Origin: Nitrospinaceae bacterium
GTDB lineage: Bacteria; Nitrospinota; Nitrospinia; Nitrospinales; Nitrospinaceae
Reading direction: 5' to 3'
Assembly (NCBI GenBank): GCA_965223665.1
Contig: OZ245011.1
Location: 4,180,044 to 4,244,043 of the forward strand
DNA length: 64,000 nt
The notes under the pieces are model-generated. The model had not been told where the DNA came from, made no database searches, and was given only the letters and a program-made list of their open reading frames with translations. Both the position numbers and the translations under genes were made by a program. Positions 1-64,000 of this stretch are shown here, piece after piece; the first letter of the stretch is position 1, and the number at the start of each line of letters is the position of its first letter.

Positions 1-1394
1 GCCATTCCCATACGATCCGGTTTCACCAAATTATTTCCAGGCAGCAAAATCATCATATCAATATAGAGCGCTTGATTGATGCGGTCCATATGGGAAGAAT
101 TCTCGAACAAAGGTTCAATTACCTGGTAAGGTTCGTCTTCCTGCAATAGCGATATAAGATTTTTGGAATACAATTTTTTCTTGTGGGAAGAGTCGAAAAG
201 ACTGATGTTTTTATAATAGGTTTGTCTAAAATGGTTATCACTTAAGCCAGAAACATTTTGTTTTGTGAAAAATTCCAGATATTTGTCATAACCTGCGAAA
301 AGCTCATCTCCACCATCACCTGTTAAAACAACTTTCACATGTTGTGCGGCTAATTCGGCCACGCGGTATGTAGGGAGAAAAGATATGTCTCCATGAGGTT
401 GATCACAGTGGTAGGTAGTTTTGGGCCAAAGGTCCAGCATATTCGAATCAACCCGTTCCATAATGTGTCGAGTATTAAATCGCTCCGCTGCCTCTTGAGC
501 GAATGGAGCCTCGTCAAACCTTTTTTCATGAAATCCAATCGAAAAAGTGTTTACCGGTTGGTCAAGATTTTTAGCCATTAGCCCTACAACAGTGCTGGAA
601 TCTACGCCTCCTGACAAAAAAGCGCCAAATGGAACATCCGAACGTAACCGGAGTTTGACTGCATTCTCTAGTACTTCAAAAAATTCTTCCTCCCAATCTT
701 TTTCACTCTGGTTTTGACTCTCTCTCTTGGCCAAGTCCCACCATTTGTGCCTGGTTGAGTTATTGCGCGTTATTCGCATCCAATGCCCAGGCATTAAGTG
801 TGTTATGCCTTTAAATAGGGTAAGTGGTGGTGGAACAAAGTTGTAGGTTAAAAAGCTGTCTAACGCCTGATAGTTTATTATTGGAGAAATACCTACTTCC
901 AAAAGAGTTTTTATTTCCGAAGCAAACCAAAGACGCTTGCCATCATCATATATGTAAAGAGGTTTTACACCAATACGGTCTCGAATTAAATAAAGTTGGT
1001 CCTGGTTTTCATCATAGATTGCAATGGCAAACATTCCATTGAGACGCGAAACAAATTCAATTCCTTCTTTTTGGTATAGTCGAAGAATCACTTCTGTATC
1101 GGAATGGGTTTGGCAAGGATATCCTTCTTTTTCTAATTCCTTGCCTAGCTCAATGTAATTATAAATTTCACCATTTTGAACTACCGTAATTTTTTTGTCT
1201 TCAGATTGAAAAGGTTGATGTCCATGTTCTAAATCAATAATAGATAGTCTCTGATTACCAAGGCCTACCCCCTTGCCAGCAAATATTCCTTGGTCATCAG
1301 GCCCGCGGTGAAGTAAGGTTTTGCCCATTGTTTCCAGGAGGGAGAATTCTATCGATTGATTTTCTCGATCAAAGTAACCAAATATTCCGCACAT
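1..1394 (-). CDS. asnB: Asparagine synthase (glutamine-hydrolysing)-like amidotransferase, runs off the left edge of the window
   Basis: Not in the ORF track because it is partial. The reverse strand from ATG at 1394 reads MCGIFGYF...HRGPDDQG...NQRLSIIDLEHGHQP...QNGEIYNY...SDTEVIL...LNGMFA...FLSGGVDS...VVLTGDGGDELF, which are the class II GATase N-terminus and the AsnB synthase motifs. Confidence 0.93.
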   Translation of the reverse strand, partial: MCGIFGYFDRENQSIEFSLLETMGKTLLHRGPDDQGIFAGKGVGLGNQRLSIIDLEHGHQPFQSEDKKITVVQNGEIYNYIELGKELEKEGYPCQTHSDTEVILRLYQKEGIEFVSRLNGMFAIAIYDENQDQLYLIRDRIGVKPLYIYDDGKRLWFASEIKTLLEVGISPIINYQALDSFLTYNFVPPPLTLFKGITHLMPGHWMRITRNNSTRHKWWDLAKRESQNQSEKDWEEEFFEVLENAVKLRLRSDVPFGAFLSGGVDSSTVVGLMAKNLDQPVNTFSIGFHEKRFDEAPFAQEAAERFNTRHIMERVDSNMLDLWPKTTYHCDQPHGDISFLPTYRVAELAAQHVKVVLTGDGGDELFAGYDKYLEFFTKQNVSGLSDNHFRQTYYKNISLFDSSHKKKLYSKNLISLLQEDEPYQVIEPLFENSSHMDRINQALYIDMMILLPGNNLVKPDRMGM

Positions 1395-1407
1395 AATTTT
1401 AATTAAA

Positions 1408-1962
1408 CTAAAAACTTCCCTTAAGGATTACCTGTTTGATGGTCATTCCGATTATTTTTAAATCAAGCCAAAACGATTTTTTATCCACATATTCTAAATC
1501 AAGAGCGGTTCGTTGGCCAGGAGTTGCCTGATTTCTGACTAAAGCTTGGGCTAAGCCAGTAATTCCTGGCTTAACGCTAATTCGCTTTGTCCATTGTTCT
1601 TGAGTGTAATTTTGTTTCTGAGCAAGAACATCTGGGCGGGGACCCACTAAGCTCATTTCTCCTTTAAGAACATTGATTAATTGAGGAATCTCGTCCAAAC
1701 TGGTTTTCCGTAACAGAGAACCTATCCTCGTTATTCTGGAGTCATCTTTAGAGGTTTGGTATGTACCTAATTTGCTAGCGTTTTTCACCATGCTTCGAAA
1801 CTTTATCATTTTAAATGATTTTTCAAATTGACCTACTCTATTTTGTAAAAAAAAAGGGTTTCCTGGAGAATCTATTACAATAGCCAAACCAATTAATATA
1901 AATAATGGGAATAGTAGAATTATTAAAAATAAACTGAGAGTGAAATCAAAGATTTGTTTCAA
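1408..1962 (-). CDS. Bacterial sugar transferase (initiating phosphoglycosyl transferase, PglC/WcaJ C-terminal type)
   Basis: KFRSM, D.RITRIG..LRKTSLDEIPQLINVLKGEMSLVGPRP and KPGITGLAQ motifs; single N-terminal TM. Confidence 0.93.
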   Translation of the reverse strand: MKQIFDFTLSLFLIILLFPLFILIGLAIVIDSPGNPFFLQNRVGQFEKSFKMIKFRSMVKNASKLGTYQTSKDDSRITRIGSLLRKTSLDEIPQLINVLKGEMSLVGPRPDVLAQKQNYTQEQWTKRISVKPGITGLAQALVRNQATPGQRTALDLEYVDKKSFWLDLKIIGMTIKQVILKGSF

Positions 1963-1976
1963 GGACCCAAGTATCC

Positions 1977-2792
1977 TTATTCATTTGGGTTGGCCAGTAG
2001 AGAAATAATTTGGACAACCTTCTTTCGATCTAATTCAATTTGTTTTAAGGAACGTTGATTTAAATATTCTTCGCTTTCTCTTAACTTCTCGATTTCATAT
2101 TTTAATTTATCAAAGTGGGCATACTGATCGGTTAGTATTCCTCTTTGAAAAGTTCGAGAAAGGATGACGGAAGATGATCCTAACCTTAAGTGTTCTCCTA
2201 AAACGAGTTCTCCGGGAAGTTGCCCCTCACCAATTCTTGCAATTCCCCCAAACCCGAATGGCAGGTTTGCGGTTTTAATAATTTGTACCCATTCATCCAC
2301 CATGCCATTTGCTAAGGGTTCAAAAATAAACTTTTGATTCAAGGCTAAATGCAAATCATTCAGACCTAAATATATTTCAACTACTCCATTAATTTTTACA
2401 ATTTCATTTAAACAGTCTGCGGCTTCAGGGGTTTCGACAAGTGGTATTACTCCAGTTCTACCAGCAATTTTTTCGCAAAAAAACTTTAGTTCATTAACTT
2501 CGCGAAACATGGGGAGCATTAGAAATTGAGGTTTGTTAACCAAAACATCCTCTATTTCTTTTTCTGTTCCTTTGTGAATTGGATTGAGGCGGACCAATAA
2601 GTCTGAATTTGGAATAGCAGATCTCACTTTAAAAACATCTTCAATTGAATGAGAGCTAATTAAAGAATCTAAATGACCCTGACGTTCTCTTTTTCCTATT
2701 ATTTCAAGGTCTATGAATATTCGATCTACTCCAGCGGTTACGGCAGACTTTGCCAATTCCGGTTGGTTGGTAATTAGCATTAGCTTAAGCAC
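1977..2792 (-). CDS. HpcH/HpaI aldolase/citrate lyase family protein of the polysaccharide locus
   Basis: GVDRIFIDLE, LMLPMF, IPLVET and YLGLNDLHL motifs; overlaps the murJ stop. Confidence 0.75.
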   Translation of the reverse strand: MLKLMLITNQPELAKSAVTAGVDRIFIDLEIIGKRERQGHLDSLISSHSIEDVFKVRSAIPNSDLLVRLNPIHKGTEKEIEDVLVNKPQFLMLPMFREVNELKFFCEKIAGRTGVIPLVETPEAADCLNEIVKINGVVEIYLGLNDLHLALNQKFIFEPLANGMVDEWVQIIKTANLPFGFGGIARIGEGQLPGELVLGEHLRLGSSSVILSRTFQRGILTDQYAHFDKLKYEIEKLRESEEYLNQRSLKQIELDRKKVVQIISLLANPNE

Positions 2793-4311
2793 GAAAAATA
2801 ACCTTTAATTGATGAACTATAAATAAGCGATAACGTTTTATTATAAAAAGACTACTGAGTAATACAATGAGAGTTGCCACCAATATTAGGATGAGTTTAG
2901 AAAAAGAATGAATAGGAACCAAGTTCTCAATCCAAATAAAGGGAATTAGTGTTATGTAGCCGGCTAAAAGAACTTGAAAAATTTCTTTGTAGAAAGATAA
3001 ACTCAAAAACTGAATTCCGTGGCGCTTCTTTAGTAGAAAATTTTGAATGGCTAGAATGAACCAATAAGTGATTACTAAAGCGGCTATGATACCCATTAAA
3101 CCTTTCCATTGCGAGAAAAATATAACTAATGGAAGGAATACTATAATACTGATCAAACTACACTGAAGGGGAAGATGCGTATCCTTTTTGGCATTTGCAA
3201 CTGCTACTTGAAGTGTTAGAAGACCTTGTGCAGGCAAAGCCAATATTCCGACCTTTACCAGGTTTACTAAATCTTTTATCCCTTCATTTTGCATGACTCC
3301 CCATTCAAATGCCAAACGGGTAAGGGAATTTCCAAATCCATAAAATATTAAAATAACCCCATATGAAAAAATAAAAATAAGTAATGTTCCATTTGAAATT
3401 AACTTTAAGCTATCCTCTAATCTGTTTTCAGCAAAGTTTTCTGCTAACTTTGGGAAAAGAATGGAAGAGAAAACTCCAATACATATTCCCATGGGCAGTT
3501 CAACAAATTTTATGGCGTAGTTAAGGAAAGCATAACCACCTGGTCCCTCCAGGGAACCAAAAGCTCGAGCAAGAATGGGAAATAATAAAACTAAACCACC
3601 AGCTCCAAATGCTTGAAAGTATCTTTTTATTAGAGGTTTGGGAATCCCGAATTGGTTTAGTGAATTCCATTTCCAACCGAACTTAATCATTCCCAAAAAT
3701 TGAGAAAACCAGCGTAGAAAACCACCTATGAGGACCGCAATTCCTAGAAAATAAAGGGTTGAGCTTTCTTTAACGAAAAAAAATAAGGCTAATATTAGGC
3801 AAGTATTAAAAATTAAGGTACCCATTGCCGGAATGGCGAAATGGTCTTTGGATTGAAGATAACTCGTTGTGATAGCAGAAAGCACGGTCAAAGGAATTAA
3901 CCATAGCACCCATTTAAGTAATTGATTGGCTTCCTGGTAAGCGTTATCGTTAAATCCTGGTGCAAGAAGGTTAATTAAAATGTTTGAGTTTAAGGTTAGG
4001 AATAAGCTTATAAAGAAAAAAATAATTCCAGAATAAAGGCTAAATTTTATAAAGAGTTGATCCGAAAGCTCAATTGAAGAACTTTTAAACTCAGGAATTA
4101 GAGCTGCAGATAAAGCTCCTCCAATTAATATACCGGTTAAAAAATCTGGTAAAACAAGAGAGAATAATATTGCATCGGCCTCCTCACTAACACCAAACTT
4201 TGAAGCTACGGATATTTCTCTTAAAAATCCTGCTAGTCGTCCAAGAAAAATCCCTCCCGATACCCATATTCCTGCGGATAAAAGTTTTTTGATCGAAATA
4301 TTTGTTTTCAT
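2785..4311 (-). CDS. murJ: MurJ/MviN-family (MOP superfamily) flippase
   Basis: GRLAGFLRE..VASKFG...ADA, ALIPEF, LLAPGF, LNYA.KFVELPMG and ILFPKLA motifs; many TM segments. May flip a polysaccharide unit rather than lipid II. Confidence 0.8.
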   Translation of the reverse strand: MKTNISIKKLLSAGIWVSGGIFLGRLAGFLREISVASKFGVSEEADAILFSLVLPDFLTGILIGGALSAALIPEFKSSSIELSDQLFIKFSLYSGIIFFFISLFLTLNSNILINLLAPGFNDNAYQEANQLLKWVLWLIPLTVLSAITTSYLQSKDHFAIPAMGTLIFNTCLILALFFFVKESSTLYFLGIAVLIGGFLRWFSQFLGMIKFGWKWNSLNQFGIPKPLIKRYFQAFGAGGLVLLFPILARAFGSLEGPGGYAFLNYAIKFVELPMGICIGVFSSILFPKLAENFAENRLEDSLKLISNGTLLIFIFSYGVILIFYGFGNSLTRLAFEWGVMQNEGIKDLVNLVKVGILALPAQGLLTLQVAVANAKKDTHLPLQCSLISIIVFLPLVIFFSQWKGLMGIIAALVITYWFILAIQNFLLKKRHGIQFLSLSFYKEIFQVLLAGYITLIPFIWIENLVPIHSFSKLILILVATLIVLLSSLFIIKRYRLFIVHQLKVIFRA

Positions 4312-4692
4312 TAAATTAATCCAAAAATATAGGCATGGAAATGAATATCAAAAGGTGAAATATGAACAATTCAAGCGAGCAATTTTTTAATTTGAATTAT
4401 TTAAAATATTTAAATTGGAAGCGATGGATTGCGATAAGTCTTGGAAAATTACATGGCGAAATAAATAATGCGAGTGTTGCAAGAAAAACCAATTCTATTA
4501 ACTTATTTAGCCATTATTCGGATTAAATTTGTTTGATTAAACCCCTTATATAATTTATATTAAACTCGTTTAGTGCAATTTTAGATCATGTAATTTAGTT
4601 TAGCAAATTTGGTCTTATCCTATTTGAGTCTACCCTTTCTTTGCAGTTAAGTTAACTTTAAAATCGGATTTGTAAGCATTGGATTTAATTCG

Positions 4693-6561
4693 ATGACTTT
4701 TTTCAAAAACAATCCTAGGTTATTTGTATTACTTTTTTTAGATATTGTTTTAAGTCTATTTTCGTTTTTTATCGCTTTTTATCTTCGATTTGATGGTCAA
4801 ATTCCTCCCGACCAATTTGACACATTTGTTAAACTCATTCCCTTTCTTTTTGCTTGCCGGATTCCAGCATTTTTTTATTTTGGTCTTTATACCCGCGTTT
4901 GGGAATATTCCAGTTTAGGTGACTTAACACAAATTATAAAGGCGGTAATAACTGGGTCATTTATGGCTCTATTTGTTTTATTTATGTTTGACCGCGGGGC
5001 TCTAGTTTCTCGCTCGATTTTAGTTATTGATGCAATTTTATTGACAGTTTGTTTAGGTGGAGCTCGGTTGATTCTAAGGTTTTCCAAAGAAATGAATCAG
5101 AAAAAACTAGGGGAGAGTTCCAAAAATAAGATTCCAATAGTAATCATGGGTGCAGGAAGCACGGGGGTGTTGCTACTTCGTTATATTCGTGATTTCTCGA
5201 ATCATTATAAGGTTGTTGGATTTTTAGATAATGATCCAAAAAAATTAGGCAGGCACATTCAAGGATTAAAAATTTTAGGAAATTTGGAAGATATTCCTAA
5301 TCTCAAAGAAAGTCTAGAATTCAGTGAAGTTTTTGTAGCTATCAATGGTCTCGATGCAGATGGTTTAAGTAAAATTGTAGAAGTTTGCGAAACCAATAAC
5401 TTGAAATATAAAATTGTTTCATCCATTTTTGATTTATCAACAAAACAACCACATATTTCACAGATCCGCAATATTGAGATAACAGATTTGCTTGGGAGAG
5501 AACCTGTTTTTCTAGATTTATCCCTCATTAAAAAAATGATAATGGGAAAAAGAGTTTTAGTAACTGGAGCAGGGGGATCCATAGGATCTGAGCTTTGTCG
5601 TCAACTTTTAGAATACGAGCCTTCTTCGCTAATTGCTTTAGACCGATCGGAAAATTATTTGCATGAGTTAAATATTGATCTAAGTGCCTTGAAGAGCAAT
5701 GCGGAGACCGATTATTATTTTGGTTCAGTAACAGATTTGGAAAAAATGGAAGCAATTTTTTCAAAGCACCAACCGCAACTTGTTTTCCATGCCGCAGCAC
5801 ATAAACATGTTCCTTTAATGGAAAAAAATCCCCATGAAGCCATAATTAATAATGTTCTTGGTACCAAGCAAACCGCAGATTTATCAGATAAATTTAGAGC
5901 TGAAAAATTTATCTTGGTCTCCACGGATAAAGTAGTTAATCCTACAAGTGTTATGGGAATGACAAAGAAAATTGCTGAAACATATGTAAACTTTAAATCC
6001 CAACATTCTTCTACTCAATTTATATCTGTTCGATTTGGAAATGTTTTGGGGAGTAATGGGAGTGTGGTTCCTATTTTTAAAAAGCAAATTGAGAGAGGGG
6101 GGCCTGTAACCGTAACTCATCCAGATATGGAAAGATATTTCATGTTAATTGCTGAAGCTGTTCAACTGATTCTGCAGGCGATTACTCTAGGAGAAGATGG
6201 TGAAACTTTTGTGCTAGAGATGGGCAAACCTGTGAAGCTGTTAAATCTAGCTGAGAAGATGATTCGCCTATTAGGTTACGTACCTAATGAAACTATGGAA
6301 ATAAAGATCACTGGTATCCGTCCTGGAGAAAAACTATTTGAAGAATTGATTGACAAAGGGGAGAAGGCAATTCCAACTCAACATAAAAAAATCAAACGAT
6401 TGAAATCTAGTTTTGCTCCTCGTAACGATTTTGAAGATAGATTAACTTCGTTTATAAAGCAGGTAGGAGAAGCACAACCCTCTGAACAAAAGCAAATAAT
6501 TTCTAATTTTATTTCTGCGGAATATAAAGAAATACCTGCCTCAATAGAACCCACCAATTAA
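4693..6561 (+). CDS. Nucleoside-diphosphate sugar 4,6-dehydratase, CapD/PglF/WbpM family
   Basis: Four N-terminal TMs, CoA-binding-like domain, VLVTGAGGSIGSELCRQ, FHAAAHKHVP, STDK, VRFGNVLGSNGSV, GIRPGEKLFEEL. Confidence 0.93.
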   Translation: MTFFKNNPRLFVLLFLDIVLSLFSFFIAFYLRFDGQIPPDQFDTFVKLIPFLFACRIPAFFYFGLYTRVWEYSSLGDLTQIIKAVITGSFMALFVLFMFDRGALVSRSILVIDAILLTVCLGGARLILRFSKEMNQKKLGESSKNKIPIVIMGAGSTGVLLLRYIRDFSNHYKVVGFLDNDPKKLGRHIQGLKILGNLEDIPNLKESLEFSEVFVAINGLDADGLSKIVEVCETNNLKYKIVSSIFDLSTKQPHISQIRNIEITDLLGREPVFLDLSLIKKMIMGKRVLVTGAGGSIGSELCRQLLEYEPSSLIALDRSENYLHELNIDLSALKSNAETDYYFGSVTDLEKMEAIFSKHQPQLVFHAAAHKHVPLMEKNPHEAIINNVLGTKQTADLSDKFRAEKFILVSTDKVVNPTSVMGMTKKIAETYVNFKSQHSSTQFISVRFGNVLGSNGSVVPIFKKQIERGGPVTVTHPDMERYFMLIAEAVQLILQAITLGEDGETFVLEMGKPVKLLNLAEKMIRLLGYVPNETMEIKITGIRPGEKLFEELIDKGEKAIPTQHKKIKRLKSSFAPRNDFEDRLTSFIKQVGEAQPSEQKQIISNFISAEYKEIPASIEPTN

Positions 6562-6576
6562 TTTCTTCATATTTGA

Positions 6577-7488
6577 TCAAGCTGAAATATCCGGTTCCAC
6601 AAATTGCCACTTAATTTCAGGAAACCGCTTTTTAATTAATGTTTCTAAATGATTAACGGATTTGATTAGTTTTTCAGCATTTTGAATACCCCCAGGAGAT
6701 ACCTTCATGCTGATTAGCACCTCACTATCTCCCATTTGCAGAGCCAAAAATTTAAGGACTTTGGCGTTGGGAATTTGTTCTTTTAAAATGATTTCAATTT
6801 CTGGAAGATAATTCTTACTGGGAGCCTCTCCAATAATGAAAGATTTGATTTCTACAGCCAATAATATTGCTAAGATAACCAGCAGAGAGCCTATCATTAT
6901 AGATCCATAGGCATCCCACGCAGGGTTTCCGGTAGCCCAAGATAAGGATACACAGGCAGCAGCAATGAACAGTCCTATTAAAGCTCCCGCGTCTTCGGTA
7001 AAGATGACTAATAATCCTGAGGCTGTTGTTTTTTTAAACCAAACCCAAAGGCTTTCAAAACGGTTGATTGCTTGAACTTCTTTCAGGCAAGCGTAGAATG
7101 AATATCCTTCCATTAATATGCTTGCCCCTAAAATAATTAAAGCTAATTTAGGATTCTCTAAAGGTTCGGTTTCGGAGATTTTGTGTATACCCTCATATAT
7201 AGCGAACAGACCGCCCAATGAGAACAATAGGATGGTTACAACAAACGACCAGAAATAAATTTCTCTTCCATAACCTAAAGGGTGGTTCTTGTCAGGAGGT
7301 TTTTTTGAAGCCTTATTTCCTAATAATAATAAAACTTGGTTTGTGCTATCTACAAAGCTATGAATAGATTCGGCAAGTAATGAAGAACTTCCTGAAAATA
7401 AGAATCCTAAAAATTTAGAAATCGCAATTCCTAGATTGGCGAATAGGGCAATCACAATTACTTTGGTTGAACCTTCGCTAGCGCTCAT
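6577..7488 (-). CDS. Cation diffusion facilitator family transporter
   Basis: ALFANLGIAISK, LAESIHSFVDSTNQ, HPLGYGRE.YFWSF and EDAGAL motifs. Confidence 0.9.
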   Translation of the reverse strand: MSASEGSTKVIVIALFANLGIAISKFLGFLFSGSSSLLAESIHSFVDSTNQVLLLLGNKASKKPPDKNHPLGYGREIYFWSFVVTILLFSLGGLFAIYEGIHKISETEPLENPKLALIILGASILMEGYSFYACLKEVQAINRFESLWVWFKKTTASGLLVIFTEDAGALIGLFIAAACVSLSWATGNPAWDAYGSIMIGSLLVILAILLAVEIKSFIIGEAPSKNYLPEIEIILKEQIPNAKVLKFLALQMGDSEVLISMKVSPGGIQNAEKLIKSVNHLETLIKKRFPEIKWQFVEPDISA

Positions 7489-7653
7489 TCTTCTCCTGAT
7501 AAAAAAAAGAGTTTGGACTAATGATTAAATAAACCTCCCTGCATGTAATTGGGTTGCTTATTATATGTGTTTTTATATCCAAAGAAAAATATAAGTTTTT
7601 TGTGTTTTTGGGAAGAAAAATGATGTTGCCCTTTTAGAATAATTGTTAAATTA

Positions 7654-8694
7654 TTATTTAAACAGTTTCAATTGAAGGTCCTGAGGGTTATTAAAGTTTT
7701 TTGAAGAAACTTTTAGGGCATTTTCAATTAAGCCGGCTTTTTTGCTCGCCATAGAGAATACTGCTTTAATTTGTTCAGCAAATATGCCTTGTCCTTTCAT
7801 TCTTGATTTAAAAGAAGAGTTATATAGTTTTCCCCCTCGAGTGTTAGTAATCCGATTAATAATTTTATTTTTTTTGTCAGGAAAAAAGATTTTTAACCAA
7901 TTTTCAAAAAGTTTTTTGTTTTGATGAGGTAATCTTAACAAAATATACTTGGCAGTCTTTGCTCCTGCTCCAGCAGATTGCTTAACTATTTCTGGGATTT
8001 CAGTTTCTGTAAGCCCAGGAATAATGGGTGCAACCAAAACTCCGGTGGGAATATTATTTTTGCTTAATTTTTCTATGGTTTTTAAACGAAGGATAGGGGT
8101 TGATGCTCTAGGTTCTAATTGACGGGATAGAGATGGGTTTAAAGTGGTAATGGAAATATAAACAGCTGCAGACTCATACTCGACCAATTCCTTAAGTAGG
8201 TCTAAATCTCGAGTGATTAAATCGTTCTTAGTAATTAGAATCACAGGATTCCTGAATTTTAAAAAAACTTCTAGGCATTGACGAGAAATATTTAGCTTTC
8301 TTTCAATGGGTTGGTATGGATCTGTTATCCCGCTCATGGCGACTGGTTGGGGTTTCCAATATTGGGAGCTTAGTTCCTTTTCTAGTAATTTAGCCGAATG
8401 GTATTTAATAAAGATTTTTGTTTCAAAATCTAAACCCGAGGAAAGCTCTAAGTATTCATGCGTTGGTCTTGCATAACAATAAATGCAACCCTGCTCGCAA
8501 CCGCGATAAGGGTTAATACTAAAATCAAAACCTACATCTGGGCTATCATTTCTTGTAAGAATACTTTTGGATTGATCGGAAAAATATTCGGTTTTTGGGT
8601 TCGGACCTGATTCAGAAAAAGAATTTTCATCCTGGTAAACTGAAATCGGCTTGAATCTATTGAAAGGATTTAAAGATGTGCCACGCCCGTTCAT
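7654..8694 (-). CDS. PA0069-family radical SAM protein (spore photoproduct lyase-like)
   Basis: SINPYRGCEQGCIYCYARPTHEYL (CxxxCxxC), GLDFETKI, TDPYQPIER, LEPRA; C-terminal QLKLF resembles a beta-clamp-binding motif. Confidence 0.9.
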   Translation of the reverse strand: MNGRGTSLNPFNRFKPISVYQDENSFSESGPNPKTEYFSDQSKSILTRNDSPDVGFDFSINPYRGCEQGCIYCYARPTHEYLELSSGLDFETKIFIKYHSAKLLEKELSSQYWKPQPVAMSGITDPYQPIERKLNISRQCLEVFLKFRNPVILITKNDLITRDLDLLKELVEYESAAVYISITTLNPSLSRQLEPRASTPILRLKTIEKLSKNNIPTGVLVAPIIPGLTETEIPEIVKQSAGAGAKTAKYILLRLPHQNKKLFENWLKIFFPDKKNKIINRITNTRGGKLYNSSFKSRMKGQGIFAEQIKAVFSMASKKAGLIENALKVSSKNFNNPQDLQLKLFK

Positions 8695-8951
8695 AGAGAC
8701 CCCGTAGATAAATAAACAATTTTCGCTTTATTTTCGTTAAAAATTACGGGCTTGTAAAGAAAAAAATTGAAACTATTTTTGAGTGGGACTATGGAAAGAG
8801 ATTTTTGGGTAGAGGGTTAGAAAACATTGAATTAAAAATTAAAACAATTCAGTTAATTTTTATCAATGTAATAGTGACGAAAATAGGAAAAACAAGCCTT
8901 ATTGCTTTAATTCTCTGGAAAAATATCCATTCATCATTGTCATTAAAACGG

Positions 8952-9374
8952 TTAGTTAACCAACCTTATAAAAACAATAGCTACTGTTGCTAACTGTAAA
9001 CTGTTAATGGCAACACTCAATTTATGCCACAACTTGAAGGGCTTGGTTGCACTCTTTTGGCCTCCTAATTGTGCATCTCGATAACGGTTTATAATAGGCA
9101 TAATTACCAGCCACCCTACCACAAAAAATATAAATACCACCCCCACAGCTATAGCCTCCGGTCGACTCCAAATCATTACTGCTGCCAAAAGAGTAAGCAC
9201 CGCCATGGCCTGAGAATATACAGGAAAAACCTGACGGATGAATGGACCTGATTTTTCTGGTGGAAGTTTTGTGAAAACTAACGGAGTAAAAATAAAAGCA
9301 AAAAATACCATGCTGCCTAAAACCAACGCTAAAATAAATATGCTGGTTGTACTTAAAATGCTATTGATATCCAT
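8952..9374 (-). CDS. DUF4149/TMEM205-like membrane protein
   Basis: Four TMs; LGSMVFFAF..TPLVF..L...GPFIR.VFP.Y and F..WHKLSV.IN patterns. Confidence 0.75.
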   Translation of the reverse strand: MDINSILSTTSIFILALVLGSMVFFAFIFTPLVFTKLPPEKSGPFIRQVFPVYSQAMAVLTLLAAVMIWSRPEAIAVGVVFIFFVVGWLVIMPIINRYRDAQLGGQKSATKPFKLWHKLSVAINSLQLATVAIVFIRLVN

Positions 9375-9386
9375 TTTTTTTTGTCC

Positions 9387-9869
9387 TTAGTTTTGGTTTT
9401 CGATTTCATATATGTTCCAACTTTTATATTTGTCATTATATGTATCCTTTTTCGTCTGATATTGAAAAACTTTAATGAAGCACTGGACCTGGATTTTTCC
9501 TGAGGAACTGTTTCCTGAGTTTGTCTGAACTCTATGAGGACGAATTTTAAGGAAAGGAGATTGGTAGTTTCCTAAAGGTAAATCTTTAATTTTAAGCTCA
9601 AAGTAAAAGGCTTTATTTTTTATTTGATTTGTTTTAAAGAAAATCTCTTTGTAAGGTTCAGAATTTTTAATTAATGTGAAACTCTCTTTATTAACAATAA
9701 GTGTTTCAGGGTTTTTGTTTCCGTCCGTTCGTAATTTCCAAAGTCCAAATGGATTTTTCGAACACCCTTTCGTTTCCCATTCCGGGTCCTGCCAACTTAA
9801 GGCAAAGGATTTGCCCGTAATTAACATAAACAAAATAAAAATTAGTATAAAAGTTAGTTTGGTTTTCAT
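9387..9869 (-). CDS. Hypothetical secreted protein
   Basis: 160 aa ORF with a signal peptide (SFA/LSW), same strand as its neighbours. Confidence 0.65.
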   Translation of the reverse strand: MKTKLTFILIFILFMLITGKSFALSWQDPEWETKGCSKNPFGLWKLRTDGNKNPETLIVNKESFTLIKNSEPYKEIFFKTNQIKNKAFYFELKIKDLPLGNYQSPFLKIRPHRVQTNSGNSSSGKIQVQCFIKVFQYQTKKDTYNDKYKSWNIYEIENQN

Positions 9870-9935
9870 GGGGTATCTCTCATAATATTTTTTTTTCGAT
9901 TTTTAAAATTAATTTGCGCTTTCCCTAATAATTTA

Positions 9936-10892
9936 TTATGAATTGGAGCACCACTGTTCCAAGGAAAAAATGGGTTTTTCTTGTTCGCAGATATCTTCTA
10001 ATGCACATTTTAATTCTTTAAATTTATACTTAAAACCAGCCTTTGATATTTTTTCATTTGAGACCCGTTGACTATTTAAAAGAATCTCTGACATTTCGCC
10101 AAAAATTATTTTTAAGGCGAAAGCTGGAACGGGAAGTTCAGCAGGTTGATTAATAACCTGGCTCAGGGTCTTTGTGAATTCCAAATTGGTCACAGGAGAA
10201 GGACTAACGGCATTGTAGACTCCATTTAAATTGGTATTTTCAATACCATACGCAAACATTTCAGCCAGATCCTCAACATGAATCCAACTCATCCATTGAT
10301 TTCCTTTTCCCAACCTTCCACCAAGAGCAAATCGAAAAGGTAGAAGTATTTGTTTCATTGCACCACCACCGTGACCTAACACTACCCCAATTCTAAGAGA
10401 AACAGTCCTAATTTCTTTTTGTGCAATTTGAAGTATTTCTTTTTCCCAAGACTGACAAACTTGGCTGAGAAAACCCTCACTTGGAGGTGATGTTTCATCG
10501 ATTAAATTTTCCCCGTTGTCACCGTAAAAGCCAATGGCGGATGCAGATACAATTACATTAGGTTTAGTTTTTAATGCTTTAACATGTTTAATCAAATTAT
10601 TGGTTGCTAACACCCTTGATCGTTCAATTTTATTCTTTTTTGATTTGGTCCATCTACCACCTGCAATGTTTTCTCCTGCTAAATGAACAATAGCATCCAT
10701 ATTATGAAATGCTTGTTCGGGAATTAGATTTTTTTCGGGCTCCCATTTAAAAATATGGCAAGGAATATTAATTTTTTTGTTGGCACCAACTGGATCGCGA
10801 GTCAAAATTGAAATTTCGTGACCCCTTTTTTTTAGAGCTTGAATTACATGTTTTCCTATAAATCCGGTTGCTCCAGTGATTAAAGTTTTCAT
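9936..10892 (-). CDS. TIGR01777-family NAD-dependent epimerase (YfcH-like)
   Basis: ITGATGFIG, HLAGENIAGGRW, SASAIGFYG, LRIGVVLG and G.QWMSWIH..D motifs. Confidence 0.93.
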   Translation of the reverse strand: MKTLITGATGFIGKHVIQALKKRGHEISILTRDPVGANKKINIPCHIFKWEPEKNLIPEQAFHNMDAIVHLAGENIAGGRWTKSKKNKIERSRVLATNNLIKHVKALKTKPNVIVSASAIGFYGDNGENLIDETSPPSEGFLSQVCQSWEKEILQIAQKEIRTVSLRIGVVLGHGGGAMKQILLPFRFALGGRLGKGNQWMSWIHVEDLAEMFAYGIENTNLNGVYNAVSPSPVTNLEFTKTLSQVINQPAELPVPAFALKIIFGEMSEILLNSQRVSNEKISKAGFKYKFKELKCALEDICEQEKPIFSLEQWCSNS

Positions 10893-11631
10893 TGTTATTC
10901 TCCCTTAGGGGGAAATCAGAATAAATTCCAGGTTAATAAGTTATTCATAAATTCGTTTGTCTAATTTAAATATTATACATTTATCTAAATATGTCAATTA
11001 AATTTAGATAAAATTTTTATTTTTGTATAAATATGTGGTTTGATCTTAAGGGAAATCAAACGTAAAAGTTTGATTTATTTGGAATCAAACAGCTTTCTCT
11101 TTCAGACGAATATTTTTGATTTTCAGGTATTAAGAAAGTTAAAGATTATTTTTATCCGACTTAAAAGCAAGATTTTCAATTAAAAAGAAAAGTGGGAAAA
11201 AAGTTGGGCTAGTTAATTTTTTTATTTTTACTCAAATAAGTATTTAATTTGATTTAGATTGCAATTTTACCAAGATAAATGGATTAATTTTAAACCTCAG
11301 CCTCTTTAGAAAAAATAAAGATCAAAAAATGTACTGTTGGTTAAGGTAGTCTGTGTTTGTTTTTCCACTCAATAAAAAAAGCTTAATTTTAATTCGGGGA
11401 ACTGGAGGAGATAATTTCTTGAACAAAAATTGCGCAATTCCAAAGATAATTTAATCTAACTTCAGACTTTTATTAAAAGACTAAATAACAAACGGTTTGA
11501 AATATATTTAGCAGCCAATTGAAAAGACTGCTAATTATTTTAATTAAAGTATTAGAATTATTAAGGATTGCATTGAACCTCCAGAGCCAAGAATTTAAAA
11601 TGGAATATATATAATAAATTGAGGTGAAAGC

Positions 11632-12318
11632 ATGTCGATTCAATTTTTGCATATGGATACACAAGCAATTGAGACCACTGAATCATTTTTTTTCTCTAAA
11701 TGGTTGAATGCGAGAATGAAATCCGGACATGAATCGAACTTTGATTATGACCCAATACTAAATGAAAACCGTAATGAAGAATGGAAAGAATTTAATTGGA
11801 AAAAAATTAAAGAAAATGAAATGAATTATGATGAGGACGTAAATCAATACTTGATATTGACTTTGGCGGAATTAGTAAATCCAAAATGTTTGGAATTTTG
11901 GAATCAATATTTAGTTAGCTTGAATCGTGATGTGAATGAAATTGCATTTAAAATTGAAGAAAATGCAAAACAATACTTTGTGTATAAAATCAATGCTGAC
12001 TTTTTGCTTTTGAGTTTAGGATTGTTTCCACTTGATGCTCATATTTCAGCAGATGCATATTTTGAAAAAGGGGAGGATTATTATTTTTCCGCTGCAAATC
12101 GATTAAAGCAACATACAAAAGGACGAACTGCTTTATCAGATGTTTTGGAAAAACTCTCAAGAAAATTTGGACAATATGTAAGCATTATGCGTTGTATGAA
12201 GAACCAAGATGAGAATTATCTGAGTTTTTATAAGAAAATCCCACCGTTTGAAATATCGGAATTGGAAAAGACTTTAACTGATGAATTTAAAAAATATAAG
12301 GATAGTCAAAGCGATTAG
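11632..12318 (+). CDS. Conserved hypothetical helical protein
   Basis: 228 aa ORF with GAGGTG RBS; YKINADFLLLSLGLF...YYFSAA...LEKLS.KF..YV resembles a widespread uncharacterised family. Confidence 0.7.
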   Translation: MSIQFLHMDTQAIETTESFFFSKWLNARMKSGHESNFDYDPILNENRNEEWKEFNWKKIKENEMNYDEDVNQYLILTLAELVNPKCLEFWNQYLVSLNRDVNEIAFKIEENAKQYFVYKINADFLLLSLGLFPLDAHISADAYFEKGEDYYFSAANRLKQHTKGRTALSDVLEKLSRKFGQYVSIMRCMKNQDENYLSFYKKIPPFEISELEKTLTDEFKKYKDSQSD

Positions 12319-12456
12319 AAAGACAAAAAATAACCCACTAAAAGACTATCTTTTTCCTGCCTTACTTTATTTCTGTTTTTTTAATTAAATTGCTAAATCT
12401 TTGAGAATTTCTTTACACTAAATAGTAAATATGTTTTCTAATTTTTAGTTTATTTA

Positions 12457-13578
12457 ATGATTACACTAAAAGACATACAAAACTCTAAGATCCTATTACT
12501 GAGTGAAGAACCTTCAGGCTGGAATGATTTTGACAAGAGCTTACAAGTGCAAGGGTTTCAACCTCTAGAAATTTTTAAGGACATTAAAGCACTTAGAGAT
12601 TCTGTAAATATCTGTGAAGCAGATTTAATAATATTTGATTTGGATAGGGTTCAGTTAGATAAGAAAAGTATTTTGGAATGGATTGCAAATCAAGTAAAGA
12701 ATAGCAATTGCCCCATAATTGCTACAGTAAGTAAACCCTGGGAAGAGAAGTTGAATGAATATTTTGAAGCTGGAGTAAAGTGGTTTTTAGAAAAACCTTT
12801 AAACTTTGTTTATATCTTTCCAAAGATTAAAGTACTATTAGAAAACAAAATTCTCCATGCGAATCTAGCCAATATCCTTGAAAATAATTCTAATTCGAAC
12901 GAAATCTCTGAAATTATAAATGTGATTTCTCATGACTTGCGTGAACCATTAAGGAAAGTCAAAAAATTGAGCGATCTTATGGTTTCAAAGTTTCAATCGG
13001 ATCTGCCCGATTTAGGAAAAGAATATTTGGATAGGATTCAGAAAACAGTCGAAAGAATGGATCAGCTTATTTTCTCCATTACCAATTTTAGGAATTTGAC
13101 ACACAAAAAATCTTTTTACGAGGAGTTGAATTTAAATTGTCTGGTTGAGGAAGTTTTGCAAGACTTAGAAGTTTTGGTTGATGAAACAGGTGCGATTATT
13201 AGTGTTGAGAAATTACCCACAATTTATGGAATGCCTTCCCAAATGAGACAGCTTTTCCAAAATTTAATAAAAAATGGAATTATTTACCATAAAGAGGGAG
13301 AAACTCCTGAAATAAAAATTGATTCTCATATAAATCAAAAAGATAGAGTTGGATTCCGAGTAAAGGATAATGGTGTGGGGATTGACAAACCAAATCTCAA
13401 AAGCATTTTCTTACCTTTTGAGAGACTCAAGGATAAAGAAAACATTAAAGGGGAAGGTCTTGGTTTAGCAATTTGTCGACAAATCGTCGATATACATGAT
13501 GGTGAAATATATGCCAATAGTGAAAAAGGAAAAGGCACAACCTTTATTATTTCCCTTCCACAAACCTTTAAAAAGTAA
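12457..13578 (+). CDS. Hybrid receiver-histidine kinase (degenerate N-terminal REC domain)
   Basis: ISHDLREPLR H-box, QLFQNLIKNG N-box, VKDNGVGI and GEGLGLAIC G-boxes; N-terminal REC-like IIFDLD...FLEKP. Confidence 0.9.
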   Translation: MITLKDIQNSKILLLSEEPSGWNDFDKSLQVQGFQPLEIFKDIKALRDSVNICEADLIIFDLDRVQLDKKSILEWIANQVKNSNCPIIATVSKPWEEKLNEYFEAGVKWFLEKPLNFVYIFPKIKVLLENKILHANLANILENNSNSNEISEIINVISHDLREPLRKVKKLSDLMVSKFQSDLPDLGKEYLDRIQKTVERMDQLIFSITNFRNLTHKKSFYEELNLNCLVEEVLQDLEVLVDETGAIISVEKLPTIYGMPSQMRQLFQNLIKNGIIYHKEGETPEIKIDSHINQKDRVGFRVKDNGVGIDKPNLKSIFLPFERLKDKENIKGEGLGLAICRQIVDIHDGEIYANSEKGKGTTFIISLPQTFKK

Positions 13579-13730
13579 AATTTACCAAAAAAATAATAGT
13601 ATAAGTGCCGAATTCAAAGTTTTATAAAAAAATAATTGGCAAAATAGAACTAATTAAATTACCTTTATAATCAGAATTGAAATATTCATTGAAAATCAAA
13701 TGAGCTGACTTTTGCCATATGAGGTGAAAG

Positions 13731-14912
13731 GTGATTAAAGACCAGGATATTTTATCCTCCAGAATACTCATTATTGATGATGAGCCTGCCAATGTTCTAT
13801 TGCTTGAAAAATTGCTTCATCAGGAAGGATATCGTTTTATACAGTCTATTACAGACCCATCTTTAGCCTCCCAAATTTACCAAGACTTTGAACCGGATTT
13901 AATTCTGCTGGATTTGAATATGCCGAAAGTAAATGGATTTCAAGTAATGGAAATACTCCAGGAATTAGAAAAGGATTCTTACCTACCTGTTTTAATTTTA
14001 ACAGCCCAAAACGATAAATTTACGAGATTAAAGGCGCTAAAAAAAGGGGCAAAAGATTTTGTGAATAAACCTTTTGATTTAGCTGAGGTATGTTTTCGAA
14101 TTAAAAACATTCTGGAGGTTCGACTTCTTCATAATCAAATTAAAAATCAGAATAAAATTCTTGAGCAAAAAATTCAAGAACGAACAAAAGAACTTAAGGA
14201 GTCTCATGAGCATTTAATGCATGCAGAAAAACTTTCAGCTATTGGTAAGCTAGCTGCGTCGATATCGCATGAATTTAATAATCCGATTCTAGGAATCCGA
14301 AATATATTGGAGCAAATATCCAAAACCCATTTGGAAAAAAACTTAAAGGAATTGGTTCGTTTAGCGATTCATGAAAGTAATCGGGTTATGGATTTGGCCA
14401 CAAAACTAAAAAACTTTTACAGGCCTTCTTCAGGAAAGCTGACCTTGGTCAGCTTTCATAATATTTTGGATGATATGTTAATTCTGAAAAAGAAAAGTTT
14501 TCTTGAGAAAAAAATCTTTTTGGTTAAAAAATATGCGGATGATTTGCCTAAAGTTCCTGCGGTTGAAGATCAGATTAAACAGGTGATTTTAAATTTACTG
14601 CAAAATGCCGAAGAATCTATTCAAAATGGGAATGGAGAAATTGAATTGACTACCTTTTTTGACGGTACTTTTGTTGAAATTAAAATACAGGACAATGGAT
14701 GTGGAATTCCATTGGAAAACGTGGAAAAAATATTTGAGCCATTTTATACTACCAAAGACGCTGTCAAGGGGACGGGCCTGGGTTTATCAGTGACTTATGG
14801 AATTGTAAAGCGTCATGGTGGAAAAATTATTTGTTCGAGTAATCCCGGAAAAGGGACACTATTTACTCTAAAATTTCCAGTGAAAAGAAGGATATGGGGC
14901 AAACTCCTGTGA
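13731..14912 (+). CDS. Hybrid REC-histidine kinase (NtrB-like kinase core)
   Basis: ILIIDDE, LLDLNMP, FVNKPF receiver; EKLSAIGKLAASISHEFNNP, QVILNLLQNA, FEPFYTTK, GTGLGLS. Confidence 0.93.
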   Translation: MIKDQDILSSRILIIDDEPANVLLLEKLLHQEGYRFIQSITDPSLASQIYQDFEPDLILLDLNMPKVNGFQVMEILQELEKDSYLPVLILTAQNDKFTRLKALKKGAKDFVNKPFDLAEVCFRIKNILEVRLLHNQIKNQNKILEQKIQERTKELKESHEHLMHAEKLSAIGKLAASISHEFNNPILGIRNILEQISKTHLEKNLKELVRLAIHESNRVMDLATKLKNFYRPSSGKLTLVSFHNILDDMLILKKKSFLEKKIFLVKKYADDLPKVPAVEDQIKQVILNLLQNAEESIQNGNGEIELTTFFDGTFVEIKIQDNGCGIPLENVEKIFEPFYTTKDAVKGTGLGLSVTYGIVKRHGGKIICSSNPGKGTLFTLKFPVKRRIWGKLL

Positions 14913-14957
14913 GGTGAGAATTTCTCGTTAAAGCATTCATTTGGGGAATAGGGGAAT

Positions 14958-16331
14958 ATGGAAGAAGTAAAAAAAATTCTTATTGTTGATGATGAAGAAA
15001 TTGTCCGCCTTGCATATAAAAATGAATTAATGCAAAGAGGATATGAGGTTGAGACTTTGGATTCTGGAGAAAGTGCTCTGGAAATTCTTGATGCAGATTG
15101 GCCTGGTATTTTAGTCAGCGATATTATCATGCCGGGTATGGACGGGTTATCTCTATTAAAGAAAGTAAAAAAAATCGATAAAGAAATTCCAGTGATTTTG
15201 ATTACAGGTCACGGAGATATTCCTATGGCTGTTCAAGCCATACATGATGGTGCTTATGAGTTTTTGGAAAAACCGTTTGATACAGATCGTTTTGCAGATA
15301 TGGTTAAGCGGGCAATGGAAAAACGAAAATTAGTTTTAGAGGTCAAAAACCTTCGTTCAGTTATTGATTCTCAGAAAGAACCGGAAAGGAAAATAATTGG
15401 TAAGTCTCAGAAAATGGTTGAGTTGACAAATACTCTTGAGAATATATCAAATTGTGATGTGGATATAATTATTTATGGTGAAACCGGAACCGGTAAAGAT
15501 TTAGTGGCAAGATATCTTCATGATTGCAGTCCGCGAAAAAACAAGAATTTTGTAGCAATTAATTGCGGGGGATTGCCGGAAACCATTATCGAAAGCGAAT
15601 TATTTGGGCATGAACCCGGGGCTTTTACCGGGGCCAATAAGCGTCGAATAGGAAAATTTGAATTTGCTCAGGGAGGAACAGTTTTCTTAGATGAAATTGA
15701 AAGTATGCCTTTGCATCTTCAAGTAAAGCTCCTTCATGTGTTGCAAGATAGAGTGGTTCAACGATTAGGCTCAAATGATTTGCATCCTATCGATGTGAGG
15801 GTTGTTGCTGCCACAAAGGTTGACCTTAAGAAAGCATATGAGGAGAATAAATTTAGAAAGGATTTATACTACCGATTGAATGTAGTTCAATTATTTATTC
15901 CTCCTTTACGAGAACGTGCAGATGATATACCTCTACTTTTTCAGCATTTTATATTGGACTCCTGTTCTCGTTATAATTTACCTGTTCCAACCATTTCAAG
16001 CGAATATGTTCAAGAGTTGTTATCCCGAAGATGGGAAGGAAACGTTAGAGAGTTAAGAAATGAAGCAGAAAAATTTCTTTTGGGAATTACATTAGACTTG
16101 CCAGAATCGGTAAATCAAAATGATCCCAGTAATAGTCAAATTCCTAATTCTTCTACCAATGGAATGACTTTAAAGCAACTAGTTGCTGCATTTGAAAAAA
16201 ACTTAATTGAACAGGAAATGGCTCGCCAAAAGGGAGATTTGAAAAAGGTTCAATTCGCTCTGTCCATTCCTAAGCAAACCTTGTATGATAAAATTAAAGT
16301 TTTTGGATTGAATCGAAAAGATTATCAATAA
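14958..16331 (+). CDS. Sigma-54-dependent response regulator (DctD/NtrC family)
   Basis: REC domain, GETGTGK Walker A, ESELFGHEPGAFTGA, FLDEIE, DLYYRLNV, W.GNVREL, C-terminal HTH. Confidence 0.95.
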   Translation: MEEVKKILIVDDEEIVRLAYKNELMQRGYEVETLDSGESALEILDADWPGILVSDIIMPGMDGLSLLKKVKKIDKEIPVILITGHGDIPMAVQAIHDGAYEFLEKPFDTDRFADMVKRAMEKRKLVLEVKNLRSVIDSQKEPERKIIGKSQKMVELTNTLENISNCDVDIIIYGETGTGKDLVARYLHDCSPRKNKNFVAINCGGLPETIIESELFGHEPGAFTGANKRRIGKFEFAQGGTVFLDEIESMPLHLQVKLLHVLQDRVVQRLGSNDLHPIDVRVVAATKVDLKKAYEENKFRKDLYYRLNVVQLFIPPLRERADDIPLLFQHFILDSCSRYNLPVPTISSEYVQELLSRRWEGNVRELRNEAEKFLLGITLDLPESVNQNDPSNSQIPNSSTNGMTLKQLVAAFEKNLIEQEMARQKGDLKKVQFALSIPKQTLYDKIKVFGLNRKDYQ

Positions 16332-16458
16332 TGACGCAAATCGGTAATTTTGCGCCTCTTAGTTAAGGTTATTGGTTTCTTAAGGTAGATAAAAGGTGAG
16401 ATCCAGAAAATTTAACGTTTAGTCATGTCAGTTAAATTCCCTGATGGCAGAAACATCT

Positions 16459-16824
16459 TTACAGAGTCGCAATATCTTTAGTGGAAATTACCCCCACTAT
16501 TTTTTTTCCTTCCGTCACTCCCAATCGTTTTATTTTATGTTTTAGCATTATTTCGTTTGCCTCGCGAGGGGTTAAGCAAAAGTCGACAGTAAGAATTGGA
16601 GAACTAAAGACTGACTCTATTTTGGTGTTTTTCATATCTAATTCCTTAACAATTACCCGACTCATTAAATCAGAGGTCGTAAAAATACCAATATAATCCT
16701 CTTTATCTTTGACTAAAATTGATTCGACATCATTTTCAGCCATGACTTTCACTGTGTCCAAAATAGACGCATTTCGATCGACGCTGATAACCGGTGAGCT
16801 CATACAATCACGAAGAATTAACAT
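16459..16824 (-). CDS. CBS-domain pair protein
   Basis: MSSPVISV...IGIFT..D and HKIKRLGV...IVGVIS.KDI CBS motifs. Confidence 0.9.
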   Translation of the reverse strand: MLILRDCMSSPVISVDRNASILDTVKVMAENDVESILVKDKEDYIGIFTTSDLMSRVIVKELDMKNTKIESVFSSPILTVDFCLTPREANEIMLKHKIKRLGVTEGKKIVGVISTKDIATL

Positions 16825-16841
16825 TCAGTACTCCCTTTATC

Positions 16842-18044
16842 CTATTTTTTATTAGAAGGTTCGTTTGTCCGTAACCGTTCCAACAATTTATTAAAACTTT
16901 CATTCAAGTTGCCCAGTTCGTCGTTAGACTCTACCGGTAAGCGTTTTTGTCTATAATTTCCAGAAGCAAGCTCAGCAGCCATTTGGCTTACCTGTCTGAT
17001 AGGTTTGCTGATTGCTCGCGTAATACTTGAACCTAAAACTCCACTAACCAAGACTCCCACAAATAATAATAAAACCAAAAGAACGACTAAGTAATGCGTT
17101 TGGGAGGATACTTTTTCTACATCAGCCTCTAAGAGTGTTTCTTGGCTATCGGCCATTTCATTTAAAATTTGCTTGATTTTAAATGCGACTGGAACGGCTT
17201 CCTCTCCTAATAAATGGTTTGCTATATTCCATTTATCCCCAGATCTTATTTCCAGAATTTTCTTCAGTAAAATATTTAGTTTTTCCTGAGCTAAATCTAT
17301 TCGCTTAAAAGCAACACTTTGAGAATTAGTAAATTGATTTTGCTTGGATTTTAATTCTAAAAAACGTTTAGAGAATTTCTCCCACTCTCTTAAATAGTGT
17401 AATTTAAAAAAGTCTTTTCCAGAAAGCATAAATTCTTCAACTTTTTCCATACTAAAGCTAATAGATGTTTCGAGATCGGCTAAAATTCCTAATAATTTCT
17501 TTTTTGAAGTTGAGGATGGGGCTTCTATTTCTTCCTTAATCATTTTGCTTAAGTTATTCACAATGATTTTTTCTAAGGGTGCAGCTTCTTCCAGTAATAT
17601 TTTTCTAGCTGGGGTGTTCTCAATGGTTTGGGCAATGTTTTCTATTTTTTCCTGGGTTTTCTTGAAACTTTCAATTTCTGCAAGAATGAGATTTAAGCGA
17701 TTTACATTTTGAGGATCTGTCCAATTAGGTGAAAGTTTTTTCATGTTGTTTAATGAAGGTTCAATTTGGTCTTTCCAGGCTGAAGCTCGTTCTTCTTTAA
17801 ATTTATCTTCTCCCAAAATTACCCAACCTCTAAGGGAAGCTAATGAATGATTCATCCCATTTAGCATCATAAGGCTTGCGTGGGCGGTAGGTGTTCGGAG
17901 TTTAGCGACCCTTTTAGTAATGGATTCCATACTTTTAATTTTTTGAATTGTAACCAAAACCACAATCATTAAAATAATGGTAATTATGCTATAGCCCACT
18001 CCTATTTTGGTTCCAACAGTCCAATTTCGTATTTTTGACATCAA
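16842..18044 (-). CDS. Membrane sensor protein: TM, helical periplasmic domain, TM, HAMP; no output domain
   Basis: Chemoreceptor-like N-terminus (WTVGTKIGVGY), second TM, HAMP (ISKPI...ASGNY...SNDELGNLNESFNKL), then stop. Confidence 0.8.
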   Translation of the reverse strand: MMSKIRNWTVGTKIGVGYSIITIILMIVVLVTIQKIKSMESITKRVAKLRTPTAHASLMMLNGMNHSLASLRGWVILGEDKFKEERASAWKDQIEPSLNNMKKLSPNWTDPQNVNRLNLILAEIESFKKTQEKIENIAQTIENTPARKILLEEAAPLEKIIVNNLSKMIKEEIEAPSSTSKKKLLGILADLETSISFSMEKVEEFMLSGKDFFKLHYLREWEKFSKRFLELKSKQNQFTNSQSVAFKRIDLAQEKLNILLKKILEIRSGDKWNIANHLLGEEAVPVAFKIKQILNEMADSQETLLEADVEKVSSQTHYLVVLLVLLLFVGVLVSGVLGSSITRAISKPIRQVSQMAAELASGNYRQKRLPVESNDELGNLNESFNKLLERLRTNEPSNKK

Positions 18045-18220
18045 TTTCTCCTAAATTACCTTTTAAAACTCACTTTTCTTTATATATTTATTAAATCCCT
18101 ACCTAATCCGAATCTCAATCTCGCAAAACAACTATTTAATCTGGTTGATTAGGTTTGGGATTCTTATATTTAGTTTACCAATAATTTGGGTTCGTCTAAG
18201 AGTCTTAAAAAAATAAAAAG

Positions 18221-18258
18221 AGCCAAGAACTCCCCAAAACTATAGGAGCCGGCCCTTA
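18221..18258 (-). terminator. Possible intrinsic terminator after the SulP gene
   Basis: Minus strand reads gggccggctcc-loop-gggagttcttggctc followed by a T-rich run; the stem is imperfect. Confidence 0.35.
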
Positions 18259-18293
18259 ACTCATTAAAAATTAATAACTTTCGAGATGGTTTC

Positions 18294-20030
18294 CTAAAGC
18301 CTGTATTGTGGAGAAAGTTTTAATTTTCGCCGTATAATATCAAGATCATCAAAAAATTGATGCATGTTTTCGGTTTCCCGATGTGTCAATTCTTCTTCCA
18401 ACCACTTGATACAGTCATTAAATGTTTTAAACAAATATTGTTCAGGAATCAACCCCGGAATTAAATTGATTCTTTTTAACATTCTTAAGGGTTGATCCCG
18501 TAAACCCGTCATTACTACGGCAATTCCTCTTTTTTCCAGATCCGTTATCACTTCTTCAAAAGCGTATAAACCTGTCTGATCTATATGTGGAACTTTTTTC
18601 ATACGGAAAATGACAACCTTAACATCCGGCAGGTTTTTTGCCATTTCTTTAAATGCAGGTGCAAAACCAAAAAATACAGGCCCATCCAAATGTTTTACAT
18701 ATATTCGGTTAATTATGCTGTCTGGAATTTTTTCGTCATCCCAAGGTAATTCATTGTAGCTGCTCAATGGAGCAATTCTTAAATCACGACCTACCTGATC
18801 GCTCATTTGTTTCATAAATAAAATCGATGCGAGTATCATTCCCGCTGCTACGGCTTGAATTAAATCGACGAAAACTGTTAAACCTAAAACTAATATCATC
18901 ACAATGGCATCAGCGCGAGGGATATGAACTATATGACGTATCCCTTTATAATCAATGATACCGATACCAACGGTAATTAATATTCCCGCTAAAACCGCTA
19001 AAGGAATTTTTGCTGCGTAAACCCCGGCTCCCATCATAATAATTAGAAGAACAATACCGTGTACGACTCCAGAAAGGCGAGTTCTCCCTCCCGAGTTTAC
19101 ATTAACTAATGTCCTCATGGTTGCGCCTGCTCCGGGAAGGCCACCAATTAAAGCGGCCGCTATATTCCCAATTCCCTGTCCAAAAAGTTCACGATTACTA
19201 TCGTGTTTAGTCTTGGTCACATTGTCAGCAATCACTGAAGTGAGTAGAGAATCTATAGCACCCAATAGGGCTAAGGTAAGTGCCATTTCTATAATAAGTG
19301 TCATTGGCATACCGATGAGAGTCAGCGAAGAAATTTTAACGTCCGGAAGTCCTTGAGGGATATCTCCAATAAGGGGAATTTCAAATCCGACCCATGCATT
19401 AATTCCCGAAACGGCTAAAAGTGCTACCAGTGGGCTGGGAATAGTTTTGGTGATTTTTGGAAATATATAAATGATGGCGATGGTAACGCCGGTAACTAAT
19501 AAAGCCTCCCAATTGATCATTGATATTCCCTGTGGCAGTTTTTGAAAAACTTCAATGATTTTTTTGGGAGAGCTTTGTCCCATAGAAGGGAATATTTGCA
19601 AAATTATAATGATTACCCCAATTCCAGTCATAAACCCTGAAACAACCGGGTAGGGAATGTATTTAATATAGGAACCGACTTTTAATATTCCCAGAATGAC
19701 TAGAATGACACCGGCAAGTAGAAAAATGGTAATGATTAACCCGAAAGCCTTTTCCAAACTTCCCGTTGCTTCAATTGCGGTCAATACCACCAGGCTTGAG
19801 ATTACGGTCATAGGGCCGGTGGGACCACTAATTTGGGTGCGAGTGCCCCCAAGAGCGCTGGCAAATATCCCAAGAGCAATAGCTCCGTACAAACCGGCAA
19901 CTGCCCCCATTCCAGATTGAACACCGAAAGCTAATGCTAGTGGAAGAGCAACAATTCCTGCAGTAAGTCCTCCAAAAATATCTCCCCTAAAGTTTTTAGG
20001 ATCATATTTTAGGCTTTTTATTAGATTCAT
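18294..20030 (-). CDS. SulP/SLC26 anion transporter with STAS domain (BicA-like)
   Basis: RGDIFGGLTAGIVALPLALAFG, QISGPTGPM, YIPYPVVSGFMTGIG, DSLLTS, GAGATMRT; STAS with DGPVFFG and IDQTG. Confidence 0.93.
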   Translation of the reverse strand: MNLIKSLKYDPKNFRGDIFGGLTAGIVALPLALAFGVQSGMGAVAGLYGAIALGIFASALGGTRTQISGPTGPMTVISSLVVLTAIEATGSLEKAFGLIITIFLLAGVILVILGILKVGSYIKYIPYPVVSGFMTGIGVIIIILQIFPSMGQSSPKKIIEVFQKLPQGISMINWEALLVTGVTIAIIYIFPKITKTIPSPLVALLAVSGINAWVGFEIPLIGDIPQGLPDVKISSLTLIGMPMTLIIEMALTLALLGAIDSLLTSVIADNVTKTKHDSNRELFGQGIGNIAAALIGGLPGAGATMRTLVNVNSGGRTRLSGVVHGIVLLIIMMGAGVYAAKIPLAVLAGILITVGIGIIDYKGIRHIVHIPRADAIVMILVLGLTVFVDLIQAVAAGMILASILFMKQMSDQVGRDLRIAPLSSYNELPWDDEKIPDSIINRIYVKHLDGPVFFGFAPAFKEMAKNLPDVKVVIFRMKKVPHIDQTGLYAFEEVITDLEKRGIAVVMTGLRDQPLRMLKRINLIPGLIPEQYLFKTFNDCIKWLEEELTHRETENMHQFFDDLDIIRRKLKLSPQYRL

Positions 20031-20265
20031 TTTTTCTCCGGCTCAATGAGCATTGAACTGTTAAATTATCGCAAAATATATTGGAATACGGTTAAAAAAA
20101 TGTAGTTTATTTTTAATTGGTCAATGAAATATAAAATTTTGATTAAAATGGTTATGTGTAGATAGGATAGGGGGCTAAAAGGAAAAAAGAAAATAATTTA
20201 TACATTGCTTTTACAAATCAAATAATTTGATAAAAGAGAATAATGCTAAGTCCTCGAATATAAAC

Positions 20266-20309
20266 AAAAAAGAAACCCCGAGAGAGGCCCAAGCCAACCA
20301 CGGGGTTTC
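20266..20309 (-). terminator. Intrinsic terminator downstream of the porin gene
   Basis: Perfect 9-bp inverted repeat gaaaccccg (20272-20280)/cggggtttc (20301-20309) with a 20-nt loop, followed by a T-run on the minus strand. Confidence 0.6.
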
Positions 20310-20377
20310 AGGAGGTAAGCAACTAGGTAAAGTTGCAAAACATAAATAACGAATTTTAAATCTATTGAATCACTATA

Positions 20378-21712
20378 TTAAAAAGAAATATCCCATTGAA
20401 ATCGAACTCTATCTTCATCGTAGTCCATTCCCGTAACAAAATCATCCAAAGTCAAATGAGAATAGTCGACTGTGAATTTATTATTATGGCCGGCAAAGAA
20501 CCAATTGATGGCAAAAGTGTATTCGCCTCTTTCATCAACAGAACCAATTGCTGCACTTACTGGTTCAGTAAGATGCGCCACACGAAAAGCTAATTCAATT
20601 CCTTCTGGGATAGCTTGAATAATTTCGTTAAAAAAATACCCTATTTGTGCATAGTAACCATAAAAGTTATGCTCTAATAACGTTCCTGCATCCTTAACAT
20701 TTTTCCAATGGAATTCCTGCTGGATAGCTAATCCTTGAAACTTAAAGGCGAATTCTTGAACGTATTGGTCAATGGTAAATTGTTCATCAAAACCTAGACC
20801 AAAACCATCTAAAGCTCCGCAACCTGAGGAACTCCATCGTGTACAGCGACCTTTATTAGAGGCAACTGCGAATGCTAAACTTCCAGTTGGTTTTTGATGT
20901 CGTTTAACGTCAGATTGTCGCCATTTTAAATCACGACCCAAAAAGTTCCATTGAATACGGGCCATCCACATCATATTGGAGTCATCATTGTTGGTTGCAC
21001 GGCCTTCACCATTAAACACACCAACATAGTATCTCATTTCCGCGAGGGTGCCTTTAAAAAATCGTCCCATTGCCATTACACCTACTTGACGGTCGATGGT
21101 AAAAATCCTATTTATAATGGAACGTTCAATAAAAGTTTGTCTTCCGGAGGAATCTACCCGTTCACGGTTAAAGTTAATTTTCCATTGTCCTACTCGAAGT
21201 CCGAACCACTCATAGGGTTGAATTGTAATTCTCCAGTCAATAACTCGGGAACGGTCTGCTAGGCCTCCATTGAAGGATTTTGAGGGTTGTAAATCAATTT
21301 CAAAGTAATATTTTATCCAGCGTTTATAACCATGCCCACCGATTTTCATTCGCACTCGACGGAGTTCAAAATTGCTTGATTCTTCCCGAGTGGTAAAGTT
21401 GCCCACACTTCTAGGATCTGAACGATTGGGATTGGTGTATCTCATTTGGGCACGCCATACCAGTTTTGTAGAAAAAAGCCCATTGGGGGATTCAAAGTAA
21501 AAGCCAGGTCCTTTATATTTTGATATTAAAGTCTCTAATAAGCTTTGACTATTTTGTGGCCTACTATTACTTTTCTTTATGGCTTCCTCGTTGGCTGCCA
21601 TTCTTTCTTCAAGGGAAAGTAACCGTAACTCTTCCGGGGTTAGGTCTGCTTGCGCTGCTTGAACCCAGGCAAATAAACCTAAAAGTAAAAAGGTGATAAT
21701 CTTTTTTTGCAT
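20378..21712 (-). CDS. OprO/OprP-like anion-selective porin
   Basis: Start moved to ATG 21712 (GAAGGAGG RBS, signal peptide AQA/D); FELRRVRMKIGG, YYFEID, RVGQWK..FNRE, R.VGV motifs; C-terminal aromatic ending QWDISF. Confidence 0.85.
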   Translation of the reverse strand: MQKKIITFLLLGLFAWVQAAQADLTPEELRLLSLEERMAANEEAIKKSNSRPQNSQSLLETLISKYKGPGFYFESPNGLFSTKLVWRAQMRYTNPNRSDPRSVGNFTTREESSNFELRRVRMKIGGHGYKRWIKYYFEIDLQPSKSFNGGLADRSRVIDWRITIQPYEWFGLRVGQWKINFNRERVDSSGRQTFIERSIINRIFTIDRQVGVMAMGRFFKGTLAEMRYYVGVFNGEGRATNNDDSNMMWMARIQWNFLGRDLKWRQSDVKRHQKPTGSLAFAVASNKGRCTRWSSSGCGALDGFGLGFDEQFTIDQYVQEFAFKFQGLAIQQEFHWKNVKDAGTLLEHNFYGYYAQIGYFFNEIIQAIPEGIELAFRVAHLTEPVSAAIGSVDERGEYTFAINWFFAGHNNKFTVDYSHLTLDDFVTGMDYDEDRVRFQWDISF

Positions 21713-22026
21713 CGTTCCTCCTTCATGAATGGGACTTTTTCCATAATACACTTTGCAAAATTTAAGAAGTTTGTATTAGGATTTTGTGAGGACCAAATTT
21801 TGATTTTCATAGTTATAAAAAATTTGAAATCAATTTAGGATTCGTGAAGATGTTTTTCTCGTTTCGTTGGAAATTAGTTAGAAAAATATTAGTTTTAATT
21901 TATTAACTGAAAAGAAACTCTGAAAATTCATTGAAATGCTAATTAAGTGGAGCTAACATATTCTCCAAAATGAATTGTCTGATAGGTATTAAGTTCTCAT
22001 ACCACTGAATGGAATAGGGGTCGTGA

Positions 22027-22431
22027 ATGCTTCCTGAATGGATAGAAAAATTAAGAGAGGTGGAATCCTCCAAAGAAAAATTGCAAAACGCAGATTTAAG
22101 CAATCTAAAATTAATGAAAGCTAAATTGGATCATGCACAATTAAATCAGGCTGACTTAAGCTGTTCTTACCTTATTCGAGCGGATTTGAAAAATGCTGAT
22201 CTTTCGGAAGCCGATTTGTCCAGTGCTGTTCTAAGTGAAGCGGACTTGTCTGGAGCAAACTTAGAAGATACTGACTTTACTGAAACTTACCTGCATGGAG
22301 CTAACTTAAGTGAGGTTCAGAATCTCACTGGAGAACAATTAGAGTTGGCTTTCCTTGATAAAGAAACCAGGTTGCCGGATTATTTAAAAATCACCTGGAC
22401 TTCAGAGCACACTTTTGAATTTGAGGACTAA
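22027..22431 (+). CDS. Small pentapeptide-repeat protein
   Basis: Tandem A(D/N)Lxx repeats; ends in an LTGEQL...ETRLPDYL cap. Confidence 0.9.
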   Translation: MLPEWIEKLREVESSKEKLQNADLSNLKLMKAKLDHAQLNQADLSCSYLIRADLKNADLSEADLSSAVLSEADLSGANLEDTDFTETYLHGANLSEVQNLTGEQLELAFLDKETRLPDYLKITWTSEHTFEFED

Positions 22432-22442
22432 AAAAACTTTCT

Positions 22443-24050
22443 TTATTTAATTCCGGAAAAACCTATCCCCGACAAAGCAGCCATTTCTTGTTTCCAGGTA
22501 GTTAAATCCTCCAAACTAAAATGACTTAGCTTTTTATGGCCACAAGCTCTTGCCAATACTTTCATTAATTCTACCGATGCCTCAAAAAAATTGTACAACC
22601 TTTTTGCTGATTCTTCCACGATGAGTCTTGATCGTAAATGCTCTTTTTGGGTAGCAATACCTACAGGGCAATTATTAGTGTGACAAGCTCTCATAGCAAT
22701 GCAGCCTATTGCCTGTAAAGCAGAATTGGAGAGAGCCACGGCATCTGCCCCTAGTGCCATTGCCTTGACGAAGTCGTCTGGTGTTCTAAGTCCTCCCGTA
22801 ATAATCAAGCTTATCTCTTTTTTTGCGAGTGAATCTAAATGACGCCTTGCACGGGCTAAAGCTGGGATTGTAGGGACAGAAATGTTTTCTCGAAAAATCA
22901 AGGGGGCTGCTCCTGTACCACCGCCACGTCCATCCAGAATAATATAATCAACTCCAACCTCTAAAGCAGCATCAATATCTTTTTCAATATTTTGAGCTGA
23001 GAGTTTATAGCCTATGGGAATGCCTCCTGTTTCTATGCGAACCTTGTCGGCAAATTCTTTTATTTGACTGATTTCAGTCCAATCTACAAACCGTGGGGGA
23101 GAAATAGCTGGTTCCCCTTCTTTTAATCCTCGGACTTGAGCAATTTTTCCTTTTACCTTTTCACCAGGTAAATGCCCACCCGTTCCCGTTTTGGCACCCT
23201 GTCCACCTTTGAAATGAAAGGCCTGACATTGTTTGACTTTTTCCATGGAAAATCCAAATCGTCCAGAAGCAAGTTCGTAAAAATAACGGGAATTGGATTC
23301 TTGTTCTTCAGGTAACATTCCCCCTTCCCCAGAGCAAATCCCAGTGCCGGCTAACTCTGCTCCTTTGGATAAAGCTATTTTCGCTTCTTCAGATAAAGCC
23401 CCAAAGCTCATGTCTGAAACAAAAAGTGGAATTTTTAGTTTTAGAGGTTTAGCAGCTTGAGGGCCAATTATAGTTTCAGTATCCACTTCTTCCTCATCCA
23501 GGAGAGGAAGTTTAGCCAACTGAGCTGTAACAATTTGAATATCGTCCCAGGAAGGTAGTTCATCTCTGGGAATCCCCATTGCTGCAACAGGCCCATGATG
23601 ACCAGTTTTTGAAAGACCATTCTTTGCAAGATTTTGTATTAATCCAACATGGGGTTCTATGGGAATACCATGCATATCCTGATACAAACCCTGGTAGGCT
23701 TGGCGATCATAAAATTGCGGATGATCTTTTTCCCATGCCGAAATTTCTTCCTCATCTACCCAAACTTTACCTTCTCCCAACCAACATGAAAACTTGGGAA
23801 GCATTTCATCATTATTATATTCGCTTACCCCTGTATCAATTCGAAAGTCCCATTGGTGAACTCCACAAATCAAATTATCTCCTTGGATACTTCCATCTGA
23901 AAGTAAGGCTCCTCGATGAGGACATCGACCATACAATACAGATACATTTTGATCAAATCGAATTACCACCAAATCTACATTAGCAACTAGTGCATAAGAA
24001 GGAGTTCGTTCTTTAAGTTGGTTCCATTCTGCGACAGGGATTTTTTTCAT
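22443..24050 (-). CDS. Rieske domain fused to an FMN-binding glutamate synthase-family domain
   Basis: CPHRG...CGVHQW Rieske ligands; SDMSFGALS, SGEGGML, GQGAKTGTGGHLP, DGRGGGTGAAP, C...RACHTNNCPVGIATQ. Confidence 0.9.
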   Translation of the reverse strand: MKKIPVAEWNQLKERTPSYALVANVDLVVIRFDQNVSVLYGRCPHRGALLSDGSIQGDNLICGVHQWDFRIDTGVSEYNNDEMLPKFSCWLGEGKVWVDEEEISAWEKDHPQFYDRQAYQGLYQDMHGIPIEPHVGLIQNLAKNGLSKTGHHGPVAAMGIPRDELPSWDDIQIVTAQLAKLPLLDEEEVDTETIIGPQAAKPLKLKIPLFVSDMSFGALSEEAKIALSKGAELAGTGICSGEGGMLPEEQESNSRYFYELASGRFGFSMEKVKQCQAFHFKGGQGAKTGTGGHLPGEKVKGKIAQVRGLKEGEPAISPPRFVDWTEISQIKEFADKVRIETGGIPIGYKLSAQNIEKDIDAALEVGVDYIILDGRGGGTGAAPLIFRENISVPTIPALARARRHLDSLAKKEISLIITGGLRTPDDFVKAMALGADAVALSNSALQAIGCIAMRACHTNNCPVGIATQKEHLRSRLIVEESAKRLYNFFEASVELMKVLARACGHKKLSHFSLEDLTTWKQEMAALSGIGFSGIK

Positions 24051-24171
24051 ATTATTTATTTTGTTATATATAAAAATAAGTGGATGTTATAAAGTGATAC
24101 AAAGAAATATAAAATGATAATACAGTTCAAGAGATTACCAAAAATTTTTAGAATAAGTTAGAAAAGAATTT

Positions 24172-24681
24172 ATGGCTGAAGTTAAAAAGGGAGTAGTCTT
24201 GGTTGGTCATGGAGGGGTTCCCAAAGATTGTCCTCCTGAATTGATTCGTCGTTTTAAAGTATTGGAAGGTCAAAGGCGATCAAAAGGATTACCTCCCACT
24301 CAAGAGGAACTAGAATTGGATAGTCAAATTCGTGATTGGCCTCGAACTCCAGAAACTGATCCTTATCAGCAGGGCTTGCAAAGATTGGGAGAAAAACTCG
24401 AACCGTTGTTAGGGGATTCCAGGTTAATTCTTGCATATAATGAGTTTTGTGCACCTACCTTACAAACTGCCGTTGAATACTTATCGAAAGAGGGCATAGA
24501 AGATATTATTGTGATTCCTTCGATGATTACTCCAGGAGGATCACACTCTCAAGTCGAAATCCCTGAAGCCATTGAGAAGCTAAAAACGAATTTTCCCCGT
24601 ATTTCTTTTCGATATGCCTGGCCTTTTGATCTCGGTCAAATAGCTAAATTGTTGGCAGACCAAATATCTTCTTTTGAATAA
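24172..24681 (+). CDS. CbiX/SirB-type small chelatase
   Basis: LVGHGG, AYNEFCAP, TPGGSHSQVEIP motifs. Confidence 0.85.
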   Translation: MAEVKKGVVLVGHGGVPKDCPPELIRRFKVLEGQRRSKGLPPTQEELELDSQIRDWPRTPETDPYQQGLQRLGEKLEPLLGDSRLILAYNEFCAPTLQTAVEYLSKEGIEDIIVIPSMITPGGSHSQVEIPEAIEKLKTNFPRISFRYAWPFDLGQIAKLLADQISSFE

Positions 24682-25009
24682 TTAAATTAATCTCTGTTAA
24701 ATGATTTTTAATAAAAACTAACTAATTCTGGTTAATATTGATTTACCCAGAATTAGGTGATTGGAGAATTTTAAGCTTCTAAAACGCTAAAGTCATTTCG
24801 AATTGATACGAAAATTCCAATTATTAAAATTACCCACGTCCAAAAACTCGTACCCTCATTAAAGCCTAAATAATTACAGACTTGATAAATTTGATTATCC
24901 CGATATAGAAAATTCGAATATTGGATGTTGAGGGTGTTCGTACAATCCCATTTGAAGTCATTCCAAACGATTTTAATTTTTCCTTTAAAAACAATCGGTA
25001 GCTACTTTG

Positions 25010-25044
25010 AGCCCAGATTCCTTTTTGGGAGTCTGGGCTTTTTT
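25010..25044 (+). terminator. Strong intrinsic terminator in an intergenic region
   Basis: agcccagattcc / ggagtctgggct 12-bp stem (one G-U pair) followed by a T-run. Confidence 0.8.
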
Positions 25045-25145
25045 AACCCAATTTTTCAATGGAGAAAAAAGTCTTCTCTTTATCTTCAATTTTGTCCTGG
25101 TTCCTTTAAACTGAATAAATAGATTTAAATTTATCAACTTTTCTA

Positions 25146-27098
25146 ATGACAAATATTTCACCTCACATTCAAAAAAAAGGAACTCTCATTTGGAAAAGGG
25201 AATTGCAAGGGTTTCCCAGAGTTTTGGCGCTATCTCCATCAAGGGGATCTTGTATTGTGGGCTTTGAGGATGGCGAAGTAGATTTTTTTAATAAGGAGGG
25301 TGAATTACTTTGGGAAATTAATGTCGGCCAACCGGTAACTCAGGTTGGAATATTGCACTATAAAAAATTAGTAGTAGTTTTAGATGAGTATAGTCGTCTC
25401 CACTGTATCGATTTCCGGGGAAAACTACTATTTTCAAAAACCTATGACGCGTACTGGTCTTCTTTCGGGGTTAAGTCAGGGAATGTGATTTTATGGGGAT
25501 GGAAGTCAAAACCTCTCAAAATAAACTCTTCTGGAAAGATTCTTCAAGAATTGGAATTGCCACATCCAAGGCGAAAGATTATTCCAGTCCCGAAAAAGGA
25601 TTTGTATTGGGTTGTCCACAACCAAGTGTGCCTTGGTTTATACAATAGTAAGGGCAAAAATATATGGTTAGTCAACAATCCCGTCCCAATGGACCTCTCG
25701 CGGGAACACGCTTCTGAGTTCTCCGTAAATGATAATGGTGAAGTTTTTGCCATTACATGTCATGAAAACGGAATATTTGTTTATAACAGTTTGAAAAAAA
25801 CTTTAAACCAAATTGATTTGGATCGAGTGGTCTCCAATGTTTTTGTAAGTGGTGATGGTCAATCCATATTAATTGGAGATGGTTTAAATTCCCTTTTTTT
25901 GGTTTCTCCAGATGCTCAAATCCTTTGGCAAATGGAACTGAATTCTCCTTCTAAATGTTTGGCAGTCGATAAATCAGGAAAATATATTGTGGTGTTAGAA
26001 GAGAATGGCGATTTGTCGAGCTATCAATTTTCCTGCCACAAAGATAAACGGTCCAATTTCCTTGAATTAAAAGATCAGGTTTCTTTAAATGAAAAATTTG
26101 AACTTTGGAAAATAAAACTTCCCTTTGACACCCTTAAAAAGAATTCTAATTTGCAGGTTTCCAAGAATGGAAAGACAATTACCTGTGGTTCTGAAAAAGA
26201 TTATTTCATTTGCGATTCCTCGGGCAATCCGTTAGCTCAAAAAAGTTTTTTAACTCCTAAATCAAAAGTGTTTAATGCAAAAAATGGAGACAAAGTTTTT
26301 TTCTATAATGACCACGAAATTTTTATACAGGATTGTAAAAATCAAGACGAAAAGCATTTAACTTTTTACCAGATGCCGCTTAAGGAAGTGGTAATTGATC
26401 CTGGGGGTAAAGGATTTTTAACTTTGGATAAAGGTGGCAACCTTAGTTATTATTCTGAAAATGGGGAAATGCAATTTACGCGAAATTCTAAAAAACCTCT
26501 TCATCGTTTGAGCCTTGATACGAGTTCAGGTTTTGCCATTTTCCAGGGGTCCCCACGAACCATCTTTATTTTAAATCTTAAAACATTGAAAGCCAGGCAC
26601 ATTGTTTTAGGTGGCTCCGTCAATTGTCTGGATATAAAAAATGGAATCATTTTTGTTGGCGGCCAGGGAGGACGATGCCATGCTATAGATGGAGAGGCAA
26701 AGATAATTTGGAAGTTTAAATTAAATGAACCTGTTAAAGAAGTTATACCAATAGAAGAAAAAACGGCTTTTGTTACCACATCAGGAACAATAATATTGGT
26801 TGATTTTTCGGGGCGAGAACTTGGGAAATTTAAGTTGAAATCTTCGCGGTCGGTAGTGACTTGGTTGGATAAAGATATATTCGAGTTAGTGAAAAGAGGG
26901 GATACCGTTTCTTGTCAGAAACTATCTGCTAGTTCAACTTTTTGGAAAATAAATGTGGGAAGCCTGGTGCAGAACATGGCTGCTCCTGGAGGAAGCAACC
27001 GTGTATTTATTTTGGATTCAAGTTTTTTGCATTGCCATCAATTGATACCGCGATCTAATGCGATTGATGACCGTTCTTCATTTTTGGAATTTGATTAA
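25146..27098 (+). CDS. Tandem WD40/PQQ-like beta-propeller protein
   Basis: Recurring blade motifs (G.LLWE, GKNIWL, AQILWQ, AKIIWK); two homologous halves. Confidence 0.75.
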   Translation: MTNISPHIQKKGTLIWKRELQGFPRVLALSPSRGSCIVGFEDGEVDFFNKEGELLWEINVGQPVTQVGILHYKKLVVVLDEYSRLHCIDFRGKLLFSKTYDAYWSSFGVKSGNVILWGWKSKPLKINSSGKILQELELPHPRRKIIPVPKKDLYWVVHNQVCLGLYNSKGKNIWLVNNPVPMDLSREHASEFSVNDNGEVFAITCHENGIFVYNSLKKTLNQIDLDRVVSNVFVSGDGQSILIGDGLNSLFLVSPDAQILWQMELNSPSKCLAVDKSGKYIVVLEENGDLSSYQFSCHKDKRSNFLELKDQVSLNEKFELWKIKLPFDTLKKNSNLQVSKNGKTITCGSEKDYFICDSSGNPLAQKSFLTPKSKVFNAKNGDKVFFYNDHEIFIQDCKNQDEKHLTFYQMPLKEVVIDPGGKGFLTLDKGGNLSYYSENGEMQFTRNSKKPLHRLSLDTSSGFAIFQGSPRTIFILNLKTLKARHIVLGGSVNCLDIKNGIIFVGGQGGRCHAIDGEAKIIWKFKLNEPVKEVIPIEEKTAFVTTSGTIILVDFSGRELGKFKLKSSRSVVTWLDKDIFELVKRGDTVSCQKLSASSTFWKINVGSLVQNMAAPGGSNRVFILDSSFLHCHQLIPRSNAIDDRSSFLEFD

Positions 27099-27117
27099 AA
27101 TTTTATGGATAAAAAAC

Positions 27118-28602
27118 ATGCATTTATTAAACAATGATTTGGTTTTGAGTATCAGGGCACGATATCCACTTTTATATTTACTTACCTGGGAAGAAGATCG
27201 GGCAGAGGAGGTTCTGCGCAAGGTAGGATCCCAAACCAATAAAGAGGTTGTCGTCTGGAGTTTGTCAAAAGGATTTGAGCCTCAGCAAAATGGACTTGGT
27301 AATAAATCGACAAAACCTGAGGAAGCTCTGAAGGCCATCGAGAATTACTCTAAAAAAGCCATATTTGTTTTAAAAGATTTCCATCCTTTTCTGGAAAAGG
27401 AAATTATTTTGCGGCAAATGAGAGATTTAGTTCGGAATTTGAAGAAAAGCTATAAGTCTGTGATTTTGGTTTCACCCATTTTAAAAATTCCCCCTGAATT
27501 GGAAAAAGATATTACGGTTTTCGATTTACCTCTACCAAACTCGAAAGAATTGAAACTTGTGTTAACGAAGTTATTGGAGCCTTATCGAGATTCTAAAGAG
27601 GTCCGAATCGACCTTACACCGGAACTTACTGAAAAGGTAATCCAGGCTACTTTAGGCCTTACGCGAAATGAAGCTGAAAATGTTTACGCTAAAGCATTAA
27701 TAGACAATAAAAACTTTTGTGAAGCGGATCTTCCAAATATCATTTCAGAAAAAAAGCAATTGATTCGCAAATCCGGAATACTGGATTTCATTGGTCTTTC
27801 CACCACTATGGCAAATGTAGGGGGTTTGGGACTACTAAAAGATTGGTTGCAGGAAAGGTCTTCTGCTTTTAGTGCAAAAGCAAGGGAGTATGGATTGCCG
27901 GAGCCGAAAGGTCTGCTCATGTTGGGGGTTCAAGGTTGTGGAAAGAGTTTGTCAGCAAAGGCAATTGCTGCTGAATGGAATTTGCCGCTTTTACGCTTGG
28001 ATGTTGGTAAAATTTTTAATTCCTTTATTGGGGATTCCGAGGAAAATATGAGGAAAGCCATTGCGTTAGCGGAAGCCATGAGCCCCACTGTCCTGTGGTT
28101 GGACGAAATCGAAAAAGGGTTCTCGGGAATAAAAAGTTCCGGGTCTGTTGACTCCGGAGTAACGGCTCGAGTATTTGCTACTTTTTTAACCTGGATGCAG
28201 GAAAAAACAAAGCCTGTTTTTGTCATTGCTACTGCTAACAATATTGAAGAATTACCACCCGAGTTGCTTCGAAAAGGAAGATTTGATGAAATATTCTTTA
28301 TTGATCTTCCCAATACTGAAGAAAGAAAAAATATTTTTGAGATTCATTTGAAACTGAAGAAACGGGATCCACAAAAATTTGATGTTGCAAAATTAGCGCA
28401 ACAATCGGATCAATTTAGTGGAGCTGAAATTGAGCAGACGATTTTGTCTGCTATGTATAAAGCCTTTGCGCAAAATAGAGAATTTAATACAGAAGATATT
28501 CTATCTAGTATCGGCGAGACTGTTCCTTTAGCCGTTACTGCCAAAGAAAAAATTGATTACCTGCGAGAATGGGCTCGCCAAAGAGCCCGTCCATCGTCAT
28601 AG
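27118..28602 (+). CDS. Ycf46-like AAA+ ATPase
   Basis: Start moved to ATG 27118; IRARYPLLYLLTWEEDR, FVLKDFHPF, IPPELEK degenerate first AAA; GVQGCGKS, LWLDEIEKG, LPPELLRKGRFDEIFFIDLP. Confidence 0.92.
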   Translation: MHLLNNDLVLSIRARYPLLYLLTWEEDRAEEVLRKVGSQTNKEVVVWSLSKGFEPQQNGLGNKSTKPEEALKAIENYSKKAIFVLKDFHPFLEKEIILRQMRDLVRNLKKSYKSVILVSPILKIPPELEKDITVFDLPLPNSKELKLVLTKLLEPYRDSKEVRIDLTPELTEKVIQATLGLTRNEAENVYAKALIDNKNFCEADLPNIISEKKQLIRKSGILDFIGLSTTMANVGGLGLLKDWLQERSSAFSAKAREYGLPEPKGLLMLGVQGCGKSLSAKAIAAEWNLPLLRLDVGKIFNSFIGDSEENMRKAIALAEAMSPTVLWLDEIEKGFSGIKSSGSVDSGVTARVFATFLTWMQEKTKPVFVIATANNIEELPPELLRKGRFDEIFFIDLPNTEERKNIFEIHLKLKKRDPQKFDVAKLAQQSDQFSGAEIEQTILSAMYKAFAQNREFNTEDILSSIGETVPLAVTAKEKIDYLREWARQRARPSS

Positions 28603-28674
28603 TCGAATTTTGCGATCTCTCCATTCAAATTTGCATCCTATATTATAGAAGAGCCTTTTTAAAGGAGGCTAAAT

Positions 28675-29835
28675 ATGAAAGCTCTCGTCCTGGACATCAA
28701 ACCTGAAGATTGGGATACCACCACCGGTCTCACCCTTGACTCTGTAGAAATTCCTTATTTAGATGAAGGAAACCAACTCGAAGACGCAGGAAAAGTAATT
28801 ATTAAACCTATATTCACTGGATTTTGTGGATCCGATAAAGGTATCTGGTTCCGCCATTCTTTTAAAGATATGATTTTCAACTCTTTGGCCCAAGAGAAAA
28901 AGTCTTTTCGGATCTGTGGCCACGAATTACTAGGTGAAGTGGTTGAGGTTGGTTCTTACGCGAAAAAACAATATGGTTTCAAAGTTGGGGATACTGTGTC
29001 TACTGAATCCCACATTTTTTGTGGTCGGTGCCATCAGTGCCGAATTGGTGACGCGCATGTGTGTTCAGACCACTTAATTATTGGAATTTCAACTGATGGG
29101 TGTTTTGCGGAGTACGTAAAATTGCCGGCCAAGGAATTGTGGCCTACAGACACCGAATTGATTCGTCCTGAGGTGGCTTCCATTCAAGAACCCTTAGGGA
29201 ATGCTGTGCACGCTTGCAGTAAAGTGGATTTAAGGGGGAAAAATCTTGCCATCTTTGGATGCGGCACTATTGGTTTGTTTTCTATTCTGGTTGCCCGTGC
29301 AATGGGTGCGTCCAAGATCATTGGAATTGACCCCAATAAGAAAAACTTGGAACTAGCAGAAAATTTAGGGGTGGATCTATCCTTGCAAGTGGTGAAAAGA
29401 GAAGATTCTTCGCGTTCCGTTTTGCCGGATTTAGAAATTGCAAATGAAATCAGGAAGGTTTGCTTTGGAGAAGGAGTGGATGTGGCTTTGGAAATGTCTG
29501 GATCTAATCAAGCATTAAATACAGCTATTACTTCAACCCGTGCTGGAGGAGACATTATATTATTTGGATTGTCTGCAGGAGATTACACTTTGACCAATTT
29601 TCAGGAAATAATCATGTATGGAAAATCTCTCCATAGTGTAGTGGGTCGTAAAGTATTTCAAACCTGGTTTACCATGAGTAATTTATTAAAATCTAAAGGA
29701 CATGACTTACAGGATAAAATTTGGGAAATCATCCTTAATAAGGGAAGGGGAACCTCGTATCCTTTTCATGCGTTTGATAAAGGAAGCTTTGAAGAAGCCA
29801 TTAAAGGTCATCCCAAGATAATATTAAGTTACTGA
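28675..29835 (+). CDS. tdh: Zn-dependent dehydrogenase, probable L-threonine 3-dehydrogenase
   Basis: GFCGSD, GHELLGEVV, ESHIFCGRCHQCR....HVC, QEPLGNAVH, LEMSG; directly upstream of kbl; AAGGAGG RBS. Confidence 0.8.
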   Translation: MKALVLDIKPEDWDTTTGLTLDSVEIPYLDEGNQLEDAGKVIIKPIFTGFCGSDKGIWFRHSFKDMIFNSLAQEKKSFRICGHELLGEVVEVGSYAKKQYGFKVGDTVSTESHIFCGRCHQCRIGDAHVCSDHLIIGISTDGCFAEYVKLPAKELWPTDTELIRPEVASIQEPLGNAVHACSKVDLRGKNLAIFGCGTIGLFSILVARAMGASKIIGIDPNKKNLELAENLGVDLSLQVVKREDSSRSVLPDLEIANEIRKVCFGEGVDVALEMSGSNQALNTAITSTRAGGDIILFGLSAGDYTLTNFQEIIMYGKSLHSVVGRKVFQTWFTMSNLLKSKGHDLQDKIWEIILNKGRGTSYPFHAFDKGSFEEAIKGHPKIILSY

Positions 29836-29866
29836 ACCATTTTAGAGTACAGAAGGGCAGGTTAGA

Positions 29867-31051
29867 ATGCCAACTGATTTAAAAGAGTATTTACGTCATG
29901 AACTGGAAGAGATTCATAAAGCGGGAATGTTTAAAGATGAACGTATATTATTATCCCCCCAACAACCGCACATTAAAATATCCCAGGGAGAGGTAGTTAA
30001 TTTTTGTGCGAATAACTATTTGGGCCTGGCAAATCACCCTGATTTAATAAAGACGGGAAAAGAAGCTTTAGACAAATATGGGTGTGGAATGGCCTCGGTT
30101 CGATTTATATGTGGAACCAATGATCTTCACAAAGTGTTAGAAAATAAGGTTTCTGAGTTTCTAGTTACTGAGGATACCATTCTTTATTCCTCTTGCTTTG
30201 ATGCAAATGCCGGGTTATTTGAAACCTTACTAACGGAAAAAGATGCGATTATTAGTGATCGCCTTAATCATGCCAGCATCATTGATGGGACGCGACTAAG
30301 CAAGGCGAAACGTTTTCGCTATAACCACTCAGATTTAAACCATTTGGAGACTCAACTTAAGCGTGCAAGGGACTGTCGTTTCAAAGTAATTGCAACGGAT
30401 GGAGTTTTTAGTATGGATGGGGATGTGGCTCTTCTTGATGAGATTTGTGAGTTAGCCTCTGTGTATGGTGCTTGGGTAATGGTAGATGATTCTCATGCTA
30501 CCGGTTTTTTTGGACCGACTGGTCGTGGCAGTATTGAATATCGAAATGTAATGGGAAAAGTGGATATCATAACTTCAACATTTGGAAAGGCTCTGGGAGG
30601 GGCTTCCGGAGGTTTTACCTCTGGGAATAAGGAAATTATTGAAATTCTAAGGCAACGATCTCGACCTTATTTATTTTCCAATTCGCTTGCCCCTGTTATT
30701 GCAGCAATAACTCTAAAAGCTATTGAACTGATTGATCAGGAGTCTGGAAGTGTCCAGAAATTAAAACAAAATACAAAATACTTTAGAAAAAACATTGAAA
30801 AAGCGGGCTTTAAAATAAAGAAAGGAGATCATCCCATAGTCCCTATAATGTTGGGGGATGCATTTCTCGCGAATCAAATGGCCAGTGAATTACTTTCTTG
30901 TGGAATATATGTCATTGGATTTAGCTATCCAGTGGTCCCAAAAGGAGAAGCTCGAATTCGTGTTCAATTATCAGCGGCTCACATAGAACAGGATTTGGAT
31001 TCTGCAGTAAATGCTTTTCAAGCTGTAGGGAAGAAAATGGGGGTTATTTGA
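29867..31051 (+). CDS. kbl: Glycine C-acetyltransferase (2-amino-3-ketobutyrate CoA ligase)
   Basis: NFCANNYLGLA, GMASVRFICGT, SCFDANAGLFE, DDSHATG, TFGKALGGASGG, LRQRSRPYLFSNS, ARIRVQLSA. Confidence 0.96.
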   Translation: MPTDLKEYLRHELEEIHKAGMFKDERILLSPQQPHIKISQGEVVNFCANNYLGLANHPDLIKTGKEALDKYGCGMASVRFICGTNDLHKVLENKVSEFLVTEDTILYSSCFDANAGLFETLLTEKDAIISDRLNHASIIDGTRLSKAKRFRYNHSDLNHLETQLKRARDCRFKVIATDGVFSMDGDVALLDEICELASVYGAWVMVDDSHATGFFGPTGRGSIEYRNVMGKVDIITSTFGKALGGASGGFTSGNKEIIEILRQRSRPYLFSNSLAPVIAAITLKAIELIDQESGSVQKLKQNTKYFRKNIEKAGFKIKKGDHPIVPIMLGDAFLANQMASELLSCGIYVIGFSYPVVPKGEARIRVQLSAAHIEQDLDSAVNAFQAVGKKMGVI

Positions 31052-31549
31052 CCCTGCTAATTATCAGCGATCCAAAGAAAATAAACCCATTTTAATTTAT
31101 TATAAGTTGTCTCAAAAAATGTATAAATTGTGTCATTAAATTGGTGTTTAAAAGTCGTTTGAATATTTTCGTTTTATTTTCGTTTTTTTGCGCTGTTTAC
31201 CGAGAGGATACAATTTAAAGAACTCTTTGAGAAGAATTCTAAAAAGGTGATTCTTTATTTACCCATGAATTTCTATAGCCTATTTAATTTTAATAACTTA
31301 CATGGCTTCCAGTCTTTTAAAGACGTTCTGAAAATATTTTTTACTCCAAATTAAATTTCCAAATATTTTTGGATTAAACCATCGTTACGATTTTCTCCAA
31401 AAATGTATTTTTTCCAATAAAAAACATCAATTTTTTTTTAAATCTAAAATTTAATCTTTTTCTCTAAAAATTTTAATAAATTACCTGGGTATGAGAAGAT
31501 GATTTCAATCCCCTCACATTGAAAAGTATCTTTTCATCCGGTGGCGGAT

Positions 31550-31578
31550 TTGACAATTGGATTTGAAGTTGATAGAAA
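31550..31578 (+). promoter_or_regulatory. Candidate sigma-70 promoter for the KamA-family gene
   Basis: TTGACA (31550-31555), 17-bp spacer, TG-n-TAGAAA (31573-31578). Confidence 0.45.
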
Positions 31579-31801
31579 TTACATCCTTCATTTGCTTTTG
31601 AATGTTTTTTAAAAGCACTTCTGAATTTAATTCATTAATTATATTTTTATTAGTTTTGGTTTCATTTAATTTTTAAATGGTCAAGGACGATTCAAAATAA
31701 TAACCGGATAGTGATTTTAAATTTGGTTAAAATTCTTTGACCTGTAAAAGAAACCGAAGTTAGCCAAAAGGCTACAACCACTGTTTGAAAGGGGTGGCAT
31801 T

Positions 31802-32980
31802 ATGACTAACAATGGTTTAAGACAAGAAAAAGCAAAATACCTGACCAAAGTGGAGCAAATTCCGCAACTTGATCAGGAAGATTTAAATAAATTAAAACCA
31901 GTGTCGGATAAGTTCGTCTTCCGTTCCAATGATTATTATCAGTCTCTTATTAATTGGGATGATCCTGAAGATCCAATTAAGAGAATTATTGTTCCGGATA
32001 TTGCAGAGTTGGATGATTGGGGCCAGTTAGATGCTTCAGATGAAGAAAGTTACACCGTTGCTAAAGGAGTAGAACATAAATACGATTCCACAGCACTTCT
32101 TTTAGTGAATGAAGTTTGCGGTGCTTATTGCAGGTTTTGTTTTCGTAAGCGATTATTCATGGATGATAATGAAGAAGTGACGAAAGACGTTTCTGAAGGT
32201 TTGGAATACATACGGTCCCATAAAGAGATTAGTAATGTGTTATTGACAGGAGGGGACCCTCTAATCATGTCGACTTCCAAACTGGAACCGATAATTAAAC
32301 AGATTCGTGAATTAGATCATGTCAATATCATCCGGATTGGAACCAAAATACCCGCTTTTAATCCGATGCGGATTTACAATGACCCAACTTTGAAGGAGAT
32401 GTTCGAAAAGTATAGTACTCCTGAAAAACGAATATATGTTATGGCTCACTTTAACCATCCTAGGGAATTGACACCTGAAGCAATCCGTGGTTTAGACTTT
32501 TTATTAAAAGCGGGAGCTATAGTGGTGAATCAAACTCCTATGATCACTGGAGTGAATGATAATCCTCAAGTATTGGCGGAATTATTCAATAAATTGTCTT
32601 ATATTGGTGTTCCCCCTTACTATATATTCCAATGCCGTCCTACCTTAGGAAATAAAATTTATATTTCTCCTCTTGAAGAAACTTATGAAATATTTGAAGC
32701 CGCTCGAACCCAGTGTTCTGGTTTGGCTAAAAGAGCCCGATTTGTGATGTCCCATTCCACTGGTAAGATTGAGATCGTTGGCCTTTCAAATTCTAATATT
32801 TATTTTAAATACCAGCGCGCCGCAGATCCGGAAAACAGTTCGCGATTTATGGCATTCAAAAGAAATCCTGAAGCATATTGGTTTGATGATTATGAAGAAG
32901 TGGTTTCGGATCATTTCTTAAGTGGAGACAAAATAGGTTCTAATCAAACTAATTTATTAGGGTTTATGGAATTCGCATAA
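31802..32980 (+). CDS. KamA-family radical SAM protein (lysine 2,3-aminomutase-like)
   Basis: GVEHKY..TALL, CGAYCRFCFRKR, NVLLTGGDPL, HFNHPRE, NQTP, PYYIFQCRP, GKIEI (PLP lysine region). Confidence 0.9.
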   Translation: MTNNGLRQEKAKYLTKVEQIPQLDQEDLNKLKPVSDKFVFRSNDYYQSLINWDDPEDPIKRIIVPDIAELDDWGQLDASDEESYTVAKGVEHKYDSTALLLVNEVCGAYCRFCFRKRLFMDDNEEVTKDVSEGLEYIRSHKEISNVLLTGGDPLIMSTSKLEPIIKQIRELDHVNIIRIGTKIPAFNPMRIYNDPTLKEMFEKYSTPEKRIYVMAHFNHPRELTPEAIRGLDFLLKAGAIVVNQTPMITGVNDNPQVLAELFNKLSYIGVPPYYIFQCRPTLGNKIYISPLEETYEIFEAARTQCSGLAKRARFVMSHSTGKIEIVGLSNSNIYFKYQRAADPENSSRFMAFKRNPEAYWFDDYEEVVSDHFLSGDKIGSNQTNLLGFMEFA

Positions 32981-33118
32981 TTTGCTCTTTCCTGGCAGTA
33001 TTTTTTTAGCTCAATTGATTATTCCTTGCGTGATTAAAGGAAAAAATCTTGTCGAGTATTTTAATTTCTTAATAGGGTATAATTTAACCATATTGAAAAA
33101 TTAAAAAGGAATTATCGC

Positions 33119-33613
33119 ATGAAAAAAGTTTTTATATTTTCGATAATAGCTTCTATGATTATTTTGGGATCTGGTAGGGCTTTTTCCGTAGAAAATGAGG
33201 ATGCCTTAAGCAAAGGACAATCAGGGAGTAGGCCTATACCTGAGCAATTGCAGGAAATAAGTGGTCAGATTTCCCGAATGGTGACTGAACAAGTTCAACA
33301 ATTTTTAGATAAAGAACTGTTAAGGATAAAAGAGTATAGAGCTCAAGCCCGAGAGACAGCGAACCAAAAGTTAAAATCAAAAGAAAAGTCAGTCGAAGAA
33401 AATCCCAATAATCCTCAGACTCTCTTTGAATTAGGTGAACTTCATGATCAAATGGGAGATGGAGCCAGCGCAATACTTAAAACCCAAAAGGCAGAAAAAC
33501 TATTTGTCGAAAACGGAAACGTCAAAGGAGCTGCCCAAGCCAGACGTAATTTAAGGCAATTTTTTAAAAAGTACGACTATCAACCCGAAGACTTTATTCT
33601 AAACAATAAATAA
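33119..33613 (+). CDS. Hypothetical secreted helical/TPR-like protein
   Basis: Signal peptide (AFS/VE); NPNNPQTLFELGELH TPR-like segment. Confidence 0.65.
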   Translation: MKKVFIFSIIASMIILGSGRAFSVENEDALSKGQSGSRPIPEQLQEISGQISRMVTEQVQQFLDKELLRIKEYRAQARETANQKLKSKEKSVEENPNNPQTLFELGELHDQMGDGASAILKTQKAEKLFVENGNVKGAAQARRNLRQFFKKYDYQPEDFILNNK

Positions 33614-33981
33614 TAATTTTATGCCCATCTGAAAAAGGATTGGATATATTTCCTCGAACTAATTTTAAGTAGGCAAAATTCAGTGGTAAATTGCTTATTT
33701 TGCCTTCCTTCCGACACAAAAAAAACCTTACAAAATTACATATTTCACTTAGGTTTTGACCTCCTAAATGACGATAAAGAATTAAGATCTTAAAGTCCAT
33801 TGCGTGTAAAGGAAAATTGTAACTGAGAGATTTTTGCTTTCGCAAATCGGTTTCCGCCTACTTTGTTAGTTTTCTGTAAAGTAAATTTTGGGAAAGTATC
33901 TATAAACGTAGAATCTTATCAGGACATTTTCTCAAGTCTAGGACTCCTTCTTTTACAGTAAATATTTACCTTCAATCGTAT

Positions 33982-35706
33982 TTGTTTAGAAATTTAATGC
34001 AAATAAAAATAGCTATATTTTTATCAACGTCATTATCTTTGGTGTGGACGACCCTTTTTATTTTTCTTTTTAGTACGATTTCTGGAGCGCAGGTAATCCC
34101 CAAAACAGTGGAACCTCAAAGGTTTGATAAGCGCTTTAAAAAGAAGAGACCTCCCAAGTCAACTTTAGATTTGGAAAAACCATTTTCAAATGATATCCCG
34201 GACCTTCAGTTACCTTCTAAAGAATACAATTTTGTATTAAGAAAAATTATTGTAGAGGGAGCAACAAAATTTCGAGGTCACAAACTTGCAAGGGTATTTA
34301 AAAAATATTTAGGAAAGAAGATACCGGTTTCACTCCTTAACAAATTAGCCGAAAAGATAACTAAAAAATATCGAAATGCTGGCTATATTTTGAGTCAGGC
34401 TATTATCCCACCGCAAAAAATTGGGTCCAGAGGGGTTGTCCGCATAAAAGTCATAGAGGGTTATATTGATAAGGTCTCGTATAAAGGGAAAGCAAATGGA
34501 ACAAAAAGACTATTTAAATCATATAGAAAAAAAATTCTTGCTTCCCGGCCACTTCACAGTGATGACTTAGAACGTTATTTACTTTTATTAAATGATTTGC
34601 CGGGAGTAAAAGCGCGCTCTGTATTGACTCCTTCTGATTCACAACCAGGTGCCGCACAATTAACAATTGTAATCAATCATAAAAATGTTGATGCCTACGG
34701 GCAAATTGATAACAGAGGTTCGAAGTTTAATGGCCCTTTTCAAATCTCTGTTGGAGGAAATGTAAATTCCACACTTGGAATGAATGATAGGACAGGAATC
34801 CAAGGTGTGGTTTCAACTGATTTTGAAGAATTATTGTTTTTAAATGTGAATCACGATCTTCCAGTATCTGATGAAGGTTCCAGATTATTATTTGGTGGAA
34901 CATATTCAAATTCTGAACCTGGAGGATCGTTAGCGCCTTTTCAAATTGAAGGAACAGGATTAACTTTTGTAGTCAGGAGTTCTCACCCTGTTATCCGTAC
35001 TCGAAGAGAAAATTTATCTCTGTCATTTGGTTTTAGTTTGAAAAACTCGGAGACGGATATATTAATGGCTAATGTTGTAAAGGATAAGCTCCGGGTTTTA
35101 GACGCGGGAGCAAATTATGATTTTGCAGACCAATATAAAGGAATCAATTCATTTCGTTTAAATATAAGCCAAGGAATCAATGTGTTTGGTGCAACCGAAT
35201 CTGGCTCTCCGAAATTGTCTCGCCCCTTTGGAAAAAGTAATTTCACAAAAATTGAAGGTGAAGTTCTTCGCCTTCAAAAATTATCTTCTCGATGGAATTT
35301 GTTAGCCAGTCTGATTTGGCAATATTCATTAAGTAATTTATTAGCAGCAGAAGAGTTTGTAGTGGGCGGACCTCGATATGGGCGAGGATTTGATCCCTCA
35401 GAAATTTCTGGAGACCATGGCGCGGCAGTAAAGTTGGAATTTCAATTTTCAGATCGAGTTGCAAATATTTTTTTGCAAGATTATCAAGCATATTTCTTTG
35501 GCGATTACGGATCGGTTTGGAACCGGTCCGATCCAACAAATTTAACAAGCCATGTTGATTTGTTTTCATTGGGTCTTGGTATTCGTTTCAATATTCGTTC
35601 CTGGTTGTCAGGTTTCTTAGAGTTGGTAAAACCATTTGATCGAATAGTTACCGCAGAGGGGGATAAAGATCCAAGAGTATTTTTTGGATTGACGGCGCGT
35701 TACTAA
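33982..35706 (+). CDS. TpsB (ShlB/FhaC/HecB) two-partner secretion transporter
   Basis: POTRA motifs (ITKKYRNAGYILSQA.IPPQ, LERYLLLLNDLPG), DNRGS, GG..YGRGF, C-terminal barrel ending in Y. Confidence 0.92.
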   Translation: MFRNLMQIKIAIFLSTSLSLVWTTLFIFLFSTISGAQVIPKTVEPQRFDKRFKKKRPPKSTLDLEKPFSNDIPDLQLPSKEYNFVLRKIIVEGATKFRGHKLARVFKKYLGKKIPVSLLNKLAEKITKKYRNAGYILSQAIIPPQKIGSRGVVRIKVIEGYIDKVSYKGKANGTKRLFKSYRKKILASRPLHSDDLERYLLLLNDLPGVKARSVLTPSDSQPGAAQLTIVINHKNVDAYGQIDNRGSKFNGPFQISVGGNVNSTLGMNDRTGIQGVVSTDFEELLFLNVNHDLPVSDEGSRLLFGGTYSNSEPGGSLAPFQIEGTGLTFVVRSSHPVIRTRRENLSLSFGFSLKNSETDILMANVVKDKLRVLDAGANYDFADQYKGINSFRLNISQGINVFGATESGSPKLSRPFGKSNFTKIEGEVLRLQKLSSRWNLLASLIWQYSLSNLLAAEEFVVGGPRYGRGFDPSEISGDHGAAVKLEFQFSDRVANIFLQDYQAYFFGDYGSVWNRSDPTNLTSHVDLFSLGLGIRFNIRSWLSGFLELVKPFDRIVTAEGDKDPRVFFGLTARY

Positions 35707-35742
35707 GGAAAGTAAACCATATGCCTTTTTCGGCAGCAAACC

Positions 35743-38700
35743 ATGAGGGTTGCCTGGATGCAAAGAAAATCACTTTTTTCATTTTTATATTTTTTCAGAG
35801 ATAAGAAGCCAACCGGCATATTTAGTATATCTGTATTAATTTTTTTGATCGGCTTTTGGCCCTCCTATTTATATGCGCTTCCACAAGATGGAATTGTCAA
35901 AGGCGGCTCTGTAACTATTGAACAAATAAATTCTGATCATCTTGAAATAAATCAAATCACAGATCGAGCGATTATAGATTGGACTAGCTTTGACGTTCTT
36001 TCCAATGAGCATGTGAACTTTCAACTTCCTTCCTCTAATTCAGTAAATCTAAGTCGAGTGACAGGGGGAACTCAATCTAACATTTTTGGAAAATTAACAT
36101 CAAATGGGAAATTGATGCTCATTAACCCCAATGGAATATTATTTGGACCCCATTCTCAAATTGATGTTAACAGTTTGATTGCGACGACAAATGATATTCG
36201 TAATGAGGATTTCCTAGAAGGTAATTACAGTTTTTCACTTAATAAACCCATTTTAAGATCCATAACCAACCAAGGGAGAATTACAGTAGCGGAAGGTGGG
36301 TTAGCTGCACTAGTGGCGCCGGGTGTGATTAACGAGGGAACCATTGAGGCAAGACTAGGTCAAGTGTATTTAGGATCAGGTAAAACATTCACTTTAGATT
36401 TATATGGTGATCAGTTAGTAAGTCTAGGAGTGAATTCCCAAAGTGCTGAAGATGTGTTTGGCGTAACAGGAAACCGATTATCTTCTCTAATTAATAATTC
36501 AGGAAATATTATTTCTGATGGAGGCACCGTCATCCTCGATGTTAAATCAGCAAAAGGCTTAGTGGACCAATCCATCAATATGTCAGGAATCATCCAAGCT
36601 AGAACCATAAAGGAAAATAACGGTGAAATTTATCTTTTGGGTGGAGAGGAAGGTGAAGTTGCGGTCACAGGAAAATTGGATGCGTCAGGTTATCTAGAGG
36701 GTCAAACAGGTGGGAAAGTTTATGTATTAGGGAACGAATTGAGTCTTTTCAATAATGGGACCATAGATATTTCTGGGGATTCAGGTGGAGGTTCATTATT
36801 TTTTGGAGGCGATTATCAGGGAAAGGGAGAATTGCAAAGAGCATCTGATGTTTTTGTAAGTGATGGGGCAAATATTTTTGCTGACGCTGTAAATTTTGGG
36901 GATGGTGGGCGAACCATATTTTGGGCTGACAGAAGAAATCGTTTTTATGGAAGAGTTAGAAATAGAGGAGGATTGTTTAGTGGTTCAGGAGGATTTGTAG
37001 AAATTTCCGGACGAGAGGAATTGTATTTTGATGGCTCGGTAGATACTTCAGCGTCAAATGGAAAAGTTGGAACTTTATTGTTAGACCCGGGAGATATTGA
37101 AATTGTAAATGGATCAGGATCACCTGATGATGGTGAAGCCGCAGATGGCAATGCGTCTGTTTCATCAAGTGGAGCGATTTCGTTTTCTATTTCAGAAAAC
37201 CAATTAGAATCACTTTCCTCAAATACAAATATTCATCTTTTTGCAAGAAATAATATTTTTCTTCGCAACTTGTCAGACAATAATTTGGAATTAAAACAAA
37301 CTGCGGGACAATCTGTTCGATTAACAGCTGAAACCGGAAATATCCAATTTAGTGACACCAATGACCAAATTAGTACAAATGGTGGCAGTGTGACCCTTCA
37401 AGCTGGAGAGGATATGATCCTAGGAAAACTCAATGTGGGTGGGGGAAATGTAACATTGTTAGGAAAAGAAGGAGGAGCTATTAGCTTGGGGACTGGATCC
37501 ACAGGATTAAAGTTAAGTAATGAGGAATTATCCAAAATAACAGCAAATAATTTGGTCATTGGAGGTAATATTGTTGGAGAGAGAGCAGCTAAAATAGAGG
37601 TGCAAGGAGTCACTGGAATAAATAATATTACCAATCAATTAACACTAAACTCTCTAAGTGAAATTAGTACGATAGGTGGAGCCCCACTCGGAAAAATACA
37701 TTTCAAAAATACAGCTTCTACTATTGGAACAGGATTATTTTTAAACTCTAACCTAGAGACAAGGATAGACTCTAACCTTACAACTTTTGGCAATTTATCT
37801 ACGGGAGCAACATCACCTCTTGTATTGGGAAATAATTTAACTATTTCTTCTACTAACGGTAAGTTGACTTTAGGATCAATTTCTAATTCTTCTGCGGGAT
37901 TATCCTTATTGGCAGCAAATGGAATTACGTTAAATGAAAAGCTTACTACTGCAGGAACTACCATTCTAAATGCAGATTTGGATAACAATGGATTCGGAAT
38001 ATTTTCCCAAGCATCTGGAAAATCTTTAATTACAGGTAATGGTTCTTTATCGATAATAGCAGGGTCTTTAAATTTAAACGGTTCATTAAATAGCGGGACT
38101 GGTTTAACAACATTCATTGCTTCAAATGGAAAAAGCATAGGTTTGGGATTGGCGAGTGGTGATCTATCTCTAGACTCAACTCTCTTGTCTTCTCTGACTT
38201 CCGGTGGACTTGTTTTAGGAAATGGATTAGGAGCTATTCAAGTTAACGGGGCTAGTATTTCTTCAGGACTTACCTTAAATGGAAATTCAAATTCGTTCAT
38301 TGGATCAAACTCTTTGCTATCTGGGTTGGTTGTAAATGGACCAACAACAATCCACGGAGTCGACCTGATATCGACAGGAGGAATAATCGATTTTAATGGA
38401 ACTGTGACGTTAAACTCAAGTCCTGCGCAAATTCATAGTAATAATCAAAATATATTTTTTCAAAGTACTTTAGAGGGAAGTCAAAATTTAAATATAAATG
38501 CTGGTACAGGAATCGTTCAATTTCAAGGAAATATTGGAGACAATCTTCCATTATCAGGTCTAAATATTACAGGTCCTTCAATAATTAAAGGAATTAATAT
38601 CAGTACAGCTGGAGGAAATATAATCTTTAATGATAATGTTTCAATTGATTCAAATACGGTTCAAATAAGTACCGGGGCGGGAGGAGGAGACATTGATTTT

Positions 38701-40698
38701 CATGGGACTGTAGATGGAACTCAAAACTTAACTTTAAACTCCGGGACAGGAACGATAAATATTGATGGTAATGTTGGAACTAATACAGCACTAAAAAGTT
38801 TTACCGTAACGGGATCTACAGTTGTTAGTGGTGCTAATATTTTAACTTCTAACGGAGATATAACTTTTAACAATGCTCTCGGTTTAGATACTGGGACGGT
38901 TGAAATTAATTCAGGTACAGGGATAGGCGATATAAATTTGGGCAATACGGTAGATGGAGCCCAAAACCTAACCTTAAACTCAGGGACAGGAACGGTGAAT
39001 ATTGATGGTAATGTTGGAACTAATACAGCACTAAAAAGTATTACCGTAACCGGATCTGCGGTCGTTAGTGGTGCAAATATTATTACTTCCAACGGTAATG
39101 TCACTTTTAATAATGATGTGACCTTAGATAACGGTCCTACGCAGGTAAATACGGGTGGCGGATTAGGTAATATCACTTATTCCCAGAATATCGATGGGAA
39201 CCAAAATTTGACTTTAAATTCTGGGAATGGGTCCATTCAAATTGGGGGGAACGTTGGAAATACTTCCACTTTGGAAAATTTAAATTTAAATGGGAACACT
39301 TCATTTAGTGGCACTTCCATAAAAACCAATAGCGGAATAACTATCAGTGGAAGTCTTGATGCTAATAACCCGACCATTTTAAATTCAGATTCTGACAGCA
39401 ATGGAACAGGTGATCTTGTGGTTTCAGGACCGATAAATTCTAAAGATTTAACTTTTATATCTAATGACATTAGTTTGGGAGATACCTTAACAAGTAGTGG
39501 AGATATTATATTTAAGGTGTCTGATGGAGGAACCATGGGATTAGGTGATGGTTCTGGAGATTGGTTGTTGGATCAAACGGAATTGAGTTTTATAAATACC
39601 AATAATTTGACAATAGGTAATTCTACTGCGGGAAACTTAACTGTCGATAAAATAGCTATTAATGGAAGTAAAATTATTCAGGATATTTCTTTGATTTCAG
39701 GAAATTCTATTTTGGTAAATAACACATTAAATTTCCCGGGAAATTTGAATGTTACTTCCGGAAATAATATTTCCGATTCAGGAGCAACTTTTATAGTGGG
39801 GGGTGACGCCACTTTTAGAACCACTGGTACAAACCAGTCTATTAATTTATCAAATGTTGGCAGTGTTTTTGGGGGTCAAATTCGATTTTTTACATTGGGC
39901 AACTCTGGAGATGTTTTAGTTAATAATTCAAACGCAATTTTTGTAGGAGATTCAATAATTGGTGGAAATTTAACAGCAACTTCTAATGGAAATATTTCCC
40001 TTAACGGGGTGGTGATAAGTTCAACGGGTAGCAATCCACTCATAAGTTTAACATCCACTAATGGCTCAGTTTTGGATGGTGGATCAAGCTTTGGTTTGGA
40101 TATTGATAATCCTAATGGAACTTTAATTGCAAGTACTTTTAATGGATTTGGAACGACAGCAGACCCACTAGAAATTAGAGTGAATAACGTAAATATAGGC
40201 AATAATAACTCGGGTCCAGTAAATATATATGAGCTAGACGGTCTGAATATTGTGGGGATTAACCAAGGTGGAATAAATGAGGATGTGTCAATATCCTATT
40301 CTGGAAATATTTCTGGTCAAGAAAATGTAATGTTGAATGGAGGTCAGTTGGTTCTAACTGACAGGTTTAATGTTAATCAAGTTTTTGGAAATACCGGTAA
40401 AACATTGAAGGGTCTGGCTCTAGAAAGGACCATAAACAATTCTAGTGAGATTGGTCAATATTTTGATTTTGGAGATTGGTATAAAGAAAATATTACTTTA
40501 AATAAAGCGGCTTTTCAAAAAAGTGCAATTGCTTTTCCCTTTGTCAGGAATGCATTTATTAAAAAATATCCTGTTTGGGTTGTTAAACGACCAGTAAGTA
40601 AAAGGAACCCCAAGACCGAATTAGCAAGGTCTTTTTCCAAAAAGAATTATAAGAAAAGAAAACTCAAACCATTTTCCTTAAGGAATAAAGTAAATTAA
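35743..40698 (+). CDS. TpsA filamentous haemagglutinin-like exoprotein
   Basis: Signal peptide then LPQDG; TPS domain (IIDWTSF, LSRVTG, NGKLMLINPNGILFG), GGFVEISG, GTLLLDP; long Gly/Asn/Ser/Thr-rich beta-helix; adjacent to tpsB. Confidence 0.92.
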   Translation: MRVAWMQRKSLFSFLYFFRDKKPTGIFSISVLIFLIGFWPSYLYALPQDGIVKGGSVTIEQINSDHLEINQITDRAIIDWTSFDVLSNEHVNFQLPSSNSVNLSRVTGGTQSNIFGKLTSNGKLMLINPNGILFGPHSQIDVNSLIATTNDIRNEDFLEGNYSFSLNKPILRSITNQGRITVAEGGLAALVAPGVINEGTIEARLGQVYLGSGKTFTLDLYGDQLVSLGVNSQSAEDVFGVTGNRLSSLINNSGNIISDGGTVILDVKSAKGLVDQSINMSGIIQARTIKENNGEIYLLGGEEGEVAVTGKLDASGYLEGQTGGKVYVLGNELSLFNNGTIDISGDSGGGSLFFGGDYQGKGELQRASDVFVSDGANIFADAVNFGDGGRTIFWADRRNRFYGRVRNRGGLFSGSGGFVEISGREELYFDGSVDTSASNGKVGTLLLDPGDIEIVNGSGSPDDGEAADGNASVSSSGAISFSISENQLESLSSNTNIHLFARNNIFLRNLSDNNLELKQTAGQSVRLTAETGNIQFSDTNDQISTNGGSVTLQAGEDMILGKLNVGGGNVTLLGKEGGAISLGTGSTGLKLSNEELSKITANNLVIGGNIVGERAAKIEVQGVTGINNITNQLTLNSLSEISTIGGAPLGKIHFKNTASTIGTGLFLNSNLETRIDSNLTTFGNLSTGATSPLVLGNNLTISSTNGKLTLGSISNSSAGLSLLAANGITLNEKLTTAGTTILNADLDNNGFGIFSQASGKSLITGNGSLSIIAGSLNLNGSLNSGTGLTTFIASNGKSIGLGLASGDLSLDSTLLSSLTSGGLVLGNGLGAIQVNGASISSGLTLNGNSNSFIGSNSLLSGLVVNGPTTIHGVDLISTGGIIDFNGTVTLNSSPAQIHSNNQNIFFQSTLEGSQNLNINAGTGIVQFQGNIGDNLPLSGLNITGPSIIKGINISTAGGNIIFNDNVSIDSNTVQISTGAGGGDIDFHGTVDGTQNLTLNSGTGTINIDGNVGTNTALKSFTVTGSTVVSGANILTSNGDITFNNALGLDTGTVEINSGTGIGDINLGNTVDGAQNLTLNSGTGTVNIDGNVGTNTALKSITVTGSAVVSGANIITSNGNVTFNNDVTLDNGPTQVNTGGGLGNITYSQNIDGNQNLTLNSGNGSIQIGGNVGNTSTLENLNLNGNTSFSGTSIKTNSGITISGSLDANNPTILNSDSDSNGTGDLVVSGPINSKDLTFISNDISLGDTLTSSGDIIFKVSDGGTMGLGDGSGDWLLDQTELSFINTNNLTIGNSTAGNLTVDKIAINGSKIIQDISLISGNSILVNNTLNFPGNLNVTSGNNISDSGATFIVGGDATFRTTGTNQSINLSNVGSVFGGQIRFFTLGNSGDVLVNNSNAIFVGDSIIGGNLTATSNGNISLNGVVISSTGSNPLISLTSTNGSVLDGGSSFGLDIDNPNGTLIASTFNGFGTTADPLEIRVNNVNIGNNNSGPVNIYELDGLNIVGINQGGINEDVSISYSGNISGQENVMLNGGQLVLTDRFNVNQVFGNTGKTLKGLALERTINNSSEIGQYFDFGDWYKENITLNKAAFQKSAIAFPFVRNAFIKKYPVWVVKRPVSKRNPKTELARSFSKKNYKKRKLKPFSLRNKVN
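38470..39300 (+). repeat. About four tandem 240-bp (80-aa) repeats inside TpsA
   Basis: attgatggtaatgttggaactaatacagcactaaaaagt occurs identically at 38761 and 39001; protein unit G.QNLTLNSG.G...I.GNVG recurs; outer bounds approximate. Confidence 0.85.
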
Positions 40699-40841
40699 GA
40701 TGCTATTTCTGATAGCAATTCCTCCCTCCAAAAAATCCAAATTAAATTGATTAACTGCTAAAGTTAATATAACCTTGGTTTTCCTGATTCAATTTTTTTA
40801 TTAAATTATCAGAATAAATATCTAAAAAATGAGTTGAGTTG

Positions 40842-41579
40842 ATGATAAACCAATTTTTTAAGTTCGTTATTCTTGGATTAATCATATTGTTTATTTTCGG
40901 TTGCAAAGGGGAGTCTGAGTTTAGCGGCGATACATTGACGACAAGCACTTCATTAGATCCGCAGGAATTGACAAAAAATGCCAAAGCCAAACAGGCCATT
41001 GGAGCTTATGAAGAAGCTATTGTAGAACTCGATAGAGCTTTAAAAATAGATTCAAAGTTCATTCCAGCTTTTTATCAAAAAGGATCTGTTTATGAAGAAT
41101 GGGATCAAAGAGATAAAGCGATTGATTCCTATAATCAGGTCCTTAAAATTGATCCTAATCACGAAGAAGCAAGAATGGGTCTTGGCAGGGTATATTCAAA
41201 GTTAACGATGAATGATTTAGCAGTAAAGGAATTCATTAAGGTAGCTGAAAGAAAACCAAATGATATCAAGCTTCTTTTTAAAATCGCCCTGGAGTACTGG
41301 TATATTCAGAAGCTTCCGGAGTCTGTAGAATATTATAAAAAGGTCCTTGCTCTTGATCCTCAACATTTACAAGCCCATTTGAATATTGCAAGTGTTTATG
41401 AACGGATGAAAGATTACGATTTAGCAATCGCTCACATTGGGACGGCTATTAAATTAGGGAAGGCCGCAAATGATAAGCAGGCTGTCAGGATTGCTCAAAA
41501 TAAACTTGGATTTTTAGAAGGTAGAAAAGATATGACAGAAAAAGATTTGCGCAGAAAGACCATGCCTCCATTTAAATGA
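40842..41579 (+). CDS. TPR-repeat lipoprotein
   Basis: Lipobox IFGC after a hydrophobic stretch; several TPR motifs. Confidence 0.85.
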   Translation: MINQFFKFVILGLIILFIFGCKGESEFSGDTLTTSTSLDPQELTKNAKAKQAIGAYEEAIVELDRALKIDSKFIPAFYQKGSVYEEWDQRDKAIDSYNQVLKIDPNHEEARMGLGRVYSKLTMNDLAVKEFIKVAERKPNDIKLLFKIALEYWYIQKLPESVEYYKKVLALDPQHLQAHLNIASVYERMKDYDLAIAHIGTAIKLGKAANDKQAVRIAQNKLGFLEGRKDMTEKDLRRKTMPPFK

Positions 41580-41585
41580 TACTCT

Positions 41586-43010
41586 TTAGCTGGACATCTT
41601 CGTCCAACTTTCTACTTTGCAGTTTTGCTGATTTAAAACAGGATAAATTGTAAATAATGGGGTATTGAACGGAACAAATGCAGAGTCAGTTCCTGGGCTG
41701 AGAGTTAAATGAATATTAACAAAATTAAAACTTAATCCTTCCTGCCAGGGTTCTTTCGTATTTTCGATATAAGCTTCTAATTTGTCCGCAGCATGCGAGC
41801 GAGTCATTAATCCTGATCCACCCTGCAAGCCATATTCATATAAATCAGGAGCACCTTGAATTAATACTGAAATAGTAGATGCATCAAACCATACTTTAAA
41901 ATTGGATACGATTTGAAGGAAATTCCCTAAACAACCTGTTCGCTGTAAAACTGCCTGAGGGTAAGCAAAGGCAGGGGGAATATTAGGATCATTTCCTTGA
42001 TATTTGAAATCCTCTTCTTTGACTTTGGATACTGAAAAAAACAGAAGGTTTTCATCATCCATAGAAATGTCTGTTACTTTTCCATCGTTAAAACTGCAAA
42101 GCTTATCATTTTCATAAGAGAGGGGAAAAGAATACCCCATCTTGGAATAGTAAATGCGTAAGCCAGCTTCCAACGGATCTTCAGGTTTTCGACTTATTTT
42201 TATGTCAAAGGGTAGCATGAGATGAAATGCATTGGTACGAGCATTCATAAAGGGGCCGCAAGCTCCTGGGAATTCTTTGTGAACATCTTTATTGTCTGGA
42301 GAAAACTTTCTGGGGCCACCTGAAAAATGTTGGGCCGACTTAGCTTCCTGAGTTAAAGCGTATTTTTCTTTATAATATTCAGCGGCTCTTTTTTGGGCAA
42401 CGCTCAAAATGTATTGCGGAACATCCGACTGAACAATTATTTGCTGCTTATCAATACCTTTTTGGGCAGGCTTCGGATTTAGGGCTTCGTTATAAAGATT
42501 CAGTTCTTTCTCGGTTTTTTTTGCTTCGAAGGTTAATTGTCTTGCTAACTCCGGGTTGTGGTATTGGGTTTGCCCTAATAAACTTTGAGCTTTTTTCAAT
42601 AGATCCAGTTTTGCAGAATAACGCTTGGGTTCTGCAGAAAATGATTGAACTGTTGCCATGATAAGATTGAATTGTTCTTCTGGGAGAAGTCCAAGTTCTT
42701 GGAGGTTATTTTCTTTAAAAAAAGTCCAGGCAAGAGGTCCAAAAGATTCTTCTCTTTGGATATTGAGTGTTAATAAATAATTTAAATAAGCTCGTGCGGA
42801 ATCTTCAGCGTATTTTTTTTTATCAGTGATTTTGCACATGGGTAGAACATCGGAAGAGTTTATTTCAACTAAGTCTAAACCTTGATCCTTAGCCAGGGAA
42901 AGAGCGTCTTCCAGGTCATATGTTCCTAATCTTTTACCATCGTTATCTATAAGGGCTACCCGCTCGGCAGATATATCTCCATTCACTCGCTGCGACAATT
43001 TTCTCTCCAA
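41586..43010 (-). CDS. Fusion of a translation initiation factor 3 N-terminal domain to a large uncharacterised domain
   Basis: RVNGDI.AERVALIDNDG..LG....DAL.LA..QGLDLVEI......PMCKI.D matches IF3-N; no IF3-C domain; TTG or ATT start. Confidence 0.75.
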   Translation of the reverse strand: MERKLSQRVNGDISAERVALIDNDGKRLGTYDLEDALSLAKDQGLDLVEINSSDVLPMCKITDKKKYAEDSARAYLNYLLTLNIQREESFGPLAWTFFKENNLQELGLLPEEQFNLIMATVQSFSAEPKRYSAKLDLLKKAQSLLGQTQYHNPELARQLTFEAKKTEKELNLYNEALNPKPAQKGIDKQQIIVQSDVPQYILSVAQKRAAEYYKEKYALTQEAKSAQHFSGGPRKFSPDNKDVHKEFPGACGPFMNARTNAFHLMLPFDIKISRKPEDPLEAGLRIYYSKMGYSFPLSYENDKLCSFNDGKVTDISMDDENLLFFSVSKVKEEDFKYQGNDPNIPPAFAYPQAVLQRTGCLGNFLQIVSNFKVWFDASTISVLIQGAPDLYEYGLQGGSGLMTRSHAADKLEAYIENTKEPWQEGLSFNFVNIHLTLSPGTDSAFVPFNTPLFTIYPVLNQQNCKVESWTKMSS

Positions 43011-43258
43011 AATTTTCTACATTAAAGTAAAAACTAGGCAATGGGTTTTTAAATTTTCTTTTTGGCAATTATGCATGGAAACCCCTGGTTTTCCAAGAAA
43101 ATCTTAGGATTGGTAAGGGTTTTCTTACTTTTGGTGGTGTTTAAGGAGAGAATTCAAATATATAAAATATTGAAATTGTTCACTATCTTGAAGAAATTTA
43201 TGAAGCTGTTTAAGAATTCATATGATTTCGGGATTTATAGCTAGGTCCTTAGATTGAA

Positions 43259-45283
43259 CTACTTCTCCCAAAACAGATTTTTAATATTATCATCCTCAAT
43301 TGCAGAAATTGCCATGACCAACCAAGCGGTTCCAGCAACGGAGGGGTTTTTGGAGAACTGGAACTTTAGATTTTCGGTGGCATAAGGCAAACCTCCCTCA
43401 GAATCCTGAAGATGAATCATTGATTTCAAAATTTGCTCCGCTTTGACTTTGTCGCCGATTTTTATTTGTGCCATGGCAACCCCCAGGGAACCTTCCGGCC
43501 AAATCATGGGCAACTCATTCCAGTTTTTTCCGGGATCTTCAGGAAAAAATAAGGAGTTAATTTCGGGTTCTTCATATAAAGGCAAATCAATGTAGGGTTT
43601 ATAACCAATGTATCCATTAAGGTTGACTTGGTATTTTGAGGATGATTCCAAAGCAATTTTGGCTTTTTTATTTTCTCCAATGGCCAAGAGAAACATAGCA
43701 CCCCATGAAGAGCAATCTAAAGCTTTTGCGGAATCTGGGCCATCCAATCGGTGCCCTCTATTAAGTTGACCAATCTGTTCATTCCATGATTTTTCAGATA
43801 TTGATTGTTTGAGGAGATTTGCAGAAGAATTAAATTTTTTGCTTCCGGTGAGTCGTGCTAAATCTCTAAGGAAAAAATAAATATCGATATTGTGCTCCAT
43901 GCTGGCCCATTGGATTGACCCAGGAGCAAATACTTCTTCCAGATTATTTGTTTCTACATTTTTTTTGTAAATATAAGACCCCTCGCCGCCAGTGAATAAA
44001 CCATAACGAGGATCTTTGCGGTTTGTTATTTGCCGCAATAAAATTTTGTCAGCGATTGATTGAGCAATTTTAATAAAATTTATTGCCACATGGTCCTGTT
44101 GTAGAAGACTGGGATTATCAACAAGCCTTGACTTTAAATAGTAAGTAATTGCATAACCTAACCAGGCTGAAGCCCCGCTCCGATTGATTGCCCCTCCATG
44201 GTCATTTTCATTTGGCCAGGAATTATGTGTATTGAAAGTGAACCATAGATCGCCATCCCGGGATAATACTCGAGAGGCAGCTTCTATTACTTTTTCAGCC
44301 AGAGAATATTCTCCAACCATGGAAAAGGCTATAATGGCCAATGCATTGTCATAAATCGAAGCTTTACTGAAGACATAACGATAGGCTTCGGCATCTTGTG
44401 GTACACGGTAACTGATTAATAAATTTCTTCGGTCTTGAACTGGTTCGGGAACGATGGCGTTGGGAACACTTTGGGCTTTAAGCCAATCTATAGCTTTTTG
44501 TTTGTAAGGGGACCATTGGGTGGTGCCCGAAAACTTTGCTTGTTTTATCACTTTGGGTAACTGAGGAGCAAATTTAGCTACCTGGTCCACTTTTTGAGTA
44601 TCCATTTTTAAATTAGAGAGTTCCTTTATAAAAGCAATTGCAGTTTTTTCAGCTTCCTCAATTGAGGGATCAATGCGAACAGACATTCGAAGCATGGTCA
44701 TGCCGTCCATAATGTTGTGCCTCGAATTGGGCCACATATACCAATAGAGAATTAAATGTGCGAAATTATCTTTTTTTGCTATGGCGTAGCGAACTTGAAA
44801 ATTCTCTTCCCGGATTTTTAGGGATTTATAGGACCTTTCTTCAATTTTCCATCCGTCTCCTATGTAACAAACCTCAGGAGTGTGAAATAGACTTTCATTG
44901 GTGCCATGAGCCGCAACAAAATATACGGCCTGTTCATTTTTTGGATTTTCATAAAAACGAAAATAAAGAATGTTTTTGTCATCCGTTTCAATATTCTCAC
45001 CTTTCCACTCCCCTAAGGAAAAAGGAATATTTTCCAGATTTTGCTTTTTCAAATAATCAGTATTTGCGACAAACTTACCTTCATGCGAGGTCGAAAAGTA
45101 AAAGGAGGTGTCTGAAGTGAATTTATAAACAAAATCAGAAGAAACTGGTTTCACCTTTTTATCATATTTAATTGCTTTTGAAGTTGGATTGGATTCCGAA
45201 CAACCAAAAAGAGCTACTAGGCCAAACAAACAAAAATAGATTAAAAGGGTAATGACATGTTTTTTACAAGGTAGGTTTTGCAT
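43259..45283 (-). CDS. Lipoprotein: exosortase-associated EpsI-like domain fused to a six-hairpin glycosidase-like domain
   Basis: Lipobox LFGC; IP..LGEWKG, FHTPEVCYIGDGW and LILYWY are EpsI hallmarks; C-terminal YDNALA, SMEHNID, ALDCSSW, WPEGS, SVAGTAW helical-barrel motifs. Confidence 0.75.
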   Translation of the reverse strand: MQNLPCKKHVITLLIYFCLFGLVALFGCSESNPTSKAIKYDKKVKPVSSDFVYKFTSDTSFYFSTSHEGKFVANTDYLKKQNLENIPFSLGEWKGENIETDDKNILYFRFYENPKNEQAVYFVAAHGTNESLFHTPEVCYIGDGWKIEERSYKSLKIREENFQVRYAIAKKDNFAHLILYWYMWPNSRHNIMDGMTMLRMSVRIDPSIEEAEKTAIAFIKELSNLKMDTQKVDQVAKFAPQLPKVIKQAKFSGTTQWSPYKQKAIDWLKAQSVPNAIVPEPVQDRRNLLISYRVPQDAEAYRYVFSKASIYDNALAIIAFSMVGEYSLAEKVIEAASRVLSRDGDLWFTFNTHNSWPNENDHGGAINRSGASAWLGYAITYYLKSRLVDNPSLLQQDHVAINFIKIAQSIADKILLRQITNRKDPRYGLFTGGEGSYIYKKNVETNNLEEVFAPGSIQWASMEHNIDIYFFLRDLARLTGSKKFNSSANLLKQSISEKSWNEQIGQLNRGHRLDGPDSAKALDCSSWGAMFLLAIGENKKAKIALESSSKYQVNLNGYIGYKPYIDLPLYEEPEINSLFFPEDPGKNWNELPMIWPEGSLGVAMAQIKIGDKVKAEQILKSMIHLQDSEGGLPYATENLKFQFSKNPSVAGTAWLVMAISAIEDDNIKNLFWEK

Positions 45284-46091
45284 GCGGTTGTCTCATTCCT
45301 TTTATCGTTAATAACCAAAAGATAAATAAAATTGTGAAGGTTAATATAAAAAATAATATGCTTCCCAAATCGTGCCAAAAGTCAGCCGCCACGGCTTCGC
45401 CAAAATAAATTGCCACAAAAAAGAGGGTTAAAATTCTTAATAAATTTCCGATCATCGCTATGGGGATGATCAGTGAATATAACAGGACTTTCCTTTTAGT
45501 AGAGGTATTAGTGAAGTAAACCACTGGGATCATCAATGTTAACAGTGCAATGATGGATTGAATCCCACTGGAAGGAGCTCCAATTACAAACGTCGCATTG
45601 GGAAGATATATGGTAGCTCCCTCGGTGATGATTTCGTAATTTAAAAATTGCAATATTGAGGTCGCTAAATCGGCCATAAAAAATTGAAGAAAAGCGGTAA
45701 GGTCGGAAAGAAACGGAAAAGGTACCGCTATTATTGGAAATAGAATGGCAAATCTAAGATTATGGGCGGGGATTTTATTATTAAATAAATAAGTTATCCC
45801 AAGGGCCGTAAGAAAAATTGGGATAGTTTTGAAATAATAAAAATTTAATACATAGCCAATACCATATAAAACTACACTTCCAAGAATCCAATAAATCCAC
45901 TTATTTTTTTCGGTATAGTTTTTTGTAGAATGATAAATATTATAAATGGCCATGCCAACTGAGGCAAATAAGACCATAAATCCATGTTTATAAAATGGAT
46001 GGGTAATCCAAGATTCAATCAACCATTGTGAGGGTTCGTGATATACGAATACTCCAACACAGAGAATCAGGAACGAAATGATTGCCTTCAT
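45264..46091 (-). CDS. Exosortase/archaeosortase-family membrane protein
   Basis: W...W...PFYKHG, AVPFP, LQ...A..A..IL, EG.TI.LP..TFVIGAPSSG..S, NLLRI, FWHD; about 8 TMs; next to an EpsI-domain gene. Confidence 0.88.
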   Translation of the reverse strand: MKAIISFLILCVGVFVYHEPSQWLIESWITHPFYKHGFMVLFASVGMAIYNIYHSTKNYTEKNKWIYWILGSVVLYGIGYVLNFYYFKTIPIFLTALGITYLFNNKIPAHNLRFAILFPIIAVPFPFLSDLTAFLQFFMADLATSILQFLNYEIITEGATIYLPNATFVIGAPSSGIQSIIALLTLMIPVVYFTNTSTKRKVLLYSLIIPIAMIGNLLRILTLFFVAIYFGEAVAADFWHDLGSILFFILTFTILFIFWLLTIKGMRQPHAKPTL

Positions 46092-46378
46092 ACATTGTGG
46101 GTTGGTTTTCTCTTTCTTTGTTTAGAGAAATAATAAATGCTTCCAGCAATTAAAATAAAAGCACTCCCGCCAGTAACCATATATTCAATTGGAACTTCAG
46201 AAACTGTAGGAGGTGCGTCACATTTTTTCCCACTGCATGAGTGCCAGGGTTTGTGATGCGCTTCCGCTGAGGAAAATGGGTTATTTGAGGTAGAAAAAAT
46301 GGGCAGTATTAAAAGTGCTGCATAAAAAATAATTGTGAATATCCCAGCAGACAATTTTTTTATTAAATTCATTTTCAT
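46088..46378 (-). CDS. Small secreted protein with a C-terminal sorting-signal-like tail (VPIEY-TM-basic); putative exosortase target
   Basis: AAGGAGG RBS at 46383-46389 before ATG 46378; signal peptide, short polar core, VPIEY, TM, KQRKRK; stop overlaps the exosortase start (ATGA). Confidence 0.75.
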   Translation of the reverse strand: MKMNLIKKLSAGIFTIIFYAALLILPIFSTSNNPFSSAEAHHKPWHSCSGKKCDAPPTVSEVPIEYMVTGGSAFILIAGSIYYFSKQRKRKPTHNV

Positions 46379-46392
46379 AAAACCTCCTTGAA

Positions 46393-47325
46393 CTACAATG
46401 ACCCCTTTACATTTACAACAGCCCCTACTGGGTATAACCACTGCAATAAAGGATCAATAGTCAATATTAATCCTTTTCCTTTATCATTATTAGTTTCAGG
46501 GATAGTAGTAAAAAGGTCAATATCCCAAAACTTTCCTGAAGAACCATCCCAGTCATCAATTCCTGAAATAGACTTGCCATTTACTAAATTTCCTGACCCA
46601 TTCCCAGCGCGCCCATGTCCCCCAATGAAACCTACAGAATTTAGTTCCCAATTAGAGTTAGGAATATCAAGGTTTATGGGGATATCGTAAACTTCACCTG
46701 GTTTTAATATTTGCATACCAGCCAGAATCTTCAGTGAGTTTTTAGTTTGAGCTTTTGGATTTGCAGTTATTACAATAAGTGCCCAACCTGCAAGGGTATA
46801 TGGATCTTTCCCATTAGGATTGATAGCGTGAGAGGAAAGATTCTTTACGGAATAAGTTCCGTTTTTAGAAACAAATTGGGTCACATCAGCCCAAGCCGTA
46901 TAAAGAATACCGGATGAATTTTTTTTCCATATTTTATTTGCTTGAACCAAATGCTCCAGGTTCTCTGGAGATGTAAAAGCAATTTTTTTAGCAGTTTTTG
47001 TGGGATTATTTAGTTCTCCTGCCCAAAGAAGAAACGCTTTTTTAATTGGAGATGAAACGTTTAATTCAGCCTGACTAATTTTTTTAATTTCTTTATCGAC
47101 CAGAAAGCTTTCACCTATAATCGTGAAATCAAGCCCTTTCGAAGTTTCAGAGAAAATCGTTTCAAAATCATTTATGGTTTTATTTTTTATTGATGTTAAT
47201 TCCGTTGAAAAAGAATATTGCGGATAACTAATTAATAGAAGTAGGACGATAATTTTAAAAAATAATTTAAATGTGTTTTGTGGAAAAAAAAAGTGGTCTT
47301 GTTCTATCCAATAAAAATTTATCAT
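46393..47325 (-). CDS. Secreted beta-rich protein, DUF3344-like
   Basis: Signal peptide; IKKAFLLWAG, ADVTQFV...GTYSV.N, AGWALIVI and FWDID motifs recall DUF3344-type surface domains. Confidence 0.55.
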   Translation of the reverse strand: MINFYWIEQDHFFFPQNTFKLFFKIIVLLLLISYPQYSFSTELTSIKNKTINDFETIFSETSKGLDFTIIGESFLVDKEIKKISQAELNVSSPIKKAFLLWAGELNNPTKTAKKIAFTSPENLEHLVQANKIWKKNSSGILYTAWADVTQFVSKNGTYSVKNLSSHAINPNGKDPYTLAGWALIVITANPKAQTKNSLKILAGMQILKPGEVYDIPINLDIPNSNWELNSVGFIGGHGRAGNGSGNLVNGKSISGIDDWDGSSGKFWDIDLFTTIPETNNDKGKGLILTIDPLLQWLYPVGAVVNVKGSL

Positions 47326-49274
47326 CAGAATCTCAATGTAATATAGGTTTGAATATTTTTAGTAATGTCTTCATCATTCCCGGTTTCAAATCCAAGTCGA
47401 GCATCAATGGTCCATGAAATACAATCGGTGATATTCCAAGTAACAAATGCTGTGAATAGTTGCTCTATTGCATCGTCCAAAGAGTTATGGGTGATGATGT
47501 AATCAATTTCGTAGTTAAATATTTTTTTAAATTCGTCTTGAAGGTTGAATATGAAGCTATGTTCAGTTTCGTCAGGGTTGGTAAGATAATTTAGTTGGTA
47601 CTCAATTTGGATTCTGTCATAAAAGGGCAAACGATACCGAGGACGGAAGATGTAGTTTTGCCTTAATCCTGTCCCGTTTGAAAAATCATTTAACGCGACA
47701 ACGGCCAAAATGGAAAAGAAAGGATCGAAGTCCACATCGTAAGAGGCCAAGTAAGTATTGATTGATTCGATTTTTGCATTTCCAGAAGTGATATCTACAA
47801 AGAGGTCACGTGAAAAGGAAGTATTGAATAAATGGTTTTTATATTCTTTGGATAAAAGAAAATATCCCGCGTGCTCAGTCTGAGCTTTAAGTAAATTGAA
47901 AGAATTATTATCTTCATTTGTGTATCTAAATAAATCATATCGAAATCGGATTTTAAATTGTTCTGGAAGCTTTTGCTCTAAGCCAAAAGACCCTGTATTG
48001 GCGTTTACGTTGAAATCGATTAAATTATTAACTATATCTAATTGCTTTTGCTTTACACGTTGTAACCGTAGTTGGAATTTTGTGGTTGCGGATAGTCTTT
48101 GATAATAATCAAGTGTGTGACGTAAATCTCTAAAAATAATATTAAGGTTTTTGGTTTTTGGGATTTGATCTCTAAATTCGAAAAAGTTGAATCTGGTTAT
48201 TAACATTGGAGCCATGGCTCTTTTTAAACGTTCCATGGCTTGTTTAGCGTCTATATTGTTTGGATCAACATTCAGCGCTTTTAAATATTGTTCTTCTGCA
48301 AGATCCCATTGATCGTTAAAAAAATACAAGTTTCCCAATCCCACCAAAGCATCCACATTGTTGGGAGCAATTTCTAAAGCTTTCTTGAATAATTTTAGAG
48401 ATTCTTCTAATTTACTTTGCCAACTGTAAACCCTACCCAAAGCAATGTAGGACGAAATGTCTCCTTGGGCCAAGGCAACCGATTTTTGTAATTCGGTGAC
48501 GGCATCGTCTAACCTGGCCGTCCAACTGTAAAGAGTTCCCAGCATTGCCCGTACATCTTGTCTTTCGGGATCAATTTCTCTTGCCTTTTCAAGGTATTTA
48601 ATAGCATTCTCATGATCTCCTTGGTGGCTTTGGAGGATTCCAATTCCCATATAGGCTTCTACGTTTTTTGGGTCTTGTTCCAGTATTTCTTGGTAAAGCG
48701 CAATTCCATCTTTTGGATTTTTCATCCACTTATATGTGGTGGCTAATGCTTTTAAAGCTTCTATATTATTAGGATAAATTTTGAGGAGTTTTTTAAAGTA
48801 GATTACACTTTGGTCAAACTTTTCTTGCCAGGCTGTAACCTGTCCTAAAAGAAAAAGTAAATCAAATCGCTCTGGGTAAACCTCGTGTAAAGCTTTTAAT
48901 CCTTTTTCTGCCTCAGCATGATTTCCATCCCAAGCACTTAGGCGTAAAAGACCAATCTCTCCGTCGGGAAGGTCCGGTCGTAATTCTTTAATTTTTTTAT
49001 AAGTGGTGCGAGAAGCTTCAAACTTTTTTTGCCAACTTAAAACCTGAGCTAATCCCATCCAAGCTTCAATATCTTTTTCGTTAGCCTCAATAAGTTGTCT
49101 ATAAAGAGCTTCAGCTTCACTATAGTTTCCCTGCCAGCTTGTTTGGCGAGCTTGATTATAAATTGCGTCACGGTCTAACGCATAAACTCCATATACGAAT
49201 AAGCTTGGTGATAGAAGCAATGATAGAAGAAAAAAGGAAAAAATCTTTCTTAGGCTATATAAAGAAATTTTCAA
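47325..49274 (-). CDS. TPR-repeat protein with C-terminal outer-membrane beta-barrel (architecture like PgaA/YaiO/BcsC)
   Basis: Start moved to TTG 49274 (AGGAG RBS); about ten TPRs with recurring 'SW' (LAQVLSWQ, LGRVYSWQ); C-terminal amphipathic strands ending YITLRF. Confidence 0.75.
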   Translation of the reverse strand: MKISLYSLRKIFSFFLLSLLLSPSLFVYGVYALDRDAIYNQARQTSWQGNYSEAEALYRQLIEANEKDIEAWMGLAQVLSWQKKFEASRTTYKKIKELRPDLPDGEIGLLRLSAWDGNHAEAEKGLKALHEVYPERFDLLFLLGQVTAWQEKFDQSVIYFKKLLKIYPNNIEALKALATTYKWMKNPKDGIALYQEILEQDPKNVEAYMGIGILQSHQGDHENAIKYLEKAREIDPERQDVRAMLGTLYSWTARLDDAVTELQKSVALAQGDISSYIALGRVYSWQSKLEESLKLFKKALEIAPNNVDALVGLGNLYFFNDQWDLAEEQYLKALNVDPNNIDAKQAMERLKRAMAPMLITRFNFFEFRDQIPKTKNLNIIFRDLRHTLDYYQRLSATTKFQLRLQRVKQKQLDIVNNLIDFNVNANTGSFGLEQKLPEQFKIRFRYDLFRYTNEDNNSFNLLKAQTEHAGYFLLSKEYKNHLFNTSFSRDLFVDITSGNAKIESINTYLASYDVDFDPFFSILAVVALNDFSNGTGLRQNYIFRPRYRLPFYDRIQIEYQLNYLTNPDETEHSFIFNLQDEFKKIFNYEIDYIITHNSLDDAIEQLFTAFVTWNITDCISWTIDARLGFETGNDEDITKNIQTYITLRF

Positions 49275-49275
49275 A

Positions 49276-51216
49276 TTAATTCTCCTGTCGCTCCAGCCAT
49301 GGACGGTAACTTTCATAGGAATGAATGACAATTCCATAAAAACTTGAATATTTTTGTAACTCAAACCTTATGTGCTGGAGGACTTTTCTTAAATCTTTTG
49401 GTTCCAATTTATCAAAAGTTATTTTGCTTGAGGGAACGTTAACCACGCTTATTTGTTTTAAGATCTGAGAATCACTTTTGGGAAGATTCACTTTTGGAGG
49501 AATCCAACTCACTTGGACATGTTGATCATCAATAGTTTCTAAAATTATTTGCGAACCTTTACCTCTTCCATTTTGGGTGAATTCAAAGATTGTTTCATTG
49601 GGTAAAGGAACTGTTTCAAGACCAATAAATACTTTTTTACCTTTTTTCTCAGCATATCGTAACTCATCACTGCCGTGGGCAATGACACCATCGGCTCCAT
49701 ATGCAACGGTTCGGTAATCCATGATTCCAATGTTATCGACGATATCAATTATATGCTCACTGACTGGTCGCCCCCCCACTGCTGCAGTTGGTTCATAATA
49801 AATATTACGGCTGTCAAACCAAAAAGGAATATCAACACCCAAAACCAGGTTGGAATTTTTTGTAAGTATTTTGGATTTTTCAAGAAGTTCTAAATACTCC
49901 TTGAGTTTGTTTTCTTTGTTTACTCCAACAAAGGATGGTAATAAGTAAGGTTCAATGTCAAATCTGATTCCATAAAATCGCTCTGAATCATTTCCTCTCT
50001 CATTATATTGAGCGATCCTTTCAATAAGAGCCAATACACGTCCGTGCCATTCTCTTAAAGCAAAACGCGGATCTCCGTCTAAAGCATGTGTCTTAATATT
50101 GTTTTTGTGAAGACGCGAGATGAAGGAACGCATGTTTTTAGAATCCCAGTCTATTTCCCATTTATTTTGGTTTTTTTGTGCTTCATAGGGGATTTGGACG
50201 AATAAATCGGTTATTTTCTCTTTTTGACAAAAATCTAAAAGTTGATTGCTTTCCTTTTCGCTATTTAGAATTTTATTTGTTTCCCATAGCCACATTGCTT
50301 TTCGTATGGGGCGGTCCACTTTAAGTGTAATGGGGGGACTGGGGATAGAAATGTCTCTTTCTTGGGAAAAGGCTAGATCCTTTATCAGTATAGTGCTCTC
50401 GCCTTCACCTTTAACTTGAAAGACAACACTTGCAAGTTCTTTGCGATTTAATTTTTTGGGAAGTTTTGATAGAGGAACCCAAACTTGTTGCCATTTTTTT
50501 TGAATAGCTCCCTCTGGAATAAATGATTCAATATTCTCAATTAAAAGTGAATCTTCTTTTTTCTCCCAGATACGATCTGCCATTCGTAATTGAATTTGTT
50601 CTTTTCCTTTGATTCCATAAATAGAGAATGTCAAGAAGGAAAAAGGAGAGGTATCGAAGTATTTTCTTTGGCTAGGAGGAGATTTGAAATCAAACAAGTG
50701 AATCCAAAATCCAGAAAAACCAGGTTTCTTATTCTTATAAGTGAATGCTAAGCCAGGAGTTCCATCAGGTGATTTTTCAATTGAAACATTAGATTTGGAA
50801 GGAACCCTAGCAAATCCATTAAAATATCCTCCAAGTTTGTTTACATTCCCTTGATTAAATTGGTCAACAATATAAAAGTTATTGCTGAACGAAGGAGTTT
50901 TTCCTCGAGGACCGGCGGGATCCTTTAAGATGGGCTTTGATTTTCCAATATCATAAATTATTATGGATTCCTTTCCCTGAGCGTGAAGCAGGCCCATTCT
51001 GACATACCCTATTTCTGAGGAGTGACTCAGTCCCCAGTCAGAAAGGAGAATTTTTTTGTTAGGATAAGTTTGCCCGATAGCCTGGGAAGAGAAAACTCCC
51101 AAAATAATGGTGCAAATAATTAGGAATTCTACAAAATAGAAAAATTTGAGTTTGAAAGATAAAATTGGGAAGGATACGTCCCCTTTTTTTGGATTCATAT
51201 GTATAAATGTTTCCAA
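49276..51216 (-). CDS. Secreted protein: carbohydrate-binding-like beta-sandwich plus glycoside-hydrolase-like TIM barrel
   Basis: Signal/TM segment; DQFNQG..NKLGG, FSGFWIHL, WQQVWVPLS (CBM-like); AMWLWE, HALDGDP, GIRFDIEPYLL, DIPFWFD, IMDYR, IGLET, IHSY (TIM barrel). Start uncertain. Confidence 0.6.
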   Translation of the reverse strand: METFIHMNPKKGDVSFPILSFKLKFFYFVEFLIICTIILGVFSSQAIGQTYPNKKILLSDWGLSHSSEIGYVRMGLLHAQGKESIIIYDIGKSKPILKDPAGPRGKTPSFSNNFYIVDQFNQGNVNKLGGYFNGFARVPSKSNVSIEKSPDGTPGLAFTYKNKKPGFSGFWIHLFDFKSPPSQRKYFDTSPFSFLTFSIYGIKGKEQIQLRMADRIWEKKEDSLLIENIESFIPEGAIQKKWQQVWVPLSKLPKKLNRKELASVVFQVKGEGESTILIKDLAFSQERDISIPSPPITLKVDRPIRKAMWLWETNKILNSEKESNQLLDFCQKEKITDLFVQIPYEAQKNQNKWEIDWDSKNMRSFISRLHKNNIKTHALDGDPRFALREWHGRVLALIERIAQYNERGNDSERFYGIRFDIEPYLLPSFVGVNKENKLKEYLELLEKSKILTKNSNLVLGVDIPFWFDSRNIYYEPTAAVGGRPVSEHIIDIVDNIGIMDYRTVAYGADGVIAHGSDELRYAEKKGKKVFIGLETVPLPNETIFEFTQNGRGKGSQIILETIDDQHVQVSWIPPKVNLPKSDSQILKQISVVNVPSSKITFDKLEPKDLRKVLQHIRFELQKYSSFYGIVIHSYESYRPWLERQEN

Positions 51217-51366
51217 AAAAATTGGAAAGGATATTTAAAGTTTTTGTTTAGTAATTAGTTGATTTAAAGCTTTGATTTTAAAGTGATTACTATTCCAGTG
51301 TATTGGGGAGGGGATATTTTGTCAATTGGATAGTTATTTCAATTTAAGAAAAGGGATTTCATAATT

Positions 51367-51765
51367 TTATGTGTTTTCATCGGATTCTAGGCTGGGTATC
51401 AGTTCTTGGATTTTTTCTTGAAATTGGGTTCCAGAGAATGGTTTTAAAAGGTAGCCATCTATCCCGGCTTCCTGGGCCGTTTGTATTTTCTCGGATCGTG
51501 CTTCTCCGGTAAGTAATAAAAAAAGTAAATTTCTCAACTTTTCGTCTTTACGTATGGACTTAATTAACTCAAGGCCGGATAAGCCAGGTAATTGCCAATC
51601 CGCAATTACCAGGTCAAAGGATTCAGATTGTAATTTCGATAATGCTAGGGCACCATCTTCAGCGGTATCTAAATTAGTTAATTCTAATTGCTTTAATTTC
51701 CTTACCACTAACTCTAAAGAAGGCGGGTCATCATCTACTACAAGAATTTTTATGTTTGAAATCAT
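51367..51765 (-). CDS. Single-domain CheY-like response regulator
   Basis: ILVVDDD, IADWQLPGLSGLEL, LLTG, YLLKPF. Confidence 0.92.
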   Translation of the reverse strand: MISNIKILVVDDDPPSLELVVRKLKQLELTNLDTAEDGALALSKLQSESFDLVIADWQLPGLSGLELIKSIRKDEKLRNLLFLLLTGEARSEKIQTAQEAGIDGYLLKPFSGTQFQEKIQELIPSLESDENT

Positions 51766-51786
51766 TTTAAAGTAAGTAAGGTTTGA

Positions 51787-53241
51787 TTAAGGTTTGTAAC
51801 CCTTTACTTTTTCCAGTTCTGCATTTTTCCAGTTGGAACCATCTAGTTTAGTTCCAGTAAGGTTTGTGAAAAAAAGCTTTGCTCCCTCCAGGTTAACGTT
51901 AGTAAGGTTGGAGTGAGATAGATCAGCCTCATCAAGAGAAGTTCTATGTAAATCCGAATTTTCTAAGTTGCAATACGTCATATTGGATTGCTTCAACTTT
52001 GCCCCTCCAAAATCTGCCATTTGTAAATTAGCGCCCTTAAAGTTTGCTCCTATTAGGTTGGCACCAGTTAAAATAGAATTCACCATAGAGGTCTTTTTGA
52101 AAATAGATTCTTCGGCATGAGATCTACTTAGATCAGAGTTATCTAAAACCGCTTCTGAAAAGTCTGCGCCCTCTAAATTAGCATCACTAAGGTCTACAGC
52201 TATAAGCTTTGCTTTAACAAGTTTAGCACGGCTAAAGTCTGCTCCTCGTAAGTAAGCATTTTTTAAATTAGCTTCGTTTAATTTTATTCGGTTTAAATGT
52301 GCTCCATCAAGGTTAACTTTAACCAGATTCGCTCCATTCAAATCCGCGATGTCCAAAGAGGACTCTCTTAAATTAGAGTTTTCCAAGTCAGCCCGTCGAA
52401 GGATAGAACCATTTAAACGAGCGCGGGTCATATCACAATCGATTATTTTTGCTTCAGTGAGATCGGCGCCGGTTAAGTCAACCCGCAAAAGTTTGGCTTT
52501 GATAAATTTAGCACCAAATAGGCGAGAACCCTTTATCTCAGCCCGTGTTAAGTTTGTTTCAGAAAAATTTGATTCATAAAATACAGCCACACTAAGTTTT
52601 GAATCCGAAAGATCGGCCTGTGTTAAGTTTGCACCCTTAAAGTTAGCCCGAGATAAATCAGAACCTTTAATTTGAGCTTTATTCAGGTCTGCCCTTAGAA
52701 AGTTTGCTCTGTTGAGACGACTTTCATTTAAATTGACTTCGTTTAGATTTGCCTCTTGAAGATCAGCTTTGCGTAGGTCTGATCTTTCTAAAAGAGCCTT
52801 ATTTAAATTAGCGCCGATTAATTTAGTTTCATTTAATATGCTATCAGTAAAATTGGCTTCACTAAGATCCGCCTGGCTTAGATCGGCCTCAGATAAATCT
52901 GAATCAGAAAGATCAGTCCCAACCAATTTAGAACTACTTATATTAGCGCCATAAAAATTTAAGTTAGATAAATCTAATCCCGAAAGATCTAAATTTTTGA
53001 GAGATGGAGTTTCATCTTCATCTTCTTCATTAGCGGAAGATTCTTCATCTTCGGCAGAATCAGAAGCATCCGGATCATCGATCATTTCTTCCTCAGAAGA
53101 GTCCTTTATTTCCTCAGATTGTTCCTCTTCTTCATTGTCATCCTCTACATCTTCATATAATGCTTCTTCCTCTTCGCGGTCACGCAACTCTTTCAACTGG
53201 TTTAAAATTTCTTCAACTTCTTCTCGTGTAAGATCAGGCAT
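51787..53241 (-). CDS. Long pentapeptide-repeat protein with an acidic N-terminal insert
   Basis: About 400 aa of continuous A(D/N)Lxx repeats preceded by an Asp/Glu-rich stretch. Confidence 0.93.
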   Translation of the reverse strand: MPDLTREEVEEILNQLKELRDREEEEALYEDVEDDNEEEEQSEEIKDSSEEEMIDDPDASDSAEDEESSANEEDEDETPSLKNLDLSGLDLSNLNFYGANISSSKLVGTDLSDSDLSEADLSQADLSEANFTDSILNETKLIGANLNKALLERSDLRKADLQEANLNEVNLNESRLNRANFLRADLNKAQIKGSDLSRANFKGANLTQADLSDSKLSVAVFYESNFSETNLTRAEIKGSRLFGAKFIKAKLLRVDLTGADLTEAKIIDCDMTRARLNGSILRRADLENSNLRESSLDIADLNGANLVKVNLDGAHLNRIKLNEANLKNAYLRGADFSRAKLVKAKLIAVDLSDANLEGADFSEAVLDNSDLSRSHAEESIFKKTSMVNSILTGANLIGANFKGANLQMADFGGAKLKQSNMTYCNLENSDLHRTSLDEADLSHSNLTNVNLEGAKLFFTNLTGTKLDGSNWKNAELEKVKGYKP

Positions 53242-53360
53242 AATTTTAAAATTTTCTTTCCAAAAAGATTGGAAAATTGTTATTTAAATTGATTTGGGTC
53301 TAGCGGAACCTCATAAAATAACTTACAAACCTCAATAACGCAAGGCCGAAAAATCTATTC

Positions 53361-54134
53361 TCAAAAGCAGGAAAAGCGATTATTGAACAAGGTGACAATT
53401 TGTCTCAAAGGTGAGTCCAAATATTCGTAAACTCTATCAAAAATCGAATCAGGGACTCTTTTATAGTATGCTTGTGCAATTCCACCAGTTATACAAGCTA
53501 TGGTATCACTATCCCCGCCTATTGAAACTGCCTTGCGGATGGCATCCTCAAAGTTTTGGGATTCTAAAAAAGCTAAAATGGCTTGAGGGACTGAACCCTG
53601 GCAGGAAACATCATATTGATAGGTTTTTTGGAGGTTTTTTATTTTATCTGCAAAGGAGTACCCAAAGTTGGATTCTACATATGTTTGAATAGATTGCTTA
53701 GAATGACCTGTTTTAGCTAAAAAAATTGAGGCCGCTGTTGCCTGAGCCCCCTTTATTCCTTCAGGATGATTATGAGTGATTTCCGAAGTGGCTTTAGCCT
53801 TTTCAAGTACAATTTCTAAAGAATCAAATGCAAAACCTACTGGGCTTACTCTCATAGCAGCACCATTTCCATAGCTACCGTAAGGTTCTAATTTAGGGGA
53901 AGCAGCCCACTCTGTAAATTTTTTTCCATATCCTGCATTGGGGTAACGTAAAAAATAAGACTTAAAATTATCTTTTAAATTAGTACCTTTAATAATACTG
54001 TCTGCAACAGCTACAGTTAAAACTGTGTCATCTGTAAAGCGACAATCTTTGTGAAAAAGTTTAAACTCAGTAGATTTAATATTATTATGTTCAAACCGAG
54101 AGCCTATAATATCTCCCGCGATAGCTCCTAACAT
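53361..54134 (-). CDS. ADP-ribosylglycohydrolase family protein
   Basis: MLGAIAGDIIGS, FTDDT, SYGNGAAMRVSP, THNHPEGIKGA, GGDSDTIACITG. Confidence 0.95.
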   Translation of the reverse strand: MLGAIAGDIIGSRFEHNNIKSTEFKLFHKDCRFTDDTVLTVAVADSIIKGTNLKDNFKSYFLRYPNAGYGKKFTEWAASPKLEPYGSYGNGAAMRVSPVGFAFDSLEIVLEKAKATSEITHNHPEGIKGAQATAASIFLAKTGHSKQSIQTYVESNFGYSFADKIKNLQKTYQYDVSCQGSVPQAILAFLESQNFEDAIRKAVSIGGDSDTIACITGGIAQAYYKRVPDSIFDRVYEYLDSPLRQIVTLFNNRFSCF

Positions 54135-54498
54135 TTTTTTAGTAACCTCTTGTTGAATTTAAGGTAATCGATGGAGTTAGTATTTATTTTAAAAACAGAT
54201 AAAATTATAAAAAATGTATCTATGAATAGATACTGATATTTATTTTTTTTTGGACGGAGATTGCGACTTAACAATCGAAGGTGACTTCAATAAAGGGCAG
54301 AGGCAGTATTTAAAAAACTTTATTTACCTGGAAAATCCTTTTTTTTAACTTGTGCGAAAAATTTTCTATTTTTTTGAAAGTTTCATAATGTTTTTATAAC
54401 CAGGTTTCTCAAGATAGGAAATATGAATCAAGAATGGTGAAAACTTTTCTTTAACAAACCTTAGGGCTGTTAAAGATTTCTTTCAAAGGACTATTTTA

Positions 54499-55332
54499 AT
54501 GAATCTAGAGCTTGAAGATGAATTCGGCGATATTTTACAAAAAGCCCGTGATAGAAATTCCTGGTCTCAAAAGGATTTAGCCAATGCAGTGGGACTTTCG
54601 ATTGGTGAAATAGAGAGAATGGAAAATTATGAATGGATTCCCTCTGAAGAGATTATTTTCAATATTGCAAATTCACTTGAACTCCATGGACCTTCTTTAA
54701 AAGCTATTGCCAACAAGGAATGGGGACCGGAAGAACCTCAAAAAGATTCAGCTTTAGATTTGATTTGTCTAAATGTATTCATTGGATTGTACCCAGTGAA
54801 ATGTTATCTCATTCGATGTTTAGAAACTAATGAGTCTGCAATTGTGGATACTGGTGGAAACCCAAAAGCAATAATCCATAAAGCAAGAGAGGTAGGTTTA
54901 ACACCATCCAAAATTTTATTGACCCATGCTCATCACGATCATGCGGGTGGTCTGAAAGTATTGGATCGAGAGTATAATTGCCCTACCTGGATAGGATCAA
55001 AAGAACCCACCCCACAGGGGAGTCGCGATCTAAAGATTTTAAGTGACGGTGAGATTTTAAATGTTGGCAAAATGGAAGTGAGTGCTCTGTCGACCCCTGG
55101 ACACACCCCTGGAGGATTTTCCTTTAAAATAAATAAAACTATTTTATCAGGGGATGCTATTTTCGCCGGATCGATGGGGAGGGCAAATTCCTCATTTGCA
55201 GATTTATTTTACTCTATCTCCAAGGTGTTATTTTCTTTTCCTGATGATACTTGTTTACATCCAGGACATGGTCCAGCTACAACTGTAGGTGAAGAAAAGT
55301 CTCACAATCCATTTTTTAGTTGTAATGGATAA
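54499..55332 (+). CDS. XRE-type HTH fused to an MBL-fold metallo-hydrolase (glyoxalase II-like)
   Basis: N-terminal HTH (LQKAR....SQKDLANAVGLS); THAHHDHAGG, TPGHTPG, GDAIFAGS, PGHGPATTVGEEK.HNPF. Confidence 0.9.
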   Translation: MNLELEDEFGDILQKARDRNSWSQKDLANAVGLSIGEIERMENYEWIPSEEIIFNIANSLELHGPSLKAIANKEWGPEEPQKDSALDLICLNVFIGLYPVKCYLIRCLETNESAIVDTGGNPKAIIHKAREVGLTPSKILLTHAHHDHAGGLKVLDREYNCPTWIGSKEPTPQGSRDLKILSDGEILNVGKMEVSALSTPGHTPGGFSFKINKTILSGDAIFAGSMGRANSSFADLFYSISKVLFSFPDDTCLHPGHGPATTVGEEKSHNPFFSCNG

Positions 55333-55420
55333 TTATTTGCTTTAATGATTATTTAATTCCAAAGATTTTTAGTTTTTGATTCCTCTTGCTAAATGTTTAT
55401 GAAGGAGCCATATTTGAGTC

Positions 55421-56950
55421 ATGGATCCAGAAAAAGTTAATTACCATTATTGCGACGATCTTCCCACCAAGCCTCTTGAAGGAATTCGTAGAGTATTGGT
55501 TACAGGTGCTAACGGTTATGTTGCTCGCAGATTAATTCCCGAACTAATCTATAGAGGTTATTTAGTTCGATGTATGTTGCGAAATAAAAAGCTTCCTCCA
55601 ATTTTGGAACATCCCAATTTAGAATTTGTTTATGCAGATGCATTAAAAAAAGATGAATTGAGAGAATCGTTAGAGGGTGTGGATTCAGCTTATTATTTAA
55701 TTCATAGCATGAGCCTAAATAAAAGTAAATTTAGGAGAACTGATAAGTTGGCGGCTCGAAATTTTGCTGAGATGGCTCAAGAATGTGGGGTAAAGCGAAT
55801 AATTTATTTAGGTGGATTGGGTGAAACCAGCACTAACCTTTCGGCGCATTTAAAAAGTAGAATAGAAGTGGGCTCTATATTGTCCGAATCTTCAATCCCG
55901 GTGATTCGGCTGCGGGCAGCAATTATAATTGGAACCGGAAGCGCGTCTTATGAATTATTGAAATCTATGGTTCTCCATACACGTTGGATCCCTTTCTTGC
56001 CGGAGTTTAATTCCAGGTGTCAACCCATTGCTATTCGCGATGTTATCAAGTATATGGTAGGAATCTTAGAAACTCCAAATTTAGAAACTCAAAAGCTTGC
56101 CATTGGAGGGCGGGATGTGCTGACCTATAAAGAATTGGTAAGACGATTTGCTACTATTTTGAATCGTAAAATAACTTTTTTTAATGTCGCCTGGGTCCCT
56201 CTCCCGGTATCTGCAATGTGTCGTTTGTTTGCCTTTTGGCTACATTTGTTTATCTCAGTTCCTGTAAATATTACCTATTTGTTATTAGGAAGTTTAAAGA
56301 CCGATGTTGTTTGTCCGGATCAAAAGATAAAGAGTATTCTTGAATTTGAACCATTAGATTTCGAAACTTCTGTAAAATGGGCGTTGGATAAGGAAAGAGC
56401 TTCAAAAGTTTATTCGCATTGGAGTGATGTTCCTCCGGAAAATATGGCAGAATTACTTCCCTTATGCGAGTATGAATCTTCAAATTTTATTGTAGAAGAA
56501 CATTCCAAGGATATACCTGTTTCTCCTGAAGAATTGTTTCAGTCAGTTTGTAAAATCGGCGGTCCTTATGGTTGGTTGCATGGAAATTTTCTTTGGGAGG
56601 TGCGCGGGTTCATAGATCGGGTTTTAGGAGGCGTCGGTCTTCACCGCGGGCGTCGTGACCCGAATGATTTGCGAATTGGAGACTCGGTGGATTTTTGGCG
56701 AGTTGAAAATCTTGTTCCTAATCAGGAATTATTGCTTAGGGCAGAATTGATTTCTCCCGGGCTTTCCTGGCTTCAGTTTGAGTTAAACCCAAATGGTTTG
56801 TCCAATACTCGTTTAACTCTTAGGGCACATTTTATCCCTACTCCGGTATGGGGTCACCTTTATTGGTATTTGCTTTCAAAGTTCCATACCTATATTTTTA
56901 AAGGAATGTTAGATTTTTTTTACAAGTCATCAACTGGGGAATCCCCTTAA
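55421..56950 (+). CDS. Atypical SDR oxidoreductase with C-terminal DUF2867 (YbjT-like)
   Basis: VLVTGANGYV, AYYLIHSM, LSAHLKSR.EV, IIIGTGSASYE, QPIAIRDV; IGG..GW, GDSVDFWRV. Confidence 0.9.
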   Translation: MDPEKVNYHYCDDLPTKPLEGIRRVLVTGANGYVARRLIPELIYRGYLVRCMLRNKKLPPILEHPNLEFVYADALKKDELRESLEGVDSAYYLIHSMSLNKSKFRRTDKLAARNFAEMAQECGVKRIIYLGGLGETSTNLSAHLKSRIEVGSILSESSIPVIRLRAAIIIGTGSASYELLKSMVLHTRWIPFLPEFNSRCQPIAIRDVIKYMVGILETPNLETQKLAIGGRDVLTYKELVRRFATILNRKITFFNVAWVPLPVSAMCRLFAFWLHLFISVPVNITYLLLGSLKTDVVCPDQKIKSILEFEPLDFETSVKWALDKERASKVYSHWSDVPPENMAELLPLCEYESSNFIVEEHSKDIPVSPEELFQSVCKIGGPYGWLHGNFLWEVRGFIDRVLGGVGLHRGRRDPNDLRIGDSVDFWRVENLVPNQELLLRAELISPGLSWLQFELNPNGLSNTRLTLRAHFIPTPVWGHLYWYLLSKFHTYIFKGMLDFFYKSSTGESP

Positions 56951-57073
56951 GAAGTTGAATTGGTTGAGGAATTTCAAAAGTTAAAAATTGTTTAAAAAAC
57001 CGCATAGGGTTGTTGACCCAAGTGAGGTGTGATATTCTCTCACCTCATTTATTGCTTTGAGTTTGGGTTTTAT

Positions 57074-58249
57074 ATGAAGTTTTTTTTGAAAATTTTGAGT
57101 ATTGCAGTTTATGTTTTTCTTTTAGTTGGTTGTCCTCCTGCCTCAAAATCCAAAAAGAAAATGCCTCCTCTTTTAGCTATTAATACGGTATTGGATACGG
57201 GAAAAGAACCTTCCTTTATTGTAACCGATGATTTTGATGCCGACAGTAATTTAGATTTAGTGGTTCTAAATAGTGGAGATCATACTTTTTCTTATTTTAA
57301 AGGAAATGGTGACGGGTCATTTCAGGAGCCTGTTTTATTTAAAACTGGAGCCGATCCGATTTGTTTAGCAGTTGCAGATTTTAATGGAGATGGATTGCCT
57401 GACTTGGCAGAGTTGAATTATCAAGATCAGAATATTCAAATTTTTCTAAATTCTGGTGGAGGAAGTTTTAGAAATACGGGGAAAATACTCAAGCCGGGAA
57501 AAATTCCTATTAATTTAACCACAGGGGATTTTAATGAAGATGGAATTCCAGATTTGGTGGTTTCACTTCGATACCATAAAGTGGTGACAATGTTTGGTAA
57601 AGGACTCGGGCTTTTTGGAAAACCAAAAGAAATGCCAGTTAAAGGACAACCTACGGGAGTGGTAGTTTCTGATTATAATAATGATAAGCATATGGATGTT
57701 GCAGTTGCTTTGGCAGGATCGGGAAGAACTGGAATTCAGATTCTTTGGGGAGATGGAACGGGTAAATTCAAGGGATCAAAAGTCCATAAAGGGGGTAAAC
57801 AACCCTTAACTATTGCTAATATTGACGCTAATGGTGATGGAAATTTTGATTTGGTGACTTCTAGTAATTCTTTACATGCTATAACGGTTGTTTTGAATAA
57901 TGGTGATGGAACCTTGAAGTCGTTAAGAGATTTTTCAGCAGGTGAATTCCCTAAGTTTGTAGCGGTTGGGGATTTTTCTGGAGACGGGCTTCAGGATCTT
58001 GCCGTTTCCAATTCTACCCAAGATACCCTTTCTGTTACTTTGGGAAGAGGAGATGGAACATTTATTTATCCTCCTGTGGTTCACTTTGTTGAGGAATATC
58101 CGCAAGGATTAGCGGCAGGTGATTTTAACAAGGATGGTTTTATGGATATTGCAATTTCTTGTAGAGATAAAAATCTAATTACTGTTTTGTTGAAAAATAA
58201 ATTTATTCCCCGGATGGCCGTTGCCCCCAGCGAACCTACTAACTCTTGA
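57074..58249 (+). CDS. FG-GAP/VCBS repeat beta-propeller lipoprotein
   Basis: Start moved to ATG 57074; lipobox LVGC; seven DFNxDGxxDL-type repeats. Confidence 0.9.
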   Translation: MKFFLKILSIAVYVFLLVGCPPASKSKKKMPPLLAINTVLDTGKEPSFIVTDDFDADSNLDLVVLNSGDHTFSYFKGNGDGSFQEPVLFKTGADPICLAVADFNGDGLPDLAELNYQDQNIQIFLNSGGGSFRNTGKILKPGKIPINLTTGDFNEDGIPDLVVSLRYHKVVTMFGKGLGLFGKPKEMPVKGQPTGVVVSDYNNDKHMDVAVALAGSGRTGIQILWGDGTGKFKGSKVHKGGKQPLTIANIDANGDGNFDLVTSSNSLHAITVVLNNGDGTLKSLRDFSAGEFPKFVAVGDFSGDGLQDLAVSNSTQDTLSVTLGRGDGTFIYPPVVHFVEEYPQGLAAGDFNKDGFMDIAISCRDKNLITVLLKNKFIPRMAVAPSEPTNS

Positions 58250-58255
58250 CTAACC

Positions 58256-60010
58256 TTATTGACCAGGTATTTCTTGAAGAGTACCATCCGCATAAATTCC
58301 CAAAAGTTTTTTAGGTTTTAACTCTTGGGCTACTTCAATAACGTTTTTGTATCCTGCTAAATGGCGATTAGCCATAGGAACTATTACCGTATCATATTTC
58401 TGAGTTTGTAATGATTTTAAAAAAGGGTTGGATAGAGAGCTTTTTGAGAAGAAACCTTTTCCATATGAAAACACATTTTTTATATTAGGATTGTTTTTCA
58501 TTTCGTTTATTGTTACATCTTGTCCCAAAATATCTGCCCTAATTTCCCTTTTTAGGTGAAGTCCCTCTAAAAGTACTTCAATCATCCATTGACGAACACT
58601 TCGGGTTATTAACGTTTTTGATCCTTTAGGTATTTCTTTAAGAGTTTCAGACATTGCCGACAATAAACGGTCTTCACTGGCAATTTGTTTGCCACGATCA
58701 AAGGCGCTGAGAGCTTTTTGAAACATGGCTTCAATACGCTTGGCTCTATAATGAGGATATTCAACCACTACATGTCCATTACCGTCAAATGCAGACCAAT
58801 CTCCAATTGGCTGAAGCATGGATTCTTTTAATGCATCCTGGTAAAAATCTGTTCCTGGTTGAGGGGTATTGACAGATACCTGGACTTCATCCATTAGTCC
58901 TTTACTTGTAAGCTCGTGTATTAGGTCTACAGTTTTCTGATCTTCTCTTTCTGAAGAACCCCAACCTCCTATGCTAAATGTACCATAAAACATGAGCCCA
59001 ATACTTTTCCCGTATTCGAGCATGGATCGAAGTTTAGAAAGGTTATGCTTTTTGCCTAATGTCATTGTTTCTGCAACTTTATTACTTCCTGTTTCAACAC
59101 CCACACGAATTTTGTAATAACCGGCCTTTTTCATTTCCTTCATAGCCTGTGGCTCCAGAGAAGCATATTCACACATTGCCTCATATTTTAAATGATCCAG
59201 ACCTTCCGAACGAATAGCCTGAGCCAAGGAAATGTTAAACCTGGTTTGGATGTTGTGAACTTCTTCGTCAAAAAAAACACCTTCCATCTCGGGGTATTTA
59301 TTTTTTAAATAAGAAATTTCTTGAACTATATTTTTTATATCTCTAGGACGCCAATTTAACTCATTATAATAGAGAGTTGCAGCTGCACAAAAGTTACAAC
59401 GGCGAGGGCATCCACGTGAAGCATACATTTGAATTTGACGATAAATACAGTTTGGTTCATGATAATCCATGCGGCTAACATCATCATCTTCAGGAAAAGG
59501 AAGAGCGTTTATATCAATTAAATCTCCGCGTGGATTTGGGTGAACACCCATTAAATTTATGGGATTCTTTCCTTGTACCAAATCTAAAACTGAAAACTCA
59601 TATTCGCCAATACAAACATAGTCTACTTGTTGTTGAACTTCCTCAGGAACAGCCATAGGATGCTGTCCTGCGAATATTAATTTTGTTCCAAATGCTTTTT
59701 TCACTGCTTGTGCGAGCCGCAAATCCTCCTCATAAGTGCGACTAGAACTTTCCATTATTAGCCAATCAGGTTGCTCTTTGCATATTTCGGCAAAATATGT
59801 TTCGAAATTCCAGCTATTTAATATTCCGTCTAAAAATTTAACATGATGGGAGGTTTCCCTCTTAAGTAAACTGGAGGTGTAGGCCAATTGCCAGGGATAG
59901 TAACCACAATTTGTAAAGTTTTTAACACCTAGAGACCATCTGGAAGGAACATGGACCATATGGTATCCATTTTTATCAATTCCAACCGAGTTTGCGATTA
60001 CAATGTTCAT
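58256..60010 (-). CDS. B12-binding-domain radical SAM protein with an extra C-terminal domain
   Basis: N-terminal cobalamin-binding-like region (AGQHP, DYVCIGEYE), ASRGCPRRCNFC, GVETGS, TPQPGT. Confidence 0.85.
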   Translation of the reverse strand: MNIVIANSVGIDKNGYHMVHVPSRWSLGVKNFTNCGYYPWQLAYTSSLLKRETSHHVKFLDGILNSWNFETYFAEICKEQPDWLIMESSSRTYEEDLRLAQAVKKAFGTKLIFAGQHPMAVPEEVQQQVDYVCIGEYEFSVLDLVQGKNPINLMGVHPNPRGDLIDINALPFPEDDDVSRMDYHEPNCIYRQIQMYASRGCPRRCNFCAAATLYYNELNWRPRDIKNIVQEISYLKNKYPEMEGVFFDEEVHNIQTRFNISLAQAIRSEGLDHLKYEAMCEYASLEPQAMKEMKKAGYYKIRVGVETGSNKVAETMTLGKKHNLSKLRSMLEYGKSIGLMFYGTFSIGGWGSSEREDQKTVDLIHELTSKGLMDEVQVSVNTPQPGTDFYQDALKESMLQPIGDWSAFDGNGHVVVEYPHYRAKRIEAMFQKALSAFDRGKQIASEDRLLSAMSETLKEIPKGSKTLITRSVRQWMIEVLLEGLHLKREIRADILGQDVTINEMKNNPNIKNVFSYGKGFFSKSSLSNPFLKSLQTQKYDTVIVPMANRHLAGYKNVIEVAQELKPKKLLGIYADGTLQEIPGQ

Positions 60011-60316
60011 AAGAAAACTTCCTTATGGCTTTGTTGAAAAGTTGAAAAACATTTTATGAGGAAAAAGTATGAAACCCTTGAAATTTAAGCATTTGCCTAT
60101 TCAAGGTGCTTGTTTTCAATAAGTTTGAACAAAAGAATCCTATGAATCTAGCGGCAATTTTTATTAAAAACTTTAATTGATTGAACCAGTAGAAAAGAAA
60201 TGTGAGTGATTAAAAATAGATTTTTCAGTGACCCTTGACTTTATAATAGTGTACTGTAAATATGTGAAATTCAAAACAATATGAATTAATTTTTAAAATT
60301 TTACCTTAAAAAACCT

Positions 60317-61282
60317 ATGAATGAATCGTTAAATCAAGAAACAGAAACTGAAGAAAAATCTGGTTTTTTTTCACGATTGAAAAAAGGTCTTAGTAAAACT
60401 CGTGAAACACTTGCTGGTGGGTTGGATAACTTAGTCCATGGAAAAGCTAAGGTTGGGCCTGAATTAATGGATGAAATTGAAGAATCCTTATTGTTGGCGG
60501 ACACCGGAATAGCTGCTACTCAAAAGATTATGGATGCACTTAACCAGGAAGTTGCCCAAAATCACCTGCGAACACAAGAAGAAGTGTTGGCCCATCTAAA
60601 AAAACTCATGATAGGTATTTTAGGGGAAAATCAGGATGAATGGGATTTATCGAAAAAATCCCCTTTTGTAGTTTTGGTGGTGGGGGTTAATGGGTCTGGA
60701 AAAACTACAACTATTGGAAAGCTATCTCAAAAGTGGAATCGGCAAGGCCGTAAGGTAATGTTGGCCGCTGGAGATACTTTTCGGGCTGCAGCTATTGAGC
60801 AATTACAGACTTGGGCCGATCGGGTTGGAATTCCTTGTATTAAACAGAAAAGTGGTGCTGACCCATCTGCGGTTGCTTTTGATGGGGTTCAAGCTGCAGT
60901 GGCAAGAAATATGGATATAGTTTTTGTCGATACGGCAGGAAGACTCCAAACTAACCAAAATTTAATGGAAGAGTTAAAAAAAGTTAAGCGGGTAATTAGT
61001 AAAGTTATTCCCGATGCACCCCATGAAACTTTGTTGGTCTTGGATGCGAGTATAGGGCAGAACAGCCTTTCACAAGCAAAATTGTTTCACGAAGCATTAG
61101 ATTTAGATGGATTGGTTATGACTAAATTAGATGGTTCTGGAAAAGGGGGAATTTTGCTCAATATTAGCCAGGAATTAGAACTTCCTATTAGATATATTGG
61201 AGTGGGAGAAAAAATTGATGATTTGCAAAACTTTAATGCCCAAACTTTTGTAGAAGCGCTTTTTGAAAAGCAAGAAGACTAA
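60317..61282 (+). CDS. ftsY: Signal recognition particle receptor FtsY
   Basis: FFSRLKKGLSKTR, GVNGSGKTTTIGKL, DTFRAAAIEQL, DTAGRLQ, TKLDGSGKGG. Confidence 0.97.
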   Translation: MNESLNQETETEEKSGFFSRLKKGLSKTRETLAGGLDNLVHGKAKVGPELMDEIEESLLLADTGIAATQKIMDALNQEVAQNHLRTQEEVLAHLKKLMIGILGENQDEWDLSKKSPFVVLVVGVNGSGKTTTIGKLSQKWNRQGRKVMLAAGDTFRAAAIEQLQTWADRVGIPCIKQKSGADPSAVAFDGVQAAVARNMDIVFVDTAGRLQTNQNLMEELKKVKRVISKVIPDAPHETLLVLDASIGQNSLSQAKLFHEALDLDGLVMTKLDGSGKGGILLNISQELELPIRYIGVGEKIDDLQNFNAQTFVEALFEKQED

Positions 61283-61284
61283 GT

Positions 61285-61782
61285 TTAATGGGAGCCTTCA
61301 TTGTCACCGCGAATCCATTCAAGTTGTTTTTGAAAAATATATTTATGAATGATTTCTCGGTTTTCATCGGAAAAATTTTCAGTGAATTGAAACCGATATA
61401 CAGTAGAATTCAATGATCCAATCACCATTTGAGAAATAAATTTTCCCTCGACGGTGAATTCATATTTTTGATCCAAATCTAATTGGAAGTCCACGTGGAC
61501 TAAATCACCAAATTTAATTTTTAAAGGGTAGGGGGAAGCGCACGAAAATCCGCCTGCACTAAGATCATTTAAAGTGGTTTTAAGCGTACTGTTGTCAGAG
61601 AAAATTATTTTAGCGATGATTAAACAATTTTTCCTTAAAAACAGTCGGTAAGCATCTCTTCTTTCCTTGGGGTCACTCAATAATGATTCCTTTTCATTTT
61701 TAGGTAGAATTTTCTTGAGTAACTGCTCAAGTCTTGAAGTTTTTTGCTGGCCTTCTTTTGAAAGATTTTGAGTTTCAATCAT
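61285..61782 (-). CDS. PilZ-domain (c-di-GMP-binding) protein
   Basis: ERRDAYR (RxxxR) and DLSAGG (DxSxxG) motifs. Confidence 0.88.
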   Translation of the reverse strand: MIETQNLSKEGQQKTSRLEQLLKKILPKNEKESLLSDPKERRDAYRLFLRKNCLIIAKIIFSDNSTLKTTLNDLSAGGFSCASPYPLKIKFGDLVHVDFQLDLDQKYEFTVEGKFISQMVIGSLNSTVYRFQFTENFSDENREIIHKYIFQKQLEWIRGDNEGSH

Positions 61783-61863
61783 ATATAGTACCTATAAATT
61801 ATTATAAGGGTTAATTTTTATTTTCGGTGTTTTTTTAATAAAACTTTATGTTGCTAATTTATT

Positions 61864-61879
61864 AGCAAAACTGATGCCA
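61864..61879 (-). promoter_or_regulatory. Sigma-54 (-24/-12) promoter upstream of the PilZ gene
   Basis: Minus strand TGGCATCAGTTTTGCT fits TGGCAC-N5-TTGCW with correct GG/GC spacing, about 80 bp before the start codon. Confidence 0.7.
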
Positions 61880-62012
61880 TTGAAATTGTTAAATATGGTT
61901 CTAAAAAACCTTTGAAATCTTTGTTGTTGTTTTTTTATTTCGGGTCAATTCATTAATTAGGGGGAAAAAATTTCCTCCACTGTATAGAAATTTTATATTT
62001 TGGAAGAAACTT

Positions 62013-63935
62013 TTAATAGAAAAGGTTTACTGCTAATATGGCTTCGTCTTTCTTGTCGATTCGATTGTAAGATACGCGAATATCAAAGTTTTTTGAAATT
62101 GCGTATCGTTGCTCAATGGAAAACTTAAAAAATTCTGAGTCGTCCCCTCCATAACGCTTATATTCTCCAGTAAGTTGAATCCTCCAATTTTCATTTATAT
62201 CAATTAAAGCTCCAGTTAGAGGGCCACCTCCTAAACGGAAATTATTCTTAAAATGACCAGATGTTTCCCCTTCTACTTCGAGAAGAAAGAAAATTGCAAT
62301 GGGTGAGTAAAATTTTTGCTTGAAGGTTAAACCTATACTGGCACCTCCTTTAAAGGAAGTGCAAAAGTCACAATCAAAATCTCGGACGGTATCAAATCCA
62401 AGATTTAAGCGCCAAGAAGGTTTTTTGAAAATTGGATCGAATGGACTAAGAGAAACTATATCTAAAATTTTAAACCGATCTACTCTAAATTTTTGTAATT
62501 CGGAGTAATACCTCAGGTTGAAATCAAAAAATAAAAACTGAGAATCTTTGTTATAACCATTATCTTTGGCCAAGAGGTCATGTAGTGTTGGATAGTAACC
62601 AATTTCTTGAAAAAATTCGTCATCAAAAATGCCGACTCCCAAATGTGCTCGGTCGGAGCCGTGGGTGGTATCAGGTGGTAACGAATACTTGGTGACTTCA
62701 TTTTCTATTCTCTGGAATTTCAATTTACTTCGTTCCAAGAGTATAGAATGTGGAATTCGAAAAGGCTTGCTTGGGTCTTCTTCTTCAATTTGCATGGCTT
62801 TATATTGAAGAACGTCTAAATATGAATCTAATACGAGAGCTTTTTGAGGGGTAGTAAGGGATTGATAGCCTTTCGATTTATATGCGTCTTGTTTTTTAAC
62901 CATTTGATATAAAATGGTTTTTTCCTTCCCTGACATTTTTTCCACTTTATTTCTCAATTGACTCAATATTGCAGGTCGATAGGAGAGTTTGGAAAGAGTT
63001 CCTTCGTGTTTCTTTAAAACCTTGATGGTATCTGCTGGTAATACGGAAAATAAAAATGGATCCGTTAAATGAAGGTCAGGGTTTGCCACTTCTAAAACTG
63101 AGAGAATATGGTAAGAACAGTTTTCTTGCAGATAATAATAGTCGAAATAAGTTCCCCCTAATTCCCAAAGATGAAAGACTAAATACTGAATTTGTTCCTG
63201 GGTAAAGTTAAGTTCATATTCCCACAAGTCTCGGCTTTCCCAATTGCTATATTCCTGAACCTTTACGTAAAATGGAAAAACAGAAAAGCGACCCTGAAAA
63301 GCACCGATCAAGCCTTTTAGCGCATATAGGACAGCATTTGTAGTGTCTGGATTGGCCGCATAATTTACTCCATAATTAAGCAACTTTTTTTTGGATCCCT
63401 TTTCCTTATTATCTAATCTTAAAAATGTATGTCCAAACATTGAAGCAGGGTTATTCATATAATATGAAGCAAAAATAAGAGTTACTTTATTAGGATCCAA
63501 TTGATTGACCCAGAGATCGAGTCGGCTGCAGTTGGGATTAGGTAGGAAATCTTTGCTGATAGAAAGCTCTTTTTTTAACCATTTCAACCGGGCTGGAAAT
63601 TTGCATTGAGGATGCTCCTGATTCTTTGGTAATGAATCAAGAGGCATAAAAAAGCTTTCAACTGTAGCTATCAATTCTGCTTTTGGGTCTTTTCTGCCGT
63701 TTGGTGAATTAAAAAAAGACAACCCATCGGCTTCACTTGTGATACCGCCAAGAAATCCCTTTTTATAATGTAAAAGTAAATGCCAATATCGTTGCTCATA
63801 GGTTTTTTTTTCAAGAGCAACTTGAATGATTTTACTTAAATAAGAATTTTGTGGAGACTTTTCAGCAAAACCAGGGGCAGAAAGCATGAGAATGAAAAAA
63901 AATATAATAATTTTGGGAAAGAAATTTGAAAGCAA
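62013..63935 (-). CDS. DUF4105 (Lnb-like N-terminal domain) protein with C-terminal beta-barrel-like region
   Basis: W..LLHY, QCKFPAR..WL, NNPASMFGHTFLR, Y...ESRDLWEYELN, YYYLQENCSY. Confidence 0.85.
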   Translation of the reverse strand: MLSNFFPKIIIFFFILMLSAPGFAEKSPQNSYLSKIIQVALEKKTYEQRYWHLLLHYKKGFLGGITSEADGLSFFNSPNGRKDPKAELIATVESFFMPLDSLPKNQEHPQCKFPARLKWLKKELSISKDFLPNPNCSRLDLWVNQLDPNKVTLIFASYYMNNPASMFGHTFLRLDNKEKGSKKKLLNYGVNYAANPDTTNAVLYALKGLIGAFQGRFSVFPFYVKVQEYSNWESRDLWEYELNFTQEQIQYLVFHLWELGGTYFDYYYLQENCSYHILSVLEVANPDLHLTDPFLFSVLPADTIKVLKKHEGTLSKLSYRPAILSQLRNKVEKMSGKEKTILYQMVKKQDAYKSKGYQSLTTPQKALVLDSYLDVLQYKAMQIEEEDPSKPFRIPHSILLERSKLKFQRIENEVTKYSLPPDTTHGSDRAHLGVGIFDDEFFQEIGYYPTLHDLLAKDNGYNKDSQFLFFDFNLRYYSELQKFRVDRFKILDIVSLSPFDPIFKKPSWRLNLGFDTVRDFDCDFCTSFKGGASIGLTFKQKFYSPIAIFFLLEVEGETSGHFKNNFRLGGGPLTGALIDINENWRIQLTGEYKRYGGDDSEFFKFSIEQRYAISKNFDIRVSYNRIDKKDEAILAVNLFY

Positions 63936-63949
63936 GGTAGGCCAAAAGA

Positions 63950-64000
63950 GAAATAAAGAAAAAGGATATTAAAGCACTCTGAGGTACTTTAATATCCTTT
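63950..64000 (-). terminator. Intrinsic terminator of an upstream gene outside the window
   Basis: Perfect 14-bp inverted repeat aaaggatattaaag/ctttaatatccttt at 63961-64000 with a T-rich tail on the minus strand. Confidence 0.65.

Follow-up and report, generated by a model that had tools for sequence, protein, structure and literature searches.

A predicted serine-type exosortase encoded next to a small substrate-like protein in a clade of Nitrospinota

Results

Exosortase gene and active-site context

We analysed a stretch of 64,000 nucleotides from the genome of a Nitrospinaceae bacterium (hereafter the window, to which all positions refer unless stated otherwise). On its minus strand, an open reading frame of 275 aa (45264..46091; containing NATFVIGAPSSGIQSIIALL) matched the profiles PF09721 (133.8 bits, cut-off 25.7) and TIGR04178 (57.1 bits, cut-off 23; residues 170-261). 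Codon 174, where the family has its catalytic Cys, is TCC (45570..45572, minus strand; GGA on the plus strand) and encodes Ser, giving P-S-S-G instead of the usual P-C-S-G, with CCT for Pro173 and AGT for Ser175 as the flanking codons. The frame is full length and open, and it contains both the N-L-L-R stretch with the family's invariant Asn and Arg (codons 216-219, 45435..45446, minus strand; Arg219 in GNLLRIL) and the conserved His240 of F-W-H-D (45372..45374, minus strand; in DFWHD). Ser174 was aligned with the Cys of P-C-S-G by BLASTP against the canonical exosortase of the same genome (XrtT), and it also falls in the column of this Cys in the 105 Cys-type rows of a wider alignment (A2). 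The translation, the codon and these alignments confirm the preliminary description of the gene, according to which Ser occupies the catalytic-Cys position while Arg219 and His240 are kept in an undamaged frame. Logan contigs from four public runs (two samples of one study) covered positions 45000-46700 with zero letter differences, and since the window may itself derive from the same data they give no independent confirmation of the Ser174 codon.

Based on its profile matches, the 275-aa protein is a member of the exosortase/archaeosortase superfamily outside every named Xrt subfamily. The best named-subfamily scores were those for XrtV (NF035943; 99.9 vs. a cut-off of 313) and XrtA (TIGR03109; 95.2 vs. 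208), EpsH (TIGR02602) scored 81.7 against a cut-off of 105.55, and no cut-off was reached for XrtA, XrtB, XrtC, XrtD, XrtN, XrtO, XrtQ, XrtT, XrtV, XrtW, CrtA or CrtC. The Ser-clade representatives P0068-P0071 likewise stayed below all named-subfamily cut-offs. Ser174 occupies the column of the C-S-G Cys that serves as a criterion of the superfamily; the curated family TIGR04297 also lacks this Cys, so that the residue is nearly, and not strictly, defining. An excerpt of a preprint (10.1101/2023.06.07.544157) gives an inferred Cys/Arg/His triad for the family with a 'nearly' invariant Cys, and an excerpt of another study (PMC9263693) reports Cys173, Arg214 and Arg253 of ArtA as critical.

The remaining active-site residues are shared with the Cys-type enzymes. 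Asn216 and Arg219 are invariant (128/128 rows of A2 and 66/66 close homologues), and His240 is found in all 66 close homologues. A comparison of 151 rows, i.e., the query and 150 listed representatives of a library at 50% identity (the best 150 of ~3,300 matches), gave His240 in 149 rows, Ser (134) or Thr (11) at position 175, and nothing else than Cys or Ser at position 174 (151/151), with Ser in seven top rows, the lowest of them at 33% identity, and Cys in the other 144. Residues W28, Y34, H36, G37, P124, P126, G158, G176, N216, R219 and H240, which are conserved in the 105 Cys-type rows, occur in at least 91% of the 23 Ser rows too, and Ser175 is invariant in the clade. The conservation of Ser, Arg and His also fits a binding-only role, in which these residues would recognise the motif. 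A relocated Cys was not seen, the commonest Cys column being occupied in 31 of 66 proteins and nine of the 66 having no Cys at all. No clade-specific acidic residue completing a Ser-His-Asp triad stood out in A2, where Asp241 is present in 91% of the Ser rows and 50% of the Cys rows. The AF2 model of the exosortase (pLDDT 95.1) is a helical bundle of ten helices with one small three-stranded sheet (residues 155-169) immediately before the motif, in keeping with the polytopic, almost entirely helical membrane proteins of the superfamily. Neither a PDB sequence search at E<=10 nor Foldseek with the model at E<=0.001 returned any match, and a VIA wide structure search gave generic helical bundles only (best Z 7.7) and no structural homologue.

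Conservation and ancestry of the Ser clade

The motif P-S-S-G-I-Q/R-S was found in 66/66 close cluster representatives, at 38-100% identity. Across 23 DNA loci, codon 174 was TCG (14), TCC (5) or TCA (4), with AGY and TGY both at zero. The earlier remark that the Ser codon is one base from TGC is thus correct for the TCC of this genome, whereas 18 of the 23 loci carry TCG or TCA, two changes away from any Cys codon. With regard to the expectation that a true subfamily would show Ser with varied codons, three TCN forms were found over 23/23 loci and AGY was absent. The Ser rows form a single branch (SH-aLRT 97) within a group of 24 rows (support 98) whose other members are all Cys-type, and this nesting supports the real Ser subfamily suggested before. 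A wider homologue search with a mixed alignment, which was no census of the superfamily, yielded 122 proteins, and all 59 new ones have Cys. Among the species genomes searched, the Ser clade was seen only in Nitrospinota. For the exosortase gene, dN/dS was 0.10-0.19 (six of eight gene pairs, where computable), and the gene is under purifying selection. The sequence data show that Ser was already present in the ancestor of the clade and has been subject to selection.

Small pre-protein

The exosortase gene sits in what, by its gene order, is a conserved six-gene operon, with all genes on the minus strand. The stop of the preceding gene (46091..46378) overlaps the exosortase start (ATGA). It encodes a small pre-protein of 96 aa (start MKMNLIKK assigned by homology), the presumed sole substrate, with a signal peptide ending in A-E-A, a 15-aa middle part (HHKPWHSCSGKKCDA) and a C-terminal sorting domain (PPTVSEVPIEYMV) that continues into a hydrophobic helix and KQRKRK (46091..46213). 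The substrate-motif peptide is PPTVSELPIQYM, and the C-terminal signal reads PPTVSE-L/V/F-P-I/V-x-Y-M, followed by the membrane helix and the basic cluster. In the sorting domain (21 rows), P56, P57, E61, M67 and G71 are invariant, and T58, V59, S60, P63 and Y66 are conserved in at least 90%; its mean pairwise identity is 0.53 vs. 0.20 for the middle part, which varies from 13 to 55 aa. A Cys lies within four residues of the putative cleavage motif in 17 of the 21 aligned substrates.

A small gene encoding the same C-terminal domain adjoins the exosortase gene in the window and in 19 of the 22 fetched loci, the remaining three having <150 bases upstream of the exosortase gene. When the genome was searched with an HMM of the C-terminal domain, this ORF was the only match (77.2 bits), with the runner-up at 13.1 bits (E 0.17). 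The 96-aa protein gave no match at E<=1 to the PEP-CTERM model TIGR02595 (24 positions, cut-off 16 bits), and the C-terminal sorting domain had no NCBIfam match. The predicted sorting domain is thus PEP-CTERM-like in its architecture, without matching the PEP-CTERM model, and the 96-aa protein is likely to be the single substrate of the exosortase.

Other genes of the operon

The gene that follows (43259..45283), which overlaps the exosortase stop by 20 bases, encodes a lipoprotein-like protein of 674 aa with an EpsI/DUF3485 domain (approximately residues 79-183) and a C-terminal (alpha/alpha)6 glycoside-hydrolase-like domain. This protein scored 52.5 bits for PF11984 (cut-off 26.1) and 35.8 bits for TIGR02914, below the cut-off of 42.8, so that its EpsI membership rests on the Pfam model. 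Its AF2 model (pLDDT 69.3) gave 295 PDB matches in Foldseek at E<=0.001, and among the matches listed all were glycosidase- or phosphorylase-like; the Atlas lead was also (alpha/alpha)6 glycosidase-like (0.82-0.89). An EpsI-domain fusion gene follows the exosortase in 18 of the 22 loci, while the other four end <150 bases from the exosortase gene. Enzyme, substrate-like gene and EpsI fusion have, as far as gene order indicates, been inherited together.

Upstream of the small gene lie three further genes of the block. A secreted-looking protein of 310 aa (46393..47325), conserved in the operon and of no assigned family, had no match in Pfam, NCBIfam or PDB sequence searches; an Atlas feature-level lead pointed to DUF3344 (0.94), and a homologue is found upstream in 16 of the 22 loci. 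The TPR protein of 679 aa (47325..49364) scored 124 bits for PrsT (TIGR02917, cut-off 312) and had many TPR Pfam matches. Its likeness to PrsT, PgaA and BcsC is confined to the TPR part, and its C-terminal half is of no assigned family, as the C-terminal 291 aa matched no Pfam or NCBIfam family. The first gene of the block (49276..51216) encodes a protein of 646 aa with an N-terminal hydrophobic segment and a weak CBM30-like stretch, which scored 28.7 bits for PF21582 (cut-off 27), had a single weak PDB sequence match (putative GH97, E 0.001) and is kept at the same place in loci L001, L002, L003, L006, L010 and L012. Overall, searching PDB sequences with the accessory proteins yielded no usable match. 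A scan for promoters and terminators over 42900-51800 gave 21 promoter-like sites vs. 28.8 in shuffled sequence and 8 terminator-like sites vs. 7.9, i.e., no excess.

Discussion

Proposed function and mechanism

We consider it reasonably likely that the protein is a working exosortase in which Ser replaces the Cys nucleophile, and that it belongs to a small clade, restricted to Nitrospinota among the genomes searched, that is dedicated to the adjacent small protein or proteins. It would probably be a Ser-His-Arg enzyme and as such a new bacterial variant. The retention of Asn216, Arg219, His240 and the family-wide residues, together with purifying selection and an invariant substrate signal, favours an active enzyme, and the presence of a real Ser174, conserved in the lineage beside its own tiny substrate, points to what is probably a working serine version.

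In the proposed mechanism, the 96-aa pre-protein would be exported and its signal peptide removed after A-E-A. The C-terminal helix and basic cluster would then serve as the inner-membrane anchor of the protein, and the invariant PPTVSE-(L/V/F)-P-(I/V)-x-Y-M motif would lie at the outer face. With His240 as activator and Arg219 and Asn216 in support, Ser174 would attack a peptide bond within the motif or adjoining it, forming an oxy-ester acyl-enzyme and releasing the membrane tail. This intermediate could be resolved by water, which would give a free peptide of ~15-55 residues, or alternatively by an acceptor; this may be a glycan on which the EpsI-(alpha/alpha)6 lipoprotein and the remaining envelope proteins encoded in the operon act. 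What counts against Ser174 acting as the nucleophile is that a serine hydroxyl is less nucleophilic than a thiolate.

Alternative explanations

The absence of the family's hallmark nucleophile could also mean that the protein is a pseudoenzyme, i.e., a non-catalytic receptor, chaperone or scaffold that binds the PPTVSE-type signal, with cleavage being absent or performed by another protease. Consistent with such a role, a literature search found no paper on enzyme activity, substrate cleavage or expression of a Ser-type member, and a cargo this tiny (13-55 residues) precludes the usual role, in which a folded surface protein is anchored. Nevertheless, we regard this explanation as rather unlikely. 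Pseudoenzymes usually lose several catalytic residues, whereas here N216, R219, H240 and, within the motif, G176 do not vary, and neither does the Ser that took over, which is a competent nucleophile. The same exchange, alone and with Arg and His retained, is seen in an independent archaeal family, and a repeated, specific change from Cys to Ser is predicted by conserved chemistry and not by loss of function. Moreover, the conserved six-gene block contains no other protease gene according to the profile searches.

An active enzyme might also use a nucleophile other than Ser174, such as Ser175 or a water molecule activated by His or Arg, with position 174 being structural only. The invariance of Ser175 in the clade and the prevalence of Ser (134) or Thr (11) at this position in the 151 rows formed by the query and the best 150 of ~3,300 matches would agree with this. 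It is nonetheless very unlikely in our view, considering that the second position is Ala in 5/5 thaumarchaeosortases (W-P-S-A-G), so that Ser appears dispensable there where Ser replaces Cys, that the Cys at the aligned motif of ArtA is critical according to an excerpt of PMC9263693, and that the restriction of position 174 to Cys and Ser in the same 151/151 rows is a nucleophile-like pattern. That the Ser stems from faulty sequencing or assembly, or from an inactivating mutation private to this genome, is refuted, and we assign it a negligible probability. In its favour, TCC is a single base from TGC, and a point mutation or error had been named as a possibility before, with Cys codons (TGC or TGT) in reads or in all close homologues as its expected sign. 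Instead, TGY was found in 0/23 loci and Ser in 66/66 homologues and 23/23 loci, with three synonymous codons of which 18/23 lie two steps from Cys; the frame is undamaged and subject to purifying selection, and the contigs of the four runs agree with the window, though they may be its source.

A further and more speculative extension of the serine-nucleophile reading, which we hold to be unlikely, is that the change from Cys to Ser is a repeated adaptation, and no accident, of ammonia-oxidising archaea (thaumarchaeosortases) and nitrite-oxidising Nitrospinota, and that very short His/Cys-rich or polybasic peptides are coupled to an exported glycan via the C-terminus newly created on them. In both lineages, a nucleophilic thiol that is exposed would encounter thiol-reactive nitrogen oxides; in Nitrospinota, the substrate Cys near the motif might in addition capture a Cys enzyme as mixed disulfides. 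The mature peptides would start with His-His in several genomes, and the product would be an exopolymer decorated with peptides, of a type not known to have been described.

Significance

Exosortases and archaeosortases are deemed to be cysteine proteases or transpeptidases based on their nearly invariant Cys/Arg/His and on one archaeal mutagenesis study. To our knowledge, no structure has been solved for this fold. A single swap of Cys for Ser with all else kept, in combination with one tiny, adjacent and easily synthesised substrate, makes the Ser-type system a convenient natural test case for whether this position is the nucleophile, whether the reaction proceeds via an acyl-enzyme and what the acceptor is. 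The known range of exosortase systems is also extended, by a sorting signal that had not been catalogued and by the fusion of EpsI to a glycosidase-like domain.

Comparison with known systems

The Ser-type protein shares with XrtA, XrtV and EpsH the fold family, a length of ~275 aa and the G-x-x-S, N-x-x-R and H motifs. The corresponding systems are also alike in having a partner gene with an EpsI domain, a substrate with motif, helix and basic cluster, and a location in an envelope/glycan gene cluster with a PrsT-like TPR protein. However, XrtA, XrtV and EpsH have Cys, whereas the Nitrospinota clade has Ser and scores far below every named-subfamily cut-off. The sorting signal is PPTVSE-x-P-x-x-Y-M instead of the PEP-CTERM (TIGR02595) of the XrtA and XrtV systems, there is one tiny adjacent substrate instead of many large ones, and, unlike in their partners, the EpsI domain is joined to one resembling (alpha/alpha)6 glycosidases.

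The same genome encodes an XrtT paralogue (NF033770; 599.1 bits, cut-off 250; G000:C1:4139563-4140330), which has P-C-S-G, shares 26% identity with the Ser-type protein in the core region, carries its own fused C-terminal EpsI domain and has one PEP-CTERM protein nearby, the only TIGR02595 match of the genome. As XrtT keeps P-C-S-G, the organism can maintain a Cys-type alongside a Ser-type exosortase. PMC9239080 describes Nitrosospira as lacking exosortases, and the passages of PMC8416519 concern alpha-2-macroglobulin and not sortases.

Dedicated single-target systems, e.g., XrtE with VPEID-CTERM, were reportedly described by Haft, Payne and Selengut in 2012. The Ser-type system resembles XrtE/VPEID-CTERM in pairing one exosortase with one adjacent substrate gene that carries a private variant of the C-terminal signal; the XrtE-type enzymes, compared here by description only, are Cys-type by that description.

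The thaumarchaeosortases (TIGR04297) are the counterpart with the same active-site swap, although our literature search found nothing on them or on any exosortase with a serine nucleophile. W-P-S-A-G is present in 5/5 of these proteins (331.7-547.4 bits, cut-off 250), and the same five keep N-x-x-R and His. Both groups have Ser at the nucleophile position after Pro (P-S-x-G) and use TCN codons for it. They differ in the motif, which is W-P-S-A-G-V-H-S in the thaumarchaeosortases and P-S-S-G-I-Q-S in the Nitrospinota clade, and the thaumarchaeosortases have archaeal hosts and longer proteins (a model of 307 positions). We rejected descent from, or gene transfer with, the thaumarchaeosortases since a search of the entire genome with the TIGR04297 model gave nothing up to E<=10 and, in the tree, the clade falls within the Cys-type enzymes of bacteria. 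The family was likewise missing from the profile matches of the exosortase at E<=0.01. The shared Ser is, on the sequences compared, a mechanistic resemblance and not a sign of membership, and the Ser state has arisen at least two times in the superfamily. With the curated archaeal family TIGR04297, a precedent exists for the change from Cys to Ser, and the system described here is therefore of a known, and not a new, kind.

Serine at the catalytic cysteine position

The preliminary description had reported Ser at the catalytic Cys position of an undamaged exosortase that retains Arg and His, and both parts of this claim were confirmed. The gene (45264-46091, minus strand) encodes 275 residues, including ...NATFVIGAPSSGIQSIIALL..., in an intact frame with Arg219 (in GNLLRIL) and His240 (in DFWHD) both present. 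The plus strand reads GGA at 45570-45572, and codon 174 is therefore TCC, i.e., Ser. Its sequence puts the protein clearly within the exosortase family: it matches PF09721 (133.8 bits, cut-off 25.7) and, over residues 170-261, the TIGR04178 signature (57.1 bits, cut-off 23). Three comparisons place Ser174 in the catalytic-motif Cys column. A BLASTP comparison with the genome's own canonical exosortase set GAPSSGIQS opposite DLPCSGARG, NLLRI opposite NILRI, and WHD opposite WHD; when the query was aligned by MAFFT with the best 150 of 3334 representatives, this column had 144 Cys and 7 Ser, and a 128-row alignment had 105 Cys and 23 Ser. By every test bar the Cys, the protein is an exosortase. 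It is also outside all named subfamilies: no named Xrt subfamily cut-off was reached by any representative of the Ser clade or by the Cys-type neighbors closest to it, the best subfamily matches of these proteins being XrtA, XrtV, and general EpsH.

The remainder of the active site appears untouched in the Ser clade. Eleven positions conserved over the 105 Cys-type rows of the 128-row alignment (W28, Y34, H36, G37, P124, P126, G158, G176, N216, R219, and H240) retain 91-100% conservation across the 23 Ser rows, and residues specific to the Ser clade are G243, W259, F93, W239, and I177. When Ser and Cys rows are compared, no new acidic residue stands out as a partner for His240; Asp241 occurs in 91% of the Ser rows and 50% of the Cys rows. 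No relocated Cys was found, the top Cys column holding Cys in only 31 of the 66 clade proteins and nine of the 66 having no Cys at all. In the confident AF2 model of the exosortase (pLDDT 95.1, pTM 0.89), Ser174 lies shortly before helix 177-192, while Arg219 and His240 are within helices 198-230 and 232-264, respectively. The model is without likeness among the solved structures searched, with no matches in a PDB sequence search (E<=10) or in Foldseek (E<=0.001), and only generic helix bundles (best Z 7.7) in a wide structure search with VIA.

Conservation and origin of the Ser clade

A 90%-identity cluster search gave 66 proteins, including the window's own, with 38-100% identity. All 66 carry P-S-S-G-I-(Q/R)-S, and Arg219 and His240 are invariant. 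At the DNA level, 22 related loci were fetched, 14 from metagenome contigs and eight from species genomes, each of the latter bearing the label Nitrospinota, Nitrospinales, Nitrospinaceae, or Nitrospina. Over these loci and the window, codon 174 is TCG in 14, TCC in five, and TCA in four, and synonymous variation also occurs in the codons of the nearby Pro, Gly, and Ser179. The expectation that a real subfamily would keep Ser with varied codons was thus borne out for the three TCN forms and not for AGY, which occurs in none of the 23 loci. With TCG or TCA, 18 of the 23 loci would need two base changes to reach any codon for Cys. A sequencing error or private mutation, which had been considered in the preliminary description, has a negligible probability and is refuted by Ser in all 66 homologues and all 23 loci, none of which has TGY. 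Logan contigs from four public runs (two samples, one study) covered 45000-46700 with zero differing letters; they are possibly the window's own source and are therefore not counted as independent. The dN/dS of the exosortase gene was 0.10-0.19 (Nei-Gojobori) in the six of eight pairs that could be computed, one of the others being without synonymous differences and one saturated, and the gene is under purifying selection.

Searched in full with HMMER, a library of 1.84 billion 50%-identity representatives yielded 3334 proteins at E<=0.001. Among the query and the best 150 of these, Ser is carried by the seven best-scoring rows, i.e., the query and six library representatives (P0066-P0071), down to 33% identity (E 1.9e-31), and all others have Cys. 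The maximum-likelihood tree comprised 129 of the 151 rows, after 22 with lengths outside 240-330 aa were dropped. In this tree the seven Ser rows stand together on one side of a branch (SH-aLRT 97), nested in a 24-row group (support 98) whose remaining 17 rows are Cys-type. The simplest reading is that a single Cys-to-Ser change took place in the ancestor of the clade. A word-indexed search with a mixed alignment, which is not a family census, found 59 further proteins, all with Cys. The clade profile matched 11 of 120 Nitrospinota species genomes, including the one carrying the window (E<=1e-25); ten of these matches, in three genera, have P-S-S-G (378-427 bits), and the eleventh has A-C-S-G (109 bits). 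The Ser clade is thus patchy within Nitrospinota, and a scan of 185,579 species genomes with the clade motif confirmed eight loci, all Nitrospinota.

Gene neighborhood

Six genes lie close together on the minus strand in a block conserved across loci, with the exosortase gene in fifth place. The first (646 aa) has a weak CBM30-like stretch (PF21582, 28.7 bits, cut-off 27) and one weak PDB match, a putative GH97. The second encodes a 679-aa TPR protein whose TPR part is like PrsT, PgaA, and BcsC, below their cut-offs, and profile searches found no family for its last 291 residues. For the third (310 aa) no family was found, apart from an Atlas lead to DUF3344 at 0.94. The fourth position is taken by one to three small genes of the presumed substrate type, the stop of the small gene overlapping the exosortase start in ATGA. 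The sixth gene shares 20 bases with the end of the exosortase gene and encodes 674 aa with a lipoprotein-like start, an EpsI/DUF3485 domain (PF11984, 52.5 bits, cut-off 26.1; TIGR02914, 35.8, under the cut-off of 42.8), and a terminal (alpha/alpha)6 domain. Its AF2 model is moderate overall (pLDDT 69.3) and good over most of residues 460-672. Foldseek gave 295 PDB matches at E<=0.001, and nearly every one of those listed is a glycoside hydrolase, a phosphorylase, or a related sugar-acting enzyme, such as dextran dextrinase 9ju0 (6.8e-11), MmpH 7qsj (TM 0.72 on target), GH63 YgjK, GH15 glucoamylase, and GH100 invertase. Of the 22 loci, 18 have this EpsI fusion gene next after the exosortase gene, and the sequence of the other four runs out within 150 bases of the latter.

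Directly downstream of the operon (41586-43010, minus strand) lies a gene for a 474-aa protein, 93% identical in locus L001, whose first 70 residues match the N-terminal domain of initiation factor IF-3 (PF05198, 64.9 bits) and whose remaining 400 residues gave no match. A few kb from the operon, a 1651-aa ORF on the opposite strand (35743-40698, plus) shares 86% identity with L001 over the part compared. The upstream stretch at 51367-54134 (minus) encodes a 132-aa CheY-like single-domain response regulator, a 484-aa pentapeptide-repeat protein, and a 257-aa ADP-ribosylglycohydrolase-family protein, the first two keeping their position in L001 only. A 100-aa ORF (46388-46690, plus) that runs antisense over the last part of the gene for the 310-aa protein is seemingly conserved in many loci, and is most simply the other-strand shadow of a conserved gene and no gene itself.

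The presumed substrate

The small gene directly adjoins the exosortase gene in 19 of the 22 loci, on its upstream side in 17 of them and on its downstream side in L023 and L024; the three loci without it have <150 bases upstream of the exosortase gene. In the window it occupies 46091-46378 (minus strand, 96 aa), with the start MKMNLIKK set by homology with L001, the longest ORF starting at 46441. All copies have a signal-peptide-like N-terminus, mostly ending in A-E-A, a highly variable middle part of 13-55 residues, and a C-terminal domain in which P-P-T-V-S-E-(L/V/F)-P-(I/V)-x-Y-M-(V/I) is followed by a hydrophobic helix and a basic cluster. Over 21 aligned small proteins, five positions never vary (P56, P57, E61, M67, and G71), and conservation reaches at least 90% at T58, V59, S60, P63, and Y66. 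The C-terminal domain has a mean pairwise identity of 0.53, versus 0.20 for the middle part. That so strictly conserved a signal adjoins a cargo free to vary suggests a reader for the signal, for which the exosortase is the obvious candidate. The tripartite architecture is shared with PEP-CTERM-type signals; the small protein gave no PEP-CTERM or other credible NCBIfam match, and its sorting signal is outside every curated model. An HMM of the C-terminal domain (23 distinct sequences), run over the 39,473 six-frame ORFs of the genome, found only the window's small gene (77.2 bits, E 1.7e-21; runner-up 13.1 bits, E 0.17), which therefore points to a dedicated system of one enzyme and one adjacent substrate type.

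The middle part in the window is HHKPWHSCSGKKCDA (46214-46258, minus strand); other loci have Gly-rich middle parts, or strongly Lys/Arg-rich ones bearing a C-x6-C loop. After the predicted A-E-A cleavage, the window's cargo would start with His-His-Lys-Pro-x-His and contain two Cys, as would those of the small genes of L006, L012, and L014-L018, and this short His/Cys-rich cargo looks like a metal-binding motif. The paralogues in L002 (three copies), L003, and L010 (two copies each) are extremely Lys/Arg-rich, with the C-x6-C loop directly before the sorting motif. These tandem genes differ strongly in their middle parts and share the same C-terminal signal, suggesting cargo diversification.

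Proposed mechanism and alternatives

A Cys/Arg/His triad has been inferred for the family from "nearly perfect conservation", and its enzymes have been described as novel cysteine proteases, possibly transpeptidases (10.1101/2023.06.07.544157). For ArtA, Cys173, Arg214, and Arg253 have been reported as critical (PMC9263693). We consider an active enzyme with Ser174 as nucleophile to be the best reading and a reasonably probable one, because Ser is invariant in the Cys column while Arg, His, and Asn are untouched, because the gene is under purifying selection, because the substrate inherited along with it bears an invariant signal, and because an independent archaeal family made the same swap. 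A pseudoenzyme that would only bind is considerably less probable. A different nucleophile, such as Ser175, is very unlikely, and is weakened by the thaumarchaeosortases, which have Ala there.

With Ser174 as the nucleophile, His240 would act as base, and Arg219 and Asn216 would stabilize the transition state or hold the substrate. An oxy-ester intermediate would form on the substrate's motif with release of the membrane tail, and would be resolved by water or by an acceptor. With its EpsI-glycosidase-like fusion and further envelope proteins, the operon gives a hint of a possible glycan-linked fate.

Comparison with known systems

The same genome also has a Cys-type canonical exosortase, XrtT (599.1 bits, P-C-S-G, 524 aa, fused EpsI domain), about 85 kb from the Ser-type gene and outside the window. 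Its neighborhood (G000:C1:4136724-4140330, in contig coordinates of this genome) includes the genome's only PEP-CTERM match, a 746-aa open frame adjoining XrtT (20.4 bits). The thaumarchaeosortase model TIGR04297 (307 positions, cut-off 250 bits) matched nothing in the whole genome at E<=10. Ammonia-oxidizing archaea were located in genome contigs with the archaeal amoA forward primer, which matched 44 stretches. In all five genomes picked from these matches (L069-L073), TIGR04297 was above its cut-off (331.7-547.4 bits), and the five proteins carry W-P-S-A-G-V-H-S in the Cys column and retain N-x-x-R and His, their Ser being encoded by TCA (four) or TCC (one). Ser is therefore the normal state of this catalogued archaeal family, and the Nitrospinota clade arrived at it separately. 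Both nitrifier groups thus carry Ser-type members of the superfamily; that these are common to ammonia-oxidizing archaea and nitrite-oxidizing Nitrospinota may be coincidence.

No paper on Ser-type exosortases or thaumarchaeosortases was found in the openly accessible literature searched. The Ser state itself is already known, as it is embodied in the curated TIGR04297, and the Ser clade overturns nothing. It is the first bacterial Ser-type clade documentable here, with a new dedicated signal and unusually small cargo, and offers a compact natural system for testing the unproven chemistry of the family.

Follow-up and report, generated by a model that had tools for sequence, protein, structure and literature searches.

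A 96-residue protein with a new sorting tag as the probable dedicated substrate of an adjacent serine-variant exosortase in a Nitrospinaceae bacterium

In the 64,000-nucleotide stretch of Nitrospinaceae DNA analysed here (hereafter, the window), a 96-aa protein is encoded on the minus strand (46378..46088; ATG at 46378, stop TGA at 46090..46088), directly upstream of an exosortase gene. The protein carries a sorting tag that is new and conserved and that occurs only once in this genome; its gene is linked and translationally coupled to that of the exosortase. We infer from these features that the protein is processed, and that it is probably the single dedicated substrate of the adjacent exosortase, a serine variant of its family, within a six-gene glycan-related envelope cassette. 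The features concerned are listed in Table 1.

Table 1. Features of the cassette, with positions in the window
Feature	Position	Strand	Basis
674-aa fusion of an EpsI-type exosortase partner (DUF3485) and a C-terminal (alpha/alpha)6 glycoside-hydrolase-like domain	43259..45283	(-)	PF11984, 52.5 bits
Exosortase-family protein, 275 aa, unclassified subtype	45264..46091	(-)	PF09721, TIGR04178
Small protein, residues 69-96: rest of TM helix, KQRKRK basic cluster, short tail, stop	46088..46174	(-)	invariant G71, near-invariant G79
Small protein, residues 56-68: sorting signature PPTVSE-V-P-I-E-Y-M-V	46175..46213	(-)	conservation in 28 sequences
Small protein, residues 41-55: variable core, HHKPWHSCSGKKCDA	46214..46258	(-)	3 His and a Cys pair within 15 residues
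Small protein, residues 1-40: predicted Sec-type signal peptide	46259..46378	(-)	K-rich n-region, 20-aa hydrophobic region, A-E-A at -3/-1; putative cleavage site
Shine-Dalgarno sequence AAGGAGG of the small gene	46383..46389	(-)	4 nt 5′ of ATG; read directly
Conserved secreted protein, 310 aa, no known family	46393..47325	(-)	without Pfam or NCBIfam match
TPR protein, unassigned C-terminal half ending ...ITLRF	47325..49364	(-)	TPR families
Protein of 646 aa, CBM30-like region, weak GH97-like similarity; first cassette gene	49276..51216	(-)	PF21582, 28.7 bits (cut-off 27); PDB 10yv_A, E 0.001; synteny

Linkage and distribution of the target and the exosortase

The stop codon of the small gene and the ATG of the exosortase gene overlap in the sequence ATGA (46091..46088). 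An earlier note on this DNA had regarded the small ORF as a dedicated target lying beside its sortase, and the neighbouring product indeed belongs to the exosortase superfamily (PF09721, 133.8 bits with a cut-off of 25.7, E 9.2e-39; TIGR04178, 57.1 bits with a cut-off of 23). When the own genome was searched with an HMM of the tail, a single ORF among 67,797 six-frame ORFs was found (E 6.4e-24; next best 0.26). A loose regular expression for tails of the form 'P-x-E/D ... TM ... basic' matched 14 ORFs, for the most part ordinary membrane proteins, and was replaced by the HMM. Among 61 related genomes, the exosortase clade occurs in 9, the target in 9 and both in 8, and the two exceptions (G018 and G019) are contig ends. 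At all nine loci that include the upstream DNA, one to three target genes are located directly upstream of the exosortase gene, with two or three tandem copies in G006, G009, G040 and L064. The six-gene cassette is syntenic over 14-20 kb in the five relatives examined (5/5), while the flanks differ. Given that no other ORF of the genome has the tail and that homologous exosortases are likewise accompanied by the ORF, the dedicated-target idea is supported. A dedicated system is defined as one enzyme with one adjacent target (PMC3237569; bioRxiv 10.1101/2023.06.07.544157; excerpts), and the features that Haft gives for such systems, namely a single target, adjacent to and co-distributed with the enzyme, are all found here.

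A profile made from 13 members was also searched against 1.84e9 representatives (E<=1e-3), giving 21 proteins. They include 18 tail-bearing clusters, all unnamed, and each of these 18 matches is 91-131 aa long, with no large protein among them. P0087 (536 aa) is a repeat protein aligning at 27 profile positions and was judged spurious, and in P0083 and P0086, which are truncated or frameshifted copies, the tail is missing. The match of G004 to the target profile (E 9e-4) was likewise rejected as spurious: the ORF lies out of frame within a 297-aa gene and lacks a TM helix. The NCBIfam sorting-signal models, PID-CTERM included, gave no match to the 13 members even at E<=10, and a literature search for PID-CTERM/XrtX returned nothing relevant. 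In the ESM Atlas, no feature scored above 0.84 for the target, which is below the lead threshold of 0.9, and no family emerged.

Structure of the small protein and its tail

The protein is composed as the earlier note described it: 96 aa, with a 40-aa leader ending in AEA, the VPIEY sequence, a hydrophobic stretch and KQRKRK. Residues 41-61 read HHKPWHSCSGKKCDAPPTVSE and are followed by VPIEY. An A-x-A is found at the aligned site in 25 of the 28 members, and shifted candidates occur in the remaining three (AYA in P0071, AFA in P0081 and IFA in P0085). In comparison with the congeneric copy, the signal-peptide region has 15 non-synonymous and 4 synonymous codon changes, and it is therefore constrained in its general character only. 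The putative signal-peptidase site lies 12 residues past the 20-aa hydrophobic region; this would be an unusually long c-region and counts against the prediction.

The motif/TM/basic layout of the tail, which the earlier note had likened to PEP-CTERM-type signals, is borne out both in the sequence and in the 28 aligned members: a predicted signal peptide, a signature that abuts a TM helix, and a terminal basic cluster, i.e. the generic PEP-CTERM-like tripartite architecture. The signature also abuts the helix in PEP-CTERM-type signals (bioRxiv 10.1101/2023.06.07.544157, excerpt), and this agreement was counted for the substrate reading. VPIEY itself, proposed as the sorting motif, did not hold up, since the VP(I)E motif is not conserved in the 28 members and the E of IEY is variously E, Q, R, H or K. 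The conserved residues are instead those of PPTVSE-x-P-x-x-YM: P56, P57 and E61 are invariant, and T58, V59, P63, Y66 and M67 are near-invariant. The family signature can be written PPTV[S/A]E-x-P-[I/V]-x-Y-M.

A serine at the catalytic position of the exosortase

The catalytic Cys expected at the outer end of a TM helix in this superfamily is replaced by Ser174 (codon 45570-45572, in APSSGIQ), while Arg219 and His240 are kept; this absence had been overlooked in the earlier note. Ser occupies the Cys position, as PSSG, in 66 of 66 family proteins and in 9 of 9 genomic copies. In 49 aligned exosortases of the clade, P173, S174, S175, G176, I177, S179, N216, R219, I220 and H240 are invariant, and there is no invariant Cys anywhere; this pattern indicates that the active site is under selection. 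N216, R219 and H240 align with the NxLR and the H of the outgroups, in agreement with the Arg and His of the proposed triad. The Cys is kept in all six second-type Nitrospinota exosortases, which belong to the same order, and also in all three outgroup exosortases, which come from three other phyla and include an annotated xrtV. Judged by these alignments, the change from Cys to Ser is specific to the clade of the partner exosortase. A PDB sequence search with the exosortase profile gave no match at E<=1, and tblastn of the second, Cys-type exosortase against plasmids gave none. A literature search for the exosortase catalytic cysteine versus serine, whose coverage was without Haft et al. 2012 (PMC3256604), returned nothing relevant, and the literature searched on exosortases in Nitrospina/Nitrospinae contained a passing mention.

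In the archaeosortase ArtA, the equivalent Cys173 is critical (PMC9263693, excerpt), and the exosortase, which lacks the canonical Cys, could therefore be inactive or work differently. The small protein might then stay uncut and remain anchored in the membrane permanently, either as a partner or as a pseudo-substrate of an enzyme with altered catalysis. Its conserved tail would be docked in the substrate groove, and its short cationic head, displayed on the periplasmic side, would regulate the glycan-related neighbours or serve as their scaffold. The conserved glycines in the tail and TM helix (G71 and G79), as expected for helix packing, are consistent with such a partner, as is the uniform presence of Ser. 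However, the invariance of Ser174, Arg219, His240 and their surroundings is unlike that of a decayed active site, and in many protease clans Ser serves as an effective nucleophile. In addition, the tripartite layout and the gene order match those of dedicated sorting systems (PMC3237569, excerpt). We regard a permanently uncut partner as unlikely.

Comparison with known sorting systems

The exosortase scores below every NCBIfam cut-off for the named subtypes (XrtA, B, C, D, N, O, Q, T, V and W, and the cyanoexosortases) and also below that of the general TIGR02602 model (81.7; cut-off 105.55). Among the named subtypes, XrtV (NF035943), which occurs with a V-type EpsI, scores best with the enzyme (E 1.5e-28) and also with the EpsI part, but the enzyme reaches only 99.9 bits against a cut-off of 313, and the annotated xrtV, from a Novosphingobium plasmid, has ACSG where the present clade has PSSG.

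The system resembles PEP-CTERM/exosortase (XrtA-EpsH with EpsI) in its signal peptide and its C-terminal signature/TM/basic tail, in the pairing of a PF09721 enzyme of eight TM segments with EpsI (DUF3485), and in a polysaccharide-type gene setting with a TPR protein (PMC12188702; bioRxiv 10.1101/2023.06.07.544157; excerpts). It differs in that the signature is PPTVSE-x-P (here PPTVSEVP) rather than P-E-P, that there is one micro-substrate rather than many proteins, and that the enzyme, with Ser for the catalytic Cys, scores 95.2 against the XrtA cut-off of 208. The PEP-CTERM model TIGR02595 gave no match to the small protein at E<=0.1 or E<=10, and at E<=1 it found only a different 746-aa ORF elsewhere in the genome. 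The VPDSG-CTERM/XrtC and VPEID-CTERM/XrtE systems, named in the earlier note as sharing the layout, do share it in general terms, including a Pro shortly before the helix, but the closer comparison failed: 'VP..E' is not conserved, the enzyme scores 35.2 against the XrtC cut-off of 300, and the two signal HMMs did not match any of the 13 members at E<=10, although HMMER filters may hide very weak matches.

In having a unique target beside the enzyme, the system is like the dedicated systems of Haft, such as the single GlyGly-CTERM/rhombosortase pairs and JDVT-CTERM/MrtJ (PMC3237569; bioRxiv 10.1101/2023.06.07.544157; excerpts). Unlike them, it employs the exosortase family and another signature, and some relatives have two or three tandem targets. 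Archaeosortase A belongs to a homologous enzyme superfamily, and in the archaeosortase A/PGF-CTERM system the tripartite signal is removed and a new lipid anchor is attached (PMC9263693; bioRxiv 10.1101/2023.06.07.544157; excerpts); the family is therefore able to couple cleavage to transfer. That enzyme, however, is archaeal, acts on large S-layer glycoprotein substrates and requires Cys173, whereas here the substrate would be tiny and Ser stands at the nucleophile position.

Variable cores and neighbouring genes

Between the A-x-A site and the tag, the core is hypervariable among the genera and 13-56 aa long. His-rich, Lys/Pro-rich, Gly/Asn-rich and Lys/Arg/Gln-rich types occur, and several cores are pure low-complexity sequences of Lys/Arg/Gln, Lys/Pro or Gly/Asn. 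As the cores have no common sequence, they do not point to any shared 'cargo' function.

The core of the present member was the basis on which the earlier note pictured a metal-binding or disulfide-looped signal peptide. In that case, the mature peptide of about 21 aa would chiefly bind Cu, Ni or Zn or act as a disulfide-looped signalling peptide, and the exosortase would merely be its maturation protease. In its favour, besides the three His and the Cys pair in 15 residues, 19 of the 28 members have a His as the predicted second mature residue, and in 22 a Cys pair immediately precedes the tag. An N-terminal X-His motif can bind Cu(II), and the core is fully identical in the congener in spite of a pS of 0.62. 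However, the His is absent in 9 and the Cys pair in 6 of the 28 members, the tandem paralogues are Lys/Arg/Gln-, Lys/Pro- or Gly/Asn-rich and have no shared ligand pattern, and family and fold searches found no metal transporter, sensor or receptor among the six cassette genes. The His/Cys-rich character thus stands for this member and a subset (at least two Cys in 22 of 28) but not as a family trait: no core residue is invariant in the 28 members, and metal binding by His and Cys does not extend to the family because the core is hypervariable and of differing composition. A metal-binding or disulfide-looped peptide is possible for this member; as the main function, it has a low probability.

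The neighbouring genes were examined by structure prediction. The AF2 model of the EpsI fusion (pLDDT 78.4) resembles dextran dextrinase, MmpH and cellobiose phosphorylase in Foldseek (TM ~0.6). The 310-aa protein, with 82 homologous clusters, is modelled (pLDDT 85.7) as a double beta-sandwich with a CBM-like C-terminal half, and VIA gave Z ~9 to BcsB and CBM modules, against the background of 7-8 stated for the tool. Foldseek matches of this model to double jelly-roll capsid proteins, bicupins and PNGase F (TM 0.20-0.26) were read as a generic two-sandwich shape and not as kinship. The C-terminal half of the TPR protein may be an outer-membrane barrel, as its C-terminal Phe alone suggests. 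The cassette contains no glycosyltransferase or synthase, and the link to a glycan is therefore drawn only from fold resemblance, with the TM of ~0.6 and a Z that is barely above background. A scan of positions 43000-52000 gave 21 promoter-like sites (29.2 expected) and 8 terminator-like sites (8.2 expected), i.e. no signal. The best promoter-like site (TTGACA-17-TACACT, 51325-51297, minus strand) is located upstream of the gene that opens the cassette and is not evidence.

The hypervariable, mostly cationic cores between conserved ends, the two or three tandem copies mentioned above and the frequent Cys pair would also suit secreted polycationic antimicrobial or bacteriocin-like peptides of RiPP-like logic, with the exosortase as maturation protease and the TPR/outer-membrane protein as exporter. 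Against this, genes for immunity, an ABC exporter or modifying enzymes are missing from the conserved cassette, the folds of the neighbours are of the carbohydrate type, and the cores are of low complexity and not amphipathic. We consider such peptides very improbable.

Coding status of the small gene

The small gene has no Pfam or NCBIfam match and is hypothetical or unnamed in every source. Among the sequencing runs listed as containing the stretch, four DNA-type runs of one study were found and no RNA run. A longer reading of 117 aa, starting from a GTG at 46441, is unlikely: the only full canonical Shine-Dalgarno sequence in the cassette, AAGGAGG, lies 4 nt 5′ of the ATG at 46378. A copy with 78% identity exists in the congeneric genome. 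Codons 38-68 show 12 synonymous and no non-synonymous differences from it, and for the whole gene pN is 0.128 and pS is 0.541 (pN/pS 0.24). The small gene is thus real and under purifying selection. A chance open frame, for which its shortness and its lack of a family or a name could be cited, is to be taken as already refuted on the conservation data, given the strong Shine-Dalgarno sequence, the 31-codon run without replacements at this pN/pS, and the conservation in a fixed position across genera at only 32-47% identity.

Proposed mechanism and implications

As a dedicated substrate, the pre-protein would be exported via Sec and then cut by signal peptidase I after A-E-A. The C-terminal helix and KQRKRK would keep the short peptide anchored in the inner membrane so that PPTVSE-V-P faces the periplasm, the side on which Ser174, Arg219 and His240 would also be placed by the positive-inside rule. 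The exosortase may cut within or beside the signature and so remove the anchor, giving a peptide of about 21-23 residues here and one of 13-56 variable residues plus the motif in the relatives. This product would be either released or transferred to an acceptor. The neighbours, i.e. the EpsI-(alpha/alpha)6 GH-like fusion, the CBM-like 310-aa protein and the CBM30/GH97-like protein, point to a glycan as the candidate acceptor, and export may proceed through the TPR/outer-membrane protein.

A bolder version can be offered only tentatively, and we think it rather less probable than otherwise. The enzyme might be the first natural serine-nucleophile exosortase and act as a peptide ligase. Its substrates would be micro-peptides, one to three in each genome, that are hypervariable and for the most part polycationic and that have a RiPP-like layout of conserved leader and follower with a free core. 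The enzyme would join them by the new C-terminus after PPTVSE to the glycan handled by the EpsI-(alpha/alpha)6 and CBM-like neighbours. The peptide-capped or crosslinked exopolymer would then be exported through the TPR/outer-membrane protein.

The acceptors of exosortases, and whether these enzymes are transpeptidases, are still open questions in the field; one-step transpeptidation is unproven according to Haft (bioRxiv 10.1101/2023.06.07.544157, excerpt). A single substrate of about 21 residues in a compact six-gene cassette is a minimal model for this question, and the clade-wide change from Cys to Ser is a natural experiment on the catalytic mechanism, in which an ester acyl-enzyme might be easier to trap. 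Nitrospinota are the main marine nitrite oxidisers, and their envelope and aggregate biology is poorly known. The system defines an unnamed sorting signal of the PPTVSE-x-P type, an unnamed exosortase subtype and a conserved unannotated family of 310-aa proteins. If the enzyme is indeed a peptide ligase, the acceptor of exosortase transfer would be directly readable by mass spectrometry, because the substrate is so short and is unique.

The small gene and its reading frame

The 96-aa ORF listed in the table agrees with the layout described in the earlier note and is read from the minus strand: residues 1–40 end in AEA, residues 41–61 are HHKPWHSCSGKKCDAPPTVSE, and VPIEY, a hydrophobic helix, KQRKRK, and five further residues follow. 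The sequence AAGGAGG is located 5′ of the start codon with a spacer of 4 nt, and a full Shine-Dalgarno sequence was found in none of the five remaining cassette genes. Such a strong signal on the small gene alone would fit a stoichiometric substrate in excess over its enzyme. The start lies 14 nt from the stop codon of the upstream gene, and the stop codon shares ATGA with the start of the next gene; thus, the small gene and the exosortase gene are translationally coupled. The possibility of a chance ORF was excluded. The 100-aa ORF antisense to the 310-aa gene, which recurs in relatives, was taken as a shadow frame of that conserved gene and not as a gene.

Positions of the features (window coordinates unless a genome or locus is given)
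Feature	Coordinates	Strand	Remarks
Small ORF	46378..46088	-	96 aa; ATG 46378, stop TGA 46090..46088
Exosortase-family protein	45264..46091	-	275 aa; directly downstream of the small gene; PF09721, TIGR04178
310-aa protein	46393-47325	-	Upstream of the small gene
100-aa ORF	46388-46690	+	Antisense to the 310-aa gene
Same ORF in relatives (examples)	L005 1745-2101; L006 1679-2020
474-aa protein	41586-43010	-
1651-aa secreted repeat protein	35743-40698	+
484-aa protein	51787-53241	-
Tandem targets, L054 (G006)	9069-10283
Tandem targets, L055 (G009)	9060-9864
Tandem targets, L053 (G040)	9231-9992
Tandem targets, L064	3081-3959
Second exosortase (L035), outside the window	G000:C1:4139563-4140342		575 aa; EpsI-like C-terminal part fused
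PEP-CTERM model match (L003)	G000:C1:4136724-4136795		End of a 746-aa ORF

Distribution and linkage

The 61 related genomes searched for the small gene and the exosortase clade include the own genome. Clear copies of the small gene were found by six-frame searches in nine of them, the exosortase clade also occurs in nine (E ≤ 1e-80), and the two occur together in eight. Both mismatches are assembly breaks: the contig of one genome (G018) begins within the exosortase gene, and a 1.8-kb contig of another (G019) stops directly after the target. One or more targets lie directly upstream of the exosortase gene in all nine loci with upstream DNA present, so that the association with homologous exosortases expected in the earlier note is borne out. 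A single target is carried by the own genome (G000), its congener (G001), G002, G016, and G020; two by G009, G040, and locus L064; and three by G006. The congener has one homologue, 78% identical (word-based search).

Clade-specific peptide patterns, searched for in one genome per species (185,579 species), detected eight loci, all in Nitrospinaceae, Nitrospinales, or Nitrospinota MAGs; one member is labelled 'Nitrospina sp.' in one protein source. A profile of 13 targets gave 21 matches at E ≤ 1e-3 among 1.84 billion representative proteins (16 of them at E ≤ 1e-10), and 18 of the 21 bear the tail (lengths 91–131 aa). A 536-aa match was spurious. Two metagenome proteins among the matches, P0083 and P0086, are broken copies, probably through assembly or sequencing errors: one ends inside a Lys/Arg/Gln core without the tag, and the other is frameshifted directly before PPTVSE, the rest being identical to the G019 copy. 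Of the seven target clusters looked up, one has an empty name, and the others are either unnamed or labelled 'hypothetical protein'. Searches of Pfam and NCBIfam (June 2026) at E ≤ 0.1 gave no match to the small protein. At E ≤ 10, none of the 13 members matched a CTERM model of the exosortase type; only weak LPXTG-anchor-type matches were obtained, for six of the 13 (best E 0.063).

Serine in place of cysteine in the partner enzyme

The 275-aa protein matches PF09721 with an E value of 9.2e-39 and passes TIGR04178, while it falls under the cut-offs of all named subtypes (best, XrtV with 99.9 vs 313 bits and XrtA with 95.2 vs 208). For exosortases and archaeosortases, a Cys–Arg–His triad showing 'nearly perfect conservation' is proposed (bioRxiv 10.1101/2023.06.07.544157), and Cys173, Arg214, and Arg253 of ArtA are critical according to PMC9263693. 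The position aligned with the catalytic Cys is Ser174 here, within A-P-S-S-G-I-Q. PSSG is present in 66 of the 66 clade proteins of the protein collection and in all nine genomic copies; Cys occupies this column in three outgroup exosortases (an annotated xrtV of Novosphingobium, one enzyme of Isosphaera, and one encoded on D. vulgaris pDV), and the second-type exosortases of the same order have LPCSGAR (6/6).

An alignment of 49 sequences shows no variation at P173, S174, S175, G176, I177, S179, N216, R219, I220, or H240, and at no position does it have an invariant Cys. Since these residues are invariant, the site is under selection and is not decaying. This invariance makes the main rival explanation, that the small protein is the uncleaved partner of a Cys-less pseudo-enzyme, unlikely and points to a serine variant that works rather than to a dead enzyme, as far as conservation can indicate. 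The searched literature, which did not cover the founding paper (Haft 2012), contains no mention of a Ser-variant exosortase, and prior notice is possible.

Sorting signature and variable core

Across 28 aligned members, M1, P56, P57, E61, and G71 are invariant, and A38, T58, V59, P63, Y66, M67, and G79 are nearly so. The tag signature is PP[T/S][V/I][S/A/D]E-[L/F/V]-P-[I/V]-x-[Y/T]-M, which runs directly into the helix. The name 'VPIEY', proposed earlier for the tail, does not fit the family, because its E is E, Q, R, H, or K among the members. A-x-A is found at the aligned site in 25 of the 28; the remaining three have a shifted candidate A-x-A at least two residues upstream.

The core between this site and the tag varies in length (13–56 residues) and in composition: His-rich cores with a Cys pair (the own genus and some others), four-Cys cores, Lys-Pro repeats, Gly/Asn repeats, and long Lys/Arg/Gln/Glu runs are seen. 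Of the 28 cores, 26 contain more basic than acidic residues, at least two Cys occur in 22, and the predicted mature position 2 is His in 19. Despite this variation between members, the core is fixed within the genus: codons 38–68 show 12 synonymous and 0 non-synonymous changes relative to the congener (pS 0.62, pN 0). The signal-peptide part shows 15 replacement and four silent codon differences. The earlier proposal of a metal-binding or signalling peptide may hold for the own genus, but some cores have neither His nor Cys, so that it cannot be the shared function of the family; as a general explanation, it is quite improbable.

In the tandem loci L053, L054, and L055, the first copy is His- or Cys-rich, with L064 as the exception (first copy without His), and in all four loci the last copy is the long Lys/Arg/Gln/Glu-rich form. 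A C-[RK]-[RK]-N-P-x-x-C-[KQ] box lies directly before PPTVSE in most tandem copies. Judging from these sequences, the paralogues look like a recurring division of labour.

Cassette and flanking genes

The six-gene order is kept in all five relatives examined (14–20 kb), and the flanking genes differ in four of them, the exception being the congener. The 674-aa protein next after the exosortase is EpsI/DUF3485 in its N-terminal part, and its C-terminal 425 residues form an (alpha/alpha)6 barrel (AF2 mean pLDDT 78.4) resembling dextran dextrinase, MmpH polysaccharide hydrolase, cellobiose phosphorylases, and invertases (Foldseek probability 1.00, TM about 0.55–0.60). The 310-aa protein has no Pfam or NCBIfam family; its 82 homologous clusters are 'hypothetical protein' or unnamed, and the family appears to share the distribution of the exosortase clade. 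Its confident AF2 model (pLDDT 85.7) consists of two beta-sandwiches, the C-terminal one resembling carbohydrate-binding modules and BcsB with a Z of about 9, just over the tool's stated background. The most conserved blocks of this family are GGHGRAGNGSGN, a WDGS-GKFWD-D stretch, and DPLLQW-YP; G235, G236, G241–S244, G264, W267, D268, D270, D291–W296, and P299 are invariant. Further upstream, the TPR protein has a C-terminal half without assignment, a putative outer-membrane barrel, ending in ...ITLRF. The 646-aa product of the first gene contains a CBM30-like stretch and shows weak similarity to GH97. A bacteriocin-like peptide, suggested by the hypervariable core and the tandem copies, is a misfit with these neighbours and very improbable.

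Among the flanking proteins, the 474-aa protein matches the IF-3 N-terminal domain in its first 70 residues (PF05198, E 7.7e-18) and nothing in the other ~400; the copy of the congener shares 93% identity with it, and in more distant relatives it does not belong to the cassette. The 1651-aa protein (86% in the congener) begins with what looks, by eye, like a two-partner-secretion/haemagglutinin-type domain. In the 484-aa protein (91%), the N-terminus is acidic, and pentapeptide-like repeats come after it.

Discussion

A standard dedicated sorting pair is inferred to be the most economical model. The small pre-protein would be exported by Sec, its signal peptide would be removed, and the exosortase would recognise and cleave the tag; this would yield a short peptide, mostly cationic, that is either set free or handed to an acceptor. 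According to the positive-inside rule, the basic tail of the target would be cytoplasmic with PPTVSE-x-P at the periplasmic face. In the exosortase, the loop TNTSTKRK and the C-terminal KGMRQPHAK would be cytoplasmic, so that Ser174, Arg219, and His240 would lie in or close to the periplasmic leaflet. A glycan may be the most plausible acceptor or partner, because the cassette encodes three carbohydrate-type folds and the TPR/outer-membrane protein; the carbohydrate-fold matches are moderate, and no recognisable glycosyltransferase was found in the conserved cassette.

The pair would work like PEP-CTERM and its exosortase, and it is a dedicated system as Haft defines it (PMC3237569). However, the small protein belongs to none of PEP-CTERM, VPDSG-CTERM, and VPEID-CTERM, and the partner enzyme belongs to no named Xrt subtype and is missing the family's defining Cys. 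The new features are the tag signature, the Ser shared by the whole clade, and the family with hypervariable cores within a conserved six-gene cassette; this family and the cassette are, as far as searched, limited to Nitrospinota.

When all stop-to-stop ORFs of the own genome with a length of 30 aa or more (67,797) were searched with a tail HMM, the small ORF was found at E 6.4e-24 and the next best at E 0.26, in keeping with the claim of a dedicated target. The second exosortase, ~40 kb before the window, has the usual Cys motif LPCSGAR, and its type also occurs in G001, G002, G023, G040, and G052. The PEP-CTERM model has exactly one match in the own genome, in an ORF ~3 kb from this exosortase. 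Two sorting systems, each pairing one enzyme with one target, thus seem to operate separately in this organism.
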